Shown: one piece after another, positions 1-47,693 of the stretch
Layout: the number at the start of each line of letters is the position of its first letter
Numbering within the stretch: the stretch's first letter is position 1
Sequence record: SRR20825006_962
Strand: one strand, 5' to 3'
Length of the DNA stretch: 47,693 bases
The notes under the pieces: generated by a model
Told to the model about the DNA's origin: nothing
The model's input: only the letters and a program-made list of their open reading frames with translations
Databases searched by the model: none
Made by a program: the position numbers and the translations under genes

Positions 1-483
1 GTGCACATGATCGAGACGATCAACAAGCTCGTTCGTACTGGCCGCCAGATGCTGCACGAAATTGGTCGCGAAGCTACGCCGGAAGAATTGGCGGAACGCC
101 TGTCCATGCCGCTTGAAAAAGTGCGCAAGGTCATGAAGATCGCAAAAGAGCCGATCTCTCTTGAAACGCCAATCGGCGACGAGGAAGACAGCCATCTTGG
201 TGACTTCATTGAAGACAAAAACGCGATCCTGCCGGTGGATGCCGCGATCCAGAGCAACCTTCGTGAGACCACAACCCGCGTGCTGGCAAGCCTGACGCCG
301 CGCGAGGAACGTGTGCTTCGCATGCGCTTTGGTATCGGTATGAACACAGACCACACGCTCGAAGAAGTTGGTCAGCAGTTCTCGGTAACGCGGGAGCGGA
401 TCAGGCAGATCGAAGCCAAGGCGCTGAGGAAACTCAAGCACCCAAGCCGGTCACGCCAGCTCAGAAGCTTCCTCGATACCTAG
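1..483 (+). CDS. rpoD: RNA polymerase primary sigma factor RpoD, C-terminal part (runs off the window's 5' end)
   Basis: Regions 3-4 of sigma70: [61 protein letters not shown]. Confidence 0.98.
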
Positions 484-491
484 GGGCGCGG

Positions 492-1415
492 GTGAGAGCT
501 TTAGACAATAAAACAAGGGGTAGCCTTTACTGGCTGCCCCTTTTTGTCATCGGGGCTTTTCTCGCAACCAAAGTGGCTGCAGCAGAATATTTTACCAGCA
601 CAGACACCCAAGGGCGACGGCTGGTGGACGTGCAGGTTGATCACCATGGCAACTTCCCTTTCTTGATCGACACGGCGGCGAGCCATACCGTGTTTTATTA
701 CCGCCTGGTTGACGAAGTGGGGCTGGAGGCTGTGCCTCGCCGCTCGGCTGACGTGATTACGGCAACAGGCCAGCGGCCCATGCGTCTATTTAAGGTCGGG
801 CGTATTGCCACGCTCGGCGCTGTGCTGGAGCTCGAACACACAATTGCGATGCCAGATCAACGTGGGCCCAACACACCATACGGCATTGTTGGGGTTGATA
901 TGATGCGGGGGCGGGTTCTTGTGCTTGGCCCTGAGGGTGCACAGCTTTTTGAAAGCACAGCAGCATTTGAAGAAGGACAGGTGAAGGATATCGTTTGGCA
1001 GCAGGTGGCCGGGCGTGCAGTGGGGCGCGGCTCGGTTGCGGTAGATGTCAGCATTGGTGGACACATCATCCCAGCCGTTGTTGATACAGGCGCCGGGGCG
1101 ACAGTGATCAACCTCGCGGCAGCCGACATGATTCGCGCAGCGCAAGCCAGCGACGTTGAGTTTCGCTCAACCACCATTTCGGCCGCCGGTGGCCGTGTGC
1201 GGGCGGAAAACGTCCACATAGGCCGTATGTCGATTGGTGGCGTGAACCTTGGCTCCAAGGATATCCTTGCGGCTAATTTGCCGGTGTTCAGCACTTATGT
1301 GCCTTATACCGTACCCGCGATGATCCTCGGCGCCGATGTCTTGCTTAGCCAACCTGTCGCTATCGATTTTGACAGTTGGGCGATCTATCTGGGTACGCCT
1401 GCGAAAGCCGAATAG
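492..1415 (+). CDS. Secreted two-domain retropepsin-like aspartyl protease
   Basis: N-terminal signal-like hydrophobic stretch. Two catalytic motifs (FLIDTAAS, VVDTGAG), each followed by a G-[IV]-[VL]-G-x-D-like motif (GIVGVD, MILGAD). Confidence 0.85.
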   Translation: MRALDNKTRGSLYWLPLFVIGAFLATKVAAAEYFTSTDTQGRRLVDVQVDHHGNFPFLIDTAASHTVFYYRLVDEVGLEAVPRRSADVITATGQRPMRLFKVGRIATLGAVLELEHTIAMPDQRGPNTPYGIVGVDMMRGRVLVLGPEGAQLFESTAAFEEGQVKDIVWQQVAGRAVGRGSVAVDVSIGGHIIPAVVDTGAGATVINLAAADMIRAAQASDVEFRSTTISAAGGRVRAENVHIGRMSIGGVNLGSKDILAANLPVFSTYVPYTVPAMILGADVLLSQPVAIDFDSWAIYLGTPAKAE

Positions 1416-1420
1416 ATAGC

Positions 1421-1447
1421 AAAAGGCCCGACACTCGGCCGGGCCCT
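1421..1447. terminator. Hairpin between convergent genes, probable terminator
   Basis: AAAA-GGCCCG...CGGGCC; U-tract on the minus strand downstream of the flagellin. Confidence 0.55.
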
Positions 1448-1473
1448 CTATGAATTTCATTCAAATACTCAGC

Positions 1474-2304
1474 CTAGCTTTGAAACAAACCAAGGATCGC
1501 GGCAGGTTGCTGGTTGGCGATGGAGAGGCTTTGGATGCCAAGCGCCTGCTTCACCTGGCTGGCTTGAAGGTTGGCGCTTGAGGAAGCCAGATTAGCGTCC
1601 ACAAGGTTGCCGATGCCCACTTCCGTGGTGTTGCTCAGTGCTTCAGTAAAATCTTTGGTTTGCTGCAACTGCCGAGCACCAGATCCCAGTTGAGAGAGGA
1701 CGCTTGTGAGATTACCGAGGGAATCGTCAATCGCTGCAACAGCAGCTTGAGCGTCAGCGGCGGAGGCAATGCTTTGGCCTTCCGTGAGCGTGATATTACC
1801 GCCGCTCAGTGACAGGTCTTGCGCATCAATGGTGATGTTGCCATCACCCTCTGCACCAGTGATTGCGACGATATCGTCGCCACCCGCTTTGATGGCGTTG
1901 GTGCCGTTGAATTCTGCGGTCCCCACAATGCTGGTGATCTGGTCCTTGATCGCAGCAAAATCCTGATTGAGCGCACTGCGGCTCGCGTCGTCAAGGCCGG
2001 GGTCTGCGGCTTGAACCGCCTTCTCTTTTGCTTGCAACAGCAGGTCTGAGATCGAGCTGCTTGCCGCAAGCGCCACATCTGTGGTTGAGATAGCACGATC
2101 GAGCGAGTTTTTAACGCTGCCAAGCCCCGCAACATCGCTTTCAAGAAGCTGAGAGATCGCGAGAATAGCAGCGTTGTCTTTCACGCTGTTTACGTCTTTA
2201 CCGGTGGCAATCTCCTTCTGGGTGTTGCCCAGCGTGGAGTTTGTTTTCTGCAATGAACGAACGCCCAGCAAACTGCTGGCGTTTGTATTAATCGAATCTA
2301 CCAT
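1474..2304 (-). CDS. Short flagellin (start taken at MVDSINTN; the ORF extends to 2316)
   Basis: Flagellin N-terminus SINTN...IATGKDVNSVKDNAA, AEFNGTN, and C-terminus GNLVDANLA...QVKQALGIQSLSIANQQP. Confidence 0.92.
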   Translation of the reverse strand: MVDSINTNASSLLGVRSLQKTNSTLGNTQKEIATGKDVNSVKDNAAILAISQLLESDVAGLGSVKNSLDRAISTTDVALAASSSISDLLLQAKEKAVQAADPGLDDASRSALNQDFAAIKDQITSIVGTAEFNGTNAIKAGGDDIVAITGAEGDGNITIDAQDLSLSGGNITLTEGQSIASAADAQAAVAAIDDSLGNLTSVLSQLGSGARQLQQTKDFTEALSNTTEVGIGNLVDANLASSSANLQASQVKQALGIQSLSIANQQPAAILGLFQS

Positions 2305-2400
2305 TTTCAGCACCACTTAGCGGTTTCGCAGTCCCCACCGCAAAACCTGTTACCCAAGTGGTATTATGGCAGATATGAGCGTAAAAATGAAGAGATCGTT

Positions 2401-2431
2401 AAAATTGTGCGGGCCAGCCAGACCCGCACAA
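2401..2431 (-). terminator. Rho-independent terminator of the aminopeptidase gene
   Basis: TTGTGCGGG / CCCGCACAA stem followed by a T-run on the minus strand. Confidence 0.65.
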
Positions 2432-2456
2432 CCAAACTTGCAAACCCAGCGTCGAG

Positions 2457-3893
2457 TTATCGGCTATAGCTCAGAAAGGCTGCAACGCCATCTTTGAGCG
2501 CAAGCACATCCATCTTGTCGCTCACCGCATAGGGTGTGTGGATGGAAAGCACAGGCACGCCAAAATCGATTGTATCGATATTATAGTGCGCAAGCTCTGA
2601 CCCGAGCGTGCCGCCGCCTGCGCGGCCCACTTTATAGGTGGTGGTTTGCCATGCCACCTTACGCTCATCAAGCGCCGCCCGTGTCCAGGCGATAAACTCG
2701 CTGTTTGCGTTGAATCCACGCCCGTAAAGCTTGATGTTTACACCAAAGCCGAGCCGGGGGGCGTTTGTAAGCTCCCACGCACCGGGGTTCATGGGGTTCA
2801 CACCCGGGTTCACATCAATCGACAAAGCCTTGGAGGCTGTAAGCGCACGAGTAAGCATGGGGTGACGATAGTCAGAGCCTTTTTCTGCATAGAGCAGCTC
2901 ACCAACAAAGTCGGTCAGGAAGGTTGACGATGCGCCGGTCACGTTCACGTTGCCGCTTTCTTCATTATCAGCAAAATGAATGAGGGCGGTGTTTGGCGGG
3001 GTGCCCATTTCAGCCGCAGCTTTCAGGCTCGCAAAAGCGCCAAGCCGGTCATCCTGCCCGTAGGCTGCCAGCAGGCGGCGATCAAACCCCACATCACGCG
3101 GCGCGAGTGCTGGCACGAGCGAGAGCTCGGCCGAGACAAGGTCTGCCGCTTCCACATTGTAGGTTGCTTTCAAATGCTCAAACACCCATTCAGCTACAGG
3201 TGTTTTGCCGTGTGGGCCAGAGGCTGCGAGCGGATCAAGATCTTCATGCGCAACCACTTCGCTCGCGCTTCTTTTCATCTGGTCACGCGCTGTGTGCGGT
3301 GAAAGGTCAGGAATAATGAAGATGGGGTCATCAGCCTTGAGGCCAAGGGATACTTCAACAACGCTGCCATCCTTGCGGTCGATCCGGCCAACAAGGGCAA
3401 GCGGGATATTGGTCCATTGGTAGGTTTTGATGCCACCATGGTAGTTGGTTTGAAACAGTGCAAAGCCTTGCGCGTTATCAATCGGGCGGCCTTTCAACTC
3501 CAGCCGGGGGCTGTCGATATGGCTGGCCACAATACGCACACCCTTTGATACAGGCTCCCGGCCCCCAACAATAAGGGTGAAAGCGCGGCCACGGTTGTGC
3601 ACATAGTAGCGGTCTCCCGCTTTGATGCGCTGGTCTTGTTTCCATTCTTTGAAACCAAGGCGTTCCACCTGCTGCTGGATGGTGGAAACTGTCAAAAGCT
3701 CGGTGCGGGCTTCGCTCAGGAAACGGGCATATTCGTCAGCCAGGTCCATTGCGGTTTTTGCCGTCGCGTCGCTGGCGTCTTTCCAGGCGCTATCGCATGT
3801 GCCTTGGGCACAAGGTGCCGCCACTGAGGGCAGGGTCGGGATAAGGCAGGCAGCAGCCAAAAACGCTGCGCCAAGGGTAGGGCGGATGGTCAC
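2457..3893 (-). CDS. M18-family (aspartyl/aminopeptidase I-like) metalloaminopeptidase with signal peptide
   Basis: SHIDSPRL, YHGGIK, GQDDR, DNEESG, GGGTLG, DFGVPVLSIHTP motifs. Confidence 0.9.
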   Translation of the reverse strand: MTIRPTLGAAFLAAACLIPTLPSVAAPCAQGTCDSAWKDASDATAKTAMDLADEYARFLSEARTELLTVSTIQQQVERLGFKEWKQDQRIKAGDRYYVHNRGRAFTLIVGGREPVSKGVRIVASHIDSPRLELKGRPIDNAQGFALFQTNYHGGIKTYQWTNIPLALVGRIDRKDGSVVEVSLGLKADDPIFIIPDLSPHTARDQMKRSASEVVAHEDLDPLAASGPHGKTPVAEWVFEHLKATYNVEAADLVSAELSLVPALAPRDVGFDRRLLAAYGQDDRLGAFASLKAAAEMGTPPNTALIHFADNEESGNVNVTGASSTFLTDFVGELLYAEKGSDYRHPMLTRALTASKALSIDVNPGVNPMNPGAWELTNAPRLGFGVNIKLYGRGFNANSEFIAWTRAALDERKVAWQTTTYKVGRAGGGTLGSELAHYNIDTIDFGVPVLSIHTPYAVSDKMDVLALKDGVAAFLSYSR

Positions 3894-4024
3894 GGATATT
3901 CCTCCTGTCGGCCAATTGTTTTAAAACTGTCTTAGAATGTCGTTCCGCCCATTGCAATCCGGTTTGGGGCAACTTATATCGAAATGATACAGGGATCGGG
4001 ATCACATCTGTGAGAGGGGAAACA

Positions 4025-4249
4025 ATGAACGAATTTGAAATGGTGCCGCTGATTGTGTTGTTCGTGATGTCGGCGGTGATCGTTATGCGCTGGATCAGCG
4101 CCAAGGAACGGATTGCAAAATCACGCGGTATGAATGAGGCGGCGGACGCGCGCATCAAGGCGCTTGAGGAGCGGGTTCGGGTGCTCGAGCGTATCGCAAC
4201 AGACAAACGCACCAAGCTGCGTGATGAGATCGACGCACTTTCAGACTAA
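4025..4249 (+). CDS. PspB-like small membrane/coiled-coil envelope-stress protein, copy 1
   Basis: One TM helix plus LEERVRVLERIATD...LRDEIDAL; RBS GAGGGG. Confidence 0.65.
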   Translation: MNEFEMVPLIVLFVMSAVIVMRWISAKERIAKSRGMNEAADARIKALEERVRVLERIATDKRTKLRDEIDALSD

Positions 4250-4337
4250 ACCAACAAAACCACTTTGGGCACATAAAAACCAAGCCCGAACGGGCGGTAA
4301 TGCCCAAGCACCATAACGCGAGGACAGGAGCAGGCCG

Positions 4338-4562
4338 ATGGAAGGCAAAACATTTGTACTGTTGATTATATTCGGAACCTTTGCCTTTGCAGGCATTTCC
4401 CAGTGGCTTAAGGCCAAGACAGACGCACTTAAACATGCGGCAAAATCGGGCGATGATGAGCTTAAAGTCCATGTGCGGGCGCTCGAGGAGCGGGTGCGGG
4501 TGTTAGAGCGCATCGTCACTGACAAGAAAAACCGCCTTAAGGAAGAAATAGACGCACTTTGA
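4338..4562 (+). CDS. PspB-like small membrane/coiled-coil protein, copy 2
   Basis: One TM helix plus LEERVRVLERIVTD...LKEEIDAL; RBS AGGAG. Confidence 0.65.
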   Translation: MEGKTFVLLIIFGTFAFAGISQWLKAKTDALKHAAKSGDDELKVHVRALEERVRVLERIVTDKKNRLKEEIDAL

Positions 4563-4572
4563 GTGGCTCAAA

Positions 4573-4591
4573 GGGGCGCCTAGAGCGCCCC
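4573..4591. terminator. GC hairpin after the PspB-like genes
   Basis: GGGGCGC-CTAGA-GCGCCCC. Confidence 0.45.
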
Positions 4592-4669
4592 AACTCGGCT
4601 AATAATGCGAAGGGGCATTTTTCCACTACCCAAGCCAAGCTTCATTTGCTACACGAAGCCCCGTGGTTG

Positions 4670-4691
4670 GGGCCTGTAGCTCAGCTGGTTA
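4670..4691 (+). pseudogene. 5' stub of a tRNA-Ile-type gene (acceptor 5' strand and D-arm up to the D-loop); left junction of the island
   Basis: GGGCCTGTAGCTCAGCTGGTTA is a canonical tRNA-Ile 5' end. The expected GAGC continuation is replaced by AGGCTAG, and composition shifts towards AT after it. Confidence 0.8.
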
Positions 4692-4770
4692 AGGCTAGTT
4701 TACATCCCACCATATATACCTATTCAACCTAATTCCTTGATTTCGAAAGAGATCATGAATAGGTATATGT
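4692..4770. promoter_or_regulatory. att-like segment: 13-bp inverted arms flanking an IHF consensus
   Basis: ATATACCTATTCA (4714-4726) / TGAATAGGTATAT (4756-4768). 4730-4742 reads AATCAAGGAATTA on the minus strand, matching WATCAANNNNTTR. Confidence 0.6.
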
Positions 4771-4782
4771 CGCATTTCTTTC

Positions 4783-4859
4783 GGGCCGGTAGCATAATTG
4801 GTTAATGCAGAGCGCTCATAACGCTTGGATTGGGGGTTCGAGTCCCTCCCGGCCTACCA
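4783..4859 (+). tRNA. tRNA with CAT anticodon, most likely tRNA-Ile2 (lysidine-modified)
   Basis: Full cloverleaf: acceptor GGGCCGG/CCGGCCT, D-stem GCAT/ATGC, anticodon stem GAGCG/CGCTT with CAT at 4817-4819, T-loop TTCGAGT, ACCA end. C4-G69 and C5-G68 fit Ile2; no fMet hallmarks. Confidence 0.9.
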
Positions 4860-4869
4860 AAAAATCAGG

Positions 4870-4919
4870 ACCCGAGAGACACAGCCTTCTGGCTTGCTAG
4901 AAGGCTGTGTCTCTCGGGT
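4870..4919. terminator. 21-bp perfect inverted repeat between the convergent tRNA and gmtX-like gene
   Basis: ACCCGAGAGACACAGCCTTCT / AGAAGGCTGTGTCTCTCGGGT. Confidence 0.7.
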
Positions 4920-4930
4920 AGGCTTTGTTG

Positions 4931-5671
4931 CTACTTATTTCCGAGTAGAGCGCAAATCTTCTGTATGGCGAATTCAAAAGCAACGCCAGATACTATAGCG
5001 ACTTTAGGGTTTGGGCTTATCTGTAGCCGACCTTCTTTTGTGAAAGAAATGCCGCGACGTTTCATCCTTCCAGAATCTAAAAAATCGTTGAGGGCTTCTA
5101 TTTCGGCTACATCAAATACGGACAGATCCGTAGCAGGTGGGGTGGATTCTGAATTTTGTGACCTTGATTGTCCTGGGCGTGACCGGAGAGACACAACGGG
5201 TAGGTTGGAGATTTCTCTAGTCATTCTTAGTTGGTTTTCGAGGTTCCTGTAGTTCTCGTTTAAATAAGCGATTTTGTGTCGTAGGACCCTGTCTTGGATC
5301 GAGCAGAGTTCAGAGTGTGAGATGAGGCCTATCGGTTCTACCGGGGTTGAATCTTCAGGCGTGCGCTTGCGGATATCGAATACAAGGATCCATGCATCCA
5401 ACAGTTCTCGGTATGCGAGAAACCTCTCTTGTCGGCGGTCGTAGAAGGATCTTTGGGCGATAGCGCAATCAGGATGATGCGTCGCTATCCACTTCCTGAC
5501 ACCAGCCACAGTAGGTGTGCCTCCTGCGTCCACTATGGAGGCGCACGCTCTATGCACAGCGGTGAGTTTTTTATGAGTATCAATTCTGGAGCTTTTGAGC
5601 AGCCGCTGGAATTTTTCTTCCACATGTCGAAGCTGCGCGCTCATATCAGGTGATGGCATTTTTCGGTCCAT
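4931..5671 (-). CDS. gmtX: Gamma-Mobile-Trio GmtX-like protein
   Basis: Third gene of the overlapping trio; N-terminal helical region and coiled coil (LRHKIAYLNENYRNLENQLRM). The call rests mainly on synteny. Confidence 0.6.
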   Translation of the reverse strand: MDRKMPSPDMSAQLRHVEEKFQRLLKSSRIDTHKKLTAVHRACASIVDAGGTPTVAGVRKWIATHHPDCAIAQRSFYDRRQERFLAYRELLDAWILVFDIRKRTPEDSTPVEPIGLISHSELCSIQDRVLRHKIAYLNENYRNLENQLRMTREISNLPVVSLRSRPGQSRSQNSESTPPATDLSVFDVAEIEALNDFLDSGRMKRRGISFTKEGRLQISPNPKVAIVSGVAFEFAIQKICALLGNK

Positions 5672-8654
5672 GACTATTCGAAGTCTGTTGAGCGATTGTG
5701 ATGTTTTGGTGTGCCGCCAGAAGTGAACCTATTTCCAGATCAAGACCTAGGTCTTCTAGTGTAACCGTGCGGTGTGCAAGCCGTTCGCATTCGACTGCTC
5801 CTACGTTGATCAGAAGATATTTGGCGAGTGCATCAGCGGCTCGCTGTTTGGTAGCGGTGTCTAGTGGCGCCATTGCTAGTGGTTGGAAGCTGTTGTGATA
5901 AAGAATATTGTCAATAAAGGCGTCTCGTTCTTGCTCAAGGCGTTCGTCATGAAGTATGGGGTAAAGTCTAGACCCTTGGACCACCCTATCTATTTGCTCA
6001 AACCGACTACCTTCCTCAAACCCTGCAAAGTCAATGCTTTGTGGTGAGAGTAATTGGTTTTTGGTGCTATCGTCATCGCGGCTTTCAACGTGGTTCAAAT
6101 TCAAAACTGCGGTGAAATAGCGAAATGCAGCATGTAGGTCCAACATCAATTGATCCAGCTTTCTTGGTTCAATGTCTTGGCGCGATTCCAGTACTCGAAC
6201 ACGGCGCCGCAACGCCGCAATTTCATCTGGCTGACCTTGCAGTTTATGGCTCCGATACAGTTCATTTTGAAGTTCGGTAAGGGTTTCAGTTTCTTGCTCG
6301 ATCAACCGAGCTTGATCGGATATTGCAGCCAGAAGCTGTTCGCATTTAATCCATAAAGGCAGCAGGAATGGCTCTCCGGTAACAAAATGCCTACATTGTA
6401 AACAATGACCAGCCCCTCCGGGCACAGCACCAAATATGTCTTGCCCAGATTTATCTCGTTTGAGAACTGGCCCACCATCTGAACACCTTGTGCCACCGTA
6501 CGGACAGAAACCTATACCCATGTCAGATATGAGTGCAGGCGTGGTTCTATTTTGCAGCGTGAATTCACTTGCCGCCACGGCTATACGGGAAGCCTCGTCG
6601 TGTGAGGCGTCAGCTAAAAATCGCCTTAAGTTGTCGGTGGCGTTGGCTTCAATTTTCTCTCTGGCTTCTGTAAGTAAATCGGTGATGTGGCCGGGGCGAA
6701 ACTTTAGGTAATGCAGGGTCATGAGTATGCTTGAGTGTCCAGCGACAAGTTTGCTCAATATGTCGATTGGAACGCCTGCTTCCGCAAAAGCGGTGAGGCC
6801 AGTCGTTCGTAAACCATGCATGCTGAAGATAGAGGCGATTGCAGCTCCGCCGGAATCCCGTTTCGTGACTATCTGAATATCATCGTCTTGTTGTTTTAGC
6901 CTGTTCTCCAATTCACTCATCCATGCATGAAAAAAGTTATTACACATGCCATAGGATGGTGGTGCAGTGTTCGTGTCCCTGCGGCCTTTGGCTGGTATTC
7001 GAAAAAGATAGAAGCGGGCGGGAATGCTTGCTAGTGCGGCTTCGCTCGGACGGTTCGCTCGGCTCTCAAATGTGCCACTGGGCAAATCTCTATATTCCGT
7101 TGGACCTAGAACGGTATTGTATCGCTCTTGCCAAAGTCTGAGCTCTGAGAACAGCCGAATTAGATATTCGTTCTGCCAAGGAATGATGTAGCCAGAATGT
7201 TCGTCGAATTTATTCTTTCTGTCTGTAGTCTTGTTTGTGTTTATGTAGATCGAAGCCCTAGCCTGACCGTCATATATCACTCGGTGAACTGCGCCTCTGT
7301 TCAGGACGCTGCAGGTGTAGTCATTCCTCCAATAGTTTGCGTGCGGGCCATCATTCTTAATCCATCTGTTTTGGGTGGGTAGGTAACGAAATTCGTCTCC
7401 TTCACCAGAGTCCAAGCATCTGACTTGTATCGACCGGATGGGTAGCTCCAACAGGGTAAGGAAAACAAATGTGATGCTAGGGCACCATTGGTCAATGTAA
7501 GCTTTCTTTTTTCTGTCGAAGACCCGGAACCACTGATTTTCCAGGCTCTTTGGCCATGCATAGTCGTTCTCTTCAAGTATCTTGCGTGCAAGTGTCAGAT
7601 ATTTGGTTGGTATAGGAATTGTCACCGCCTCAGAAGGTTTGGTGCTTGTGAACCGTCGGGTCGCGAGGAGTTCCTGATACTCTCGTCTTGTGACAAGAGG
7701 TTGTATCTGGTAGCTCTCACTTCCGTTTCGGCTGGCGGGAGTGGCAAAAATATCTTCGCGTAGAAAATCAACAAATCTACGCATATAGCCTACATGTTGT
7801 ACTAGTGTATTCTCAGTGCAGTTCTGAGAAAGTAGGAATTCCGGGAAACTGGGATTGGTGCGCGCCACTGATAGGAAGGTAGTCGGAAGCTGGTATACCT
7901 CGCTAGGGTATGTGGTAAGCCAATAACAGAAAAGCCTAAAGGCAGTACGGATACCTTTTGTGCACTTTATGGCGATTTGCCTTAGCCAGGCATTTAATAA
8001 GTCTAGCCATTGCTGAAGTTCCGTTGGGCAGACCTCAAAAACGTCTAGCCCCCCTGCGTGCGTGCTAAATATTTTTCCGAGACGGCGAACCTTTACCAGG
8101 GAGAGATAACCGGCTTGGTGGTTTTTTTCGTCGAGAATTTTCGCAACACCACGCAACGCGCTGATGACCATATCATGGATGCCAAGGTCTTCTCGAAAGC
8201 GCGTTCCATCTTCAATTCTGAGGGGAGAAATAAAAGCTTTCCATACGTTCAGATCAATTTCGCTTGTATGCTTAGCGGTTGTGGATAATGCGACGGCTAA
8301 CGCTGCTTTGCGAATACGACGACGTTGTATGCGATTGGCTTGTTCAAAAAGTGAGGACTTCTTAAACTCGTCAATGAGCGGGAATTCGGCTTCGAGCTTG
8401 CGCTGCAGTTGATTGGTTTGGATGCTTGGTGGCCACTCAACAGTGTACACGTATAGTGACGGGAAGAGTGCGCCGTGCTCATGATGCAGAGACTTGATCA
8501 TATTAGTAAAAACCGAACTATCCGCACCTACGCTTTTGGCATTTGCACCAATTTCCTGCAGTCGACGCACAAGTGTCCGCGGAGCGCCCGGCGCAAAGAA
8601 TTGGGGGTCTGTATTTACTCGAATATTATTCTGCCCTACCGTTTCTATCGCCAT
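5646..8654 (-). CDS. gmtZ: Large tyrosine recombinase, GmtZ/VPA1269-like
   Basis: LPIRSIQVRCLDSGEGD, YINTNKT, HGLRTTGLT, LVAGHSSILMTLHY, and Cys cluster CPYGGTRC...CLQCRHFVTG. Confidence 0.8.
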   Translation of the reverse strand: MAIETVGQNNIRVNTDPQFFAPGAPRTLVRRLQEIGANAKSVGADSSVFTNMIKSLHHEHGALFPSLYVYTVEWPPSIQTNQLQRKLEAEFPLIDEFKKSSLFEQANRIQRRRIRKAALAVALSTTAKHTSEIDLNVWKAFISPLRIEDGTRFREDLGIHDMVISALRGVAKILDEKNHQAGYLSLVKVRRLGKIFSTHAGGLDVFEVCPTELQQWLDLLNAWLRQIAIKCTKGIRTAFRLFCYWLTTYPSEVYQLPTTFLSVARTNPSFPEFLLSQNCTENTLVQHVGYMRRFVDFLREDIFATPASRNGSESYQIQPLVTRREYQELLATRRFTSTKPSEAVTIPIPTKYLTLARKILEENDYAWPKSLENQWFRVFDRKKKAYIDQWCPSITFVFLTLLELPIRSIQVRCLDSGEGDEFRYLPTQNRWIKNDGPHANYWRNDYTCSVLNRGAVHRVIYDGQARASIYINTNKTTDRKNKFDEHSGYIIPWQNEYLIRLFSELRLWQERYNTVLGPTEYRDLPSGTFESRANRPSEAALASIPARFYLFRIPAKGRRDTNTAPPSYGMCNNFFHAWMSELENRLKQQDDDIQIVTKRDSGGAAIASIFSMHGLRTTGLTAFAEAGVPIDILSKLVAGHSSILMTLHYLKFRPGHITDLLTEAREKIEANATDNLRRFLADASHDEASRIAVAASEFTLQNRTTPALISDMGIGFCPYGGTRCSDGGPVLKRDKSGQDIFGAVPGGAGHCLQCRHFVTGEPFLLPLWIKCEQLLAAISDQARLIEQETETLTELQNELYRSHKLQGQPDEIAALRRRVRVLESRQDIEPRKLDQLMLDLHAAFRYFTAVLNLNHVESRDDDSTKNQLLSPQSIDFAGFEEGSRFEQIDRVVQGSRLYPILHDERLEQERDAFIDNILYHNSFQPLAMAPLDTATKQRAADALAKYLLINVGAVECERLAHRTVTLEDLGLDLEIGSLLAAHQNITIAQQTSNSHGPKNAIT

Positions 8655-10312
8655 TGCTGAAACAGCCTTTCCAATTTTTCATCAAAGTAGCTAGGTGTCG
8701 GTTGGTTCAGGGGGGCGTTTGCACTTTCAATTGCTCGCCGCGCGCAATTAAGTTCCTCTTCAATGCGGGATGCGGTCGGTTGTGTATAAACCGCCTGGCT
8801 TGCAATGCTTCTGTGCCGCATGCATTTTTGTATCACCCTTCTTGGGAGCCCTGCATTTTCTAGGGTTTGCCCATAAAAATGACGTAGACCATGCACTGTG
8901 GTTCCGTTCTCTTTTGAGTAGTTAATGGCACAGCCATGGACTGCGTTCACTCTGTTGAGTGCGCGTTTATATGCTTTGATGAAAGAGTTGATTGAGAGTG
9001 GGTCTCCTACGTAGGAGACGCCACGCGATCTATCTTCACCAGTACTTACAAAGAGAAAGGGATGGTCGCTTAATCCGCGTGCGCAACGCGCCTTTATCAG
9101 TGTAGTCCTAAATTTTAGGTAATACTCATAATACTGAATAAATTCCCTGCGAACGTGTTCATGCAGAAAGAATATGTTGGCGGTGTGGGAGCTATCGGTT
9201 GCAATTGATTTCCACCCGGCGTGCATTGAGTTGGAGTTTTTTATCTGATGCCTTGGCCAAAGTCCTCGGATGCGCAGGTATTCGCCCCTTAACAACGTTT
9301 CACCGACTATGTGTGTTTGGGCCTGAGATGGGTGACGTAGAAACACCCGGCCATCGTACCGGCTTTGCTCAAAGACGACATCGCTGAACCACAGATGAAA
9401 AGGCTCAGAGACGCGCAGGCCTGCGAACGCCAATAACATGAATATCATTTTGCCAGCGAGATCCTCGCGTTCATGCAGCGAGTTGGCGGCAGGGTTTTTC
9501 ACGAAACCAACTTGAAGGAGATCAAGAACCAAGTTCTGGGGAGTGTGTAGCGCGGGCTCAACATCGACCTGAGGGCATGAATCGCGCTTGAAGTTGTCAG
9601 ATAGGAACCTACTCATGAGCGAACCGCTCTCCGCAATGCGTTGGCTGTTGAGGTGGTTGAAAAATCTGAGCTTTTTAATGATGAACGACGTGTGGAGAAA
9701 GTCGTACAAAAATTGGGTTTTTCGAAGCCGGTTTACGCTATCTGATATCAGGCGAGCATCTGAGACGCTCCCTTGGTTTTCTCCTGCCCAATGTGAGAAC
9801 TTTGTAATATGCGAGAAATATCGCTTGGCACGATCAGTGGATATTGCTGGCCAATAAAGGTCGGTAGTAACGGCAAGCGCGTTTTGTCCACCAATGCCGG
9901 CGCTCAGTGCAAAGCAAAATTCCCGCAGCACAAATTTATGAGGATCTAGATGTTGGGGTAATTCGCTGGCGGGAATTTCCATCGCCGAGAGGAAGTCATA
10001 AAATAGCCCCAAGGCACGGGCCACCTCACGCATCCACCCTAAACTGCGACTGCGTAGCGCTAGAAAATAATCGATGAGCGGCTCGAATGCTTCGGCCGAA
10101 TGATCGGAATGTCTCATCCATAGTACGGGAAGCGCGGTAGCCTCTATACCATCAATGTTGTGTAGTAATATGACATGGTACTTACCTACTGGGTATATCC
10201 GATTGGCCATTGAAAGAACTCCTGAGAGGGTCAAGCCCTCGCCCAATGTTCTTCCGCATTCCGGAAAGTTTGGCCTCGTGCCTTCAATATGTTGGGTGTT
10301 GAAAGGCAGCAT
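8645..10312 (-). CDS. gmtY: Tyrosine recombinase, GmtY-like
   Basis: FAGLRVSEPFHLW, LRHPS, HAGWK, HPFLFV, HGLRHFYG, MRHRSIASQAVYTQP; overlaps the next gene. Confidence 0.8.
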   Translation of the reverse strand: MLPFNTQHIEGTRPNFPECGRTLGEGLTLSGVLSMANRIYPVGKYHVILLHNIDGIEATALPVLWMRHSDHSAEAFEPLIDYFLALRSRSLGWMREVARALGLFYDFLSAMEIPASELPQHLDPHKFVLREFCFALSAGIGGQNALAVTTDLYWPAISTDRAKRYFSHITKFSHWAGENQGSVSDARLISDSVNRLRKTQFLYDFLHTSFIIKKLRFFNHLNSQRIAESGSLMSRFLSDNFKRDSCPQVDVEPALHTPQNLVLDLLQVGFVKNPAANSLHEREDLAGKMIFMLLAFAGLRVSEPFHLWFSDVVFEQSRYDGRVFLRHPSQAQTHIVGETLLRGEYLRIRGLWPRHQIKNSNSMHAGWKSIATDSSHTANIFFLHEHVRREFIQYYEYYLKFRTTLIKARCARGLSDHPFLFVSTGEDRSRGVSYVGDPLSINSFIKAYKRALNRVNAVHGCAINYSKENGTTVHGLRHFYGQTLENAGLPRRVIQKCMRHRSIASQAVYTQPTASRIEEELNCARRAIESANAPLNQPTPSYFDEKLERLFQQWR

Positions 10313-10735
10313 AAACGATGGGGCTTTGTTTAATTTATTTAAATTTACTTAAGCATTATCCATTTGTCATCTGCATATTTTAATTAATATTTTTGTTTTG
10401 TTTATTTTATATTTAACAAACAAAGTGTAGTGGATGTTATTTATTTTTAAATACTGGTATTCTGAATGGTATTGTGGCTTCTTATTTGTTATCGATTGCT
10501 CGGAATACATCTTTCTTGCGATTGGTCGCCTGTGATATGACAAAGCGGTATCGAGCTGTATTCGTGATGAGTTGGGTATTCGTTCTGCATATCGGACATA
10601 AAATTGGGCGTGCAAATTGACGCTGAAAGTGCCGATTCTAAAAGTAAACTTTGAGCGTCCAGCGTTAACCATATTTGTTTAGTTTGTGAGCGAGTGAGAT
10701 GTCGCGTATTAGGCTCATTCAGTTGACAGGGGAGC

Positions 10736-11224
10736 TCAGGCCCGGGAACTCATTGGCTGCCCACAGCGCACGATGTTTGCTAGGCCGTTTTCGTAGTGAC
10801 CTACTCCTATCCATACCGCCTCCCATCCTACGATCGCAAAGACCATGGTCCTGCGAGTGCGGGCTACGGCATCCTTCCAAGAACTTAAATCGATGATAGA
10901 CGGAGAAGGGACGTGTTCCGGGTGGGAATGCCATTCTCCAACATAAGTCACGACGCGATTACTCCTGCGCCAACACTTTGTTGCCAACCTCTGATGCGTG
11001 GCATCTTTCCGGTGAAAGGCATACTTTGAGGCGCGGTCCTGCAGCTGTTGAACTGTGGCCCCTACAACATCGATATGATGCCCTCGATAACAACCGAGAA
11101 GAACGCCCCCGGTTTCGGTGTTTTTACGCCGTTTGGCCTCCCTGTTAATCTTGGAAAGCACGCTGCGTCGGATCAAGAGATACTGACCCTGTAAGCTCAA
11201 TTCGGCTACAAAGTCGGAAAGCAC
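10736..11224 (-). CDS. Cap3-like JAB/MPN isopeptidase, orphan second copy (start may be GTG at 11209)
   Basis: ETGGVLLG...YVGEWHSHPE...PSPSIID JAMM motif. Confidence 0.85.
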   Translation of the reverse strand: MLSDFVAELSLQGQYLLIRRSVLSKINREAKRRKNTETGGVLLGCYRGHHIDVVGATVQQLQDRASKYAFHRKDATHQRLATKCWRRSNRVVTYVGEWHSHPEHVPSPSIIDLSSWKDAVARTRRTMVFAIVGWEAVWIGVGHYENGLANIVRCGQPMSSRA

Positions 11225-11745
11225 TTAGGGCACCTTTTATCTCTGTCAGGTGAGCGATCTTTGACCAGTTTGGTTACTGTCGGGTCTGTATCGATGGCCC
11301 TAGTGCGTAATCTATTCCCGTTTTTACCGCTGGCCCAGTCTAACATCATCTCTAGTGCAAGGCCTGCCGCAGTTGCTGATGCTGCAACAGAGTAGGGGAT
11401 ATAGACTCCATCTGTGCAGGTTGCCGAAATAAAATGATCCCGCCCAGGGTCTTTGAGCGGCGTGTATCTTGATACCTCGCCAAATATTGGTGATAGGCAT
11501 TGGTAGCAGGCCTTTTCTTGATTGTTCACCAATAGTGCCTGCGTTGCCGCTCCAAAACCTTCGAGCCAAGCGAATAACAGATCAGGATACTCTTCGAAGC
11601 TAGCATCGTTTCCTTTGAAGGCGTTAAGTGCCTTTGAAAACGTCGTATCCCCAGTTGCATCCACGATCAGGTCATATCCGTAAAAATCCCCAAAGTGATC
11701 TTGTGCCGCTTCAGTGATCGCATGAATGCTCTTGCCGGGGTAGAT
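11206..11745 (-). pseudogene. 5'-truncated Cap2 (C-terminal part of the E1/ThiF domain only)
   Basis: YDLIVDATGD, ACYQCL, SATCTDGVYIPY, LDWASG, CPKC align with Cap2 at 13905-15566. E2 domain and GxGxxG are absent; in-frame stop at 11746-11748. Confidence 0.8.
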
Positions 11746-11881
11746 TCAGGTATATTTCCGGAAATGGGTGACGGTTTTCTAGTAACAGTGTTAGCGATGT
11801 GCCTTCAAATATTACAACGATGTGCCTAGTTCGAAGGTACCTCCCGGCTGTAACTTTTAGCCTATCGATGAAGCGAATATT

Positions 11882-12070
11882 GTGATGACAGAAACAGATG
11901 AGGAATATGAGTATCGTGTCATTGGTTGGCGGAACTTTGAGAAAGAGAGTATTTCTGCGGTTCTAGACAACCTCCTGGCAAACGGTTGGGAGTTGGATGG
12001 TGATGAATATGTCAAGGCAGGCATGTTGGTTGATCTGACCAACCAACGGCTGCGTCGAAGAGTTTCATGA
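11882..12070 (+). CDS. Small acidic hypothetical protein (DUF4177/DUF1737-like)
   Basis: YEYRVI...LDNLLANGWELDG pattern. Confidence 0.45.
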   Translation: MMTETDEEYEYRVIGWRNFEKESISAVLDNLLANGWELDGDEYVKAGMLVDLTNQRLRRRVS

Positions 12071-12147
12071 TTTGATGAAATGAGTGAGCCGCGTTATCGG
12101 CTGTGTCTGACAAGGGGATCGCACCTGTCTGAGTATGACTAGGATGC

Positions 12148-12324
12148 AGCCCTTACTGTCGTGAATCACGACAATAAGGGCTAAAAAGCGTCTTCTGACT
12201 GCTATTGTCGTGATTCACGACAATAAGGTTTCAAGGAAGCTCATACGGCCTATTATCGTGATTCACGATAATAGGGTCTAAAACTGGCTCAAAGCGTCTT
12301 ATTATCGTGATTCACGATAATAAG
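12148..12324. repeat. Array of four 23-bp palindromes TATTRTCGTGAWTCACGAYAATA with a 48-49-bp period
   Basis: Centres at 12165, 12214, 12262 and 12311; 25-26-bp variable spacers. Confidence 0.95.
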
Positions 12325-12365
12325 TGGAAGGCTGTCCCATTTCTCGATGCCGATTTAATGATGGA

Positions 12366-12614
12366 TTATTTACGGTGCCAAGTCCGAGGAGTTAGGTCGT
12401 CAGTCATGTCTAGGAAGATTCGTTGTGCAAATGACATTCTGGTCTGAGGCGACATTGAGGAAGTTTTAATTAGACCAATACATGCACGAAAAGCAGCATT
12501 GATTCCAAATCCTGCGCGTGTTTCGTCATCGTCCACATAGTCGTGTACGGCATTGGCTATGGTCTGCTCCAACTCGTGAGCTTCGACAGCTTTCTTTTCA
12601 ACAGATTCTATCAT
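12366..12614 (-). CDS. Hypothetical 82-aa protein divergent from the XRE gene
   Basis: ATG at 12614 preceded by AAGGGAG; no family recognised. Confidence 0.5.
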   Translation of the reverse strand: MIESVEKKAVEAHELEQTIANAVHDYVDDDETRAGFGINAAFRACIGLIKTSSMSPQTRMSFAQRIFLDMTDDLTPRTWHRK

Positions 12615-12730
12615 GCGTACTCCCTTTTCAGCCAAGCTACGATACCAACTCGTATATATATACAAGAAAACAAAAAAATATAGCATATACATATATGTTT
12701 TTCTGGCCGGACTAGTTGCAATTTCCTAGT

Positions 12731-13081
12731 ATGGAAAACCTAGAAAAACTGGTCGGACAAAGAATTCGCGCATTGCGCAGATCCCATGGATGGTCGCAGG
12801 AAGAACTGGCTGCCCGTGCACAAAAGTCGGTCTATACGCTTTCTTTGCTGGAGCGGGGTGTCAATCTACCAAACCTTAGGACGCTCGTGGACTTAGTGGA
12901 TGCCTTAGGGTGTAGCCTAGACGAAGTTGTTCTCGGCCAGGGGCGCGCAACCGACAAAAAGAAACCGCGCGAGCATATTGAAATTGAAACACAGGTGCAT
13001 GCTGAGATTTCGTCCATGGACCTGAAGACGCTTAGGGCCACTCAAGGGGCCGTTGCGGCAATTCTAGAAGCACAGAGATAA
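12731..13081 (+). CDS. XRE/Cro-CI helix-turn-helix regulator
   Basis: VGQRIRALRRSHGWSQEELAA...LSLLERGVNLPNLRTLVDLVDALG. Confidence 0.9.
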   Translation: MENLEKLVGQRIRALRRSHGWSQEELAARAQKSVYTLSLLERGVNLPNLRTLVDLVDALGCSLDEVVLGQGRATDKKKPREHIEIETQVHAEISSMDLKTLRATQGAVAAILEAQR

Positions 13082-13443
13082 GACCTTAAGCGATCATATA
13101 TCCGCCTCACGACTGGATACGTGTGGGAAATGCTAGCGCGGTGTTGCCAAAGGTCCGCCGTCCTTGGTCAGGAGATTGTATGGCCCTATAAAAGCGTGGC
13201 CATCTAGTATGGACTGTAAAATTCACGAGTGAGCAAGATTATTCAATAGAAGACAGGACTCAAGAAGACAGGACTCACGAAGAATCGATGAGAAAATCGT
13301 TGGTTTTCGGCTGTGTGAATCAAGGGCCTTTAAACCAGTCCACGCTTCTTCTGATAAATCCTCTCTACTTTTGATGAGGCTGAGAAGCAAGATGCCATTG
13401 AAGCCCTGCGGCCGAACAACGTCCAACATGCATGGCAATGGGG

Positions 13444-13908
13444 CTATGAATAGAGCAGGAAAGCACTAGTTTCGTCGGAGACTTTTAATTCTATTGGGTG
13501 TTTCGTTCCCGCGACGATTAGTCCGACATAGGTTTTCGACGTTCCCGCGACAAAAAACACCATATGCTGCGTGGTATGTTCGGTAATCGCTCTCCAGGTT
13601 GAGCGGTCAATATAAGAGGGTGCAGCCTGTCCAAAAGGGTGTGTGTGCCATTCGCCTATCCAGTCAGTTTTCCCTCCAGACTTAAACCATTCCCGATTTG
13701 CAACGTCACTATGTCCATCGGTAGACCGAAAAAAACTTGCTCGCGTTCCGATATCGGAAGGGAAAGGGGTTGTTATTTTTGTAACTTCCAATGCCCCGTT
13801 TTTGCGACAGCCAAGTACCAACCCTCCGTGCTCAACTTGGTTTAGAGGTTTTTTCAGAAAGCCACGCATCTGCGCTATAGCTCTCTTGGCCACCAAAACC
13901 TTGGTCAT
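13444..13908 (-). CDS. cap3: CBASS Cap3 JAB deconjugase
   Basis: EHGGLVLG, IGEWHTHP...PSYID; overlaps the cap2 stop. Confidence 0.9.
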   Translation of the reverse strand: MTKVLVAKRAIAQMRGFLKKPLNQVEHGGLVLGCRKNGALEVTKITTPFPSDIGTRASFFRSTDGHSDVANREWFKSGGKTDWIGEWHTHPFGQAAPSYIDRSTWRAITEHTTQHMVFFVAGTSKTYVGLIVAGTKHPIELKVSDETSAFLLYS

Positions 13909-15566
13909 GATGAACTTCTATGTCGCTTGCATGCGGGGCATGAATCTAGCGGACGAGGGCAAACGGGTGGTTGATTCCGCCCGCGTCGGTAGTCAACAAC
14001 CATCGTTCTCAGTCGCGCTCCAGGGTTGCCAGTGACCCAGTCTAAAACAGCTCTCATCGCTAAACTCGCGGCAACGTTAGGCACATCGACAGCGTATGCC
14101 ACGTATGCACCATCGCTGCAGCTTGCTGGCTGAACAGTTATTTCTTCACGGCCTTTGCTAGCAGGGTATCGCCATTCACTATCGAAGGCGATTTTTAAGC
14201 ATCGAAAGCAAGCGTATTCATCTCGGAGGTTGATGAAAGATTGAACACTGGCACCATTTTTGTAGATCCAGCTATGTAGCAATGCTTGGACACTCGTATT
14301 CTTATCGAAAAGGAAAAATTCGTTCAGTGCGGTCTGAATATTCCACTCGCCTGTAGCATCTATGACGATGTCATGCATAGACAGCTCATGCCACCTTTCC
14401 AAGGCGTTGCCGGTTACTGCGGATATCTGCACATCTGGGTGAAACCGTTCAAGTTCAGTCTTGATTGCTTGCGATTTAGCTTTGCCGATGTGCTCGAAAC
14501 CTAACAAATGCCGACCAATATTTCCTTCAGCCAGATAGTCCTTGTCGAACAGAGTAAACTTAGCGCCGTTACCAGCCCCACATTGAACTAACATTCGAGC
14601 TAAATAGCCGCCGACAGTTCCGCAACCAACCAGTGCAATACTTTTCCCAATAAGCGTTTGATGACCCCGTATATTGCGTTCTGTAATATCTTTCAAAGAG
14701 CACCACTTTCCTGATAGGCGATAGATCTCGATACTGTCCAAACGGCTTTCAAGTACCCTGGCCAGCCGATGTTTTCTAATCCTTTTATTCCGCACTGCGT
14801 CTTCAATGTTGGAGGGAATCTGAAGTTCAATTCCGAGAAATGCGTTTGGTGCGGCGATGAAAAGTGGCTCTCTCCGACTTAATATTCCGAATGCTTCTTG
14901 CCAGGAACCTGGGCCCAACTCGCGATGCTCGCATATCCATGTTTTTAGATCGGCCAAGGTCCGGGGAACAACAATAGAGCTGGTAGGCCCTAAGTCTACA
15001 TCAATCCGCCAGAGTTGGGCCTTTGAGTGCTCCGTATACTTGGCGCCTCTTATTGCTTTTGAATTCGACAAGCATAGAAATCTCGAACCGTTGGGTTCTT
15101 TTACAGACAGAAAACGTGTTTCGGTACGCTTATTGAACGAGTCACGAGATACAAAGCAGCGAACATAGTCGTGCCGCTGCCAATAGCGTTGATATTCCTG
15201 TGCAATCTCAAAGTTGACAGACTTTCCTAATGAGAGACCAATTGTACGAACGACCTCTTCAAGTATTCTTAGAATTGCTTGTCCTGGTTGATACATATCC
15301 AGCGGCAGGCCTACATTAGAAAAATAGCATATCCCATTTCCTTCTGTATTGTGGGCGAGCTGTGATACCTTAAGTTCGGACCTGTGAGTAAGGCTGACGA
15401 TCGGCAGAGTTCCAAATAGTGCGTCGCTGATTGATATTCTGATTCCCACTTGTTGGCCATGAACCGTAACATAGCCCTCATAATCCGCAGGTCCGGGTCC
15501 GACCTCCGAAAAACCTCTACTTTTCAAGGTAGCATCAACTATCCAGAGGGCATCGTGCGACCTCAT
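13905..15566 (-). CDS. cap2: CBASS Cap2 E2-E1 (ThiF) fusion
   Basis: E2-like AH...ICY at the N-terminus; VGCGTVGG, D...N..RH, IDATG, CFRC, PASCSDG, CPAC. Confidence 0.92.
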   Translation of the reverse strand: MRSHDALWIVDATLKSRGFSEVGPGPADYEGYVTVHGQQVGIRISISDALFGTLPIVSLTHRSELKVSQLAHNTEGNGICYFSNVGLPLDMYQPGQAILRILEEVVRTIGLSLGKSVNFEIAQEYQRYWQRHDYVRCFVSRDSFNKRTETRFLSVKEPNGSRFLCLSNSKAIRGAKYTEHSKAQLWRIDVDLGPTSSIVVPRTLADLKTWICEHRELGPGSWQEAFGILSRREPLFIAAPNAFLGIELQIPSNIEDAVRNKRIRKHRLARVLESRLDSIEIYRLSGKWCSLKDITERNIRGHQTLIGKSIALVGCGTVGGYLARMLVQCGAGNGAKFTLFDKDYLAEGNIGRHLLGFEHIGKAKSQAIKTELERFHPDVQISAVTGNALERWHELSMHDIVIDATGEWNIQTALNEFFLFDKNTSVQALLHSWIYKNGASVQSFINLRDEYACFRCLKIAFDSEWRYPASKGREEITVQPASCSDGAYVAYAVDVPNVAASLAMRAVLDWVTGNPGARLRTMVVDYRRGRNQPPVCPRPLDSCPACKRHRSSS

Positions 15567-16750
15567 TAGGCGGAGGTTGACGTGATAATGGAAGGTGCGG
15601 GAACGCTGGCTGCTGCTGATTTCTGAATGACGCTGATTTGATCCTCAAACTTCACCGCGTCAGGGCAGTCGGGCATGCGATCGCCAAAAGCTTTTATCAG
15701 TGTTTGCACGACTTTTGTAGCGTCTCCGGTTTGGGTGAGTGCGGTCTTCATTTTCACTGCCAGTTCGCGAGCCGCATCGACCAAGATGAGCTTTTCTTTG
15801 TTTGTCCAGTCATTCAAGATGAGGTTCCCAAGCACCGGATTCTTTATCTTGCCATCTAGAATGTCAGGCAGGATCGCCGCCACCTCAAGAACGAGCGCAT
15901 CATCGCGCGTTTCAACTGGGGCACCATCGAGGTCCTGCAATGCCTTGTCGACCGCACACATAATACATAAAGATGAAAGTGGGGAGATCGGCCAACTAAA
16001 ATCCCGCCAACCTTTGAAGAAGCGGCTAAGTCTACGATAAACGGGGCCGTATCGCTCCACTCTACCCATTACCCAGTCATGTAGCTTTTGCGGGTCTGAC
16101 TCTAGCCAAGTGCCGTTCCGTTTTGCCAGCATAACTTGATCTGACGGCAGTTTGGCTGCTGTATTCAGCCGACCATGAGACATTTTGGCGAGGTTCACGT
16201 CTTCACGTAACGCTTCTACAATACGCTCGAAACGATCAGCAGGAACCGAATAGATCGGAACATCAATGTGCGCGCTGCGAGACAAGCATACACGCACGCA
16301 GCTGCTCTTTGTTTCGTCTAAACTCCAATTGTTTTCGTCGCACAGATCCCCCAACGCTTGTTCGACGAACTTGAAAAGCCCTTTTGCGGTGAGCGCAGGT
16401 TCACCATTTTCCAAGAACTCGACGGGGATATACATCCCGTCGTCCAGGTCAATTTGTTGTTGGGGTACAAAAATTGGCGCGTTAATAGTGCCATAAGCAA
16501 AGCTGCCCTGCGTCATGAACTTCACTTCAATGGTAGGGCGGCGCGTTGAAGGAACGCTACGAACGTAGCGTTCATCCCAAAACTCATCTTTGCCGCGTAT
16601 CTTGCTAACGGCAGTTCGCAAGCAAGTACGAATTTTATTTCGAGCGTTCATGAGTTTCTTCCGATCCTCATCAGGAATCGTAAGTCTCGCCAGATAGCTG
16701 GGTTCTTGCTTTAATCCATTGAATAGTGCGTGGGCATTCGCTTGCATCAT
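15566..16750 (-). CDS. CBASS CD-NTase (DncV/CdnA-like cyclic dinucleotide synthase)
   Basis: TQGSFAYGT...QIDLDDG, KSSCVRV, HIDVPIY, SDP, FKGWRD; extended tail ending ITSTSA, the kind of tail conjugated by Cap2. Confidence 0.92.
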   Translation of the reverse strand: MMQANAHALFNGLKQEPSYLARLTIPDEDRKKLMNARNKIRTCLRTAVSKIRGKDEFWDERYVRSVPSTRRPTIEVKFMTQGSFAYGTINAPIFVPQQQIDLDDGMYIPVEFLENGEPALTAKGLFKFVEQALGDLCDENNWSLDETKSSCVRVCLSRSAHIDVPIYSVPADRFERIVEALREDVNLAKMSHGRLNTAAKLPSDQVMLAKRNGTWLESDPQKLHDWVMGRVERYGPVYRRLSRFFKGWRDFSWPISPLSSLCIMCAVDKALQDLDGAPVETRDDALVLEVAAILPDILDGKIKNPVLGNLILNDWTNKEKLILVDAARELAVKMKTALTQTGDATKVVQTLIKAFGDRMPDCPDAVKFEDQISVIQKSAAASVPAPSIITSTSA

Positions 16751-16826
16751 TGAGTTTCCCTAGCCAACTATTTGATATAGAAATGTGGATATTAACACAG
16801 CTTCGTGCAAGTGGAACACTTAACCA

Positions 16827-17513
16827 ATGTATCGAATTTTACCCAAAAAGTTGATCGTTCTTACGATTGCACAACTCGGAATTGGTGTATTTCTATTGCT
16901 TGAGCTTTTGTTCAACGCAAACCCTCGGATCCCCTTTGCCGCTCTGTTGGTCTGGGGCGTTGTCAATGGGATTGCATGGAAGCCGGTTTGGCAATGTGTA
17001 TGGCGTCGTTTCCCGATACTGAGTGAGAAAATCTTCCCGGACCTGAATGGTGAATGGGACGTAACCTTGAATAGTAATTGGTCAAGAATTCAACAGCTTC
17101 AATGCACAGCAAAGTCAGGCACGGGCATACTTAATATGGAAACTTGTCCCGATACCATGTTGGCACCCCTGAGCAGTGTGAACCTTCGAGCAAAAATTCA
17201 TCAGACTTGGTTTGGGTTTGAAATGCGGATTTTCAATCCGGCGCAAAACTCGCCCATCCAGGACTCTGAAACGATCGTGATCGAACCGATTGCGCCAAAT
17301 GGACTGCGTCGGGCTGGAATTTGCTATCTGTATTCACAGAGAAACCAGACTGACGTTCTCACGGATGACGCGTGCTTCGACGGGGCTGCTCGGTTGGAAT
17401 ACGACGCGGACTCGGACAGTCTGGATGGCTATTTTTGGACGAACAGAATGTGGCGCAGAGGGATGTGCACAGCGGGCACAATTACTTTCATGCGGAGAAG
17501 GAACGAGATTTAG
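16827..17513 (+). CDS. Cap15-like 2TM plus beta-barrel CBASS membrane effector
   Basis: Two TM segments, then W..W...FPDLNGEW...SNW, YLY...FDGAARL...LDGYFWTNR...TAG. Confidence 0.75.
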   Translation: MYRILPKKLIVLTIAQLGIGVFLLLELLFNANPRIPFAALLVWGVVNGIAWKPVWQCVWRRFPILSEKIFPDLNGEWDVTLNSNWSRIQQLQCTAKSGTGILNMETCPDTMLAPLSSVNLRAKIHQTWFGFEMRIFNPAQNSPIQDSETIVIEPIAPNGLRRAGICYLYSQRNQTDVLTDDACFDGAARLEYDADSDSLDGYFWTNRMWRRGMCTAGTITFMRRRNEI

Positions 17514-17648
17514 CCGCGAACACCGATCTTATGCAGTTTGGAAATGGCTAGAGCCCGTTCATTCAATGTTGGCGGTCGGGCGCCCAACTGATGATATGAT
17601 TTGGTGCGGCATGCGACCTGCATCGCGTCTGGTGCGACAATGGTGCAA

Positions 17649-17957
17649 CTATTCAAAGGGCTTAAACCCGAACAAAAAGATATTGTCTCCGTCTTCATAG
17701 GTTCCGGCAAGAAAGCTGTAGGCATCAATGACGTTTTCATCGAGACCGTAACCAGTGGCCCCGGTTAGCACTTCGTGAATTTTATCCCTGAATTTCGTCC
17801 AGTTATTCAACCTTCCAATTGTACCAACCCCAGGGTCGTAGAAGCATGCTTGATCGACACCTCTTGTGGAGAGTTGGTAGAGTTTCAATACATTGGAGAG
17901 CTCTTCTTTGATCTCATTTCCTGTACCGTCACAACAAATTACGATGTTTTTTGGCAT
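17649..17957 (-). pseudogene. Truncated DUF2235/Tle1-like alpha/beta-hydrolase
   Basis: KNIVICCDGTGN, SNVLKLY, FYDPGVGT, GYGL, IFLFGF; homology stops exactly where the GFSRG nucleophile motif should be. Confidence 0.8.
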
Positions 17958-18058
17958 GATTTGTTCCCCCCCCCTGTCGCCTCTACCCCAAGGCGAATTC
18001 TACACACAAAATGGTTGAGTTGGGAAGTTATTAGCTGTTTACTTAAAGCAATTGGCTA

Positions 18059-18910
18059 ATGATTGAGGATGATCCTATGTATAACTCTGTATCTTGGAAG
18101 ACACTCGTACTAGCGGCGTCGTTGTTTATTTCCACCGGAGGAGCGTCAGGACAAGATTGCCCGGTATTGGATGCGGCGATTCAGCAGGAGTTAAAAAAAC
18201 AGCATCTGGGGCCATTTGAGCCCTCTGGTGTAGCAATAGTGCACCGTGCTTATGCGCTGAGCTTTAATACCGAAACTTTGGTGCCTAACTGGGTGGCTTG
18301 GAGGGTGGATCCAAGTTACCGGGACACACCAAAACGTATGGGTCGTTGGTCCAGCTTTCGCCCAGATCCAGACGTACCCGAGAACTTTCGAGTAGTTGCT
18401 GAGGATTACACCAATAGTGGGTATCATCGGGGCCATTTGGCGCCGTACTTTATATCTGGTGGGGATCGTGACGGGGATGGTTTAGATGCAGAGTATGAAA
18501 ATAGGCCTGGCCTGCCCATTGAAGATATCGATGATGCGTGTACAGTTTTTGAGATCAACTACATGAGTAACATGAGCCCTCAACTGCCTCGGTTTAATAG
18601 CCAAGGAGGCGCTTGGTATGATTTGGAATCTCAGACGCGGGATGAAGTGGATGCTGGAGCGTCGTATCAAGTGATTGCCGGGAACATCTTTTTAGGTCAA
18701 TCGTTTAAAAAGATCGGGGCTGGCCGCCTTAAGATCTCGGTACCAGACGCTATGTATAAAATACTGTACGATGGCCAAAGCATGAGGGCATACGTGTTTT
18801 ATCAGGAAAGCGACTTTGGATATTCATTTGGCTGCTTACCAAAAGCAGAACTCTCAGCTTGTGAAGTATCCTTAGATGATCTTCGAACCCTTCCGGGTGT
18901 CAGCTTTTAG
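18059..18910 (+). CDS. Secreted DNA/RNA non-specific endonuclease (NucA/Serratia-type)
   Basis: Signal peptide, PNWVAW, FRPDP, DYTNSGYHRGHLAP, YMSNMSPQ...FN, VPDAMYK. Confidence 0.88.
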   Translation: MIEDDPMYNSVSWKTLVLAASLFISTGGASGQDCPVLDAAIQQELKKQHLGPFEPSGVAIVHRAYALSFNTETLVPNWVAWRVDPSYRDTPKRMGRWSSFRPDPDVPENFRVVAEDYTNSGYHRGHLAPYFISGGDRDGDGLDAEYENRPGLPIEDIDDACTVFEINYMSNMSPQLPRFNSQGGAWYDLESQTRDEVDAGASYQVIAGNIFLGQSFKKIGAGRLKISVPDAMYKILYDGQSMRAYVFYQESDFGYSFGCLPKAELSACEVSLDDLRTLPGVSF

Positions 18911-19071
18911 TAGGTGCCCGTGAGTGCGTCCGCAGGGACGGCCGAATTCACGGGCGGCCACGCCGCCTTCAATAAGAAAGATTGTATTGAGGCTCTGCCC
19001 GGGTGTCTGACCGATACCTAAGTATATCGTAATCGTCTTATACATGCTTATACATATGTATATTTCTATTA

Positions 19072-19242
19072 GGCTCAGGACCTATTAATTTAGCAGTGGT
19101 GTGTTCGTAGGATTTATGATTCAACGTTGTGGAAGGAGCTTCCACCATGTATGATTTGTATTATCTGAGCGACGACCAACTGGCCCGCATCCAATCCCTT
19201 TTCCCGCTGGCGCATGGCGTGCCGCGGATTGATGATGCTTAA
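19072..19242 (+). mobile_element. IS5-family (IS427-like) left-end remnant
   Basis: IR-like GGCTCAGGACCTATTAA; ORF from 19147 MYDLYYLSDDQLARIQSLFPLAHGVPRIDD, then a break. Confidence 0.65.
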
Positions 19243-19830
19243 TGAACGCCAACAAATGCAGATATGCTTTGTTTCTGTCAGAAAATTGACTCAATTGCTG
19301 AGCATTCGCTTTATGAAGCCATGTCGCGTATTATTCTGTGGCCTGATCGCTCAAAGATATGCCTTCGACGCAGGTACTGAAGTCGCGAAAATAATCTCTA
19401 AACAATTCGGTGTATGCGACGCTTCGGCTGATTTCTCCAGCCTTTAAAGATTGGCTAATAGTCTTCAGTGAAGTGATCGGATGTTTTGGCCGAGACGATG
19501 CACTGTCCTTCGAGAACAACATCGCGTCCAGCCTTCTACGGGCTTTCAAGTCCAAACTGGATTTTAGTGTTGCAAGAGTTTCCGTTCATTTGAATTGAAA
19601 CTTTCGGCAATGATACCGTTTAGCTCGTGATAGGAGGGAATTCTGATCTAAGCTTGCCAACAATAGTCCAGTAGAGCCGTTAAGATTTTCCGAGGCTTTA
19701 ACTGATTTTCAGCATGGCGCCGTGCTTGCGACTCTAAGATATCACGTGCTGAATTAGCAAACTCCCGCCAATTTAAGAGATCCAGTATGCGTCGTCTATG
19801 TCGCGTTACCAGGGTGCCTTCATAATGATC
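19238..19830 (-). pseudogene. Tn3-family transposase internal fragment with stops and a frameshift
   Basis: Manual translation: HRRRILDLLNWREF...PRKILTALLDYCWQA*IRIPSYHELNGII...ARRRLDAML...YLHLLAFIKH. Confidence 0.65.
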
Positions 19831-19831
19831 A

Positions 19832-20010
19832 TGATCTTCCCCCCAGATTGAGGCAATTTCCTAGGTTAGGAATTTGATGGTTATCATGCGACGGCCTTCT
19901 CAGCTACAGGCAAGTTAGCGGAAGGAGCCGGAGGCGACAGGAAGCGTCTTGCCTGTAGCTTTGCAAACGTCGCTGGCGGCTGGTACCCCAGCGAACAGTG
20001 AGGCCGTGAA
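19832..20010 (-). mobile_element. IS3-family right-end remnant
   Basis: RPHCSLGYQPPA integrase tail and terminal IR-like TGATCTTCCCCCCAGATTGAG. Confidence 0.55.
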
Positions 20011-20409
20011 AAGACGCTGATCATCATCGTCAACTGTGGGCAGGCGGCGAAGATCTGTTTCTGCACCTCGATGAACACCGGCCCGCGCGCTGAAAGTGGC
20101 TTCGACCTCGCACCGACCGAGATATTGGCAATAAGGTGGACCCAATTAGTCATCATAATATATTGCAGTTTATACCTACCTGCTCCTTTGCCTTGCGGCA
20201 GGTCACCGTTCGGTTGTACGAACTCGCGGGGCACTTAGTGTGTTTTGATTTGCACAGAGGAGTTCTGTGGTTTTGTCAACATTAGTCCCTGATAGGGCGA
20301 GCGTTCGAACTAACGTTGTATTGACCGCCTAACATCAACGTAAGAGTCCAAGCGCATCCTGACTATTGATTGCTCGAATCCCGACCAATCATGACAAAAT
20401 ATCGCCCCA

Positions 20410-20438
20410 TTGACTTATGTTATAGCGTATCTTAAGAA
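20410..20438 (+). promoter_or_regulatory. Putative sigma70 promoter with a degenerate Zur-like box in the spacer
   Basis: TTGACT-N17-TAAGAA; ATGTTATAGCGTATCTT compared with the Zur consensus ATGTTATAnTATAACAT; lies upstream of a ZnuD-like receptor. Confidence 0.35.
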
Positions 20439-20480
20439 CTGCTCTGTGAGCTGGAAGACTTAGCATCAAGGAAAACACCA

Positions 20481-20810
20481 ATGTCAGCGCACTGGCTACG
20501 TGGTCGGCGAATAATGAATTGGTTTGCAAGCCTGCATGTCGCACCGTTGCTTACGGCTATTTTCTTGTGCGCTCAAATCCTGGCGACAGCTCACAGCGCC
20601 TTCCATGCGGAGGTTGCTCACATCCATGGCGAGCCGCCATGTATCGTTGCAGCCGCGAGCAAACCATTCGACACGATGGATGTTGCCCCACCAATACCAC
20701 CTTTTGGGTGCAATACTTCATACCGCCTTATTGAGGCCTTTTCGCAAATCCCTGCACGAAACATAGCTGCCTCGACACATGCCATCAGATCCCCTCCTAC
20801 TTTCAGCTAA
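20481..20810 (+). CDS. DUF2946-like His-rich exported leader protein ending in RSPP (start may be 20514)
   Basis: Signal-like segment, AHSAFHAEVAHIH..C, C-terminal HAIRSPPTFS. Confidence 0.6.
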   Translation: MSAHWLRGRRIMNWFASLHVAPLLTAIFLCAQILATAHSAFHAEVAHIHGEPPCIVAAASKPFDTMDVAPPIPPFGCNTSYRLIEAFSQIPARNIAASTHAIRSPPTFS

Positions 20811-20924
20811 AGTGCGGAATCGCTCCAAACTGGCGCACCGTGCACTATTTCCACCAAATTTGATTTCAGCTGAATGAAGGGCTGGTCGGGCATATATGGT
20901 TCCGCGGCCCGTAGGACCTTTAAA

Positions 20925-23015
20925 ATGTTAGCTTCATCTACTCAAAACGCTCACTCACGCAAGTGGTCACTTTTGTTGTCGGCAAGCCTGTTCGCTGGCC
21001 CTGTCGCTTTGGCAGAAAGTTCGACAAAAAACGTACCGCCACTTGAGGACCATCTGGAAGAGATCATAGTCTCCAGCGCATTTGAAGGTCGCGAGCTCGG
21101 TGAGACGATCCTGGGTGCAACCGTACTCACAAAGCAAGATCTGGCACGCCAGATCAATGGTTCTATAGGCGAAACACTGCGCCGCCAGCCCGGCATGAGT
21201 TCCACCTTCTTTGGTCCTGGCGCCAGTCGCCCTGTGATCCGCGGGCTTGGCGGCGCCCGTATCCGGGTCTTGGACTTAGGCCTCGGTTCGCTCGATGCCT
21301 CTTCCACTAGCCCGGATCATGCCGTCGCTGCTGAACCCGCCCTTGCAGAACGCATTGAGATTCTACGTGGCACTGCAATGTTGATGTACGGCAGTTCGGC
21401 TGCTGGTGGTGTGATAAATATTTTCGATGGCCGCATCCCTATAACTGCGCCTGAGGACGGAATTGAAGGGGCGGTTCGCTATGGACACAGCAGTGTAGAT
21501 AATGGCGACGAAGCAACGGCAGCGGTTAATGCCCGCCTTGGTGCATTTGGCGCTACTGACATTGTTTTTCACGGCGATGTAAGCTGGCGAGACACAAATA
21601 ATTACAAGATTCCGGGCTTTGCACAGTCCAATACTCTGCGCGAACTTGAAGGCAAAGACGGTGGAGATATTGAAATTGCAGAAAACTCCGCGACCAATAC
21701 AACGGCTGGCTCGGCAGGGCTAAGCTTTATTTTTGGTAACGGGTTCTTTGGTATGAATGTAAAAAAGCTTAACAGCCAGTACGGTTTGCCGGGGGCGGCT
21801 CATGAAGAAGAGGGTGCTGAAGAAGAATCTGTCACCATTGACCTGGACCAGACTCGTTATGACCTACACGGCGAACTAACAGGCGACTATGGTTGGTTAA
21901 AAAAAGCGAAATTCCGATTTGGGTACGGCGACTTTTTGCACACTGAGCTTGAAGGCGAAGAGACCGGCACTGTGTTTGCCAACGAAGGGTGGGAAAGCCG
22001 CCTGGACCTTATCGAAAAAGGCGGCACAAACTGGAGCGGCGCAACTGGCATCCAAATGCAGTACCGCGATTACTCTGCTATAGGCGCAGAAGCATTTGTT
22101 CCTCCGACGCAAAGCACCCAATTCGGTTTCTATAGTGTGAAAGACTTTTCATACGGCGCTTGGCAACTCGAATTAGGTGGCCGCTATGAATACACCGAAC
22201 ACCAGGCAGACAGCCTTAATATGTCCCGTTCCTTTAACGGCATCAGTTTTTCCGCAGGTGCGGGTTACGACATAACCGAAGCAGCTTTCCTGGGGCTGTC
22301 AGTATACCGCACCGAGCGCGCGCCAGCTATCGAGGAATTGTTCTCCGATGGCCCACACCTCGCGACAAATGCGTTTGAACGTGGCGACACTTCTCTCGGG
22401 TTAGAAACGGCACTTGGCATCGAGGCAACCTATACATATGCAACGGGCCCGCTTAGCATCGTGATCAATGGCTTCTATACAGCCTATGATGATTTTATCT
22501 ATGAACAGGCAACCGGGCAGGAGGAAGACGACCTGCCGGTATTTGTATTCCAGGCAGCCGATGCGAAGCTTTATGGCTTTGAGGCCCAAACCAAGATCCA
22601 CCTCGGCGCGACAAAGGTGGGGGCCTTCGGAAAGGTCGATTGGGACCTGGACGCACAGGTAGATTATGTGCGTGCCGTTTTGAAGAATGGTACTGGCGAC
22701 ACGGACTTACCGCGAATCCCCCCGCTATCCGGCCTGATCGGCATAGAGGCAAGTACGCGTTTGTTTGACCTGCGGACTGAGTTTGAATACTCAGCTACGC
22801 AAAACAAGACTGCGTCGTTTGAACTTGCGACTGAAGACTATCTTCTTTGGAACACTTATTTGACCCTCCGCCCCTTTGACAATCAGCGCCTATCGGTCGA
22901 GCTACGTGGCACGAACCTAACCAATAGAGACGCCCGCCAGCATACGAGCTTCCTGAAAGATCTTTTGCCGCTGCCTGGCCGCAACTTTAGTATTTCACTG
23001 CGCGCGGAATTCTAA
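20925..23015 (+). CDS. TonB-dependent receptor, ZnuD-like (zinc/metal uptake); the ORF extends to 20874
   Basis: GETL..PGMSSTFFGPGASRPVIRG...DASSTSPDHAV plug, ELFSDGPHLAT, HTSFLKD...PGRN, C-terminal F; AGGA RBS before ATG 20925. Confidence 0.88.
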   Translation: MLASSTQNAHSRKWSLLLSASLFAGPVALAESSTKNVPPLEDHLEEIIVSSAFEGRELGETILGATVLTKQDLARQINGSIGETLRRQPGMSSTFFGPGASRPVIRGLGGARIRVLDLGLGSLDASSTSPDHAVAAEPALAERIEILRGTAMLMYGSSAAGGVINIFDGRIPITAPEDGIEGAVRYGHSSVDNGDEATAAVNARLGAFGATDIVFHGDVSWRDTNNYKIPGFAQSNTLRELEGKDGGDIEIAENSATNTTAGSAGLSFIFGNGFFGMNVKKLNSQYGLPGAAHEEEGAEEESVTIDLDQTRYDLHGELTGDYGWLKKAKFRFGYGDFLHTELEGEETGTVFANEGWESRLDLIEKGGTNWSGATGIQMQYRDYSAIGAEAFVPPTQSTQFGFYSVKDFSYGAWQLELGGRYEYTEHQADSLNMSRSFNGISFSAGAGYDITEAAFLGLSVYRTERAPAIEELFSDGPHLATNAFERGDTSLGLETALGIEATYTYATGPLSIVINGFYTAYDDFIYEQATGQEEDDLPVFVFQAADAKLYGFEAQTKIHLGATKVGAFGKVDWDLDAQVDYVRAVLKNGTGDTDLPRIPPLSGLIGIEASTRLFDLRTEFEYSATQNKTASFELATEDYLLWNTYLTLRPFDNQRLSVELRGTNLTNRDARQHTSFLKDLLPLPGRNFSISLRAEF

Positions 23016-23067
23016 AATGTCATATGTTTGAAAGCTCCTGACGACGGATAAGATGCATTGTAGCCAA

Positions 23068-23265
23068 AAAGATGCCGAAGCGCTGGAGCGTATGGGGCAA
23101 GTTGATACACCTACTGTCGACAAAGCTGCGCATATACTCTGGACAAACCAGTAATGATTCATATTGTTTTGCAAGGACATGTTTTAGAAGAAGACGTCTT
23201 GCGACTTGCTGCGAACCTTGAAAGAGGGAGTGAGCGTCCACTTGCGGAAGCAATTGTGACCGCCT
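23068..23265 (+). pseudogene. P1B heavy-metal ATPase remnant
   Basis: KDAEALERMGQVDTPTVDK (degenerate DKTGT) and LRLAANLERGSERPLAEAIV (SEHPLA-like) in different frames. Confidence 0.7.
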
Positions 23266-23365
23266 CGTATGATAAAGGCTACAGATATTCTGAAAAGCAA
23301 CTAAACGATAAACTGAATAAAATGTTAACAGTAGCTTCAGCAGGATAGATCTAATGCTAATGTGC

Positions 23366-23394
23366 TTGATCAGGAGCGCGTTCCGGTCTAGCCT
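23366..23394 (+). promoter_or_regulatory. Putative sigma70 promoter of leader 1
   Basis: TTGATC-N17-TAGCCT, positionally conserved with the promoter at 25168. Confidence 0.5.
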
Positions 23395-23424
23395 TCAGGC
23401 TCTAGTCAAGAACGTGGACGAAGA

Positions 23425-23784
23425 ATGACGGCAACCTTGGTTAAACGGCATGTAGCACTAACAGCGCTTTTCGCGCTGATGTTCATGCGTTTTATTGACC
23501 TAGCTGTCTTTGACATTGACCATGAGCACATCAAAATGTCGCATGTTCAGGTCCATGCAAGTGAAATTGCGCACAGCCATAACCACAGCGAGCCGACTGA
23601 GCATGATTCGCTGGACGGCAAGTCAGCCCATGTGGGGTTTCACACATTTCTGAATGTTTTCATTGACGTTGACGCTGTGGCACTACCTGTGTTCCATTAT
23701 TTTAATGCCCGCTTCGGCCTTGTGGCCAATGAGCGAGCGCGTACTTATGGGAACAGGCCTCCGGTCCCCCCTCCTTTAGTCTGA
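23425..23784 (+). CDS. His-rich exported leader protein, copy 1 (CzcI/DUF2946-like architecture, RPPVPPP tail)
   Basis: Hydrophobic N-terminus, His-rich middle, C-terminal RPPVPPPLV; 79/119 residues identical to 25227-25586 by hand count. Confidence 0.8.
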   Translation: MTATLVKRHVALTALFALMFMRFIDLAVFDIDHEHIKMSHVQVHASEIAHSHNHSEPTEHDSLDGKSAHVGFHTFLNVFIDVDAVALPVFHYFNARFGLVANERARTYGNRPPVPPPLV

Positions 23785-23848
23785 TTTCTTCAGATCGTGA
23801 TACCTGCACTGGGCTGTTGCCCGGTGCCTATTGTTGTATTTGATGAAA
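23785..23848 (+). promoter_or_regulatory. RNA hairpin covering the ribosome-binding region of the hupE/ureJ-like gene
   Basis: TTTCTTCAGAT/ATTTGATGAAA outer stem and GCACTGGGC/GCCCGGTGC inner stem; covaries with 25587-25650. Confidence 0.65.
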
Positions 23849-23855
23849 GTAAGAC

Positions 23856-24560
23856 ATGATGAATTTCCATGGGAAAGCAGCCGTTGCTGCTACCACTTTA
23901 TTAGCCATGCTTGTGTTTGGCCTCACGTCCGGCGCCTGGGCGCATGGGGTGGATGAAGGAACGAAGCAGTTTTTGCTTCAAAATGCCGGACTGGAGGTGA
24001 TTGCCTTTATGTATATCGGCGCAAAACATATGGTCACGGGCTATGACCATCTGTTGTTTCTCGTCGGTGTGATCTTTTTTCTCTATAAGTCCAAAGATGT
24101 GCTTCTCTACGTCACGCTGTTCACCATTGGGCACAGCCTCACGCTGATGACCGGCGTGCTGAATGACATTGCCGTCAATCCGTATCTGATCGACGCTGTC
24201 ATTGGCCTGTCGGTCGTCTATAAGGGGTTCGACAATCTGGGTGGGTTCGAACGCACGGTGGGCTTTAGGCCCGACACACGTGCGATGGTGCTGATCTTCG
24301 GCTTGTTCCACGGTTTTGGCCTAGCGACCAAGCTGCAGGATTTCCCGATTGATGAAGAGAGTCTTTTGGGCAATATGCTGTCGTTCAATGTGGGGGTGGA
24401 GCTTGGGCAACTGTCAGCGCTTCTGATCATCCTGTTGATTCTTGGATTCTGGCGGCACCATGCAAGCTTCCGTCGATTCGCCACCATCACCAATTTTTCG
24501 CTTATGTCCGCCGGGATGATGCTGATCGGATATCAGCTCACCGGCTATCTTGTTGCCTAG
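23856..24560 (+). CDS. HupE/UreJ-family metal-binding membrane protein
   Basis: AWAHG, GAKHMVTGYDHLLFL, FTIGHSLTL, FGLFHGFG, FNVGVELGQ. Confidence 0.9.
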   Translation: MMNFHGKAAVAATTLLAMLVFGLTSGAWAHGVDEGTKQFLLQNAGLEVIAFMYIGAKHMVTGYDHLLFLVGVIFFLYKSKDVLLYVTLFTIGHSLTLMTGVLNDIAVNPYLIDAVIGLSVVYKGFDNLGGFERTVGFRPDTRAMVLIFGLFHGFGLATKLQDFPIDEESLLGNMLSFNVGVELGQLSALLIILLILGFWRHHASFRRFATITNFSLMSAGMMLIGYQLTGYLVA

Positions 24561-24571
24561 GGAGGCCCAAT

Positions 24572-25144
24572 ATGTCTAACGATCATCAGTTGCTTTCAAC
24601 CAAATCTCTCGTGCGCGGCAGCCTTGTCGCTGCGGTGTTCGCCGGTGTGGTGCTTGTTACGCTGATCCTGCCGGCTGAATATGACGTCGACCCACTGGGG
24701 ACCGGCAAGGCGCTCGGGCTGACCGAGATTGCCGCTGCCGCAGATAAGGCGGAGACAACACCCGCGGCACCTGCAGAGGCAGCGCCTCCAGTACCTGCAG
24801 AGACCGCGCAAGTGTTCGCGGAGCGCGAGGACACCATTGAGATCCCGATCGCCGCGGGCAGAGGGCTTGAATATAAACTACATATGATGCCTGGCGCCAA
24901 GGTGAGCCATGAATGGAGCGTTGAGGGCGGCGAGCTCTATTACGACTTCCACGGCGAACCGCAGGGCGACACCACGGGCTATTATGAAAGCTTCGCTATC
25001 GCTACGTCAGCGGGCATGAGTGGGCTCTTTTACGCGCCATGGGAAGGCTCCCACGGTTGGTACTGGAAGAACAAGACCGACAAGGACATGACCATCAAGC
25101 TGACGCTGAAGGGCAGCTATGAGATCAAGGGCCTGAGGCAGTAA
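24572..25144 (+). CDS. Membrane-anchored periplasmic protein next to the HupE/UreJ gene
   Basis: TM plus LPAEYDVDPLG, Ala/Pro linker, GLEYK, YYDFHGEP, HGWYW. Confidence 0.75.
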   Translation: MSNDHQLLSTKSLVRGSLVAAVFAGVVLVTLILPAEYDVDPLGTGKALGLTEIAAAADKAETTPAAPAEAAPPVPAETAQVFAEREDTIEIPIAAGRGLEYKLHMMPGAKVSHEWSVEGGELYYDFHGEPQGDTTGYYESFAIATSAGMSGLFYAPWEGSHGWYWKNKTDKDMTIKLTLKGSYEIKGLRQ

Positions 25145-25152
25145 CGATCACA

Positions 25153-25196
25153 AGCGCGCCATCTGACTTGATTGATGGCGCGCTACCGTTTATCGT
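25153..25196 (+). promoter_or_regulatory. 11-bp inverted repeat overlapping the putative sigma70 promoter of leader 2
   Basis: AGCGCGCCATC/GATGGCGCGCT; TTGATT(25168)-N17-TATCGT. Confidence 0.5.
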
Positions 25197-25226
25197 CCCA
25201 ACTCTCGACTAAGAAGCGGCAGGCAG

Positions 25227-25586
25227 ATGACAGCAACCCTGATCAGACGGCACATGGCATTGACAGCGCTTTTCGCGCTGATGTTCCTGCGCTTTGTTGA
25301 TCTGGCTGTCTTCGACATGGACCACGACCATGTGGTCACGCCGCATGTGAAGGTGCATGCGAGTGGGATGTCGTACGGCCATGACCTGGACGAGCCGACC
25401 GAACATGCCACGCTGGACGTTAAGTCCGCCCATGTTGGGTTTCATACGCTTTTGAATGTATTCACCGATGTTGAGGCTGTGGAAGTCCCCGTGATGGTGC
25501 ATTTCACGGCTCGCTTTGGGTTTCACGCCAATGAGGATGCCCGCGCCCATGCGCACAGGCCGCCCGTTCCCCCACCTTTAGCCTGA
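25227..25586 (+). CDS. His-rich exported leader protein, copy 2, in the czcI position
   Basis: Paralog of 23425-23784, ends RPPVPPPLA, immediately upstream of czcC. Confidence 0.8.
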   Translation: MTATLIRRHMALTALFALMFLRFVDLAVFDMDHDHVVTPHVKVHASGMSYGHDLDEPTEHATLDVKSAHVGFHTLLNVFTDVEAVEVPVMVHFTARFGFHANEDARAHAHRPPVPPPLA

Positions 25587-25650
25587 TCTCTTCAAAGCCC
25601 AATACCCGCGCCAGGCATGTGCCCGGCGTGCCTTATTGTATTTGATGAGA
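25587..25650 (+). promoter_or_regulatory. RNA hairpin covering the ribosome-binding region of czcC
   Basis: TCTCTTCAAA/TTTGATGAGA outer stem and CGCGCCAGGC/GCCCGGCGTG inner stem. Confidence 0.65.
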
Positions 25651-25660
25651 GTAGAGCATC

Positions 25661-26971
25661 ATGACTTTTGAGAAGAGAGCAGCTTTTGCTGCTGTCGGTC
25701 TGTTGGCAGGTTTGGCGCTTTTGGGCGCGCCTGCGACGGCCGAGACACTGACCAAGGACGCTGCCATCCAGCGTATCCTTGACGCATCCCCGAGCCTGGA
25801 GGCCGCCCGCGCCCGTATGGCAGAGATGGATGCGGCCATCACCCAGGTGGGGGTGAAACCCAACCCAACCATTGGGGCGGAGATTGAGAACTTCACCGGC
25901 ACAGGCCCTTTCACGGGGCTTGACCGGACGGAGCTGACCGTCACCTACGCCCAGCAGTATGAGCGCGGCAACAAGCGCGGCCTCAGGACCGAACTTGCGC
26001 GCGAAGAAGCCGGGATAACCGAGGCAGAGTGGCATGTGCGTCGCCTGGACCTCATTCATATGGCCGAGAGGGCCTATGTGGAGGCTGTTGCGGCGAAGGC
26101 TCGCGTCGCCGCACTTGAAGCGCAACTGATGATCCTGCGGGACATCGAGACAGCGATCCGTAAACGGGTGACGGCGGGCAAGGATAGTGAGCTCGCTGCA
26201 CAGAACTCCGCTATCCGTACGTTGAACGCGGAAAACACACTGCAGGAAGCCAAGCGCCAGATGGAAACCGCCAAGCTGGCGCTCGCGGCCCTGTGGGGCA
26301 GCGACGCAGCAGAATTCACCTTGGCGTCCACGGACATGCTGGCGCTTCCCGTGGCGGTAAAGGCGGTGAACCCGGACACTGTACAAGATGGCCCTGATAT
26401 GGTGGTCTGGTACAAGAAAGAGGCGGCCCAGTCTGCTGCGCTCCGGCTTGAAAAAGCCAAGGCCGTGCAGGACCCAACGGTACGAGTGGGCCTGCGATAT
26501 CACCAGCAAACGTCTGATGTGGCCGCTGTCGCAGGTGTAACTATCCCGCTCGCTGTCCATGATACCAACAAGGGAAACATCAGCCGGGCACGGGCGGCGG
26601 TCAGTCGCAGCCGGTTCGAGCAGATGGAGGTTGAGCGTCAGCTTTCCCGCCGGTTGATGATGGCTCACAACCAGCAATTGACGGCCTTCCAATCAGCAAG
26701 GAAACTGGACGCCAACTGGCGCGCGGCGGAGACAGCCAAGCAGTTGGTCATGGACCGGATGGCCAAAGGGGCCGCATCATATCTGGATGTATTTGCCGCG
26801 CAATCGCTTCTCGCGGACATTGAAATGCAACAGCTTGACGCCGTTACCCGTTTTCATCTCGCTCAGGCTGACATCGATCGTCTGACAGCAACCTATTCCA
26901 CAGACGCGGTTACGCCCGCCGCTGCCATTGCAGTTGACGCGGATAACGAGACCGAACGCGAAGGAAATTGA
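25661..26971 (+). CDS. czcC: TolC-family outer membrane factor of a heavy-metal RND system
   Basis: Signal peptide, PNP...E.G.KR..R, PD...G...IPL...N.GNI; first gene of the CBA cluster. Confidence 0.88.
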   Translation: MTFEKRAAFAAVGLLAGLALLGAPATAETLTKDAAIQRILDASPSLEAARARMAEMDAAITQVGVKPNPTIGAEIENFTGTGPFTGLDRTELTVTYAQQYERGNKRGLRTELAREEAGITEAEWHVRRLDLIHMAERAYVEAVAAKARVAALEAQLMILRDIETAIRKRVTAGKDSELAAQNSAIRTLNAENTLQEAKRQMETAKLALAALWGSDAAEFTLASTDMLALPVAVKAVNPDTVQDGPDMVVWYKKEAAQSAALRLEKAKAVQDPTVRVGLRYHQQTSDVAAVAGVTIPLAVHDTNKGNISRARAAVSRSRFEQMEVERQLSRRLMMAHNQQLTAFQSARKLDANWRAAETAKQLVMDRMAKGAASYLDVFAAQSLLADIEMQQLDAVTRFHLAQADIDRLTATYSTDAVTPAAAIAVDADNETEREGN

Positions 26972-28227
26972 ACGTGACACATTCTATTCTGAAAAAACTG
27001 ACTACGCTTGCAGTAGCGACGCTGATGCTTGCGGCATGTGGGCAGCAATCAAACGGTCAAGCCATGTTAGGTGGCGAAGGACAGCCTCTACAAGACGAGG
27101 CACCCAAGGGACCAAACGGCGGACTCCTTCTCTCAGACGGCGATTTCGCGATTGAGGTGACCATTTATGAAAAGGGTACGCCACCACAGTTCCGTCTTTA
27201 TGCCTATGAAGGTGGCAAGCAGGTGTCTCCTGAGGGCGTTGAAGCCACCATCACGCTGGGTAGATTGGATGGTGAAGAGAATCGCTTTGCGTTCAGGCCA
27301 GAGGCCGACTACCTGTCCGGTGACGGTGTGGTGACAGAACCGCACTCCTTCGATGTGAGGGTCGAGGCCAAATACAAGGGGAGGACACACCGCTGGACAT
27401 ACGACAGCTACGAAGGTCGGGTTACAATTGATTCATCAATGGCGCGCGAGATGGGTATCACTGTGGAACCCGTAGGAGCCCGGACCATCGAGAAAACTCT
27501 CGACTTGTTAGGGCGCGTGGAGTTCGCGCCGGACGCCCAGTCTACGCTTCGGGCACGTTTCCCGGGCAAAATCCTGGAGGTCCGCAAGACCGAAGGGCAA
27601 ATGGTCAAGGCTGGTGAAGTGCTCGCGCGTATTGAGAGCAACGAAAGCTTGCAGCCATACAATGTTACCGCCCCGATGGACGGCGTGATCGTCAGCCGCA
27701 CGGCCCAGAAGGGCGATGTGGTCTATGACCGGCCGCTCTTTGTGATCGGAAACCTCTCGCGCCTGCGGATCGATTTCCATGTCTATCCTGGTGATGTCGC
27801 CACGGTGCAACCTGGCCAGAAGGTGATGATTACGTCCGTAGACGGTAAACGCCAGGCGGAGACGGAGCTGGAGTTCTATCTGCCAACGGCGGAGAGCGCC
27901 ACGCAGACTTTGATCATGCATGCACCGCTCGCGAACCCGTCCAAAATCTGGATGCCGGGCATGACCGTTAAGGGCCAGGTTGTGGTTAGCCGCCGCGAGG
28001 TGCCGCTTGCCGTCAGGCCTGATGCCCTGCAGCGCTTCCGCGATTTCACTGTGGTCTTCGCCCAGGTTGGCGAGACCTATGAGGTGCGCATGTTGGAGCT
28101 TGGCGAATACACACCAGAGTGGGTTGAGGTGCTGGGCGGTATCAAGCCGGGCCAGCCTTATGTCACCGGCAACAGTTTTATCATTAAAGCGGACATTGAG
28201 AAGTCCGGTGCGTCCCACGACCACTAG
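26968..28227 (+). CDS. czcB: Periplasmic adaptor (MFP) of a heavy-metal RND system, lipoprotein
   Basis: Lipobox LAAC, KGPNGG, EPHSF, lipoyl-like G..VKAGEVL, ends KSGASHDH; TTG start overlaps czcC. Confidence 0.88.
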   Translation: MNVTHSILKKLTTLAVATLMLAACGQQSNGQAMLGGEGQPLQDEAPKGPNGGLLLSDGDFAIEVTIYEKGTPPQFRLYAYEGGKQVSPEGVEATITLGRLDGEENRFAFRPEADYLSGDGVVTEPHSFDVRVEAKYKGRTHRWTYDSYEGRVTIDSSMAREMGITVEPVGARTIEKTLDLLGRVEFAPDAQSTLRARFPGKILEVRKTEGQMVKAGEVLARIESNESLQPYNVTAPMDGVIVSRTAQKGDVVYDRPLFVIGNLSRLRIDFHVYPGDVATVQPGQKVMITSVDGKRQAETELEFYLPTAESATQTLIMHAPLANPSKIWMPGMTVKGQVVVSRREVPLAVRPDALQRFRDFTVVFAQVGETYEVRMLELGEYTPEWVEVLGGIKPGQPYVTGNSFIIKADIEKSGASHDH

Positions 28228-31416
<3,189 letters not shown>

Positions 31417-31423
31417 GTTCAAA

Positions 31424-31456
31424 AGGCTTGGCCCTTTTGGGCCAAGCCTGCTTTTG
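31424..31456 (+). terminator. Rho-independent terminator after czcA, probably bidirectional
   Basis: AGGCTTGGCCC-TTTT-GGGCCAAGCCT flanked by AAAA and TTTT. Confidence 0.8.
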
Positions 31457-31728
31457 GCATCTATTAGATTATGGCATAATTGCTATGCGTGCGGACAAGA
31501 TGAGCCTAGGGCAGCAGGACAATGACTTTCATAGTGTCAGTGAGAAAGTGGAAAAAAACACCCATCAGGTGGTACGCTTCACCGTCATCATAAAAGGTAG
31601 GCGAGATCACCGCCGGACTTATGTTTGGTTCCGTGGCGCATCAGGCCTAAGGCTGGCACATGGGCATCCTCGCCTCCAAAGCTGACCTTCATGCGGAGTG
31701 TGGATAGCTGCCAAAGCATTCATAATAC

Positions 31729-31839
31729 TCAATGCGGATGCAGGTCGTCTATTACAAAAGGGTGGGCGTGTTGTCGTTTACCGTTGAGATGCGGATGATC
31801 AAGGGGGAGGGTGTCGTGGGTATGTTCGATGATATCTGG
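31729..31839 (-). pseudogene. nreB: Detached His-rich C-terminal tail of the NreB-like MFS gene
   Basis: Reads PDIIEHTHDTLPLDHPHLNGKRQHAHPFVIDDLHPH*, in frame with ...FWPKDD once the transposon and one TCTGG are removed. Confidence 0.88.
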
Positions 31840-31913
31840 TGTAGCTGGACAATAAAGTGTCATACTCGACAATAAAGTATCATACTATGGTTCGATCAAG
31901 GGAGTATGGTGCA

Positions 31914-32252
31914 ATGTCGTATTTCGGTGGATTAACTGCAAAACAAATCGAAACGCGTCTGAAGGAAGGTCGAGGGCAAGGTATTCTGCAGGACTACAAG
32001 CCCTTCTTGACCGTACGCGATGTATCCTCGTTGGGGCGATCACATCGTGTTTTCGGGTTCAAAACACAACGCATCCATCACTTACTCTCTGATCTCGAAC
32101 TCGCTGTATTCCTGACTCTCGATTGGTCAACGGCAACAACTGACATCAGGGAGCAATTCCCCCTAAACACCGATGATACAGTACGCTTGGCTGAGGAAGC
32201 CGGCATACGTCATGCAGCCTTTAAAGGTATCAATCAGATCATGACTTCTGAC
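31914..32252 (+). pseudogene. tnsA: TnsA endonuclease N-terminal part, cut by the IS3 element
   Basis: KEGRGQG...YKPFL...VSSLGRSHR...HHLLSDLE...DIREQFPL...IMTSD. Confidence 0.9.
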
Positions 32253-33501
32253 TGGACTTGTCTTAAAAAAAGTGGACACGATCATGCTCTTTAAGCGGCT
32301 AGTTTTTCGTACGCCATTGGGCTGATGTTGCCAAGGGTCGAATGCCTTCGTCTCCTGTTATAGAAGTTCATGATGTACTCATATGGTCCTTTCTGCCTGT
32401 TCTCGACTTTCAAACTTCACCCGCCATACCAGTTCGGCCTTCAAACTCTTGAAGAAGGCTTCCACAACAGCATTGTCGTAACAATTTCCCTTGCCGGACA
32501 TGGACGGCAGGATGCCGTGTCGTTTGAGCGTCATCTGATATTCTGTTGCCACATATTGGCTCCTACGATCTGAATGATGGACCAGGCCTGGCTCTGGCCG
32601 CCTGAGGGCAATGGCCATCTTCAGGGCTCGAAGCGCAAGATCCTGCTTCATACGGTCACTCATGTGCCAGCCCACAATACGACGGCTGTAGAGATCCATC
32701 ACGACAGCCAGGTAAATCCAGCCGCGGATGGTGGCGATGTAGGATAGGTCAACGACCCATTTCTCGTTGGGCCTTTGGGCCGGGAAATCCTGCTCCAGCA
32801 GGTTGGGTGCATAGCCGAAGAATGGCACGAGCCCTCGGCGCTGATACCGCTTCCTGCGGCTCCTGATGGCCTGGATGCCATTCTCGCGCATGAGCCGACC
32901 AATCTGGGTGTGACCAACAGCCCAGCCTTTCTCCTTCAGTTCTTCGACCATTCTCGGGAGACCATAGGAATAGTGGCTGCTTTCAAACTCGGCCTTGATA
33001 GGGGCAAGCAGCACCATGTCTTCCCGCGCCCGTTTGCTGGCAGGACGATTGCTCCAGGCATAATAGCCGGACCGGGACACCGCCAGTATGTTGCACAGAC
33101 GGTTCACCTGATGATGCGCCTTCTCCACATCGATAAATCGGTAGCGCATTACTTTTGGCTCGCGAAGAAGGCTGTTGCTTTTTATAGTATTTTACGCTCC
33201 TCACGCAGGATCTAGTTCTCCCGACGGAGCTGGGCAAGCTCCCGCTGCAAGTCATCAGTGCCTCCCAAGGACTCGCTGGTGCCTTTCTGGTCCTGTCGGT
33301 ATTGAGTGATCCATTTGCCAAGGGTTGACTTGCCGATCCCTAGATCAGTTGCAACCGCTTCTCTGGGCAAGCCGCTAGTCAGCGCCAGCTTTACTGCTTC
33401 ACGCTTGAAGTCTGCTGAATGTCTCTTGTGGGCCATAATTTCCTCCAATCAGTATTCCTGATTCTGTTGAAGGTCGCGTCCACTTTTTTAAGACAAGTCC
33501 A
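32253..33501 (-). mobile_element. IS3-family element, degenerate (orfA about 33150-33436 with stops; orfB 32379-33149 frameshifted at its 3' end)
   Basis: IRs TGGACTTGTCTTAAAAAA(A)GTGGAC at both ends; DDE motifs WVVDLSYI, HHSDRRSQY, YDNAVVEAFF; flanks do not match. Confidence 0.92.
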
Positions 33502-33791
33502 ATTATCGTACATATCAGATAGGAGTTTTTGGTCTCCTATATAGCGCGGTTTCTCAGCAACGAGCATAGAACCAACTTCTTGGACAAAAATTACAGCGAA
33601 ATCTTGGCCGAGCTCCAAAGCTTGACAGAAGCACTGAGCCAAGAGCAAGGCCTCTAGCCGCATAGCCATCCACACCAAACCTAGGCCAACCTATCTGCCT
33701 GTGTCCACTCGCATCGGTCGTATGCAAGATAGTGCCTCACTAATGAGGCACTAAGTATCCAAGTTGGTGTTTATGCATCATTTGTGATGCA

Positions 33792-34580
33792 TTATCCCAT
33801 TTCATAGTTTCCAATTGGCTCGAAAATGATCTTGGTTGGGCTCATCTTCCGATTAGCAGCAATTCGCTGCTCGATGTTTTGCTTTAGCTCCGCCAGTGAA
33901 TAACCGATTTCAAGCAAGGTCAAATAACCATTCCTGAAACCCGCCCCAGTATCCAAATAAACTACATTGCCTAGCTGCAGGATATTGCTATTGGAAGTAT
34001 GTCCCACCAAAACCATATCTACATTTGAAACCACACTTTTGTCCTGGTTGCGAATTCTTACCCGCCCCCATAGTGCCTCCATTCTTTGCTGCTTCGCAGT
34101 GACCGTATCATGCCAATCCTGCGGTGCATCCGCATGCAGCAAGCCAACTGTTGATCCGTCTGGTAACCGGAGCGTAATGCTGACAGGCAAATGTTCAACA
34201 TATTGCTGGCACAATGCCTGAACTTCCTCTTGCTGTTCATAGCTAAGCAGGTCAAACCAACCGCCACCGTTGACACGCCAAAATTGTTTATCCGATCTTG
34301 GATTGACGGAATTCACCATCATCTCATCATGATTACCCAAGATACTTAGACACCAAGGCTCAGCTAACAACGTTACGCATTCGTAGTTTTTTATGCCGCG
34401 ATCGGTGATATCCCCAAGCATAATCAGTAGATCTTTAGCCGCATCAAACTGAACAAGTTTCATTTCACGCATCAATTCGTCATAGCAACCATGAAGATCA
34501 CCACAAACGAACGTACGCCCCACTTCAGATAGATAAATGATCTTGTGCGTAGCGGAAATTTTGTCCTGTGGCTTGTCCAT
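33792..34580 (-). CDS. PphA/lambda NinI-like Ser/Thr protein phosphatase (metallophosphoesterase)
   Basis: GDLHG, GDITDRG, GNHD, NGGGWF, LHAD, VGHT, LDTGA. Confidence 0.9.
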   Translation of the reverse strand: MDKPQDKISATHKIIYLSEVGRTFVCGDLHGCYDELMREMKLVQFDAAKDLLIMLGDITDRGIKNYECVTLLAEPWCLSILGNHDEMMVNSVNPRSDKQFWRVNGGGWFDLLSYEQQEEVQALCQQYVEHLPVSITLRLPDGSTVGLLHADAPQDWHDTVTAKQQRMEALWGRVRIRNQDKSVVSNVDMVLVGHTSNSNILQLGNVVYLDTGAGFRNGYLTLLEIGYSLAELKQNIEQRIAANRKMSPTKIIFEPIGNYEMG

Positions 34581-34794
34581 AATCGGCCTTCAACACTTCA
34601 CATTTCGACGGAAGTTACGACCCACCCTTGAAAGGGATATAAGCCTATGTATTTACTAAAGGTATGACACTTTATTGATTGCAAAATAATCAAGATGTCG
34701 CCGACTTCTTTCCCTGAGTATGATACTTTGCTATTTATGGATCAACTATAGACAAGAGAAACGGGCCCTACGAAGGGGTTAGCAGTATGATACT

Positions 34795-36024
34795 TTATTG
34801 TTCAGCTACATCTGGATCATCTTTTGGCCAGAAGCGAAGCGCTCCGAATATTCCTGCTCCTACCAAGAAAGCAAGACAAACGAGGGCCACCACAGACCCA
34901 AACTGGGTCAGTAGCCATCCAGACAAAGGATATGTACAAAGCCAACAGGCGTGGCTGAGTGCGAATTGTGCTGCGAAGACAGCCGGGCGATCCTCTGGAT
35001 GTGCGGAGCGACGCAAAAGTCGACCTGACGGTGTCATAACGGCCGAATAGCCCAAACCGACCAGCAACCAGGCGCACAGCAACAGGGGCCAACTGAGGCG
35101 GAATATCATAATTGCGACGGCAAGACCGATGAGAACCGATACCATAAGAACCGCTCCGGCCAGCATGACCGATCGGTCCTGCATTTGCTCCAGGAGCTTT
35201 GGTAAAGCGAGCGCTGCGAGCATCGAGCCTGCGCCGAAGGCAAACATTGTCCATGCCACGGCACTCTCAGGTAGACCCAGTGTCCCACGCACCATGACGA
35301 CAGTATTCACGAGCACCATTGCACCAGCCGCAGCAGCAGCCAGATTCAGCGCTAGCAGACCACGCAACCGAGGCGTGGCCAGGTAGATGCGCAAACCGCG
35401 TGTTGTTCGGTCGTAGATTCCACGAGGTTCGGATGTCTTCGGGCTTGGTAAGAATACAGAAACGACCAGCACCGCTGACGCAATAAATCCTGCGACCGTC
35501 CCAAGGAATAAGGAGTTGTAACTCACCACAGCGAGAAGCACAGCGGCAAGTGTTGGGCTGATGATATTCTCAAGGTCATAAGCCAGCCGCGATAGCGACA
35601 GGGCGCGCGTATAGCGATCCCTTTCGGGCAGCACATCAGGGATCGTAGCCTGAAAGGTTGGCGTAAATCCGGCGGAGGCCGACTGCAGCAAGAAGATCAG
35701 GACGTAAACCTGCCAGGCTTCGGTGACAAAAGGCAGGAATAGCGCTGCCCCAGCCCGAACAAGATCAAGGCCGACCAGAAGCGCTCGGCGGTTCAAATGG
35801 TCAGCAAAAGCACCTGCAATTGGCGCGACACCTACATAGGCCACCATCTTGATGGTGAAGATAGTGCCCAGCACCATTGCCGCATTTTCGCCGGCAAGAT
35901 CATAGGCCAGAAGTCCTAACGCCACAGTGGCGAGACCAGTCCCCAACAGTGCCAAAATCTGAGCGGCGAAGAGATGTCGATATGTGCGGTCAGCGAGTAG
36001 TTTCAGCATAGTGAGATGCCTCAA
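34795..36024 (-). CDS. nreB: NreB-like MFS nickel-resistance exporter, C-terminally truncated; the last codons and the stop come from the transposon end
   Basis: YRHLFAAQILALLGTGLATVALGLLAYDLAG, YTRALSLSRLAYDLE, AVFAAQFALSHACWL. Confidence 0.9.
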   Translation of the reverse strand: MRHLTMLKLLADRTYRHLFAAQILALLGTGLATVALGLLAYDLAGENAAMVLGTIFTIKMVAYVGVAPIAGAFADHLNRRALLVGLDLVRAGAALFLPFVTEAWQVYVLIFLLQSASAGFTPTFQATIPDVLPERDRYTRALSLSRLAYDLENIISPTLAAVLLAVVSYNSLFLGTVAGFIASAVLVVSVFLPSPKTSEPRGIYDRTTRGLRIYLATPRLRGLLALNLAAAAAGAMVLVNTVVMVRGTLGLPESAVAWTMFAFGAGSMLAALALPKLLEQMQDRSVMLAGAVLMVSVLIGLAVAIMIFRLSWPLLLCAWLLVGLGYSAVMTPSGRLLRRSAHPEDRPAVFAAQFALSHACWLCTYPLSGWLLTQFGSVVALVCLAFLVGAGIFGALRFWPKDDPDVAEQ

Positions 36025-36281
36025 AGAAAGCGGGCTATTGCCTTCAGCTCATCGCGATGGGCAGGATGCTGGTCGTCTTCCAGACAGTGATCCATATGAT
36101 CGTGGATCAACGCGCGCTTGGCATTGGTGACAGCCCTTTCGACCGGTAGAAGCTGCTGTGCGATCTCAAGGCAGGGCTTGCCTTCCTCTAGCATTTTGAT
36201 GAACGAGCGGAGGTGCCTGTCGGTACGCTTTAACCGTGTGATCAGGGCAGGATGTGTTGCGTGAACGTAAGATTTTGACAT
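36021..36281 (-). CDS. nreA: NreA-like CsoR/RcnR-family metal-sensing repressor
   Basis: HPALITRLKR...HL...CLEIAQQL...LIHDHMDHCL; overlaps the nreB start. Confidence 0.82.
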   Translation of the reverse strand: MSKSYVHATHPALITRLKRTDRHLRSFIKMLEEGKPCLEIAQQLLPVERAVTNAKRALIHDHMDHCLEDDQHPAHRDELKAIARFL

Positions 36282-36336
36282 ACAACACCTATACAATTAT
36301 GAGCAAGTGATTTCTGAAAACTGCCAAAATTTGTTT

Positions 36337-37248
36337 TCAATTATGGCCCTGGTCGGCAAGTTGAACAAATCTGTCACGTTCTTTTTCGAGCTGAGATATA
36401 AAAATATCCGCGAGTCGAGACGATGGCCTGTAGGAAGGCAGGAAAAGCATGTATTCAAACTTTATAGAAGGAGTGAATGGTCTTATGACCAAGCCACTTC
36501 CAATATAATCCATCGCGGTCACTGGGTTAATCACCGAACAGCCGACACCTCTCATTACCAATCCGCAGATAGTTGCAGCGTACTGGGTTTCGACAACAAC
36601 ATTACGTTTGATGCCGGCAGACTGGAAAACCTCGTCAATCCTAGAGCGGGAATAATCCTCCAGCCCCAGTGAAATGAAATTCTCGCCCTGCAGGTCTTCT
36701 GCGGTAATTACGGTTCGCGATGACAGCTTATGACCCGGCGGCAAAATGCACACCCCATCGAAAACTACAAATGAACGCATTTCTACGCCATGAAATTCGC
36801 CAGGACGAGCGAGCCCTAAATCAAACTGCTGCGCGGCGACCCACTGACGTACAGTAGACGAACTCCGAGTTTGAAGCTGTACGTTGACAGAAGGATGTTC
36901 GGCCAGAAATTTCTCGAGGACGTTAGGAAGGAAGCCAAGGGCAAGTGCCGGCAAAGCTGCAATGCGCAAGTTGCCCGACTTGAAATTGCGGATATCTTCC
37001 GCGATGTGCTTTAGGGCCTCAAGGCCAGCAAAGGATCGCTCGACTTCCTGATACAAGGTCTCGGCATCAGAAGTTGGTGTCACGCTGCTTCCTTTGGAGC
37101 GAATGAACAGCTTGAAATCCACTGACCGCTCAAGGTCTGATATCAGGCGGCTGACAGCCGGTTGGGAAAGGTGCATCCATTGTGCGGCATTGGATACCGA
37201 CCCTGTTTTCATGACTGCTCTGAATGCGTCGAGTTGGCGGATATTCAT
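36337..37248 (-). CDS. LysR-family regulator
   Basis: MNIRQLDAFRAVM..GSVS.AA...LSQPAVSRLI..LE. Confidence 0.95.
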   Translation of the reverse strand: MNIRQLDAFRAVMKTGSVSNAAQWMHLSQPAVSRLISDLERSVDFKLFIRSKGSSVTPTSDAETLYQEVERSFAGLEALKHIAEDIRNFKSGNLRIAALPALALGFLPNVLEKFLAEHPSVNVQLQTRSSSTVRQWVAAQQFDLGLARPGEFHGVEMRSFVVFDGVCILPPGHKLSSRTVITAEDLQGENFISLGLEDYSRSRIDEVFQSAGIKRNVVVETQYAATICGLVMRGVGCSVINPVTAMDYIGSGLVIRPFTPSIKFEYMLFLPSYRPSSRLADIFISQLEKERDRFVQLADQGHN

Positions 37249-37457
37249 TTCTAAAATTGTATCCTGTTAAACTATCCAAGTGTGTTTTTCTGATATTAAC
37301 CCATAATATATTCGCATAACCTAGCAAAAACAATCGATTTGACGTTATGTGTAATCGGGGACAAATTTACCGCGCTAGAAAGATCGTTTTCATAGCAAGA
37401 ATAACAACCACTGAACATTTCTCACGAAGGGTCCTCAGGAAAGGAGTGTTAAAAGTT

Positions 37458-39992
37458 ATGGGTAAGTTACGAAACAGGATGCAGCCACCAAGCCGCTTCA
37501 CGACCACCATGGCTCTGGCCACAGTTTCTGCCATAGCGATTTCTATTTCTTTTACTTCTCAGGGGCTTGCGCAGGAAGCTTCTGCCGCATCTACGGATAT
37601 GGAAGTAAATGGCATTGAGGAAATCTCCATCGTTGGGACACGAAGGGAAGGAGTATCTCCGGTTGACTCGGTCATACCGGTTGATGTTGTCGGATCAGAA
37701 GCTCTTGAGAAGACTGGCTCGTCCAATTTGAATGAGGCGCTGCGTACACTTGTACCATCACTTAATGTACAGCAGTTCGTGGGCCAGGACGGTTCAGCAT
37801 TCATCCGACCTTTCAGCCTTCGGGGGCTTCCGCCTGACCAGACTCTGGTACTTGTGAACGGTAAGAGACGGCACCGTTCTCCATTGGTTCAGATCACGAA
37901 CCAGCCTCTGGCTGCGGGCGCTCAGGGTCCAGATCTGGCAACCATTCCCGCAATCGCTATTGAGCGCATAGAAGTTCTGCGGGACGGCGCTGCTGCCCAG
38001 TATGGATCTGACGCCATTGCAGGTGTTGTGAACTTCCGACTTAAGAATGCTGATGAAGGGGTCAAGATTGTCGCCCGATATGGACAATATTACGAAGGTG
38101 ATGGAGAAGACATCAACCTTCAGGCTAATGCGGGCTTTGCCCTAGGCGATAGTGGCTTCTTCAATATCAGTGGAGAATACACGAATTCCGACCCTACATC
38201 TCGAGGTGCGCAGAGGCCTAATGCCCAAGCCTTGATAGATGCCGGTAATACGGCTGTCCCTGTTCCTGCGCAGCGCTGGGGCAATGTCAATTCTGAGGCC
38301 GCAAGAATGTTCTTTAACGCTGAAGTTCCTGCTTCCGACAGCGTGACAGCATATGCGTTTGGTAATTACAGCTGGAGTTCAGGCGATACCGAATTTTTCT
38401 ATCGGGCTCCTAACGGGCGGCCGGACATTTTCACCAGTGTGCCTTTAACTGATCAGGTAGGCGGGGAACGTTTTACGTTTCTGGATGCTTTCCCGGGCGG
38501 ATTTACTCCGGTCTTTGGTACGGAAATCAGAGACATGAGTTTGACCGCAGGGGCAAAGGGTGAGACATCGGGTGGTCTTAGTTATGATGTCAGCGGTGGT
38601 CTGTCTTATGGCCAACTTCAGTATAGTATTTCCAATACTGTCAATCCTTCATTAGGGCCGGACTCTCCGACTTCGTTCAAGCCTGGCGAAATCCAGCAAC
38701 GTGAAGCACGGCTGAATACGGACTTCGTCTATCCCATTGAGACGAACGCGTTTGCTTCTCCGTTAAACGTTGCATTCGGGGCTGAATACCGCCGCGAAAC
38801 ATACGAAATTCAGGCTGGTGACGTTGCGTCATGGGAGGCCGGTCCCTTTGCCCGCGTGTTTGATCCGGTTAGCGGCGAGACGATTGGTCTTGCAGTAGGA
38901 TCAAGCGGTTTCCCGGGACTTTCACCACAAAGCGCAGGATCATTCTCTCGCTGGAACTGGGCCGGGTATCTGGATCTGGAAACTGATGTTACCGAAAAAT
39001 GGACCGTGGGGGTTGCTGCACGGTTTGAAGATTTCTCCGACTTCGGAAATACGTTCAACTGGAAAGCGTCCACACGATACCAGATCGTGGATAGTTTCGC
39101 TGTCAGGGGCTCTGCGAACACTGGCTTCCGGGCCCCGACACCGGGACAGTCGAATGTTCGCGAAGTGGCAACCAATATCGATCTTGCAACGGGTGGGCTG
39201 CTTCTGACGGCGACGCTGCCGCCGTCTGACGCTCTGGCTCAATTCTACGGGGCAAGGCCATTGACGCGGGAAAAGTCATTCAACTTCTCGGGCGGTGTCG
39301 TATTGGACCTGCCTGACGGTTACGTCTTCACCGTCGATTACTTCAACATCAAGGTTGAGGACCGGATCGGACTCACCTCCCGCATTTCGGTTGCAGATGC
39401 GGATCGTGTCGAGCTGGCGGCTCTTGGAATTTCACCTGGGGATTTTCAGTCAGTTCGCTTCTTGGGGAACTTTTTTGACACCAGAACACAGGGTGTAGAT
39501 GCAGTCTTCTCCAAGACCTGGGATTTCGAAGATACGAGCGTGCTTAATCTGACGGCGTCACTGAATTATACGAAGAACAAGATTCTTGAAATTCGTGATG
39601 TGCGTGCTGTCAGCCGTGAGCGGGAAATCGAAATCTCAAACTTCAATCCGAAATGGCGCGGCAATCTGACAGCAATCTATGAGCGTGAAAAATGGGCAGG
39701 CCTCTTCAGGGTCAGCTATTACGGTAAATGGACCGATGCTGTGTCAAACGCCGTGCCGACCCCGAATGCCTTTGATCAGACGTTCGGATCTGAACTCTTG
39801 GTCGATGTGGAGATTAGCTACGATGTCAACGATAGCTTCCAGTTGGCTGTGGGGGCTCAGAACCTGCTCGATGAGTATCCAAACAAGGACCAGCGTCTAG
39901 GTCAGCAGGCGAATGGGATAATCTACCCACAATTCTCCCCATTCGGGTTCAGTGGCGGGCTCTGGTATGTCCGCGGGACATATAATTTCTAG
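37458..39992 (+). CDS. TonB-dependent receptor
   Basis: IEEISIVGTR, PVDVV, LRGLPPDQTLVLVNGKRRH, IERIEVLRDGAAAQYGSDAIAGVVN, C-terminal YNF; RBS AAGGAG. Confidence 0.93.
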   Translation: MGKLRNRMQPPSRFTTTMALATVSAIAISISFTSQGLAQEASAASTDMEVNGIEEISIVGTRREGVSPVDSVIPVDVVGSEALEKTGSSNLNEALRTLVPSLNVQQFVGQDGSAFIRPFSLRGLPPDQTLVLVNGKRRHRSPLVQITNQPLAAGAQGPDLATIPAIAIERIEVLRDGAAAQYGSDAIAGVVNFRLKNADEGVKIVARYGQYYEGDGEDINLQANAGFALGDSGFFNISGEYTNSDPTSRGAQRPNAQALIDAGNTAVPVPAQRWGNVNSEAARMFFNAEVPASDSVTAYAFGNYSWSSGDTEFFYRAPNGRPDIFTSVPLTDQVGGERFTFLDAFPGGFTPVFGTEIRDMSLTAGAKGETSGGLSYDVSGGLSYGQLQYSISNTVNPSLGPDSPTSFKPGEIQQREARLNTDFVYPIETNAFASPLNVAFGAEYRRETYEIQAGDVASWEAGPFARVFDPVSGETIGLAVGSSGFPGLSPQSAGSFSRWNWAGYLDLETDVTEKWTVGVAARFEDFSDFGNTFNWKASTRYQIVDSFAVRGSANTGFRAPTPGQSNVREVATNIDLATGGLLLTATLPPSDALAQFYGARPLTREKSFNFSGGVVLDLPDGYVFTVDYFNIKVEDRIGLTSRISVADADRVELAALGISPGDFQSVRFLGNFFDTRTQGVDAVFSKTWDFEDTSVLNLTASLNYTKNKILEIRDVRAVSREREIEISNFNPKWRGNLTAIYEREKWAGLFRVSYYGKWTDAVSNAVPTPNAFDQTFGSELLVDVEISYDVNDSFQLAVGAQNLLDEYPNKDQRLGQQANGIIYPQFSPFGFSGGLWYVRGTYNF

Positions 39993-40054
39993 CGTTAAGT
40001 TGAAGACTAGAAGGAGTGGGGCAGTTGGAAAAAGACGATGGTGATAAAAAAGGT

Positions 40055-41230
40055 ATGAATAAGAACTTGCATGATGACACGCTGTGCTTGGACAGGATTC
40101 TGGATAACAATCAAGAATTCAATAGTCTGGTCACACCTGTGTACAGGGCCTCCACCATCGTCTTTCCGACTGTCGAAAAATACAATAATCGTCGGGAACA
40201 ACTCCTCGATGGATTTTCCTATGGTCATTACGGAACCCCTACGTCCCGTGAACTGGAGTTGAGAGTATCGCTGTTGGAAGAATCGAAGAAGACTGTGCTT
40301 GTTCCCTCTGGCATGGCAGCAATTACTCTCACTTCTTTTGCGGCGGCTAACCCTGGTCAGAAAATTCTTTTTCCTGATAGTGCCTACGATACTGTTCGAG
40401 CATTTACCGGGAATTTACTGAAGCCACTGGGCATTCATGCAGATTTTTACGATCCTTTGATTGGAGAAGAGATCGCAGAGCTTCTGGATGATGATGTTGC
40501 GCTCGTTTGGGTAGAGTCTCCGGGATCATTCAGTTTAGAGATTCAAGATATTCCCGCGATTTGTAAAGCTGCCCATGCAAAAGGTATACTTGTGGCAGCG
40601 GATAATACCTGGGCGACCCCGTTACGTTGCAAGCCTCTAAACCTTGGCGTGGATATTTCTATCAATTCAATATCCAAGTATTTTGCTGGTCACTCCGATG
40701 TTGTGATGGGGTCAATATCGATCCGTGATGACAATCTGCATGAGCGGATTAAAACCCTCAGTCGCTACTTTGGCTATGGGGTTCATGCGGATGCGGCCAG
40801 TCTCGTCCTCAGGGGAATGGAAACCCTGGCAATAAGATTGGATCGCTCGGAACAGAGTGCATTGGAGCTTGCCCGATGGCTGCATGGATGCAGCTGTGTC
40901 GCTGAAGTTCGTCACCCCGCGTTTGAGACGCATCCGGGGCATGAGTTCTGGAAACGGGACTATTCAGGTTCAACGGGGCTTTTCAGTATAAAACTTATTC
41001 CGGCGGCCCTTCCTCATTTTGCTAGGGGGGTAGAAGCCCTGCGGTATTTCAAAATCGGGTCGAGTTGGGGGGGGACGCACAGCGTCATCGCACCTCTGAT
41101 AGGAACGCCCCTCCGGACAGAGCGTCCGTGGGATGGTGTAGGTCCTGTCGCAAGAGTGAACATTGGTCTTGAGAATGTTGAGGACCTTAAGAAGGACTTC
41201 AGAACCGCCCTGACTATTTGGGGAGGCTAG
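40055..41230 (+). CDS. metC: Cystathionine beta-lyase-like PLP enzyme (start could be 40016)
   Basis: PVYRASTIVF, YGHYGTPT, PSGMAA, ESPGS, DNTWATP, SKYFAGHSD, IGSSWGG. Confidence 0.85.
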   Translation: MNKNLHDDTLCLDRILDNNQEFNSLVTPVYRASTIVFPTVEKYNNRREQLLDGFSYGHYGTPTSRELELRVSLLEESKKTVLVPSGMAAITLTSFAAANPGQKILFPDSAYDTVRAFTGNLLKPLGIHADFYDPLIGEEIAELLDDDVALVWVESPGSFSLEIQDIPAICKAAHAKGILVAADNTWATPLRCKPLNLGVDISINSISKYFAGHSDVVMGSISIRDDNLHERIKTLSRYFGYGVHADAASLVLRGMETLAIRLDRSEQSALELARWLHGCSCVAEVRHPAFETHPGHEFWKRDYSGSTGLFSIKLIPAALPHFARGVEALRYFKIGSSWGGTHSVIAPLIGTPLRTERPWDGVGPVARVNIGLENVEDLKKDFRTALTIWGG

Positions 41231-41279
41231 TATTCCCGGCGAGCTGGATTCTTCTGAAACTAAAAGAAAGGAATGTAAT

Positions 41280-42314
41280 ATGCGTATTAAATCGACAGGC
41301 ACGTTGATGATGAGCGTGTTACTCGCGGCGGGGGCTCTTATGAGTTCCCAGGGCGCCAGTGCTCAGGGACTCGTCGATAAAATCAGGGATCGTGGGTATG
41401 TGAATTGCGCCGGCAGTCAGGGGGTTCCCGGGTTGTCCCGCCCCGACGAAAAAGGTGTTTGGCGCGGGTTTGACTCAGATGTGTGTCGGGCCATCGCCGT
41501 CACGATCCTTGGTGACAAGGATAGAGTTCGTTTCGTTCCCCTTAACGCAGCGAAGCGCCTGCCTGCGGTACAGACTGGTGAAATCGATATACTCTCGCGC
41601 ACCACGACCCTGACTTATGAACGCGATCTTGCCGTAAGGTTCGTCGGCGTAAGCCTTTATGACAGTGATGCTGTGCTCGTTCGTAAGGAGCTTGATATTA
41701 AGGTCAATGAGGATTTCGAGGGACTTACCTTCTGCCTCCAGGGTGGAGGAAGCCTTACAGAGAAGGCTTTGGATGAACTCCAGGAAATGGCGCAGATAGA
41801 CTTTGAACGGGTATATTTCGATTCTACCATTACGGCCCGCGATTCATATCTTGCCGGACGCTGTGATGCCTATGTAACCGATGGCCTTGCTGCGTGGGGT
41901 CAAAGAGCGGCTGTCGCGAAAAATCCTGAAGACCATGACGTTATTTACATTGGTTACTCGGTTGAGCCGAATGCCATTGGTATCCCGCGTGGTGATGACC
42001 GGCTGTTCGATATAGTTCGCTGGACCTTGAATGCTCTTATCTGGGCCGAGGCCAATGGAATTACCAGCGAAAATGTAGATAGTTTCCTTGAATCTGATCG
42101 TAGCGAAATTCGTCGTGTGCTCGGTATGGAGCCTGGATTTGGCGCTAAAATGGGTGTCAGTGACAAATGGGCTTACAACGTGATCAAACAGATCGGCAAT
42201 TATGGGGAAATCTGGGATCGCAATCTTGGAAAGCGCAGCCCACTCAAGGCCGATCGTCGTTGGAATAAGCTTTTCAGCGAAGACGGCTTGCTGTTTCCAC
42301 TCCCTTGGGATTGA
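41280..42314 (+). CDS. aapJ: Amino-acid ABC transporter substrate-binding protein, AapJ/BztA-like
   Basis: GFDSDVCRAIA, GEIDILSRTTT, GRCDAYVTD, QIGNYGEI. Confidence 0.82.
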   Translation: MRIKSTGTLMMSVLLAAGALMSSQGASAQGLVDKIRDRGYVNCAGSQGVPGLSRPDEKGVWRGFDSDVCRAIAVTILGDKDRVRFVPLNAAKRLPAVQTGEIDILSRTTTLTYERDLAVRFVGVSLYDSDAVLVRKELDIKVNEDFEGLTFCLQGGGSLTEKALDELQEMAQIDFERVYFDSTITARDSYLAGRCDAYVTDGLAAWGQRAAVAKNPEDHDVIYIGYSVEPNAIGIPRGDDRLFDIVRWTLNALIWAEANGITSENVDSFLESDRSEIRRVLGMEPGFGAKMGVSDKWAYNVIKQIGNYGEIWDRNLGKRSPLKADRRWNKLFSEDGLLFPLPWD

Positions 42315-42353
42315 TCCGTTTCAGGCCATCCCAACAGAAAAGCGGAATTACTG

Positions 42354-43496
42354 ATGCTGAATGACGTTCGTATAAGATCTGCCGTGGTTCAAACTACCGT
42401 TGTCGCGATTGTTCTTGGCGTAATTTATCTTATGGCGATGACGGCTAGCGAGAACCTCCTGCAAAGAGGCATCCCGCTTGGGCTTGAGTTCTTGCAGTAC
42501 AGGGCAGGTTTCACGATTTCCGAGTCTCTTTTGCCCTATGAGACGAGCGACTTATATATCTGGGCTGCGGTCGTCGGCATCGGAAATACGCTTTTCGTCT
42601 GGTTCGTCGTGGCGGTGATGTCGACGGTTTTGGGCACTTTGCTGGGAGTTGCGAGGCTCAGTGAGAATCCACTTGTTTCTGGACTGTCGCGTGTTTGGGT
42701 TGAGAGTGCTCGAAATACCCCGCCGATTCTGATGCTGATTTTTCTGTACAGTGCTTGGTGGGTGGTGTTGCCATCAGCACGGCAAGCTCTCGGGTTGGGG
42801 CAGGATGTGTATTTATCCATCCGAGGGCTTGTTTTCCCGAGTGTCTCGTTAGGTTGGGGCACTGCGGCTTCTGTTGTGGCCATTGTCATATCAATAGCTG
42901 CACTGTTTGCTGCAAGACAGTTGGCAAAGAGAAAACATGCGCAGACAGGAGTGCGTCCGCCTTACGTACCAGTTGTCTTTGCGGCAATTTTAACGGCCTT
43001 TTGCGTGGCGCTCTTTTTCTCAAGAGCAGGTCTTCTGATTGACCGCCCAGTCTTCCAGCGGACAAATTTCCGAGGTGGAATTACGGTTACACCAGAGCTG
43101 ATCACGATCATTCTAGGTCTGACCTATTACACTACCGGGTTTGTGGCGGAAATTGTCCGATCGGGCATCCTCGCGGTCCACAAGGGCCAATGGGAGGCGG
43201 CCAGGGCATTAGGCCTGAGAGAAGGCAAGGTGCTGCAACTAGTCATAATCCCTCAAACGATGAGGGTAATATTGCCTCCAATGACGAGCCAATACATCAA
43301 CCTTGTGAAAAACACTACGCTCGCTATTGCGGTAGGTTATCCGGATTTCATGATGATTGTAACGACGATAATAAATCGAACCAGCCACGCTATTGAAGGT
43401 GTTGTGTTGATCATTCTGGGGTATTTGCTGATCAACCTGTCACTTTCCGCTGCTCTTAATTGGTATAATGCCCGTGTGGGAAGGGTGGAGCGTTAA
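42354..43496 (+). CDS. aapQ: Amino-acid ABC permease, AapQ-like
   Basis: GVARLS.N, RNTP, AEIVRSGI..V.KGQWEAA.ALGL, KNTTLAIAVGYPD. Confidence 0.82.
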   Translation: MLNDVRIRSAVVQTTVVAIVLGVIYLMAMTASENLLQRGIPLGLEFLQYRAGFTISESLLPYETSDLYIWAAVVGIGNTLFVWFVVAVMSTVLGTLLGVARLSENPLVSGLSRVWVESARNTPPILMLIFLYSAWWVVLPSARQALGLGQDVYLSIRGLVFPSVSLGWGTAASVVAIVISIAALFAARQLAKRKHAQTGVRPPYVPVVFAAILTAFCVALFFSRAGLLIDRPVFQRTNFRGGITVTPELITIILGLTYYTTGFVAEIVRSGILAVHKGQWEAARALGLREGKVLQLVIIPQTMRVILPPMTSQYINLVKNTTLAIAVGYPDFMMIVTTIINRTSHAIEGVVLIILGYLLINLSLSAALNWYNARVGRVER

Positions 43497-43499
43497 GTC

Positions 43500-44585
43500 A
43501 TGTTCACCACCGGATTAGATGGAATTAGACAGTCTATACGCCATTTGAAGGCAAAGTATCCCTTGTTCGAAAAACTATTCGGCACGCCTTTGAATTGTTT
43601 TCTGACGGGTTTTGTTGCCTGGTTTCTTTATACTATCCTGCCGCCTTTTCTAGGTTGGGCGGTTGTTGATGCAGCCTTCTTTCCAGCAGTTCCTGCTTCA
43701 TGTGACACTGCCTCGGGCGCTTGCTGGAGCTTTGTCATAGCCAAATCGCGCCAGATTTTTCTGGGCGTTTATCCTTACGACGATCAGTGGCGGCCAATAC
43801 TTGTCTGCGTAATGATCCTGGCGCTGCTCATCTATTCCGTTCGTCCAAGAAACTGGCATAACAAGCTGATCCTGGCTTGGGCGTGTGCGCTGGTAGCAAT
43901 AATGGTTCTTATGCGTGGCGGAGTGTTCGGGCTTTCCTATGTGCCCACGGCCAAATGGGGCGGATTGCCGGTTACGCTTATACTTACGGTTGTTGCTATT
44001 GGAGCAGCATTCCCATTATCAATTTTGCTGGCTCTTGCGCGACGCTCGGAAATGCCGGCGGTGAGGATTATCAGTGTTGTCTTTATCGAGATCATAAGGG
44101 CGACACCTCTTCTCAGCCTTCTCTTTATCGCGTCGATCATGTTGCCAATTTTCCTCCCCGAAGCACTGCTGCCGGACAAATTTGTACGCGCTCTTGTATC
44201 CCTGCTTCTATTCGCGTCGGCGTACTTGGCCGAGGTTATCAGGGGGGGCTTACAGGCAATCCCGAAGGGCCAGTTTGAAGCATCTGATGCACTGGGTTTG
44301 GCTTACTGGAGGAAGCAACGTCTTATTATCCTGCCCCAAGCTATTCGTATCGTAATCCCTTCGCTGGCGAATACTGTGATCGTAATGATCAAGAATACCA
44401 GTCTGATCATGGTAATTGGCCTTTTCGATATGATCAGTTCGGGGCGCGCGGCCTTGGCTGACCCGGAATGGCGGTCTCCTGCCGTCGAAACTTACCTGGT
44501 CATCAGCATTGTCTACTTCCTGCTCAGCTTTTCTTTTGCCCGTTTCGCTGATTTCCTTGAGCGTAGAAACAAAGGTGCTTCATGA
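43500..44585 (+). CDS. aapM: Amino-acid ABC permease, AapM-like
   Basis: GACW, G.YP...[27 protein letters not shown]. Confidence 0.82.
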
Positions 44586-45382
44586 AAAATCAACAACAAT
44601 CCAATGGCTCACTGAAACAGGGGGCGGAAGCTTCTTCTGGCCCGGTCGATATCAATGCCGTTGAAATCCATCAGGTTAACAAGTGGTTCGGTGAATACCA
44701 TGCGCTGCGTAATGTATCGCTTGATGTCGGGCGTGGTGAGAGACTGGTTATCTGCGGCCCGTCGGGTTCAGGAAAGTCTACTCTCATCCGGTGCATTAAT
44801 CGTCTGGAACGTCATGATAACGGTACGATTACGGTGAATGGCATTGAGCTTACGGAAGATCTCAAACGGATTGAGGAGATCCGCAGGGATGTTGGGATGG
44901 TCTTTCAGAGTTTTAACTTATTTCCTCATTTGACCGTTCTGGAAAACTGCACGTTGGCTCCGACCTGGGTGAGAAAAATGCCAAAAGCCGAAGCGAATGA
45001 TCTTGCGATGGAGTTTCTTCATCGAGTGAGGATTCCTGAGCAGGCGTCAAAGTATCCAGGACAACTCTCCGGCGGGCAGCAGCAGAGGGTGGCCATCGCC
45101 CGGGCGCTTTGCATGAATCCAAAGATCATGCTGTTTGATGAGCCGACCTCAGCCCTTGATCCGGAAATGGTGAAGGAGGTTCTGGATACCATGGTGTCCC
45201 TGGCGGAAGACGGCATGACAATGCTCGTCGTCACCCACGAAATGGGCTTCGCTCGTCAAGCGGCTGACAAGGTAATTTTCATGGATGAGGGCCAAGTGCT
45301 GGAAATTCAAAAGCCGAACGAGTTTTTCGATAATCCACAACATGCCCGTACCAAGGCGTTTTTGGATCAGATACTTCACTAA
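44582..45382 (+). CDS. aapP: Amino-acid ABC ATPase, AapP-like
   Basis: [35 protein letters not shown]. Confidence 0.9.
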
Positions 45383-45446
45383 CCCAAGTTTCGAGTATGG
45401 ATGTCTCTTTATAAACGTGAATTTCTGGGAACAATTGAGGATCAAA

Positions 45447-45788
45447 ATGAAGCCACATTTAAGTCAATCTGTTGTCGTCGGTGATATGCTTCTAACATCG
45501 GGTCAGCTTGCTATTCGTTCTGATGGTACTTTCAGTTCGAAGTGTTCAGAGCAGACCGTTGAGTGTTTAGCGAAAATTGAAGCATTGTTAGAGGAGCACG
45601 GTCTCTCTCGTTATGACGTTGTGAAAACGACTGTTTGGCTAAAGCATGCGAAGGATTTTGCGGAATATAATACTGCTTACGCCGGCTTTTTTGGTGAATA
45701 TAAGCCAGCGCGTTCTTCTGTGGTTGCCGAGCTGGCTTTCCCGGATGCTCTTATTGAGATCGAGGCCATAGCGAAACTACGAACGTAG
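45447..45788 (+). CDS. RidA/YjgF-family enamine deaminase
   Basis: LTSGQL, VVKTTVWL, PARSSV, IEIEAIA; RBS GAGG before ATG 45447. Confidence 0.88.
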   Translation: MKPHLSQSVVVGDMLLTSGQLAIRSDGTFSSKCSEQTVECLAKIEALLEEHGLSRYDVVKTTVWLKHAKDFAEYNTAYAGFFGEYKPARSSVVAELAFPDALIEIEAIAKLRT

Positions 45789-45833
45789 AGAAAACGAATT
45801 CACCGGACGTAAACTCGTTGACCTGGCAAGAGG

Positions 45834-45865
45834 AAATGACCCGGCAGTGATGCCGGGTCATTTTG
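45834..45865 (+). terminator. Rho-independent terminator
   Basis: AAATGACCCGGCA-GTGA-TGCCGGGTCATTTT. Confidence 0.85.
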
Positions 45866-46134
45866 TTGCGCGGCGGGAACGGGGTGCTTTTTGAGATTTC
45901 GCATTTTTGCGTTCAGTCGTCCTCTCCTCCCGTCTTTAGTAAGCGGCGCTTTTTCCCCGCCTTCCTTGTGAGCGTTTGATCTGCGACATGGTGTTTCCGT
46001 GATTGCAGGGAATGATTTTGTCCATGGGAGGCCATATGGAGCTACAGCGTGAAAGTGATGTCGTTTCGCTGTCCGTCTTCAAAGAAAGTTGGAACTTTTC
46101 AATCGCAAAACAAGAGGCTGTTTGGGTTCCTTGG

Positions 46135-46430
46135 TTACCGCGCCTCGTTGTTTGGTTGTGGCTTTGTAAATTCTGTAGCAAGAGGTGCCATTGTCGGAAT
46201 TCCTACCTCCCGCCAAACGACCTCGCCAGAATCGTCGGTTTTTTCTCGCAATAGGAAGAACATCCAGACCCGAGAAGAAAGGCAATATTTTTAGCGTTCA
46301 ATGATTCTGATAGTGCATTTCTAACGATTGTGGCGCCTTCAGGCCATTCCAAAAGCTTCTCTTCGCTCTCGTTGCCTCGCAAGAACGTGAATGTTAATTT
46401 TGGTGGCTGTTTTCCTTTCTGGTCGGCCAA
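46135..46430 (-). pseudogene. SIR2-like (defence NADase-type) gene remnant
   Basis: LNAKNIAFLLGSGCSS, then after a frameshift EVGIPTMAPLATEF and a stop. Confidence 0.65.
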
Positions 46431-47123
46431 AGTAGACCCCTTTCTATATGAGCTTCTCTAAATGTATTGTTTTGCTAAAGTTGAGGCATCCGAGCGAAAT
46501 TACCTAGTCGACGCTTACCTCATATTTACAACTCGCTTCGAAATTGGGTCGCCCTACAGATAGGTCCCACCCATTGCCGTTAGTGCTTTCGATCAACTGC
46601 ATTCGTTCAAGCTGGGGATAGATTTTTGTGGCGGTCTGCGTTCTTCTTCTTGTCTGCAGCAGTACAATTGTGCGAAGCAGCCGTCGCCGGTGTCGATGGA
46701 AGGGAACAGGACAAAAGCGCTGCAAGTAAAACCCTGATCATGATACCCCTACATGAAGCGATATTTCACCAAATCCAACTAATACTGGTTTTCAATATAC
46801 TATTTTTGATTGACTTGGAAGGGATCAAAAGGTGAACATAAACCACTGAGGGGCAAACCAAACGACATCGGCGCATCGTTTCATGCGGGTGATAGGCTAC
46901 TGTCAATGAGGAAAACTGAGAATCCGGTGGCAAACTTGGAAGCCCATTCCAACGTGAAGAAATCCCTCATGACAGTATTGCGAGAAAAATAACCTCCATT
47001 GGTCCCCTAATCCGAGCCGGTCGAAAGCACGCAGAGGCAAAGTGGCGTGTTACTCTGACACATCTGGAAGGCTCTGAACATCAGAACACAATTATTGAGT
47101 CCCCTTCGGGGTACAGCTCAGAT

Positions 47124-47666
47124 TTGAGGGTTGGTTCGGTTTGGGAGGCTGGTTTTATGCGTCAGCCGATGGGACGTCACCCACAAACACTAAAGATCAG
47201 AGTGGACTGCTCTCAGCAAACGATATGGTACCGTAAAGTGCGTGGTGACAAAGTAGGTGGTGCCATTCGATTTGTGGCAGGCCGAAGTGACGGTCTGAAT
47301 GAGCCGCCTTACGTTGTTTTGCCGATTCAAATGTACCACGGATGTGCTTGGGCAGCTATTCGCTGTAGCGAGCTTTTTCGAGCTTTTTTTGGTACGAGCG
47401 TACCTTTGGGAAGGTATGCATTTGATTTTACCAGTGAAGGTGACAACCCACATCTCTTCGATATTAACCGAACAGGTTTGAATCGTGAAGGAGTGTTTCA
47501 TTTCAGGCACACAGCAAATGTAACTGCCGAAGAGGCAGCATTTGTCGCGAAGATGATCTTTATGAAGCCAACAAGAGAGGCGTTATGCAAACTATCGGCA
47601 TCCGCCCGCCGTGCATCTGTGCAGGGGACAGATTGTTCCCCATCAGCGCCTATGAGACAGATTTGA
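47124..47666 (+). CDS. Hypothetical protein (start uncertain)
   Basis: 180-codon ORF, no recognised motif. Confidence 0.35.
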   Translation: MRVGSVWEAGFMRQPMGRHPQTLKIRVDCSQQTIWYRKVRGDKVGGAIRFVAGRSDGLNEPPYVVLPIQMYHGCAWAAIRCSELFRAFFGTSVPLGRYAFDFTSEGDNPHLFDINRTGLNREGVFHFRHTANVTAEEAAFVAKMIFMKPTREALCKLSASARRASVQGTDCSPSAPMRQI

Positions 47667-47693
47667 GATATTGTTAAAGGAGGATTTTGGTCT

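What the first reader, a model, noticed from the sequence alone, without database searches (positions are those of the whole stretch)
4670..4859. Island breaks a tRNA-Ile gene in the D-loop and supplies its own recoded tRNA(CAT)
Seen: a 22-nt canonical tRNA-Ile 5' end stops at ...CTGGTTA. 91 bp later lies a complete tRNA(CAT) whose acceptor (GGGCCGG vs GGGCCTG) and D-arm (GCAT-AATTGGTTA-ATGC vs GCTC-AGCTGGTTA-[GAGC]) differ from the stub. The stub cannot pair with the 3' half of the full gene, so these are two different genes. Between them are 13-bp inverted arms around an exact IHF consensus, and the junction has dyad symmetry (TAGC...GCTA). Known: most tRNA-targeting integrases cross over in the anticodon loop, T-loop or 3' end and restore the gene with a duplicated fragment; tRNA-Ile2 is usually single-copy and needed for AUA decoding. 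Inference: the element attacks the D-arm, destroys the host gene and complements it with a whole tRNA recoded at the target. That could make the island re-integration-proof and hard to lose by deletion.
Basis: partly seen in the sequence, partly recalled or inferred. Interest (0 to 1): 0.85.

Follow-up and report, generated by a model that had tools for sequence, protein, structure and literature searches.

The report
Mobile island splits and replaces tRNA
A mobile defence island of the Gamma-Mobile-Trio type has cut a Kordiimonas tRNA gene in two at its D-arm and carries a complete, differently spelled copy of that tRNA just inside its end, a destroy-and-replace design that related islands repeat on other tRNA genes.

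Summary
A near-isogenic Kordiimonas chromosome (L001) is 100% identical to window 1-4691. It then continues as an intact 77-nt tRNA(CAT), so the window's 22-nt stub (4670-4691) is the 5' end of a gene broken at the D-loop/3' D-stem boundary. The inserted DNA is over 43 kb, has lower G+C, and runs to the end of the window. Its first genes are a distant Gamma-Mobile-Trio: gmtY, gmtZ, gmtX, two tyrosine recombinases and a partner. 91 bp inside the border lies a complete tRNA(CAT). It differs from the host gene at 17 of 77 positions, yet every stem pair holds, including two flipped D-stem pairs. Its acceptor stem is Ile-type. In metagenome relatives of GmtZ, 28 of 80 loci show the same break in tRNA-Glu(CTC), tRNA-Arg(TCT) or tRNA-Arg(CCT). 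Where the gmtX-side end is visible, a complete same-anticodon tRNA sits inside it. Where the other end is visible, the host gene is not rebuilt. GMT islands are published, as is their habit of carrying a homologue of a disrupted gene. A tRNA D-arm target with a whole replacement tRNA was not found in print. This island's far end, target immunity and addiction remain untested.

The parts
1..4669 (.). Host flank: rpoD 3' end (1-483, +), aspartyl protease (492-1415, +), flagellin (1474-2316, -), M18 aminopeptidase (2457-3893, -), two paralogous small ORFs (4010-4249 and 4338-4562, +)
   Evidence: Pfam. 100% identity to L001.
4670..4691 (+). 5' stub of the host tRNA(CAT): acceptor 5' strand, D-stem 5' strand and D-loop. 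The gene is broken at the D-loop/3' D-stem boundary.
   Evidence: Identical to nt 1-22 of the intact tRNA in L001. The same break is seen in contigs of 4 of 4 runs.
4692..4697 (+). Junction hexamer AGGCTA. It occupies the place where relatives carry a perfect or imperfect second copy of tRNA nt 22-27. It matches the host's GAGCCG at 2 of 6 positions.
   Evidence: Read. Analogy with L098 (GGACA on both sides), L093 (GGAAA versus GGACG), L117 (GAGCAT) and L071 (GAGCAAG). Its role is inferred.
4698..4711 (+). Terminal motif of the island's gmtX-side end, GTTTACATCCCACC. Its reverse complement resembles the gmtY-side ends of tRNA-Arg islands (...GGATGTGAAAC).
   Evidence: compared by eye. No second copy in the window at up to 3 mismatches in 15.
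4714..4768 (.). Perfect 13-bp inverted arms (4714-4726 and 4756-4768) around a 29-nt spacer that holds an exact IHF-consensus match (4730-4742, minus strand). The arms contain the AGGTAT/ATACCT motif that is repeated at island ends in relatives. Probably recombinase and bending-protein sites.
   Evidence: Function is inferred.
4783..4859 (+). Island-borne complete tRNA(CAT) with encoded CCA, in the same orientation as the broken host gene. Probable tRNA-Ile2.
   Evidence: ARAGORN. Rfam 66.2 bits. 21 of 21 cloverleaf pairs kept, with two D-stem pairs changed on both sides. Acceptor 5' strand identical to tRNA-Ile(GAT) of the island-free genome G001.
4870..4919 (-). 24-bp-arm hairpin followed by a T-run on the minus strand: the terminator of the gmt operon, lying between gmtX and the tRNA.
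4931..5671 (-). gmtX (246 aa)
   Evidence: NCBIfam NF040692, E 9.4e-10, 38.4 bits against a cut-off of 40. No Pfam hit.
5646..8654 (-). gmtZ (1002 aa), a large tyrosine recombinase
   Evidence: Pfam PF13009 at 1.4e-47, plus PF00589. NCBIfam NF047926 at 4e-127, 425 bits against a cut-off of 600. H613, R616, H640 and Y649 are invariant in the 21-sequence alignment.
8645..10312 (-). gmtY (555 aa), a tyrosine recombinase
   Evidence: PF00589 at 1.3e-11. NCBIfam NF040693 at 4.9e-85, 286 bits against a cut-off of 340.
10313..47693 (.). Rest of the inserted DNA, upstream of gmtY. It holds a Cap3-like JAB (10736-11224), four palindromic repeats (12149-12322) and a CBASS set: Cap3 (13444-13908), E1/E2 (13905-15566), CD-NTase (15566-16750) and a weak Cap15-like match (16827-17513). 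It also holds an NS endonuclease, two TonB receptors, a Czc-type RND pump, an IS3-type transposase, MFS, LysR and an ABC transporter. The far border is not reached.
   Evidence: Pfam. G+C about 0.48 after 5 kb against 0.56 in the flank. No high-identity match in island-free G001 for the two stretches tested, 4692-24691 and 27694-47693. 24692-27693 was compared only with the 21-kb locus L001, not with the whole genome.

Best explanation
A Gamma-Mobile-Trio (GMT) island inserted site-specifically into the DNA that encodes the D-arm of the host's single tRNA-Ile2-type gene. That DNA is a short inverted repeat (GCTC, 9 nt, GAGC). GMT islands use two tyrosine recombinases (GmtY, GmtZ) and a DNA-binding partner (GmtX).

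The cut falls at the D-loop/3' D-stem boundary and leaves a 22-nt 5' stub at the island's gmtX-side end. The host gene is thereby inactivated.

The island makes good the loss with its own complete tRNA(CAT). This gene lies 91 bp inside the border, in the same orientation as the stub, so it could be read from the host tRNA promoter. Its D-stem, D-loop and the variable-loop partners of the D-arm are respelled in a coordinated way. That keeps the fold but changes the insertion site.

Shown:
- the break
- the empty site
- the trio
- the intact replacement gene
- the recurrence of the design in relatives on three other tRNA species

Inferred:
- the copy is tRNA-Ile2 and is expressed
- the respelling protects it from the island's own recombinases
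- the cell now depends on the island for AUA decoding
For: Empty site and extent
- L001 is 100% identical to window 1-4691, then carries an intact tRNA.
- The two tested stretches of the inserted DNA (4692-24691 and 27694-47693) have no high-identity match in that genome.
- 13 of 13 relatives that reach the site have the intact gene and no stub.

The recombinases
- gmtY, gmtZ and gmtX are called by NCBIfam in that order, with overlapping reading frames.

The replacement tRNA
- It keeps 21 of 21 cloverleaf pairs.
- Pairs 12-24 and 13-23 (counted along the sequence) are changed on both sides in this tRNA only.
- By direct reading, the tertiary partners also co-vary: 15/48 goes from G/C to A/T and nt 46 from G to A.
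- Its acceptor 5' strand GGGCCGG equals that of tRNA-Ile(GAT) in G001. The elongator-Met type there has GGCCGAG.
- By pattern search, the target type is single-copy in G001: 1 of 5 CAT-type hits.

Codon demand
- The island's genes use AUA at 11.6 per 1000 codons, and the gmt genes at 40 in 1803. The host flank uses 2.2 per 1000.

Relatives among the 80 GmtZ metagenome loci
- 5 loci (L089, L090, L093, L098, L115) have gmtX, then a complete tRNA-Glu(CTC), then 115-190 bp, then a 5' stub.
- 3 of these also show the host 3' fragment at the other border, not rebuilt.
- 20 loci have a tRNA-Arg(TCT) 3' fragment starting at the same position next to gmtY.
- L106 and L117 do the same with tRNA-Arg(CCT).
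- L071 shows the same with tRNA-Arg(TCT).

Published background (preprint 10.1101/2023.03.28.534373; passages and section 5 read)
- GMT islands insert into inverted-repeat sites through a circular form.
- They use a replicative mechanism.
- They 'often' hold a homologue of a disrupted gene.
Against: - The far border of this island was not seen, so rebuilding of the host tRNA there is excluded only by analogy.
- The trio sits at the border opposite to the published rule that gmt genes mark the 5' border. At least 37 kb of cargo lies upstream of gmtY, so the inserted DNA may be composite.
- All three NCBIfam scores are below the curated cut-offs.
- Recoding at the target is not universal. L093 keeps the host D-stem and L115 differs only in the D-loop. 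In this tRNA, 6 of 17 differences fall in the 17-nt D-arm, which is only a modest excess.
- No sigma-70-like promoter was found at 4500-5000, and no RNA run holds the stretch. Expression is therefore unshown.
- The same four runs hold a roughly 9-kb contig with another tRNA. Its last 49 nt differ from the host gene at 4 positions. If it lies in the same cell, the island copy need not be essential.
- Ile2 identity rests on acceptor-stem likeness and analogy, not on an isotype model.
Confidence: 0.8

Rival explanations
1. Classical tRNA-integrating island. The full tRNA at 4783-4859 is the host gene, the island lies to its right, and the 22-nt stub is a leftover att repeat.
For: tRNA genes are common integration sites. 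The G+C drop begins right after the tRNA.
Against: The isogenic genome has its intact tRNA at the stub's position and lacks the 4783-4859 sequence; the best match there is 80%. All 13 relatives have the host-type sequence. The stub is a 5' part, not a 3' part, and no 3' repeat exists in the window.
Confidence: 0.02
2. The island tRNA is redundant cargo. The host gene is rebuilt at the far end, or another copy exists, and the extra tRNA(CAT) only serves the island's AUA-rich or AUG codon use.
For: The far end was not seen. Island genes are AUA-rich. Another tRNA with a similar 3' half occurs in the same runs.
Against: In relatives with both ends visible the host gene is not rebuilt: 3 of 3 Glu islands, 19 of 19 printed Arg-TCT borders, and L106. 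The complete tRNA always has the anticodon of the gene that was broken. The depth ratio of the 9-kb contig to the island contig varies from about 0.2 to 1.4 between runs, so it is probably another replicon or organism.
Confidence: 0.1
3. Composite region. A short GMT element (gmtYZX plus tRNA, roughly 4692 to 10.5-12.4 kb) sits next to unrelated islands, and the host 3' half was lost or moved by later rearrangement.
For: The published rule puts gmt genes at the 5' border. CBASS parts, an IS3 transposase and a G+C rise at 24-32 kb suggest a mosaic. L001's downstream flank also differs in the island-bearing runs.
Against: No tRNA 3' fragment or second terminal motif lies upstream of gmtY in the window. 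Rfam does detect such fragments in relatives at 29-36 bits. Glu-type relatives also have 1.2-3 kb between the border and gmtY.
Confidence: 0.25
4. Assembly chimera of two strains or two tRNA loci.
For: The source is probably metagenomic. L095 looks like such a join.
Against: Contigs of 4 of 4 runs in 2 studies carry the same junction with 0 differences in the flank. The same architecture recurs in independent metagenome contigs.
Confidence: 0.02

Closest known systems
Gamma-Mobile-Trio (GMT) islands, type VPaI-6 of Vibrio parahaemolyticus (Mahata et al., preprint 10.1101/2023.03.28.534373; outline, section 5 and passages read)
   Same: gmtY-gmtZ-gmtX trio. Site-specific insertion into a short site built on an inverted repeat. 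Anti-phage cargo (CBASS here). The authors note that intragenic insertions often come with a homologue of the disrupted gene inside the island.
   Different: The target is an RNA gene, the D-arm of a tRNA, and the compensating gene is a whole tRNA. The word tRNA occurs 0 times in the main text; supplements were not visible. Here gmtX, not gmtY, is at the visible border. Proteins are only 24-39% identical to the relatives found and score below NCBIfam cut-offs.
Classical tRNA-integrating prophages and islands (sublocation classes of Williams 2002; recalled, and cited in the reference list seen); tycheposons (preprint 10.1101/2020.12.28.424599, passages read)
   Same: They use a tRNA gene as a conserved landing site and carry cargo.
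   Different: Those cross over in the anticodon loop, T-loop or 3' end and restore the gene with a partial tRNA copy in attP, leaving partial tRNAs as att repeats. Here the break is 5'-proximal, the gene is not restored, and a separate complete gene is supplied.
dusA-specific integrases (PMC4482086; listing and abstract only)
   Same: They integrate in the 5' end of a conserved gene.
   Different: The target is protein-coding, with a single integrase. Restoration by the element's own 5' segment is recalled, not read.
Tn554 (tnpA, tnpB, tnpC) and GInt islands (ginABCD); both recalled, not tested
   Same: Operons of several tyrosine recombinases plus a small protein. Orientation-specific insertion at one site. 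Imperfect flanking repeats or carried-over junction bases.
   Different: No sequence test of relatedness was made here. Neither is known to me to target tRNA D-arms or to carry a replacement tRNA.
Dada DNA transposons of fish (PMC8869645; abstract only)
   Same: They insert at fixed positions inside tRNA or snRNA genes.
   Different: They are eukaryotic and rely on the target being multicopy rather than supplying a replacement.

Membership tests
Gamma-Mobile-Trio island | Co-occurring gmtY, gmtZ and gmtX genes in that order | tested here: met
   NF040693, NF047926 and NF040692 are the best NCBIfam hits for 8645-10312, 5646-8654 and 4931-5671. The genes are consecutive on the minus strand with overlapping ends.
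Gamma-Mobile-Trio island | Scores above the curated NCBIfam equivalog cut-offs | tested here: not met
   286 against 340, 425 against 600 and 38.4 against 40 bits. These are distant members of the family, not equivalogs by NCBI's thresholds.
Gamma-Mobile-Trio island | Genomic island absent from close relatives, with a definable naive insertion site | tested here: met
   L001 is identical up to 4691 and has the uninterrupted site. The two tested stretches of the inserted DNA (4692-24691 and 27694-47693) have no high-identity match in G001.
Gamma-Mobile-Trio island | gmt genes mark the 5' border, with cargo downstream of gmtX | tested here: not met
   gmtX is 72 bp from the tRNA and about 240 bp from the visible border. 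All other cargo lies upstream of gmtY. Glu-type relatives also have 1.2-3 kb before gmtY.
Gamma-Mobile-Trio island | Insertion site contains an inverted repeat (at least 5 nt in 238 of 366 published sites) | tested here: inconclusive
   The D-stem gives a 4-bp repeat (GCTC, 9 nt, GAGC), with the break at the edge of the right arm. This is shorter than the paper's 5-nt criterion.
Gamma-Mobile-Trio island | Mobility through a circular form that depends on all three proteins | not testable with these tools
   Needs PCR or mobility assays.
Classical tRNA-integrating element | attL and attR are direct repeats of a 3' part of the tRNA, and the gene is restored at one junction | tested here: not met
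   The only repeat of the host gene is its 5' 22 nt. No 3' part is in the window. Relatives show a split gene with only a 5-7-nt flanking repeat.
tRNA-Ile2 (lysidine tRNA), for both the host gene and the island gene | CAT anticodon with an Ile-type rather than Met-type or initiator body | tested here: inconclusive
   Both have an acceptor stem like tRNA-Ile(GAT) of G001 (7 of 7 and 6 of 7 positions of the 5' strand) and unlike the elongator-Met and initiator types there. No isotype-specific model was available. Lysidine modification is not testable here.
Functional tRNA gene (island copy) | Complete cloverleaf with conserved tertiary positions | tested here: met
   Rfam 66.2 bits. 21 of 21 pairs standard. 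T8, A14, G18, G19 and the T-loop TTCGA are present, and 15/48 co-varies.

The most novel reading that the evidence does not exclude
A clade of GMT elements has specialised in a new tRNA sublocation, the D-loop/D-stem boundary, and uses a destroy-and-replace strategy. Because transposition is replicative, the host gene stays split. The cell's only source of an essential single-copy tRNA (here the AUA decoder) then becomes an island-borne allele. That allele's D-arm and its tertiary partners have co-evolved away from the recombinase's target, and in some Arg islands it also carries a group I intron. This would make the island both immune to itself and addictive, and would let it ride on the host tRNA promoter.
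Probability: 0.45. Interest if true: 0.8.

Novelty: new variant of a known kind. Interest (0 to 1): 0.66.

Why it matters
tRNA genes are the textbook landing sites of integrative elements. The accepted picture is crossover in the 3' half, with the gene restored by a partial copy. Here a recently described element class breaks the 5'-proximal D-arm and leaves the gene split, bringing a whole substitute instead. It does so on at least four tRNA species.

If the substitute is the cell's only copy, this is a gene-for-gene hostage mechanism for keeping defence islands. It is also a natural case of coordinated respelling of a tRNA's D-arm and tertiary partners.

The design gives testable targets of about 20-30 bp for programmable GMT insertion. 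It also gives annotators a rule: a 5' tRNA stub followed about 0.1-0.8 kb later by a complete tRNA next to gmtX marks the end of a GMT island.

Tried and rejected
- **Whole genome of the window.** None is held, so a genome-wide tRNA scan of the island-bearing strain was impossible.
- **Far end in the window.** The host tRNA's 3' end (up to 3 mismatches), L001's downstream flank and the reverse-complement terminal motif were all sought. None was found. An E-value-level Rfam scan found no partial tRNA.
- **Contigs of runs X15-X18 laid on L001:6000-11000.**
  - The host 3' fragment and L001's downstream flank (6000-9147) were not covered at 90% likeness or better. Only short, mismatched tRNA pieces from other contigs lay there. 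This does not show absence.
  - The call did show that the 47.8-kb contigs end at the same base as the window, which sits on a repeat found at three or more places in G001.
- **GmtZ against species genomes.** No match at the thresholds asked in 401 genomes of the class (E at most 1e-20) or 201 of the order (E at most 1e-10). The tool warns that an empty answer shows nothing.
- **Metagenome records.** Their loci could not be extended, so the gmtX-side ends of most Arg-TCT islands stayed out of reach.
- **Island tRNA D-arm pattern in viral contigs.** 0 matches.
- **E. coli annotation as an isotype guide.** blastn found no match for either tRNA.
- **Bare CTCATAA pattern in G001.** Uninformative; replaced by an anticodon-to-T-loop pattern.
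- **A 5' border just upstream of gmtY (about 10.4-10.6 kb).** Considered because of AATACC-like repeats and an ACATCCAC motif. Rejected because the motif order is wrong and no tRNA fragment adjoins.
- **TilS determinants C4-G69 and C5-G68 (recalled from E. coli work).** Dropped as an argument, since relatives L012 and L014 have G-C there.
- **Supplements of the GMT paper (Dataset S2, Extended Data Figs 1-2).** Could not be seen. They may already list tRNA insertion sites.

Full report
**What is in the sequence**

- The 22-nt stub GGGCCTGTAGCTCAGCTGGTTA lies at 4670-4691.
- After 91 nt, a complete 77-nt tRNA(CAT) lies at 4783-4859. It is the only tRNA in the window and scores 66.2 bits with Rfam's tRNA model, against a gathering score of 29.
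- Between the two are perfect 13-bp inverted arms (4714-4726 and 4756-4768).
- In the spacer of those arms is an exact match to the IHF consensus at 4730-4742 on the minus strand. It is one of 4 matches in the window against 1.63 expected.
- After the tRNA comes a 24-bp-arm hairpin that reads as a terminator on the minus strand.
- Then come three overlapping minus-strand genes of 246, 1002 and 555 aa.
- G+C falls from about 0.56 to about 0.48 from there on.

**The empty site**

A search with the flanking M18 aminopeptidase found 53 loci.

- L001, a Kordiimonas MAG chromosome, is 100% identical to window 1-4691 and unrelated from 4692 on.
- At that spot L001 has an intact tRNA(CAT). Its first 22 nt are the stub, and it continues GAGCCGGCCGCTCATAA....
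- The break is therefore at the boundary between the D-loop and the 3' strand of the D-stem.
- The two tested stretches of the inserted DNA (4692-24691 and 27694-47693) have no high-identity match in that genome. The best matches are a 77% paralogous efflux region and the 80% tRNA itself.
- Of 16 Kordiimonadaceae loci, 13 reach the site. All 13 have one intact tRNA(CAT) and none has a stub. The other three contigs end before the site.
- Across these 13 genes the D-arm varies at only one D-loop position.

**The element**

- NCBIfam names the three genes GmtY (8645-10312), GmtZ (5646-8654) and GmtX (4931-5671). All three score below the curated cut-offs.
- Pfam finds Integrase_2 plus Phage_integrase in GmtZ, and Phage_integrase in GmtY.
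- The catalytic H-x-x-R, H and Y of GmtZ are invariant in a 21-sequence alignment.
- The best database relatives of GmtZ are 38% identical or less and are named 'VPA1269 family' or 'GmtZ'.

The one paper in the library on these genes is the preprint 10.1101/2023.03.28.534373 (outline, section 5 and passages read). It reports that:

- GMT islands insert into specific sites built on inverted repeats;
- they form a circle that lacks the flanking repeats;
- all three proteins are needed;
- they move replicatively and carry defence cargo;

The word tRNA does not occur in its main text. Its supplements could not be opened.

The cargo here includes a CBASS set, an NS endonuclease, TonB receptors, a Czc-type pump, an IS3-type transposase and transporters.

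**The replacement tRNA**

- It differs from the host gene at 17 of 77 positions, yet all 21 cloverleaf pairs are standard.
- The two inner D-stem pairs are changed on both sides, T-A to A-T and C-G to T-A. This occurs in this sequence only among 14.
- By direct reading, the tertiary partners move with them. The 15/48 pair goes from G/C to A/T, and nt 46, which stacks on the 13-22 pair in the established tRNA fold, goes from G to A. The 26/44 pair also changes together.
- Fifteen of the 17 differences therefore sit in co-varying sets. This is what a selected, working tRNA looks like, not a decaying copy.
- The five bases right of the break read GAGCC in the host and ATGCA in the island copy.

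**Is it tRNA-Ile2?**

A pattern search of the island-free genome G001 gave five CAT-type hits:

- two initiator genes;
- one initiator 3' fragment;
- one elongator-Met type;
- the target.

The 5' acceptor strands compare as follows:

| tRNA | 5' acceptor strand |
|---|---|
| tRNA-Ile(GAT) of G001 | GGGCCGG |
| island tRNA | GGGCCGG |
| host target | GGGCCTG |
| elongator-Met type | GGCCGAG |

So both the target and the island copy have an Ile-type body. This is inference, because no isotype model was available.

AUA codons number 3 in 1384 in the host-flank ORFs and 119 in 10,236 in island ORFs. In the gmt genes alone there are 40 in 1803. The island's own recombinases therefore need the AUA decoder.

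**The design recurs**

A scan of metagenome contigs with a GmtZ alignment kept 80 loci at 24-39% identity. ARAGORN, tblastn and short-blast surveys and direct reading gave these groups.

- **tRNA-Glu(CTC), 5 loci (L089, L090, L093, L098, L115).**
  - The order is gmtX, a complete tRNA-Glu(CTC) on the opposite strand, 115-190 bp, then a 5' stub of another tRNA-Glu. The stub is 23-26 nt in four loci and 13 nt in L090.
  - In L090, L093 and L098 the contig also reaches the other border. There only the host 3' fragment is found, 1.2-3 kb upstream of gmtY. These whole islands are about 10-11.6 kb and the host gene is not rebuilt.
  - L098 has GGACA on both sides and terminal inverted repeats AAATACCCCC.
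  - L093 has GGAAA on one side and GGACG on the other.
- **tRNA-Arg(TCT), 20 loci.**
  - A 3' fragment starts at the same D-loop/D-stem boundary 150-250 bp upstream of gmtY. Nineteen are printed, and L095 appears.
  - In 19 of 19 the sequence before the fragment is a conserved island end (GGTAA..GGTAA..TAGGRTGT..AAAC), not a tRNA 5' part.
- **tRNA-Arg(CCT), 2 loci.**
  - L106 has an intron-less 3' fragment at the gmtY border. After gmtX it has a complete tRNA-Arg(CCT) carrying an insert of about 230 nt in the anticodon loop.
  - L117 has the same insert-bearing gene and, about 830 nt further on, a 27-nt stub.
- **L071, a tandem junction.**
  - An island end is followed by GAGCAAG and then the end of another island.
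  - About 190 bp further on lies a tRNA-Arg(TCT) with a group I intron (Rfam 76.8 bits).

Together that is 28 of 80 loci. The other 52 showed no tRNA piece by these searches; many are short contigs or the most distant GmtZ relatives.

The window's own end (GTTTACATCCC at 4698-4708) is, in reverse complement, like the Arg-group ends (GGATGTGAAAC). This comparison was made by eye.

**How it most likely works**

- *Established for GMT islands by the preprint:* tyrosine-recombinase insertion into an inverted-repeat site through a circle, by a replicative route.
- *Shown here:* in this clade the site is the D-arm of a tRNA gene, and the gene is left split.
  - The 5' piece adjoins the gmtX-side end.
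  - The 3' piece adjoins the gmtY-side end, as seen in relatives.
  - A 5-7-nt flanking repeat is often imperfect.
  - A complete same-anticodon tRNA sits just inside the gmtX-side end in the orientation of the stub.
- *Inferred:*
  - The copy restores decoding.
  - It may be read from the host promoter through the stub and the 91-nt leader. No sigma-70-like promoter was predicted between them or upstream.
  - The inverted arms and the IHF-like site belong to the end's recombination machinery.
  - The hexamer AGGCTA (4692-4697) is a crossover segment. It matches the host's GAGCCG at only 2 of 6 positions and may have been carried over from an earlier target.
  - The respelled D-arm protects the copy from re-insertion.
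  - Because the host gene stays broken, loss of the island would be costly.

**What weakens the case**

- The far border of this island is off the window. Contigs of four runs that hold the island all stop matching L001 at the stub.
  - The two longest, 47,823 and 47,825 nt, run 43,002 nt past the break. That equals the window's own island part, so they end where the window ends.
  - That end lies on a repeat.
- The trio is at the opposite border from the published rule, so the 43+ kb may be composite.
- Recoding at the target is not universal in relatives.
- A second tRNA with a similar 3' half lies on a roughly 9-kb contig in the same runs, at a varying depth ratio.
- Expression is not shown.

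**Novelty**

The element class and the idea of a compensating homologue are published. Three things were not found in the library searches:

- a tRNA D-arm as the target;
- whole-tRNA replacement;
- the coordinated respelling.

They may still be listed in supplements I could not open. I rate this a new variant of a known kind.

Noticed in passing
L071 3037-3316 (minus strand); L106 9395-9700; L117 9290-9595: Island-borne replacement tRNA-Arg genes carry an insert of about 230 nt in the anticodon loop. In L071 (anticodon TCT) Rfam calls it a group I intron (76.8 bits). In L106 and L117 (anticodon CCT) no Rfam hit reached the gathering score. The host tRNA-Arg(CCT) fragment in L106 is intron-less.
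   Followed up: partly
L071 and L072 (same metagenome contig, about 40 kb apart): Two GMT islands appear to lie in tandem. The gmtY-side end of one is joined to the gmtX-side end of the other through just GAGCAAG, which is tRNA nt 23-29.
   Followed up: partly
Runs X15-X18, contigs of 9035-9224 nt: Each of the four runs holds a roughly 9-kb contig with another tRNA. Its last 49 nt differ from the host tRNA(CAT) at 4 places, and its 5' part has yet another D-arm spelling (GTTC...GAAC). Its depth relative to the island contig varies from about 0.2 to 1.4. It could be another replacement allele on a small element, or another organism.
   Followed up: no
window 12149-12322: Four copies of a 23-28-bp palindrome (TATTRTCGTGATTCACGAYAATA) spaced 48-49 bp apart. 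They lie between a 108-aa ORF and the ORFs leading to gmtY. They look like an operator or iteron array. GmtX is said in the preprint to resemble the DNA-binding domain of StbA.
   Followed up: no
window 10736-11664: A second Cap3-like JAB gene (NF050170, 1.8e-29, below cut-off) and an adjoining 152-aa ORF without family hits sit directly upstream of gmtY, apart from the complete CBASS set at 13444-17513.
   Followed up: no
window 47650-47693: The last 44 nt match G001 at 1,968,567 at 100%, and parts of them match two other places. The run contigs end at this same base, so the window stops at a dispersed repeat.
   Followed up: partly
L148 (G001:450802-450830 region): The island-free genome has a 3' fragment of its initiator tRNA that starts in the anticodon loop and is preceded by non-tRNA sequence. 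This is the footprint of a classical anticodon-loop integration elsewhere in the chromosome.
   Followed up: no
L095 3989-4230: This contig has an intact tRNA-Arg(TCT), then a partial tRNA-His, then the Arg 3' fragment next to gmtY. It is probably an assembly join of island-free and island-bearing variants in one sample.
   Followed up: no
window 4010-4249 and 4338-4562: Two tandem paralogous small ORFs (79 and 74 aa), with one hydrophobic stretch near the N-terminus and a shared ALEERVRVLERI motif, just upstream of the tRNA. A 48-nt stretch is 83% repeated between them.
   Followed up: no
L093 12250-12400 (minus strand): Beyond the tRNA-Glu stub lies a second, diverged copy of the island-end motif (cctgccacgtgtgcaagttcgataggttagg...). 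This suggests the remnant of an earlier island at the same site.
   Followed up: no

What the first reader, a model, noticed from the sequence alone, without database searches (positions are those of the whole stretch)
23366..25663. Duplicated promoter + His-rich leader + covarying hairpin module heading two different metal operons
Seen: the same cassette precedes the hupE/ureJ pair and czcCBA. It comprises a TTGAT-N17 promoter, a 119-aa protein (79/119 identical; hydrophobic N-terminus, His-rich middle, invariant RPPVPPPL tail) and a 64-nt hairpin beginning at the first base after the stop. The hairpin's 3' arm (TTTGATGAAA / TTTGATGAGA) lies 7-10 nt before the next ATG. The stems covary (U-A to C-G, G.U to A-U) and keep the same U.U mismatch. 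No czcRS-type regulator is adjacent. Known: secM- and cutF-type leaders couple ribosome stalling to opening of an SD-sequestering hairpin, and PPP stalls ribosomes in an EF-P-dependent way. Inference: a portable cis-acting attenuator in which the exported nascent His-rich chain senses periplasmic metal and sets translation of the downstream genes. This would recast CzcI-position genes as arrest peptides. It is among the best candidates for an undescribed system here.
Basis: partly seen in the sequence, partly recalled or inferred. Interest (0 to 1): 0.85.

Follow-up and report, generated by a model that had tools for sequence, protein, structure and literature searches.

The report
His-rich proline-tailed leaders gating metal genes

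Summary
Two 119-aa ORFs (23425-23784, 25227-25586; 79 of 118 aligned residues identical) each carry a conserved TTGA-N19-TA promoter. Each is followed, from the last sense codon to about 4 nt before the next ATG, by a four-tier hairpin whose 3' strand holds the GAGAG/GAAAG Shine-Dalgarno-like site of hupE or czcC.

The same layout recurs in 8 further distinct loci of Kordiimonadaceae-type bacteria, and in looser form in 5 of 6 distant relatives that precede OEP/czcC genes. Base pairs are kept through compensatory changes.

The protein family is small (28 representatives among 1.84 billion). All 33 aligned members have an N-in/C-out hydrophobic start. All have an invariant HxxxH placed 40-41 residues before PPP, and 32 of 33 have PPP exactly two residues before the stop. 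Synonymous codons in the tail vary freely, so selection acts on the peptide.

This is the anatomy of CutF/CruR (DUF2946) nascent-chain metal sensors. Ozturk et al. 2023 already reported such leaders before OEP genes, and histidine-only ones before HupE/UreJ genes.

By sequence the family is not DUF2946 (no Pfam hit; hhalign 17%) and not CzcI.

Verdict: a new variant of a known kind. The mechanism is inferred, not shown.

The parts
23366..23394 (+). Promoter-like site of copy A: TTGATC (23366-23371), 17-nt spacer, TAGCCT (23389-23394)
   Evidence: Read. TTGA and TA...T align and are invariant or nearly invariant in 10 copies. Not listed by the consensus scanner.
23425..23784 (+). Leader ORF A, 119 aa: N-terminal hydrophobic helix, His-rich middle, HxxxH (H69, H73), tail RPPVPPPLV-stop
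23779..23855 (+). Four-tier hairpin A. P0 pairs the last sense codon and the first stop base with AGAC before the ATG. P1 pairs UUUCUUCAGA with UUUGAUGAAA and holds the SD-like GAAAG (23845-23849). P2 follows. P3 is a GC-rich apical stem (23806-23827).
23856..24560 (+). HupE_UreJ_2 family membrane protein; its first ~12 codons resemble those of czcC
   Evidence: Pfam PF13795, E 9.9e-55.
24572..25144 (+). 190-aa membrane-anchored protein of unknown function, conserved after hupE in L001
25154..25183 (+). Inverted repeat GCGCGCCATC / GATGGCGCGC straddling the -35 of copy B; either the terminator of the hupE operon or an operator
   Evidence: Read. Present in winB, L001B, L002 and L004 (4 of 10 copies). 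Function not tested.
25168..25196 (+). Promoter-like site of copy B: TTGATT, 17-nt spacer, TATCGT
25227..25586 (+). Leader ORF B, 119 aa, tail RPPVPPPLA-stop
25581..25660 (+). Hairpin B. P1 pairs UCUCUUCAAA with UUUGAUGAGA and holds the SD-like GAGAG (25647-25651). P2 follows. P3 is the GC-rich apical stem.
25661..31416 (+). czcC (OEP, 25661-26971), czcB (HlyD-type, 26968-28227), czcA (RND, 28246-31416)

Best explanation
Each cassette is a constitutive sigma-70-type promoter, a leader ORF and an RNA switch. The leader encodes a small N-in/C-out membrane-targeted peptide. Its periplasm-facing His-rich segment, with the invariant HxxxH, binds a divalent metal while the chain is still attached to the ribosome.

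The invariant tail PPxPPPL[A/V]-stop slows elongation or release in the last few codons. The fixed 40-41-residue spacer puts HxxxH at the tunnel exit or translocon at that moment.

A ribosome dwelling on the last codons or the stop melts P0 and P1. Their 3' strand carries the GAGAG/GAAAG ribosome-binding site of czcC or hupE, so the dwell time sets how often the downstream gene is initiated.

Without a ribosome there, the four-tier hairpin sequesters the site.

Shown here: the ORFs, the structure, its conservation and covariation, peptide-level selection on the tail, the fixed spacing, and the predicted topology.

Inferred: metal binding, stalling, the direction of the response, and action in cis.
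For: 1. Hairpins fold far better than shuffles (z -5.7 and -5.5) and persist in 141-nt contexts.

2. The same structure is the MFE in 9 of 10 distinct close copies. In 5 of 6 distant relatives a stop-adjacent stem pairs with the purine run before the next start. L014, L015, L016 and L018 are clear, L013 is weaker and L017 is not.

3. On 10 sequences, 90-91% of cells are paired against 41-50% when the partner is slid. 7 of 23 pairs (9 of 27 with P0) change on both sides. The covariation score is 0.38 against 0.30 in shuffles, with 0 of 500 shuffles as high.

4. The duplex between the first 12 nt after the stop and positions -22..-4 of the next start lies in the lower tail of shuffles for all 16 regions (fraction 0.004-0.16).

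5. A covariance model hits only the leader 3' flanks in 229 kb of held sequence (11 hits).

6. In the tail, Pro, Leu and Arg codons vary synonymously while the residues are fixed. dN/dS between A and B is 0.21/0.94.

7. 32 of 33 members end PPP + 2 residues + stop, read; the tally shows 30 because its pattern caught an earlier PPP in P0033 and P0036. H69 and H73 are invariant, and the spacing to PPP is 40 or 41 in 33 of 33. This parallels the conserved 45-residue CXXC-RAPP spacing that matters functionally in CruR (PMC9426467, passages).

8. All 33 have one N-terminal segment with KD19 >= 1.75, and 32 of 33 have a more positive N flank. AlphaFold gives a confident helix at 2-29 and little else (pLDDT 68, pTM 0.31).

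9. CutF (118 aa, tail GPPPRL) works this way experimentally (PMC9973294 and bioRxiv 10.1101/2025.02.05.636593).

10. No metal regulator lies adjacent.
Against: There are no expression or functional data. No RNA run was available.

GAGAG/GAAAG is only a weak match to a Shine-Dalgarno sequence.

Geometry: with P116 in the P site, the channel reaches only the last sense codon and the stop (P0). P1 is covered only at termination. So a PPP stall alone would not free the site, and the pause that matters may be at release. Alternatively, stall release rather than stalling may be the ON signal.

The same cassette heads an exporter and a HupE-type gene, and HupE/UreJ proteins are usually taken as Ni/Co importers. 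One logic for both is awkward.

Invariant charged residues inside the hydrophobic segment (R22, D25, D30 in the close family) suggest the mature peptide may have a role of its own.

The covariation rests on 10 related sequences. The tool's own notes say shuffle controls can be exceeded by relatedness alone.
Confidence: 0.6

Rival explanations
1. Plain translational coupling. The 119-aa product is a working small membrane metal-binding protein, a CzcI-like accessory. The hairpin only makes czcC or hupE translation depend on passage of a ribosome through the leader. There is no metal sensing by the nascent chain.
For: The hairpin covers the stop codon and the SD, so any terminating ribosome would open it. 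Residues in the hydrophobic segment and HxxxH are conserved as in a functional protein. dN/dS is 0.22.
Against: This does not explain why PPP sits exactly two residues before the stop in 32 of 33 members. It does not explain why the poorly conserved, low-confidence 40-41-residue spacer has a fixed length. Both are hallmarks of the tested CruR/CutF sensors.
Confidence: 0.2
2. Transcription terminator or attenuator. The GC-rich apical stem P3 with the U-rich 3' strand stops most transcripts after the leader. Regulation, if any, is of read-through.
For: The scanner lists 23806-23827 and 25613-25633 as terminator-like, with tails CTATTGTTGT and TATTGTATTT. The U-rich TTGTTGTATTTGATG is nearly invariant in the close family.
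Against: In my reading, L014, L015 and L018 (3 of the 6 distant regions) keep the outer anti-SD/SD stem with no U-rich run after the inner stem; in L016 the bases after it are moderately U-rich. The U-rich strand is itself paired in P1 and P2. The cassette heads operons that must be transcribed through it.
Confidence: 0.08
3. CruR-type logic. Metal sensed by the nascent leader relieves a pause and shuts the downstream gene off, for example through Rho. This would at least suit the hupE copy.
For: CruR, the other tested relative in kind, represses a metal importer this way (PMC9426467). HupE/UreJ proteins are usually importers (established knowledge; no call).
Against: The spacers are short (71-77 nt) and fully structured, unlike the 162-nt cruR-bfrG spacer. 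The same hairpin design precedes the exporter czcCBA, which should be switched on by metal.
Confidence: 0.07
4. Inert relic of a segmental duplication. The shared promoter, ORF and hairpin reflect common descent only.
For: The two copies lie 1.8 kb apart, and similarity stops at sharp borders.
Against: dS between the copies is 0.94, yet the promoter hexamers, pairings and tail are kept. The layout recurs in 8 other distinct loci and in distant relatives.
Confidence: 0.03

Closest known systems
CutF of Rhodobacter capsulatus (cutFOG; Ozturk et al. 2023 mBio, PMC9973294; bioRxiv 10.1101/2025.02.05.636593)
   Same: Size is similar (118 versus 119 aa). Both have an N-terminal export signal, a metal-binding motif in the exported part, and PPP two residues before the stop (GPPPRL versus PPPL[A/V]). 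Both have a short spacer with a stem-loop that shields the SD of the next gene, and a first-gene position before metal-homeostasis genes.
   Different: The motif here is HxxxH with no Cys, not CxxxC. There is no detectable sequence relationship to DUF2946. The targets are czcCBA and hupE, not a multicopper oxidase. The N-terminus looks like an uncleaved anchor. Function here is untested.
CruR (Bp2923) of Bordetella pertussis, DUF2946 (Roy et al. 2022, PMC9426467)
   Same: It is an upstream ORF whose nascent product senses a metal. It has a conserved, functionally important spacing between the metal motif and the Pro motif (45 residues there, 40-41 here) and an N-in/C-out export signal.
   Different: CruR has CXXC and RAPP three residues before the end. 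It has a 162-nt spacer, Rho-dependent termination and repression of an importer, and it is independent of EF-P and of its signal peptide.
His-only CutF-like clusters (SSN 14 and 17) upstream of HupE/UreJ in Ozturk et al. 2023
   Same: They are described as CutF-like, carry His-rich motifs only and lie next to HupE/UreJ genes. That matches copy A.
   Different: Their sequences are in supplements that I could not open, so identity with this family is unknown. In the loci held here the family mostly precedes OEP/czcC: 14 of 16 regions (for L017 by sequence reading only, since Pfam found no OEP there). 2 of 16 precede hupE.
CzcI of Cupriavidus metallidurans pMOL30
   Same: It is a small ORF (115 aa) directly upstream of czcC with a 75-nt spacer. 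That spacer also opens with a strong hairpin right after the stop (z -3.3).
   Different: There is no sequence similarity (hhalign probability 1.1%; no tblastn hit in 72,556 plasmids at E <= 1). CzcI has a Cys/His motif and no PPP tail. It lies beside czcRS.
SecM, MifM, VemP arrest peptides
   Same: An exported nascent chain pauses the ribosome near its C-terminus, and this opens a hairpin over the next gene's ribosome-binding site (as summarised in the bioRxiv introduction).
   Different: Those monitor the secretion machinery, not a metal, and are unrelated in sequence.

Membership tests
Pfam DUF2946 (PF11162; CruR/CutF family) | Match to the PF11162 profile above its cut-off (23.7 bits) | tested here: not met
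   0 families for both window copies at E <= 0.1. Of 33 family members, 0 reach it and 1 has E 0.21. The same profile finds true members in 41 of 301 genomes of the class sample (the tally includes one unpublished genome, G241).
Pfam DUF2946 (PF11162; CruR/CutF family) | Profile-to-profile homology with bona fide members | tested here: not met
   hhalign of A3 against 23 alphaproteobacterial DUF2946 proteins gave probability 17%, with only 16 columns of the N-terminal hydrophobic segment aligned. The 23 came from 31 loci; 8 were dropped by my motif filter.
Pfam DUF2946 (PF11162; CruR/CutF family) | CXXC (CutF: CxxxC) metal motif | tested here: not met
   No Cys in either window copy. Invariant HxxxH instead.
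Pfam DUF2946 (PF11162; CruR/CutF family) | [quoted passage not shown] | tested here: not met
   The tail is RPPxPPPL[A/V], with PPP two residues before the end. CutF itself has GPPPRL.
Pfam DUF2946 (PF11162; CruR/CutF family) | Conserved spacing between the metal motif and the Pro motif | tested here: met
   40 residues in 7 and 41 in 26 of 33 members, against 45 +/- 1-2 in DUF2946. The same kind of ruler with a different value.
Pfam DUF2946 (PF11162; CruR/CutF family) | N-terminal export signal (signal peptide or N-in/C-out anchor) | tested here: met
   Hydropathy and flank charge in 33 of 33 and 32 of 33 members. AlphaFold helix 2-29 with pLDDT 86-94. No SignalP-type predictor was available.
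CutF-like proteins, rule-based definition of Ozturk et al. 2023 | [quoted passage not shown] | tested here: met
   119 aa, PPVPPP in the last 8 residues, spacers 71-77 nt. Definition.
CutF-like proteins, rule-based definition of Ozturk et al. 2023 | SPase-I-cleaved Sec signal peptide by SignalP; recovery by jackhmmer from CutF seeds | not testable with these tools
   No SignalP here.
CutF-type switch (works-like test) | Stem-loop between leader and target that pairs the target's SD | tested here: met
   Computational only.
CutF-type switch (works-like test) | Acts only in cis; response to metal; dependence on PPP, the metal motif and EF-P | not testable with these tools
   Needs genetics and biochemistry.
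CzcI | Sequence similarity to pMOL30 CzcI | tested here: not met
   hhalign probability 1.1%. No tblastn hit in the plasmid collection.
Intrinsic terminator | GC-rich stem directly followed by a U tract, conserved across relatives | tested here: inconclusive
   Scanner hits in both window copies. In my reading, L014, L015 and L018 (3 of the 6 distant regions) show no U-rich run after the inner stem and L016 is moderately U-rich. No transcript-end data.

The most novel reading that the evidence does not exclude
This is an independently evolved, histidine-based class of nascent-chain metal sensors for Zn/Co/Ni/Cd-type ions. It is defined by a molecular ruler (N-in anchor, HxxxH, 40-41 residues, PPP, two residues, stop) and a four-tier hairpin that includes the stop codon. 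It is packaged as a portable cassette: promoter, leader, switch and the first ~12 codons of the target. The cassette has been transplanted from czcC onto hupE. It replaces two-component control of czc pumps in marine Alphaproteobacteria.
Probability: 0.3. Interest if true: 0.65.

Novelty: new variant of a known kind. Interest (0 to 1): 0.5.

Why it matters
Metal-sensing leader peptides have been shown experimentally only for copper (CutF, CruR). A family with an all-histidine motif before a Co/Zn/Cd-type RND pump and a HupE-type gene would extend the principle to other metals. It would also explain how czc operons without czcRS are controlled.

The very regular anatomy makes clean tests possible. 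The features are a fixed 40-41-residue ruler, PPP two residues from the stop, and a hairpin that starts in the last codon and ends at the ribosome-binding site.

The two diverged copies in one genome are a natural experiment on specificity. The covarying hairpin gives comparative RNA evidence. The main text of the 2023 paper does not use the word 'covariation' (0 occurrences); its supplements were not visible to me.

Tried and rejected
- Rfam: no match in 20000-27000 at E <= 1.
- NCBIfam and Pfam: nothing for the leaders.
- PDB sequence search with the family profile: 0 hits.
- Own genome: none held.
- Megablast of 20400-31500 against plasmids: only czcA-like pieces at 70-76% identity, no record covering the cassette. 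tblastn of leader B against plasmids: no match.
- Sequencing runs: no RNA holder listed. I did not lay reads, because contigs cannot show transcript ends.
- Covariance model in the order sample: 2 of 101 genomes. One is the L002 site again. The other (L050) carries an RNA element identical to L006, so it added no independent sequence.
- I first took L002 4534-5238 and L003 2465-3172 for hupE by length. Their translations are unrelated to HupE, so hupE linkage is seen only in the window and L001. L004/L005 have hupE upstream, but the contig ends before a possible copy A.
- The 109-aa ORF before the TonB receptor does not match my DUF2946 profile. Its spacer has no significant fold (z -0.8).
- The AUG inside the 3' arm is out of frame with the downstream start in both copies (my reading). 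I rejected it as an alternative start.
- P0027 (757 aa) and P0037 (1356 aa) hit the profile in many short stretches. I left them out of A3 as repetitive His-rich proteins.
- A regex miscounted the tails of P0033 and P0036 by matching an earlier PPP. Read, both end PPP + 2.

Full report
**What is in the window**

The ORF listing and the sequence itself show two 119-aa ORFs on the + strand, at 23425-23784 and 25227-25586. They share 79 of 118 aligned residues (E 2e-58).

The first ORF is followed by a HupE_UreJ_2 gene (PF13795, E 1e-54) and a 190-aa membrane-anchored protein of no known family. The second is followed by czcC (OEP), czcB (HlyD-type) and czcA.

The surroundings look like an island:
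- integrases at 5646-10312;
- a CBASS-like set at 10736-18910;
- a TonB-dependent receptor at 20874-23015;
- IS3-type pieces at 32379-33448.

No two-component, MerR or ArsR-type regulator flanks the metal genes. In the isolate genome G001 the leader-czcCBA unit is flanked by unrelated metabolic genes on one side. On the other side lie an MFS gene, a TetR-family gene and a TonB receptor.

**The hairpins**

The 64 nt after each stop fold to -25.9 and -26.9 kcal/mol. The z-scores are -5.7 and -5.5, and none of 200 shuffles folds as well.

In 141-nt contexts the fold persists in all four sequences folded. In three of the four (winA, L002, L006; not winB) it gains an outer stem, P0. P0 pairs the last sense codon and the first base of the stop with bases lying between the purine run and the next AUG.

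The 3' strand of the next stem, P1, carries GAAAG (23845-23849) or GAGAG (25647-25651). These lie 7-10 nt before the ATG, which is the only Shine-Dalgarno-like element there.

The apical stem P3 plus the U-rich 3' strand is also what the scanner calls terminator-like.

Rfam has nothing here.

**Relatives of the leader protein**

The protein has no Pfam or NCBIfam match. A word-indexed search found 10 proteins. A full HMMER scan of 1.84 billion representatives with the family profile found 28 at E <= 0.001. Two of these are long repetitive proteins that I set aside.

DNA for relatives came from several searches:
- genome contigs: 3 of 98 candidate stretches confirmed. These are Kordiimonadaceae MAGs and Kordiimonas lipolytica.
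- metagenome contigs: 5 of 340 confirmed.
- a class-level sample of genomes: 7 of 401 genomes.

L001 has the same two-copy layout as the window. L005 duplicates L004.

That gives 10 distinct close copies. Two precede hupE (window, L001) and eight precede czcC. Six distant relatives with mixed Cys/His motifs also turned up.

I ran Pfam on nine downstream ORFs: six from the distant loci plus L003, L006 and L008. Eight are OEP. The ninth, L017, looks degraded: its ORF is 92 aa and the leader match contains a TAG.

**Conservation of the RNA**

The three-tier fold is the MFE in 9 of 10 close copies. L007 folds differently, but by eye it can form a shifted version.

RNAalifold returns 23 pairs, 7 of them with compensatory changes.

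Counting pairs on the alignment gives the following:
- 91% of cells are paired, against 42-50% when the 3' partner is slid by 1-3 columns.
- The covariation score is 0.379, against 0.300 +/- 0.020 in shuffles; 0 of 500 shuffles reach it.
- With P0 added there are 27 pairs, 9 with double changes, and 90% of cells paired.

One P0 pair links the middle base of the last codon (GUC Val or GCC Ala) to a base between the SD and the AUG. It reads UA in 4 copies, CG in 3 and other in 3.

These are related sequences. By the tool's own caveats the shuffle control is not a probability.

The distant relatives cannot be aligned at the RNA level, but in 5 of 6 the MFE again pairs the bases just after the stop with the purine run before the next start. 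Examples are ACUCUCU/AGAGAGU, ACUCUCG/CGAGAGU, UCUU..CGA/UCG..GAGA and UCCUUUCC/GGAAAAGGA.

I also computed a duplex between the first 12 nt after the stop and positions -22..-4 of the next start. It falls in the lower tail of composition-preserving shuffles in all 16 regions, with fractions of 0.004-0.16.

A covariance model built from the 10 copies hit only leader 3' flanks in 45 sources totalling 229 kb (11 hits). It hit 2 of 101 genomes of the order sample. Neither added an independent sequence.

**The peptide**

I aligned 33 members, with a mean column identity of 39%. Only H69, H73 and the prolines P112 and P115-P117 of the tail are invariant. P113 and L118 are nearly invariant.

PPP lies exactly two residues before the stop in 32 of 33 members. 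The exception, P0021, has five.

The stretch between H73 and PPP is poorly conserved and of low AlphaFold confidence (blocks of 53-72). Yet it is 41 residues long in 26 members and 40 in 7.

Codons for the tail residues vary synonymously among 16 loci: CCT, CCG, CCC and CCA at every Pro position; TTA, TTG, CTC and CTG for Leu. So the constraint is on the peptide, not on the RNA.

Between the two window copies dN is 0.21 and dS is 0.94. This is an old duplication under purifying selection.

Every member has one N-terminal hydrophobic segment (KD19 1.75-2.51). In 32 of 33 the N flank is more positively charged than the C flank. AlphaFold models residues 2-29 as a confident helix. This predicts an N-in/C-out anchor or signal, with the His-rich part outside the cytoplasm.

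**The cassette**

Similarity between the copies starts at the -35 hexamer. It runs through the leader and hairpin and continues about 35-40 nt into the downstream coding sequence.

In L001 the first 30 nt of hupE and czcC agree at 27 positions, then identity drops to background.

TTGA and TA...T, 17 nt apart as hexamers, are invariant or nearly so in 10 aligned upstream regions.

**What is known**

I read three papers in part.

Ozturk et al. 2023 (PMC9973294; passages and sections 10 and 12):
- CutF is a cotranslationally exported Cu sensor. Its CxxxC motif and proline-rich C-terminus delay completion, so that a stem-loop shielding the cutO SD unfolds.
- It works only in cis.
- Their survey lists 5,334 CutF-like proteins.
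- The commonest downstream neighbour is OEP (CusC/CzcC).
- SSN clusters 14 and 17 have only His-rich motifs and sit before HupE/UreJ genes.
- CzcI falls in a cluster without a Pro motif.

The 2025 preprint (10.1101/2025.02.05.636593; abstract and sections 3 and 21):
- The CutF tail is PEPEGPPPRL.
- The paper shows dependence on PPP and EF-P.

Roy et al. 2022 (PMC9426467; passages):
- DUF2946 is defined by CXXC and by RAPP three residues before the end.
- The spacing between them is conserved at 45 residues and matters for regulation.
- An export signal is present in more than 95% of members.

A search for 'Kordiimonas' with 'czcA' found no paper. A search for 'DUF2946' found 16. In that listing I saw nothing that describes this family.

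**Membership**

By sequence this family is not DUF2946:
- No member reaches PF11162.
- hhalign against 23 true alphaproteobacterial DUF2946 proteins gives 17% probability, over the hydrophobic start only. The 23 came from 31 loci; 8 were dropped by my motif filter.

It is not CzcI either (hhalign 1.1%; no plasmid hit).

It does meet the rule-based CutF-like criteria that I could test. It also has its own version of each DUF2946 hallmark: HxxxH for CXXC, PPxPPPL[A/V] for RAPP, and a 40-41-residue spacing for 45.

I cannot tell whether it is among the His-only clusters of the 2023 survey, because those sequences are in closed supplements.

**Mechanism and its weak points**

I commit to a CutF-type switch at 0.6.

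Established ribosome geometry puts the helicase and entry site about 11-15 nt from the first P-site base. This figure is recalled knowledge; no call supports it.

On that basis, a ribosome held with P116 in the P site reaches only the last sense codon and the stop, which is P0. The P1 5' strand is covered when the stop codon is in the A site.

So there are two possibilities. Either the decisive pause is at L118, A119 or the stop. Or release of a PPP stall, rather than the stall itself, is what lets a ribosome run on and open the ribosome-binding site.

The direction of the response is therefore open.

It is also odd that one design heads both an exporter and a HupE-type gene. Copy A differs in its His pattern (H50 and H54 are present in A and absent in B). 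Copy A also has the weaker GAAAG site.

Plain coupling (0.2), termination (0.08), CruR-like repression (0.07) and an inert duplication (0.03) remain as rivals.

**Verdict**

This is a histidine-based, sequence-distinct variant of the CutF/CruR leader-peptide switch, with unusually clear comparative support for the RNA part. I put interest at 0.5.

Noticed in passing
window 20481-20810 (+), before the TonB-dependent receptor 20874-23015: A 109-aa ORF has a hydrophobic start, an H..H...PC motif and the tail IR[S/G]PPxxS-stop. The tail is conserved in two metagenome proteins at 43-44% identity. The layout is like CruR-BfrG (RAPP-type motif three residues before the end, upstream of a TonB transporter). 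It has no PF11162 match, and its 63-nt spacer has no significant fold. It may be a third leader-type ORF in the same metal island.
   Followed up: partly
window 23856-23895 and 25661-25697; L001 2667-2700 and 4425-4458: The duplicated cassette includes the first ~12 codons of the downstream gene. HupE and CzcC start with near-identical signal-peptide beginnings (L001: 27 of 30 nt). This suggests the cassette was moved together with the 5' end of one target onto the other.
   Followed up: yes
window 25154-25183: The inverted repeat GCGCGCCATC / GATGGCGCGC straddles the -35 of copy B, just after the 190-aa gene. It is conserved in winB, L001B, L002 and L004. It is either the terminator of the hupE operon or an operator.
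   Followed up: partly
L051 15525-15599 (pMOL30 czcI-czcC spacer): The classical czcI-czcC spacer (75 nt) also opens with a strong hairpin directly after the czcI stop (-29.5 kcal/mol, z -3.3). CzcI itself is unrelated in sequence to the family studied here.
   Followed up: partly
window 10736-18910: A CBASS-like defence set lies next to two integrase-type genes (5646-10312). It comprises a CD-NTase (15566-16750), an E1/E2 fusion (13905-15566), two JAB proteins (13444-13908, 10736-11224), a weak Cap15-like receptor match below the Pfam cut-off (16827-17513) and a non-specific endonuclease (18059-18910).
   Followed up: no
window 24572-25144; L001 3358-3909: A 190-aa protein with an N-terminal anchor and a Pro/Ala-rich linker always follows the HupE_UreJ_2 gene. 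There is no Pfam, NCBIfam or PDB match. The Atlas neighbours are labelled 'transmembrane anchor protein family'.
   Followed up: partly
window 32379-33448: IS3-type transposase pieces lie on the - strand shortly after czcA, marking the edge of the metal cluster.
   Followed up: no
L017 1545-2170: This distant family member appears decayed. There is a TAG inside the leader match, the tail is changed to PPVPPLLT, the downstream OEP-like ORF is cut to 92 aa, and the stop-adjacent stem is missing.
   Followed up: partly
P0027 (757 aa), P0037 (1356 aa): Two long proteins match the leader profile in 9 and 6 short stretches around the HxxxH helix. They may be repetitive His-rich proteins and were not examined.
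   Followed up: no
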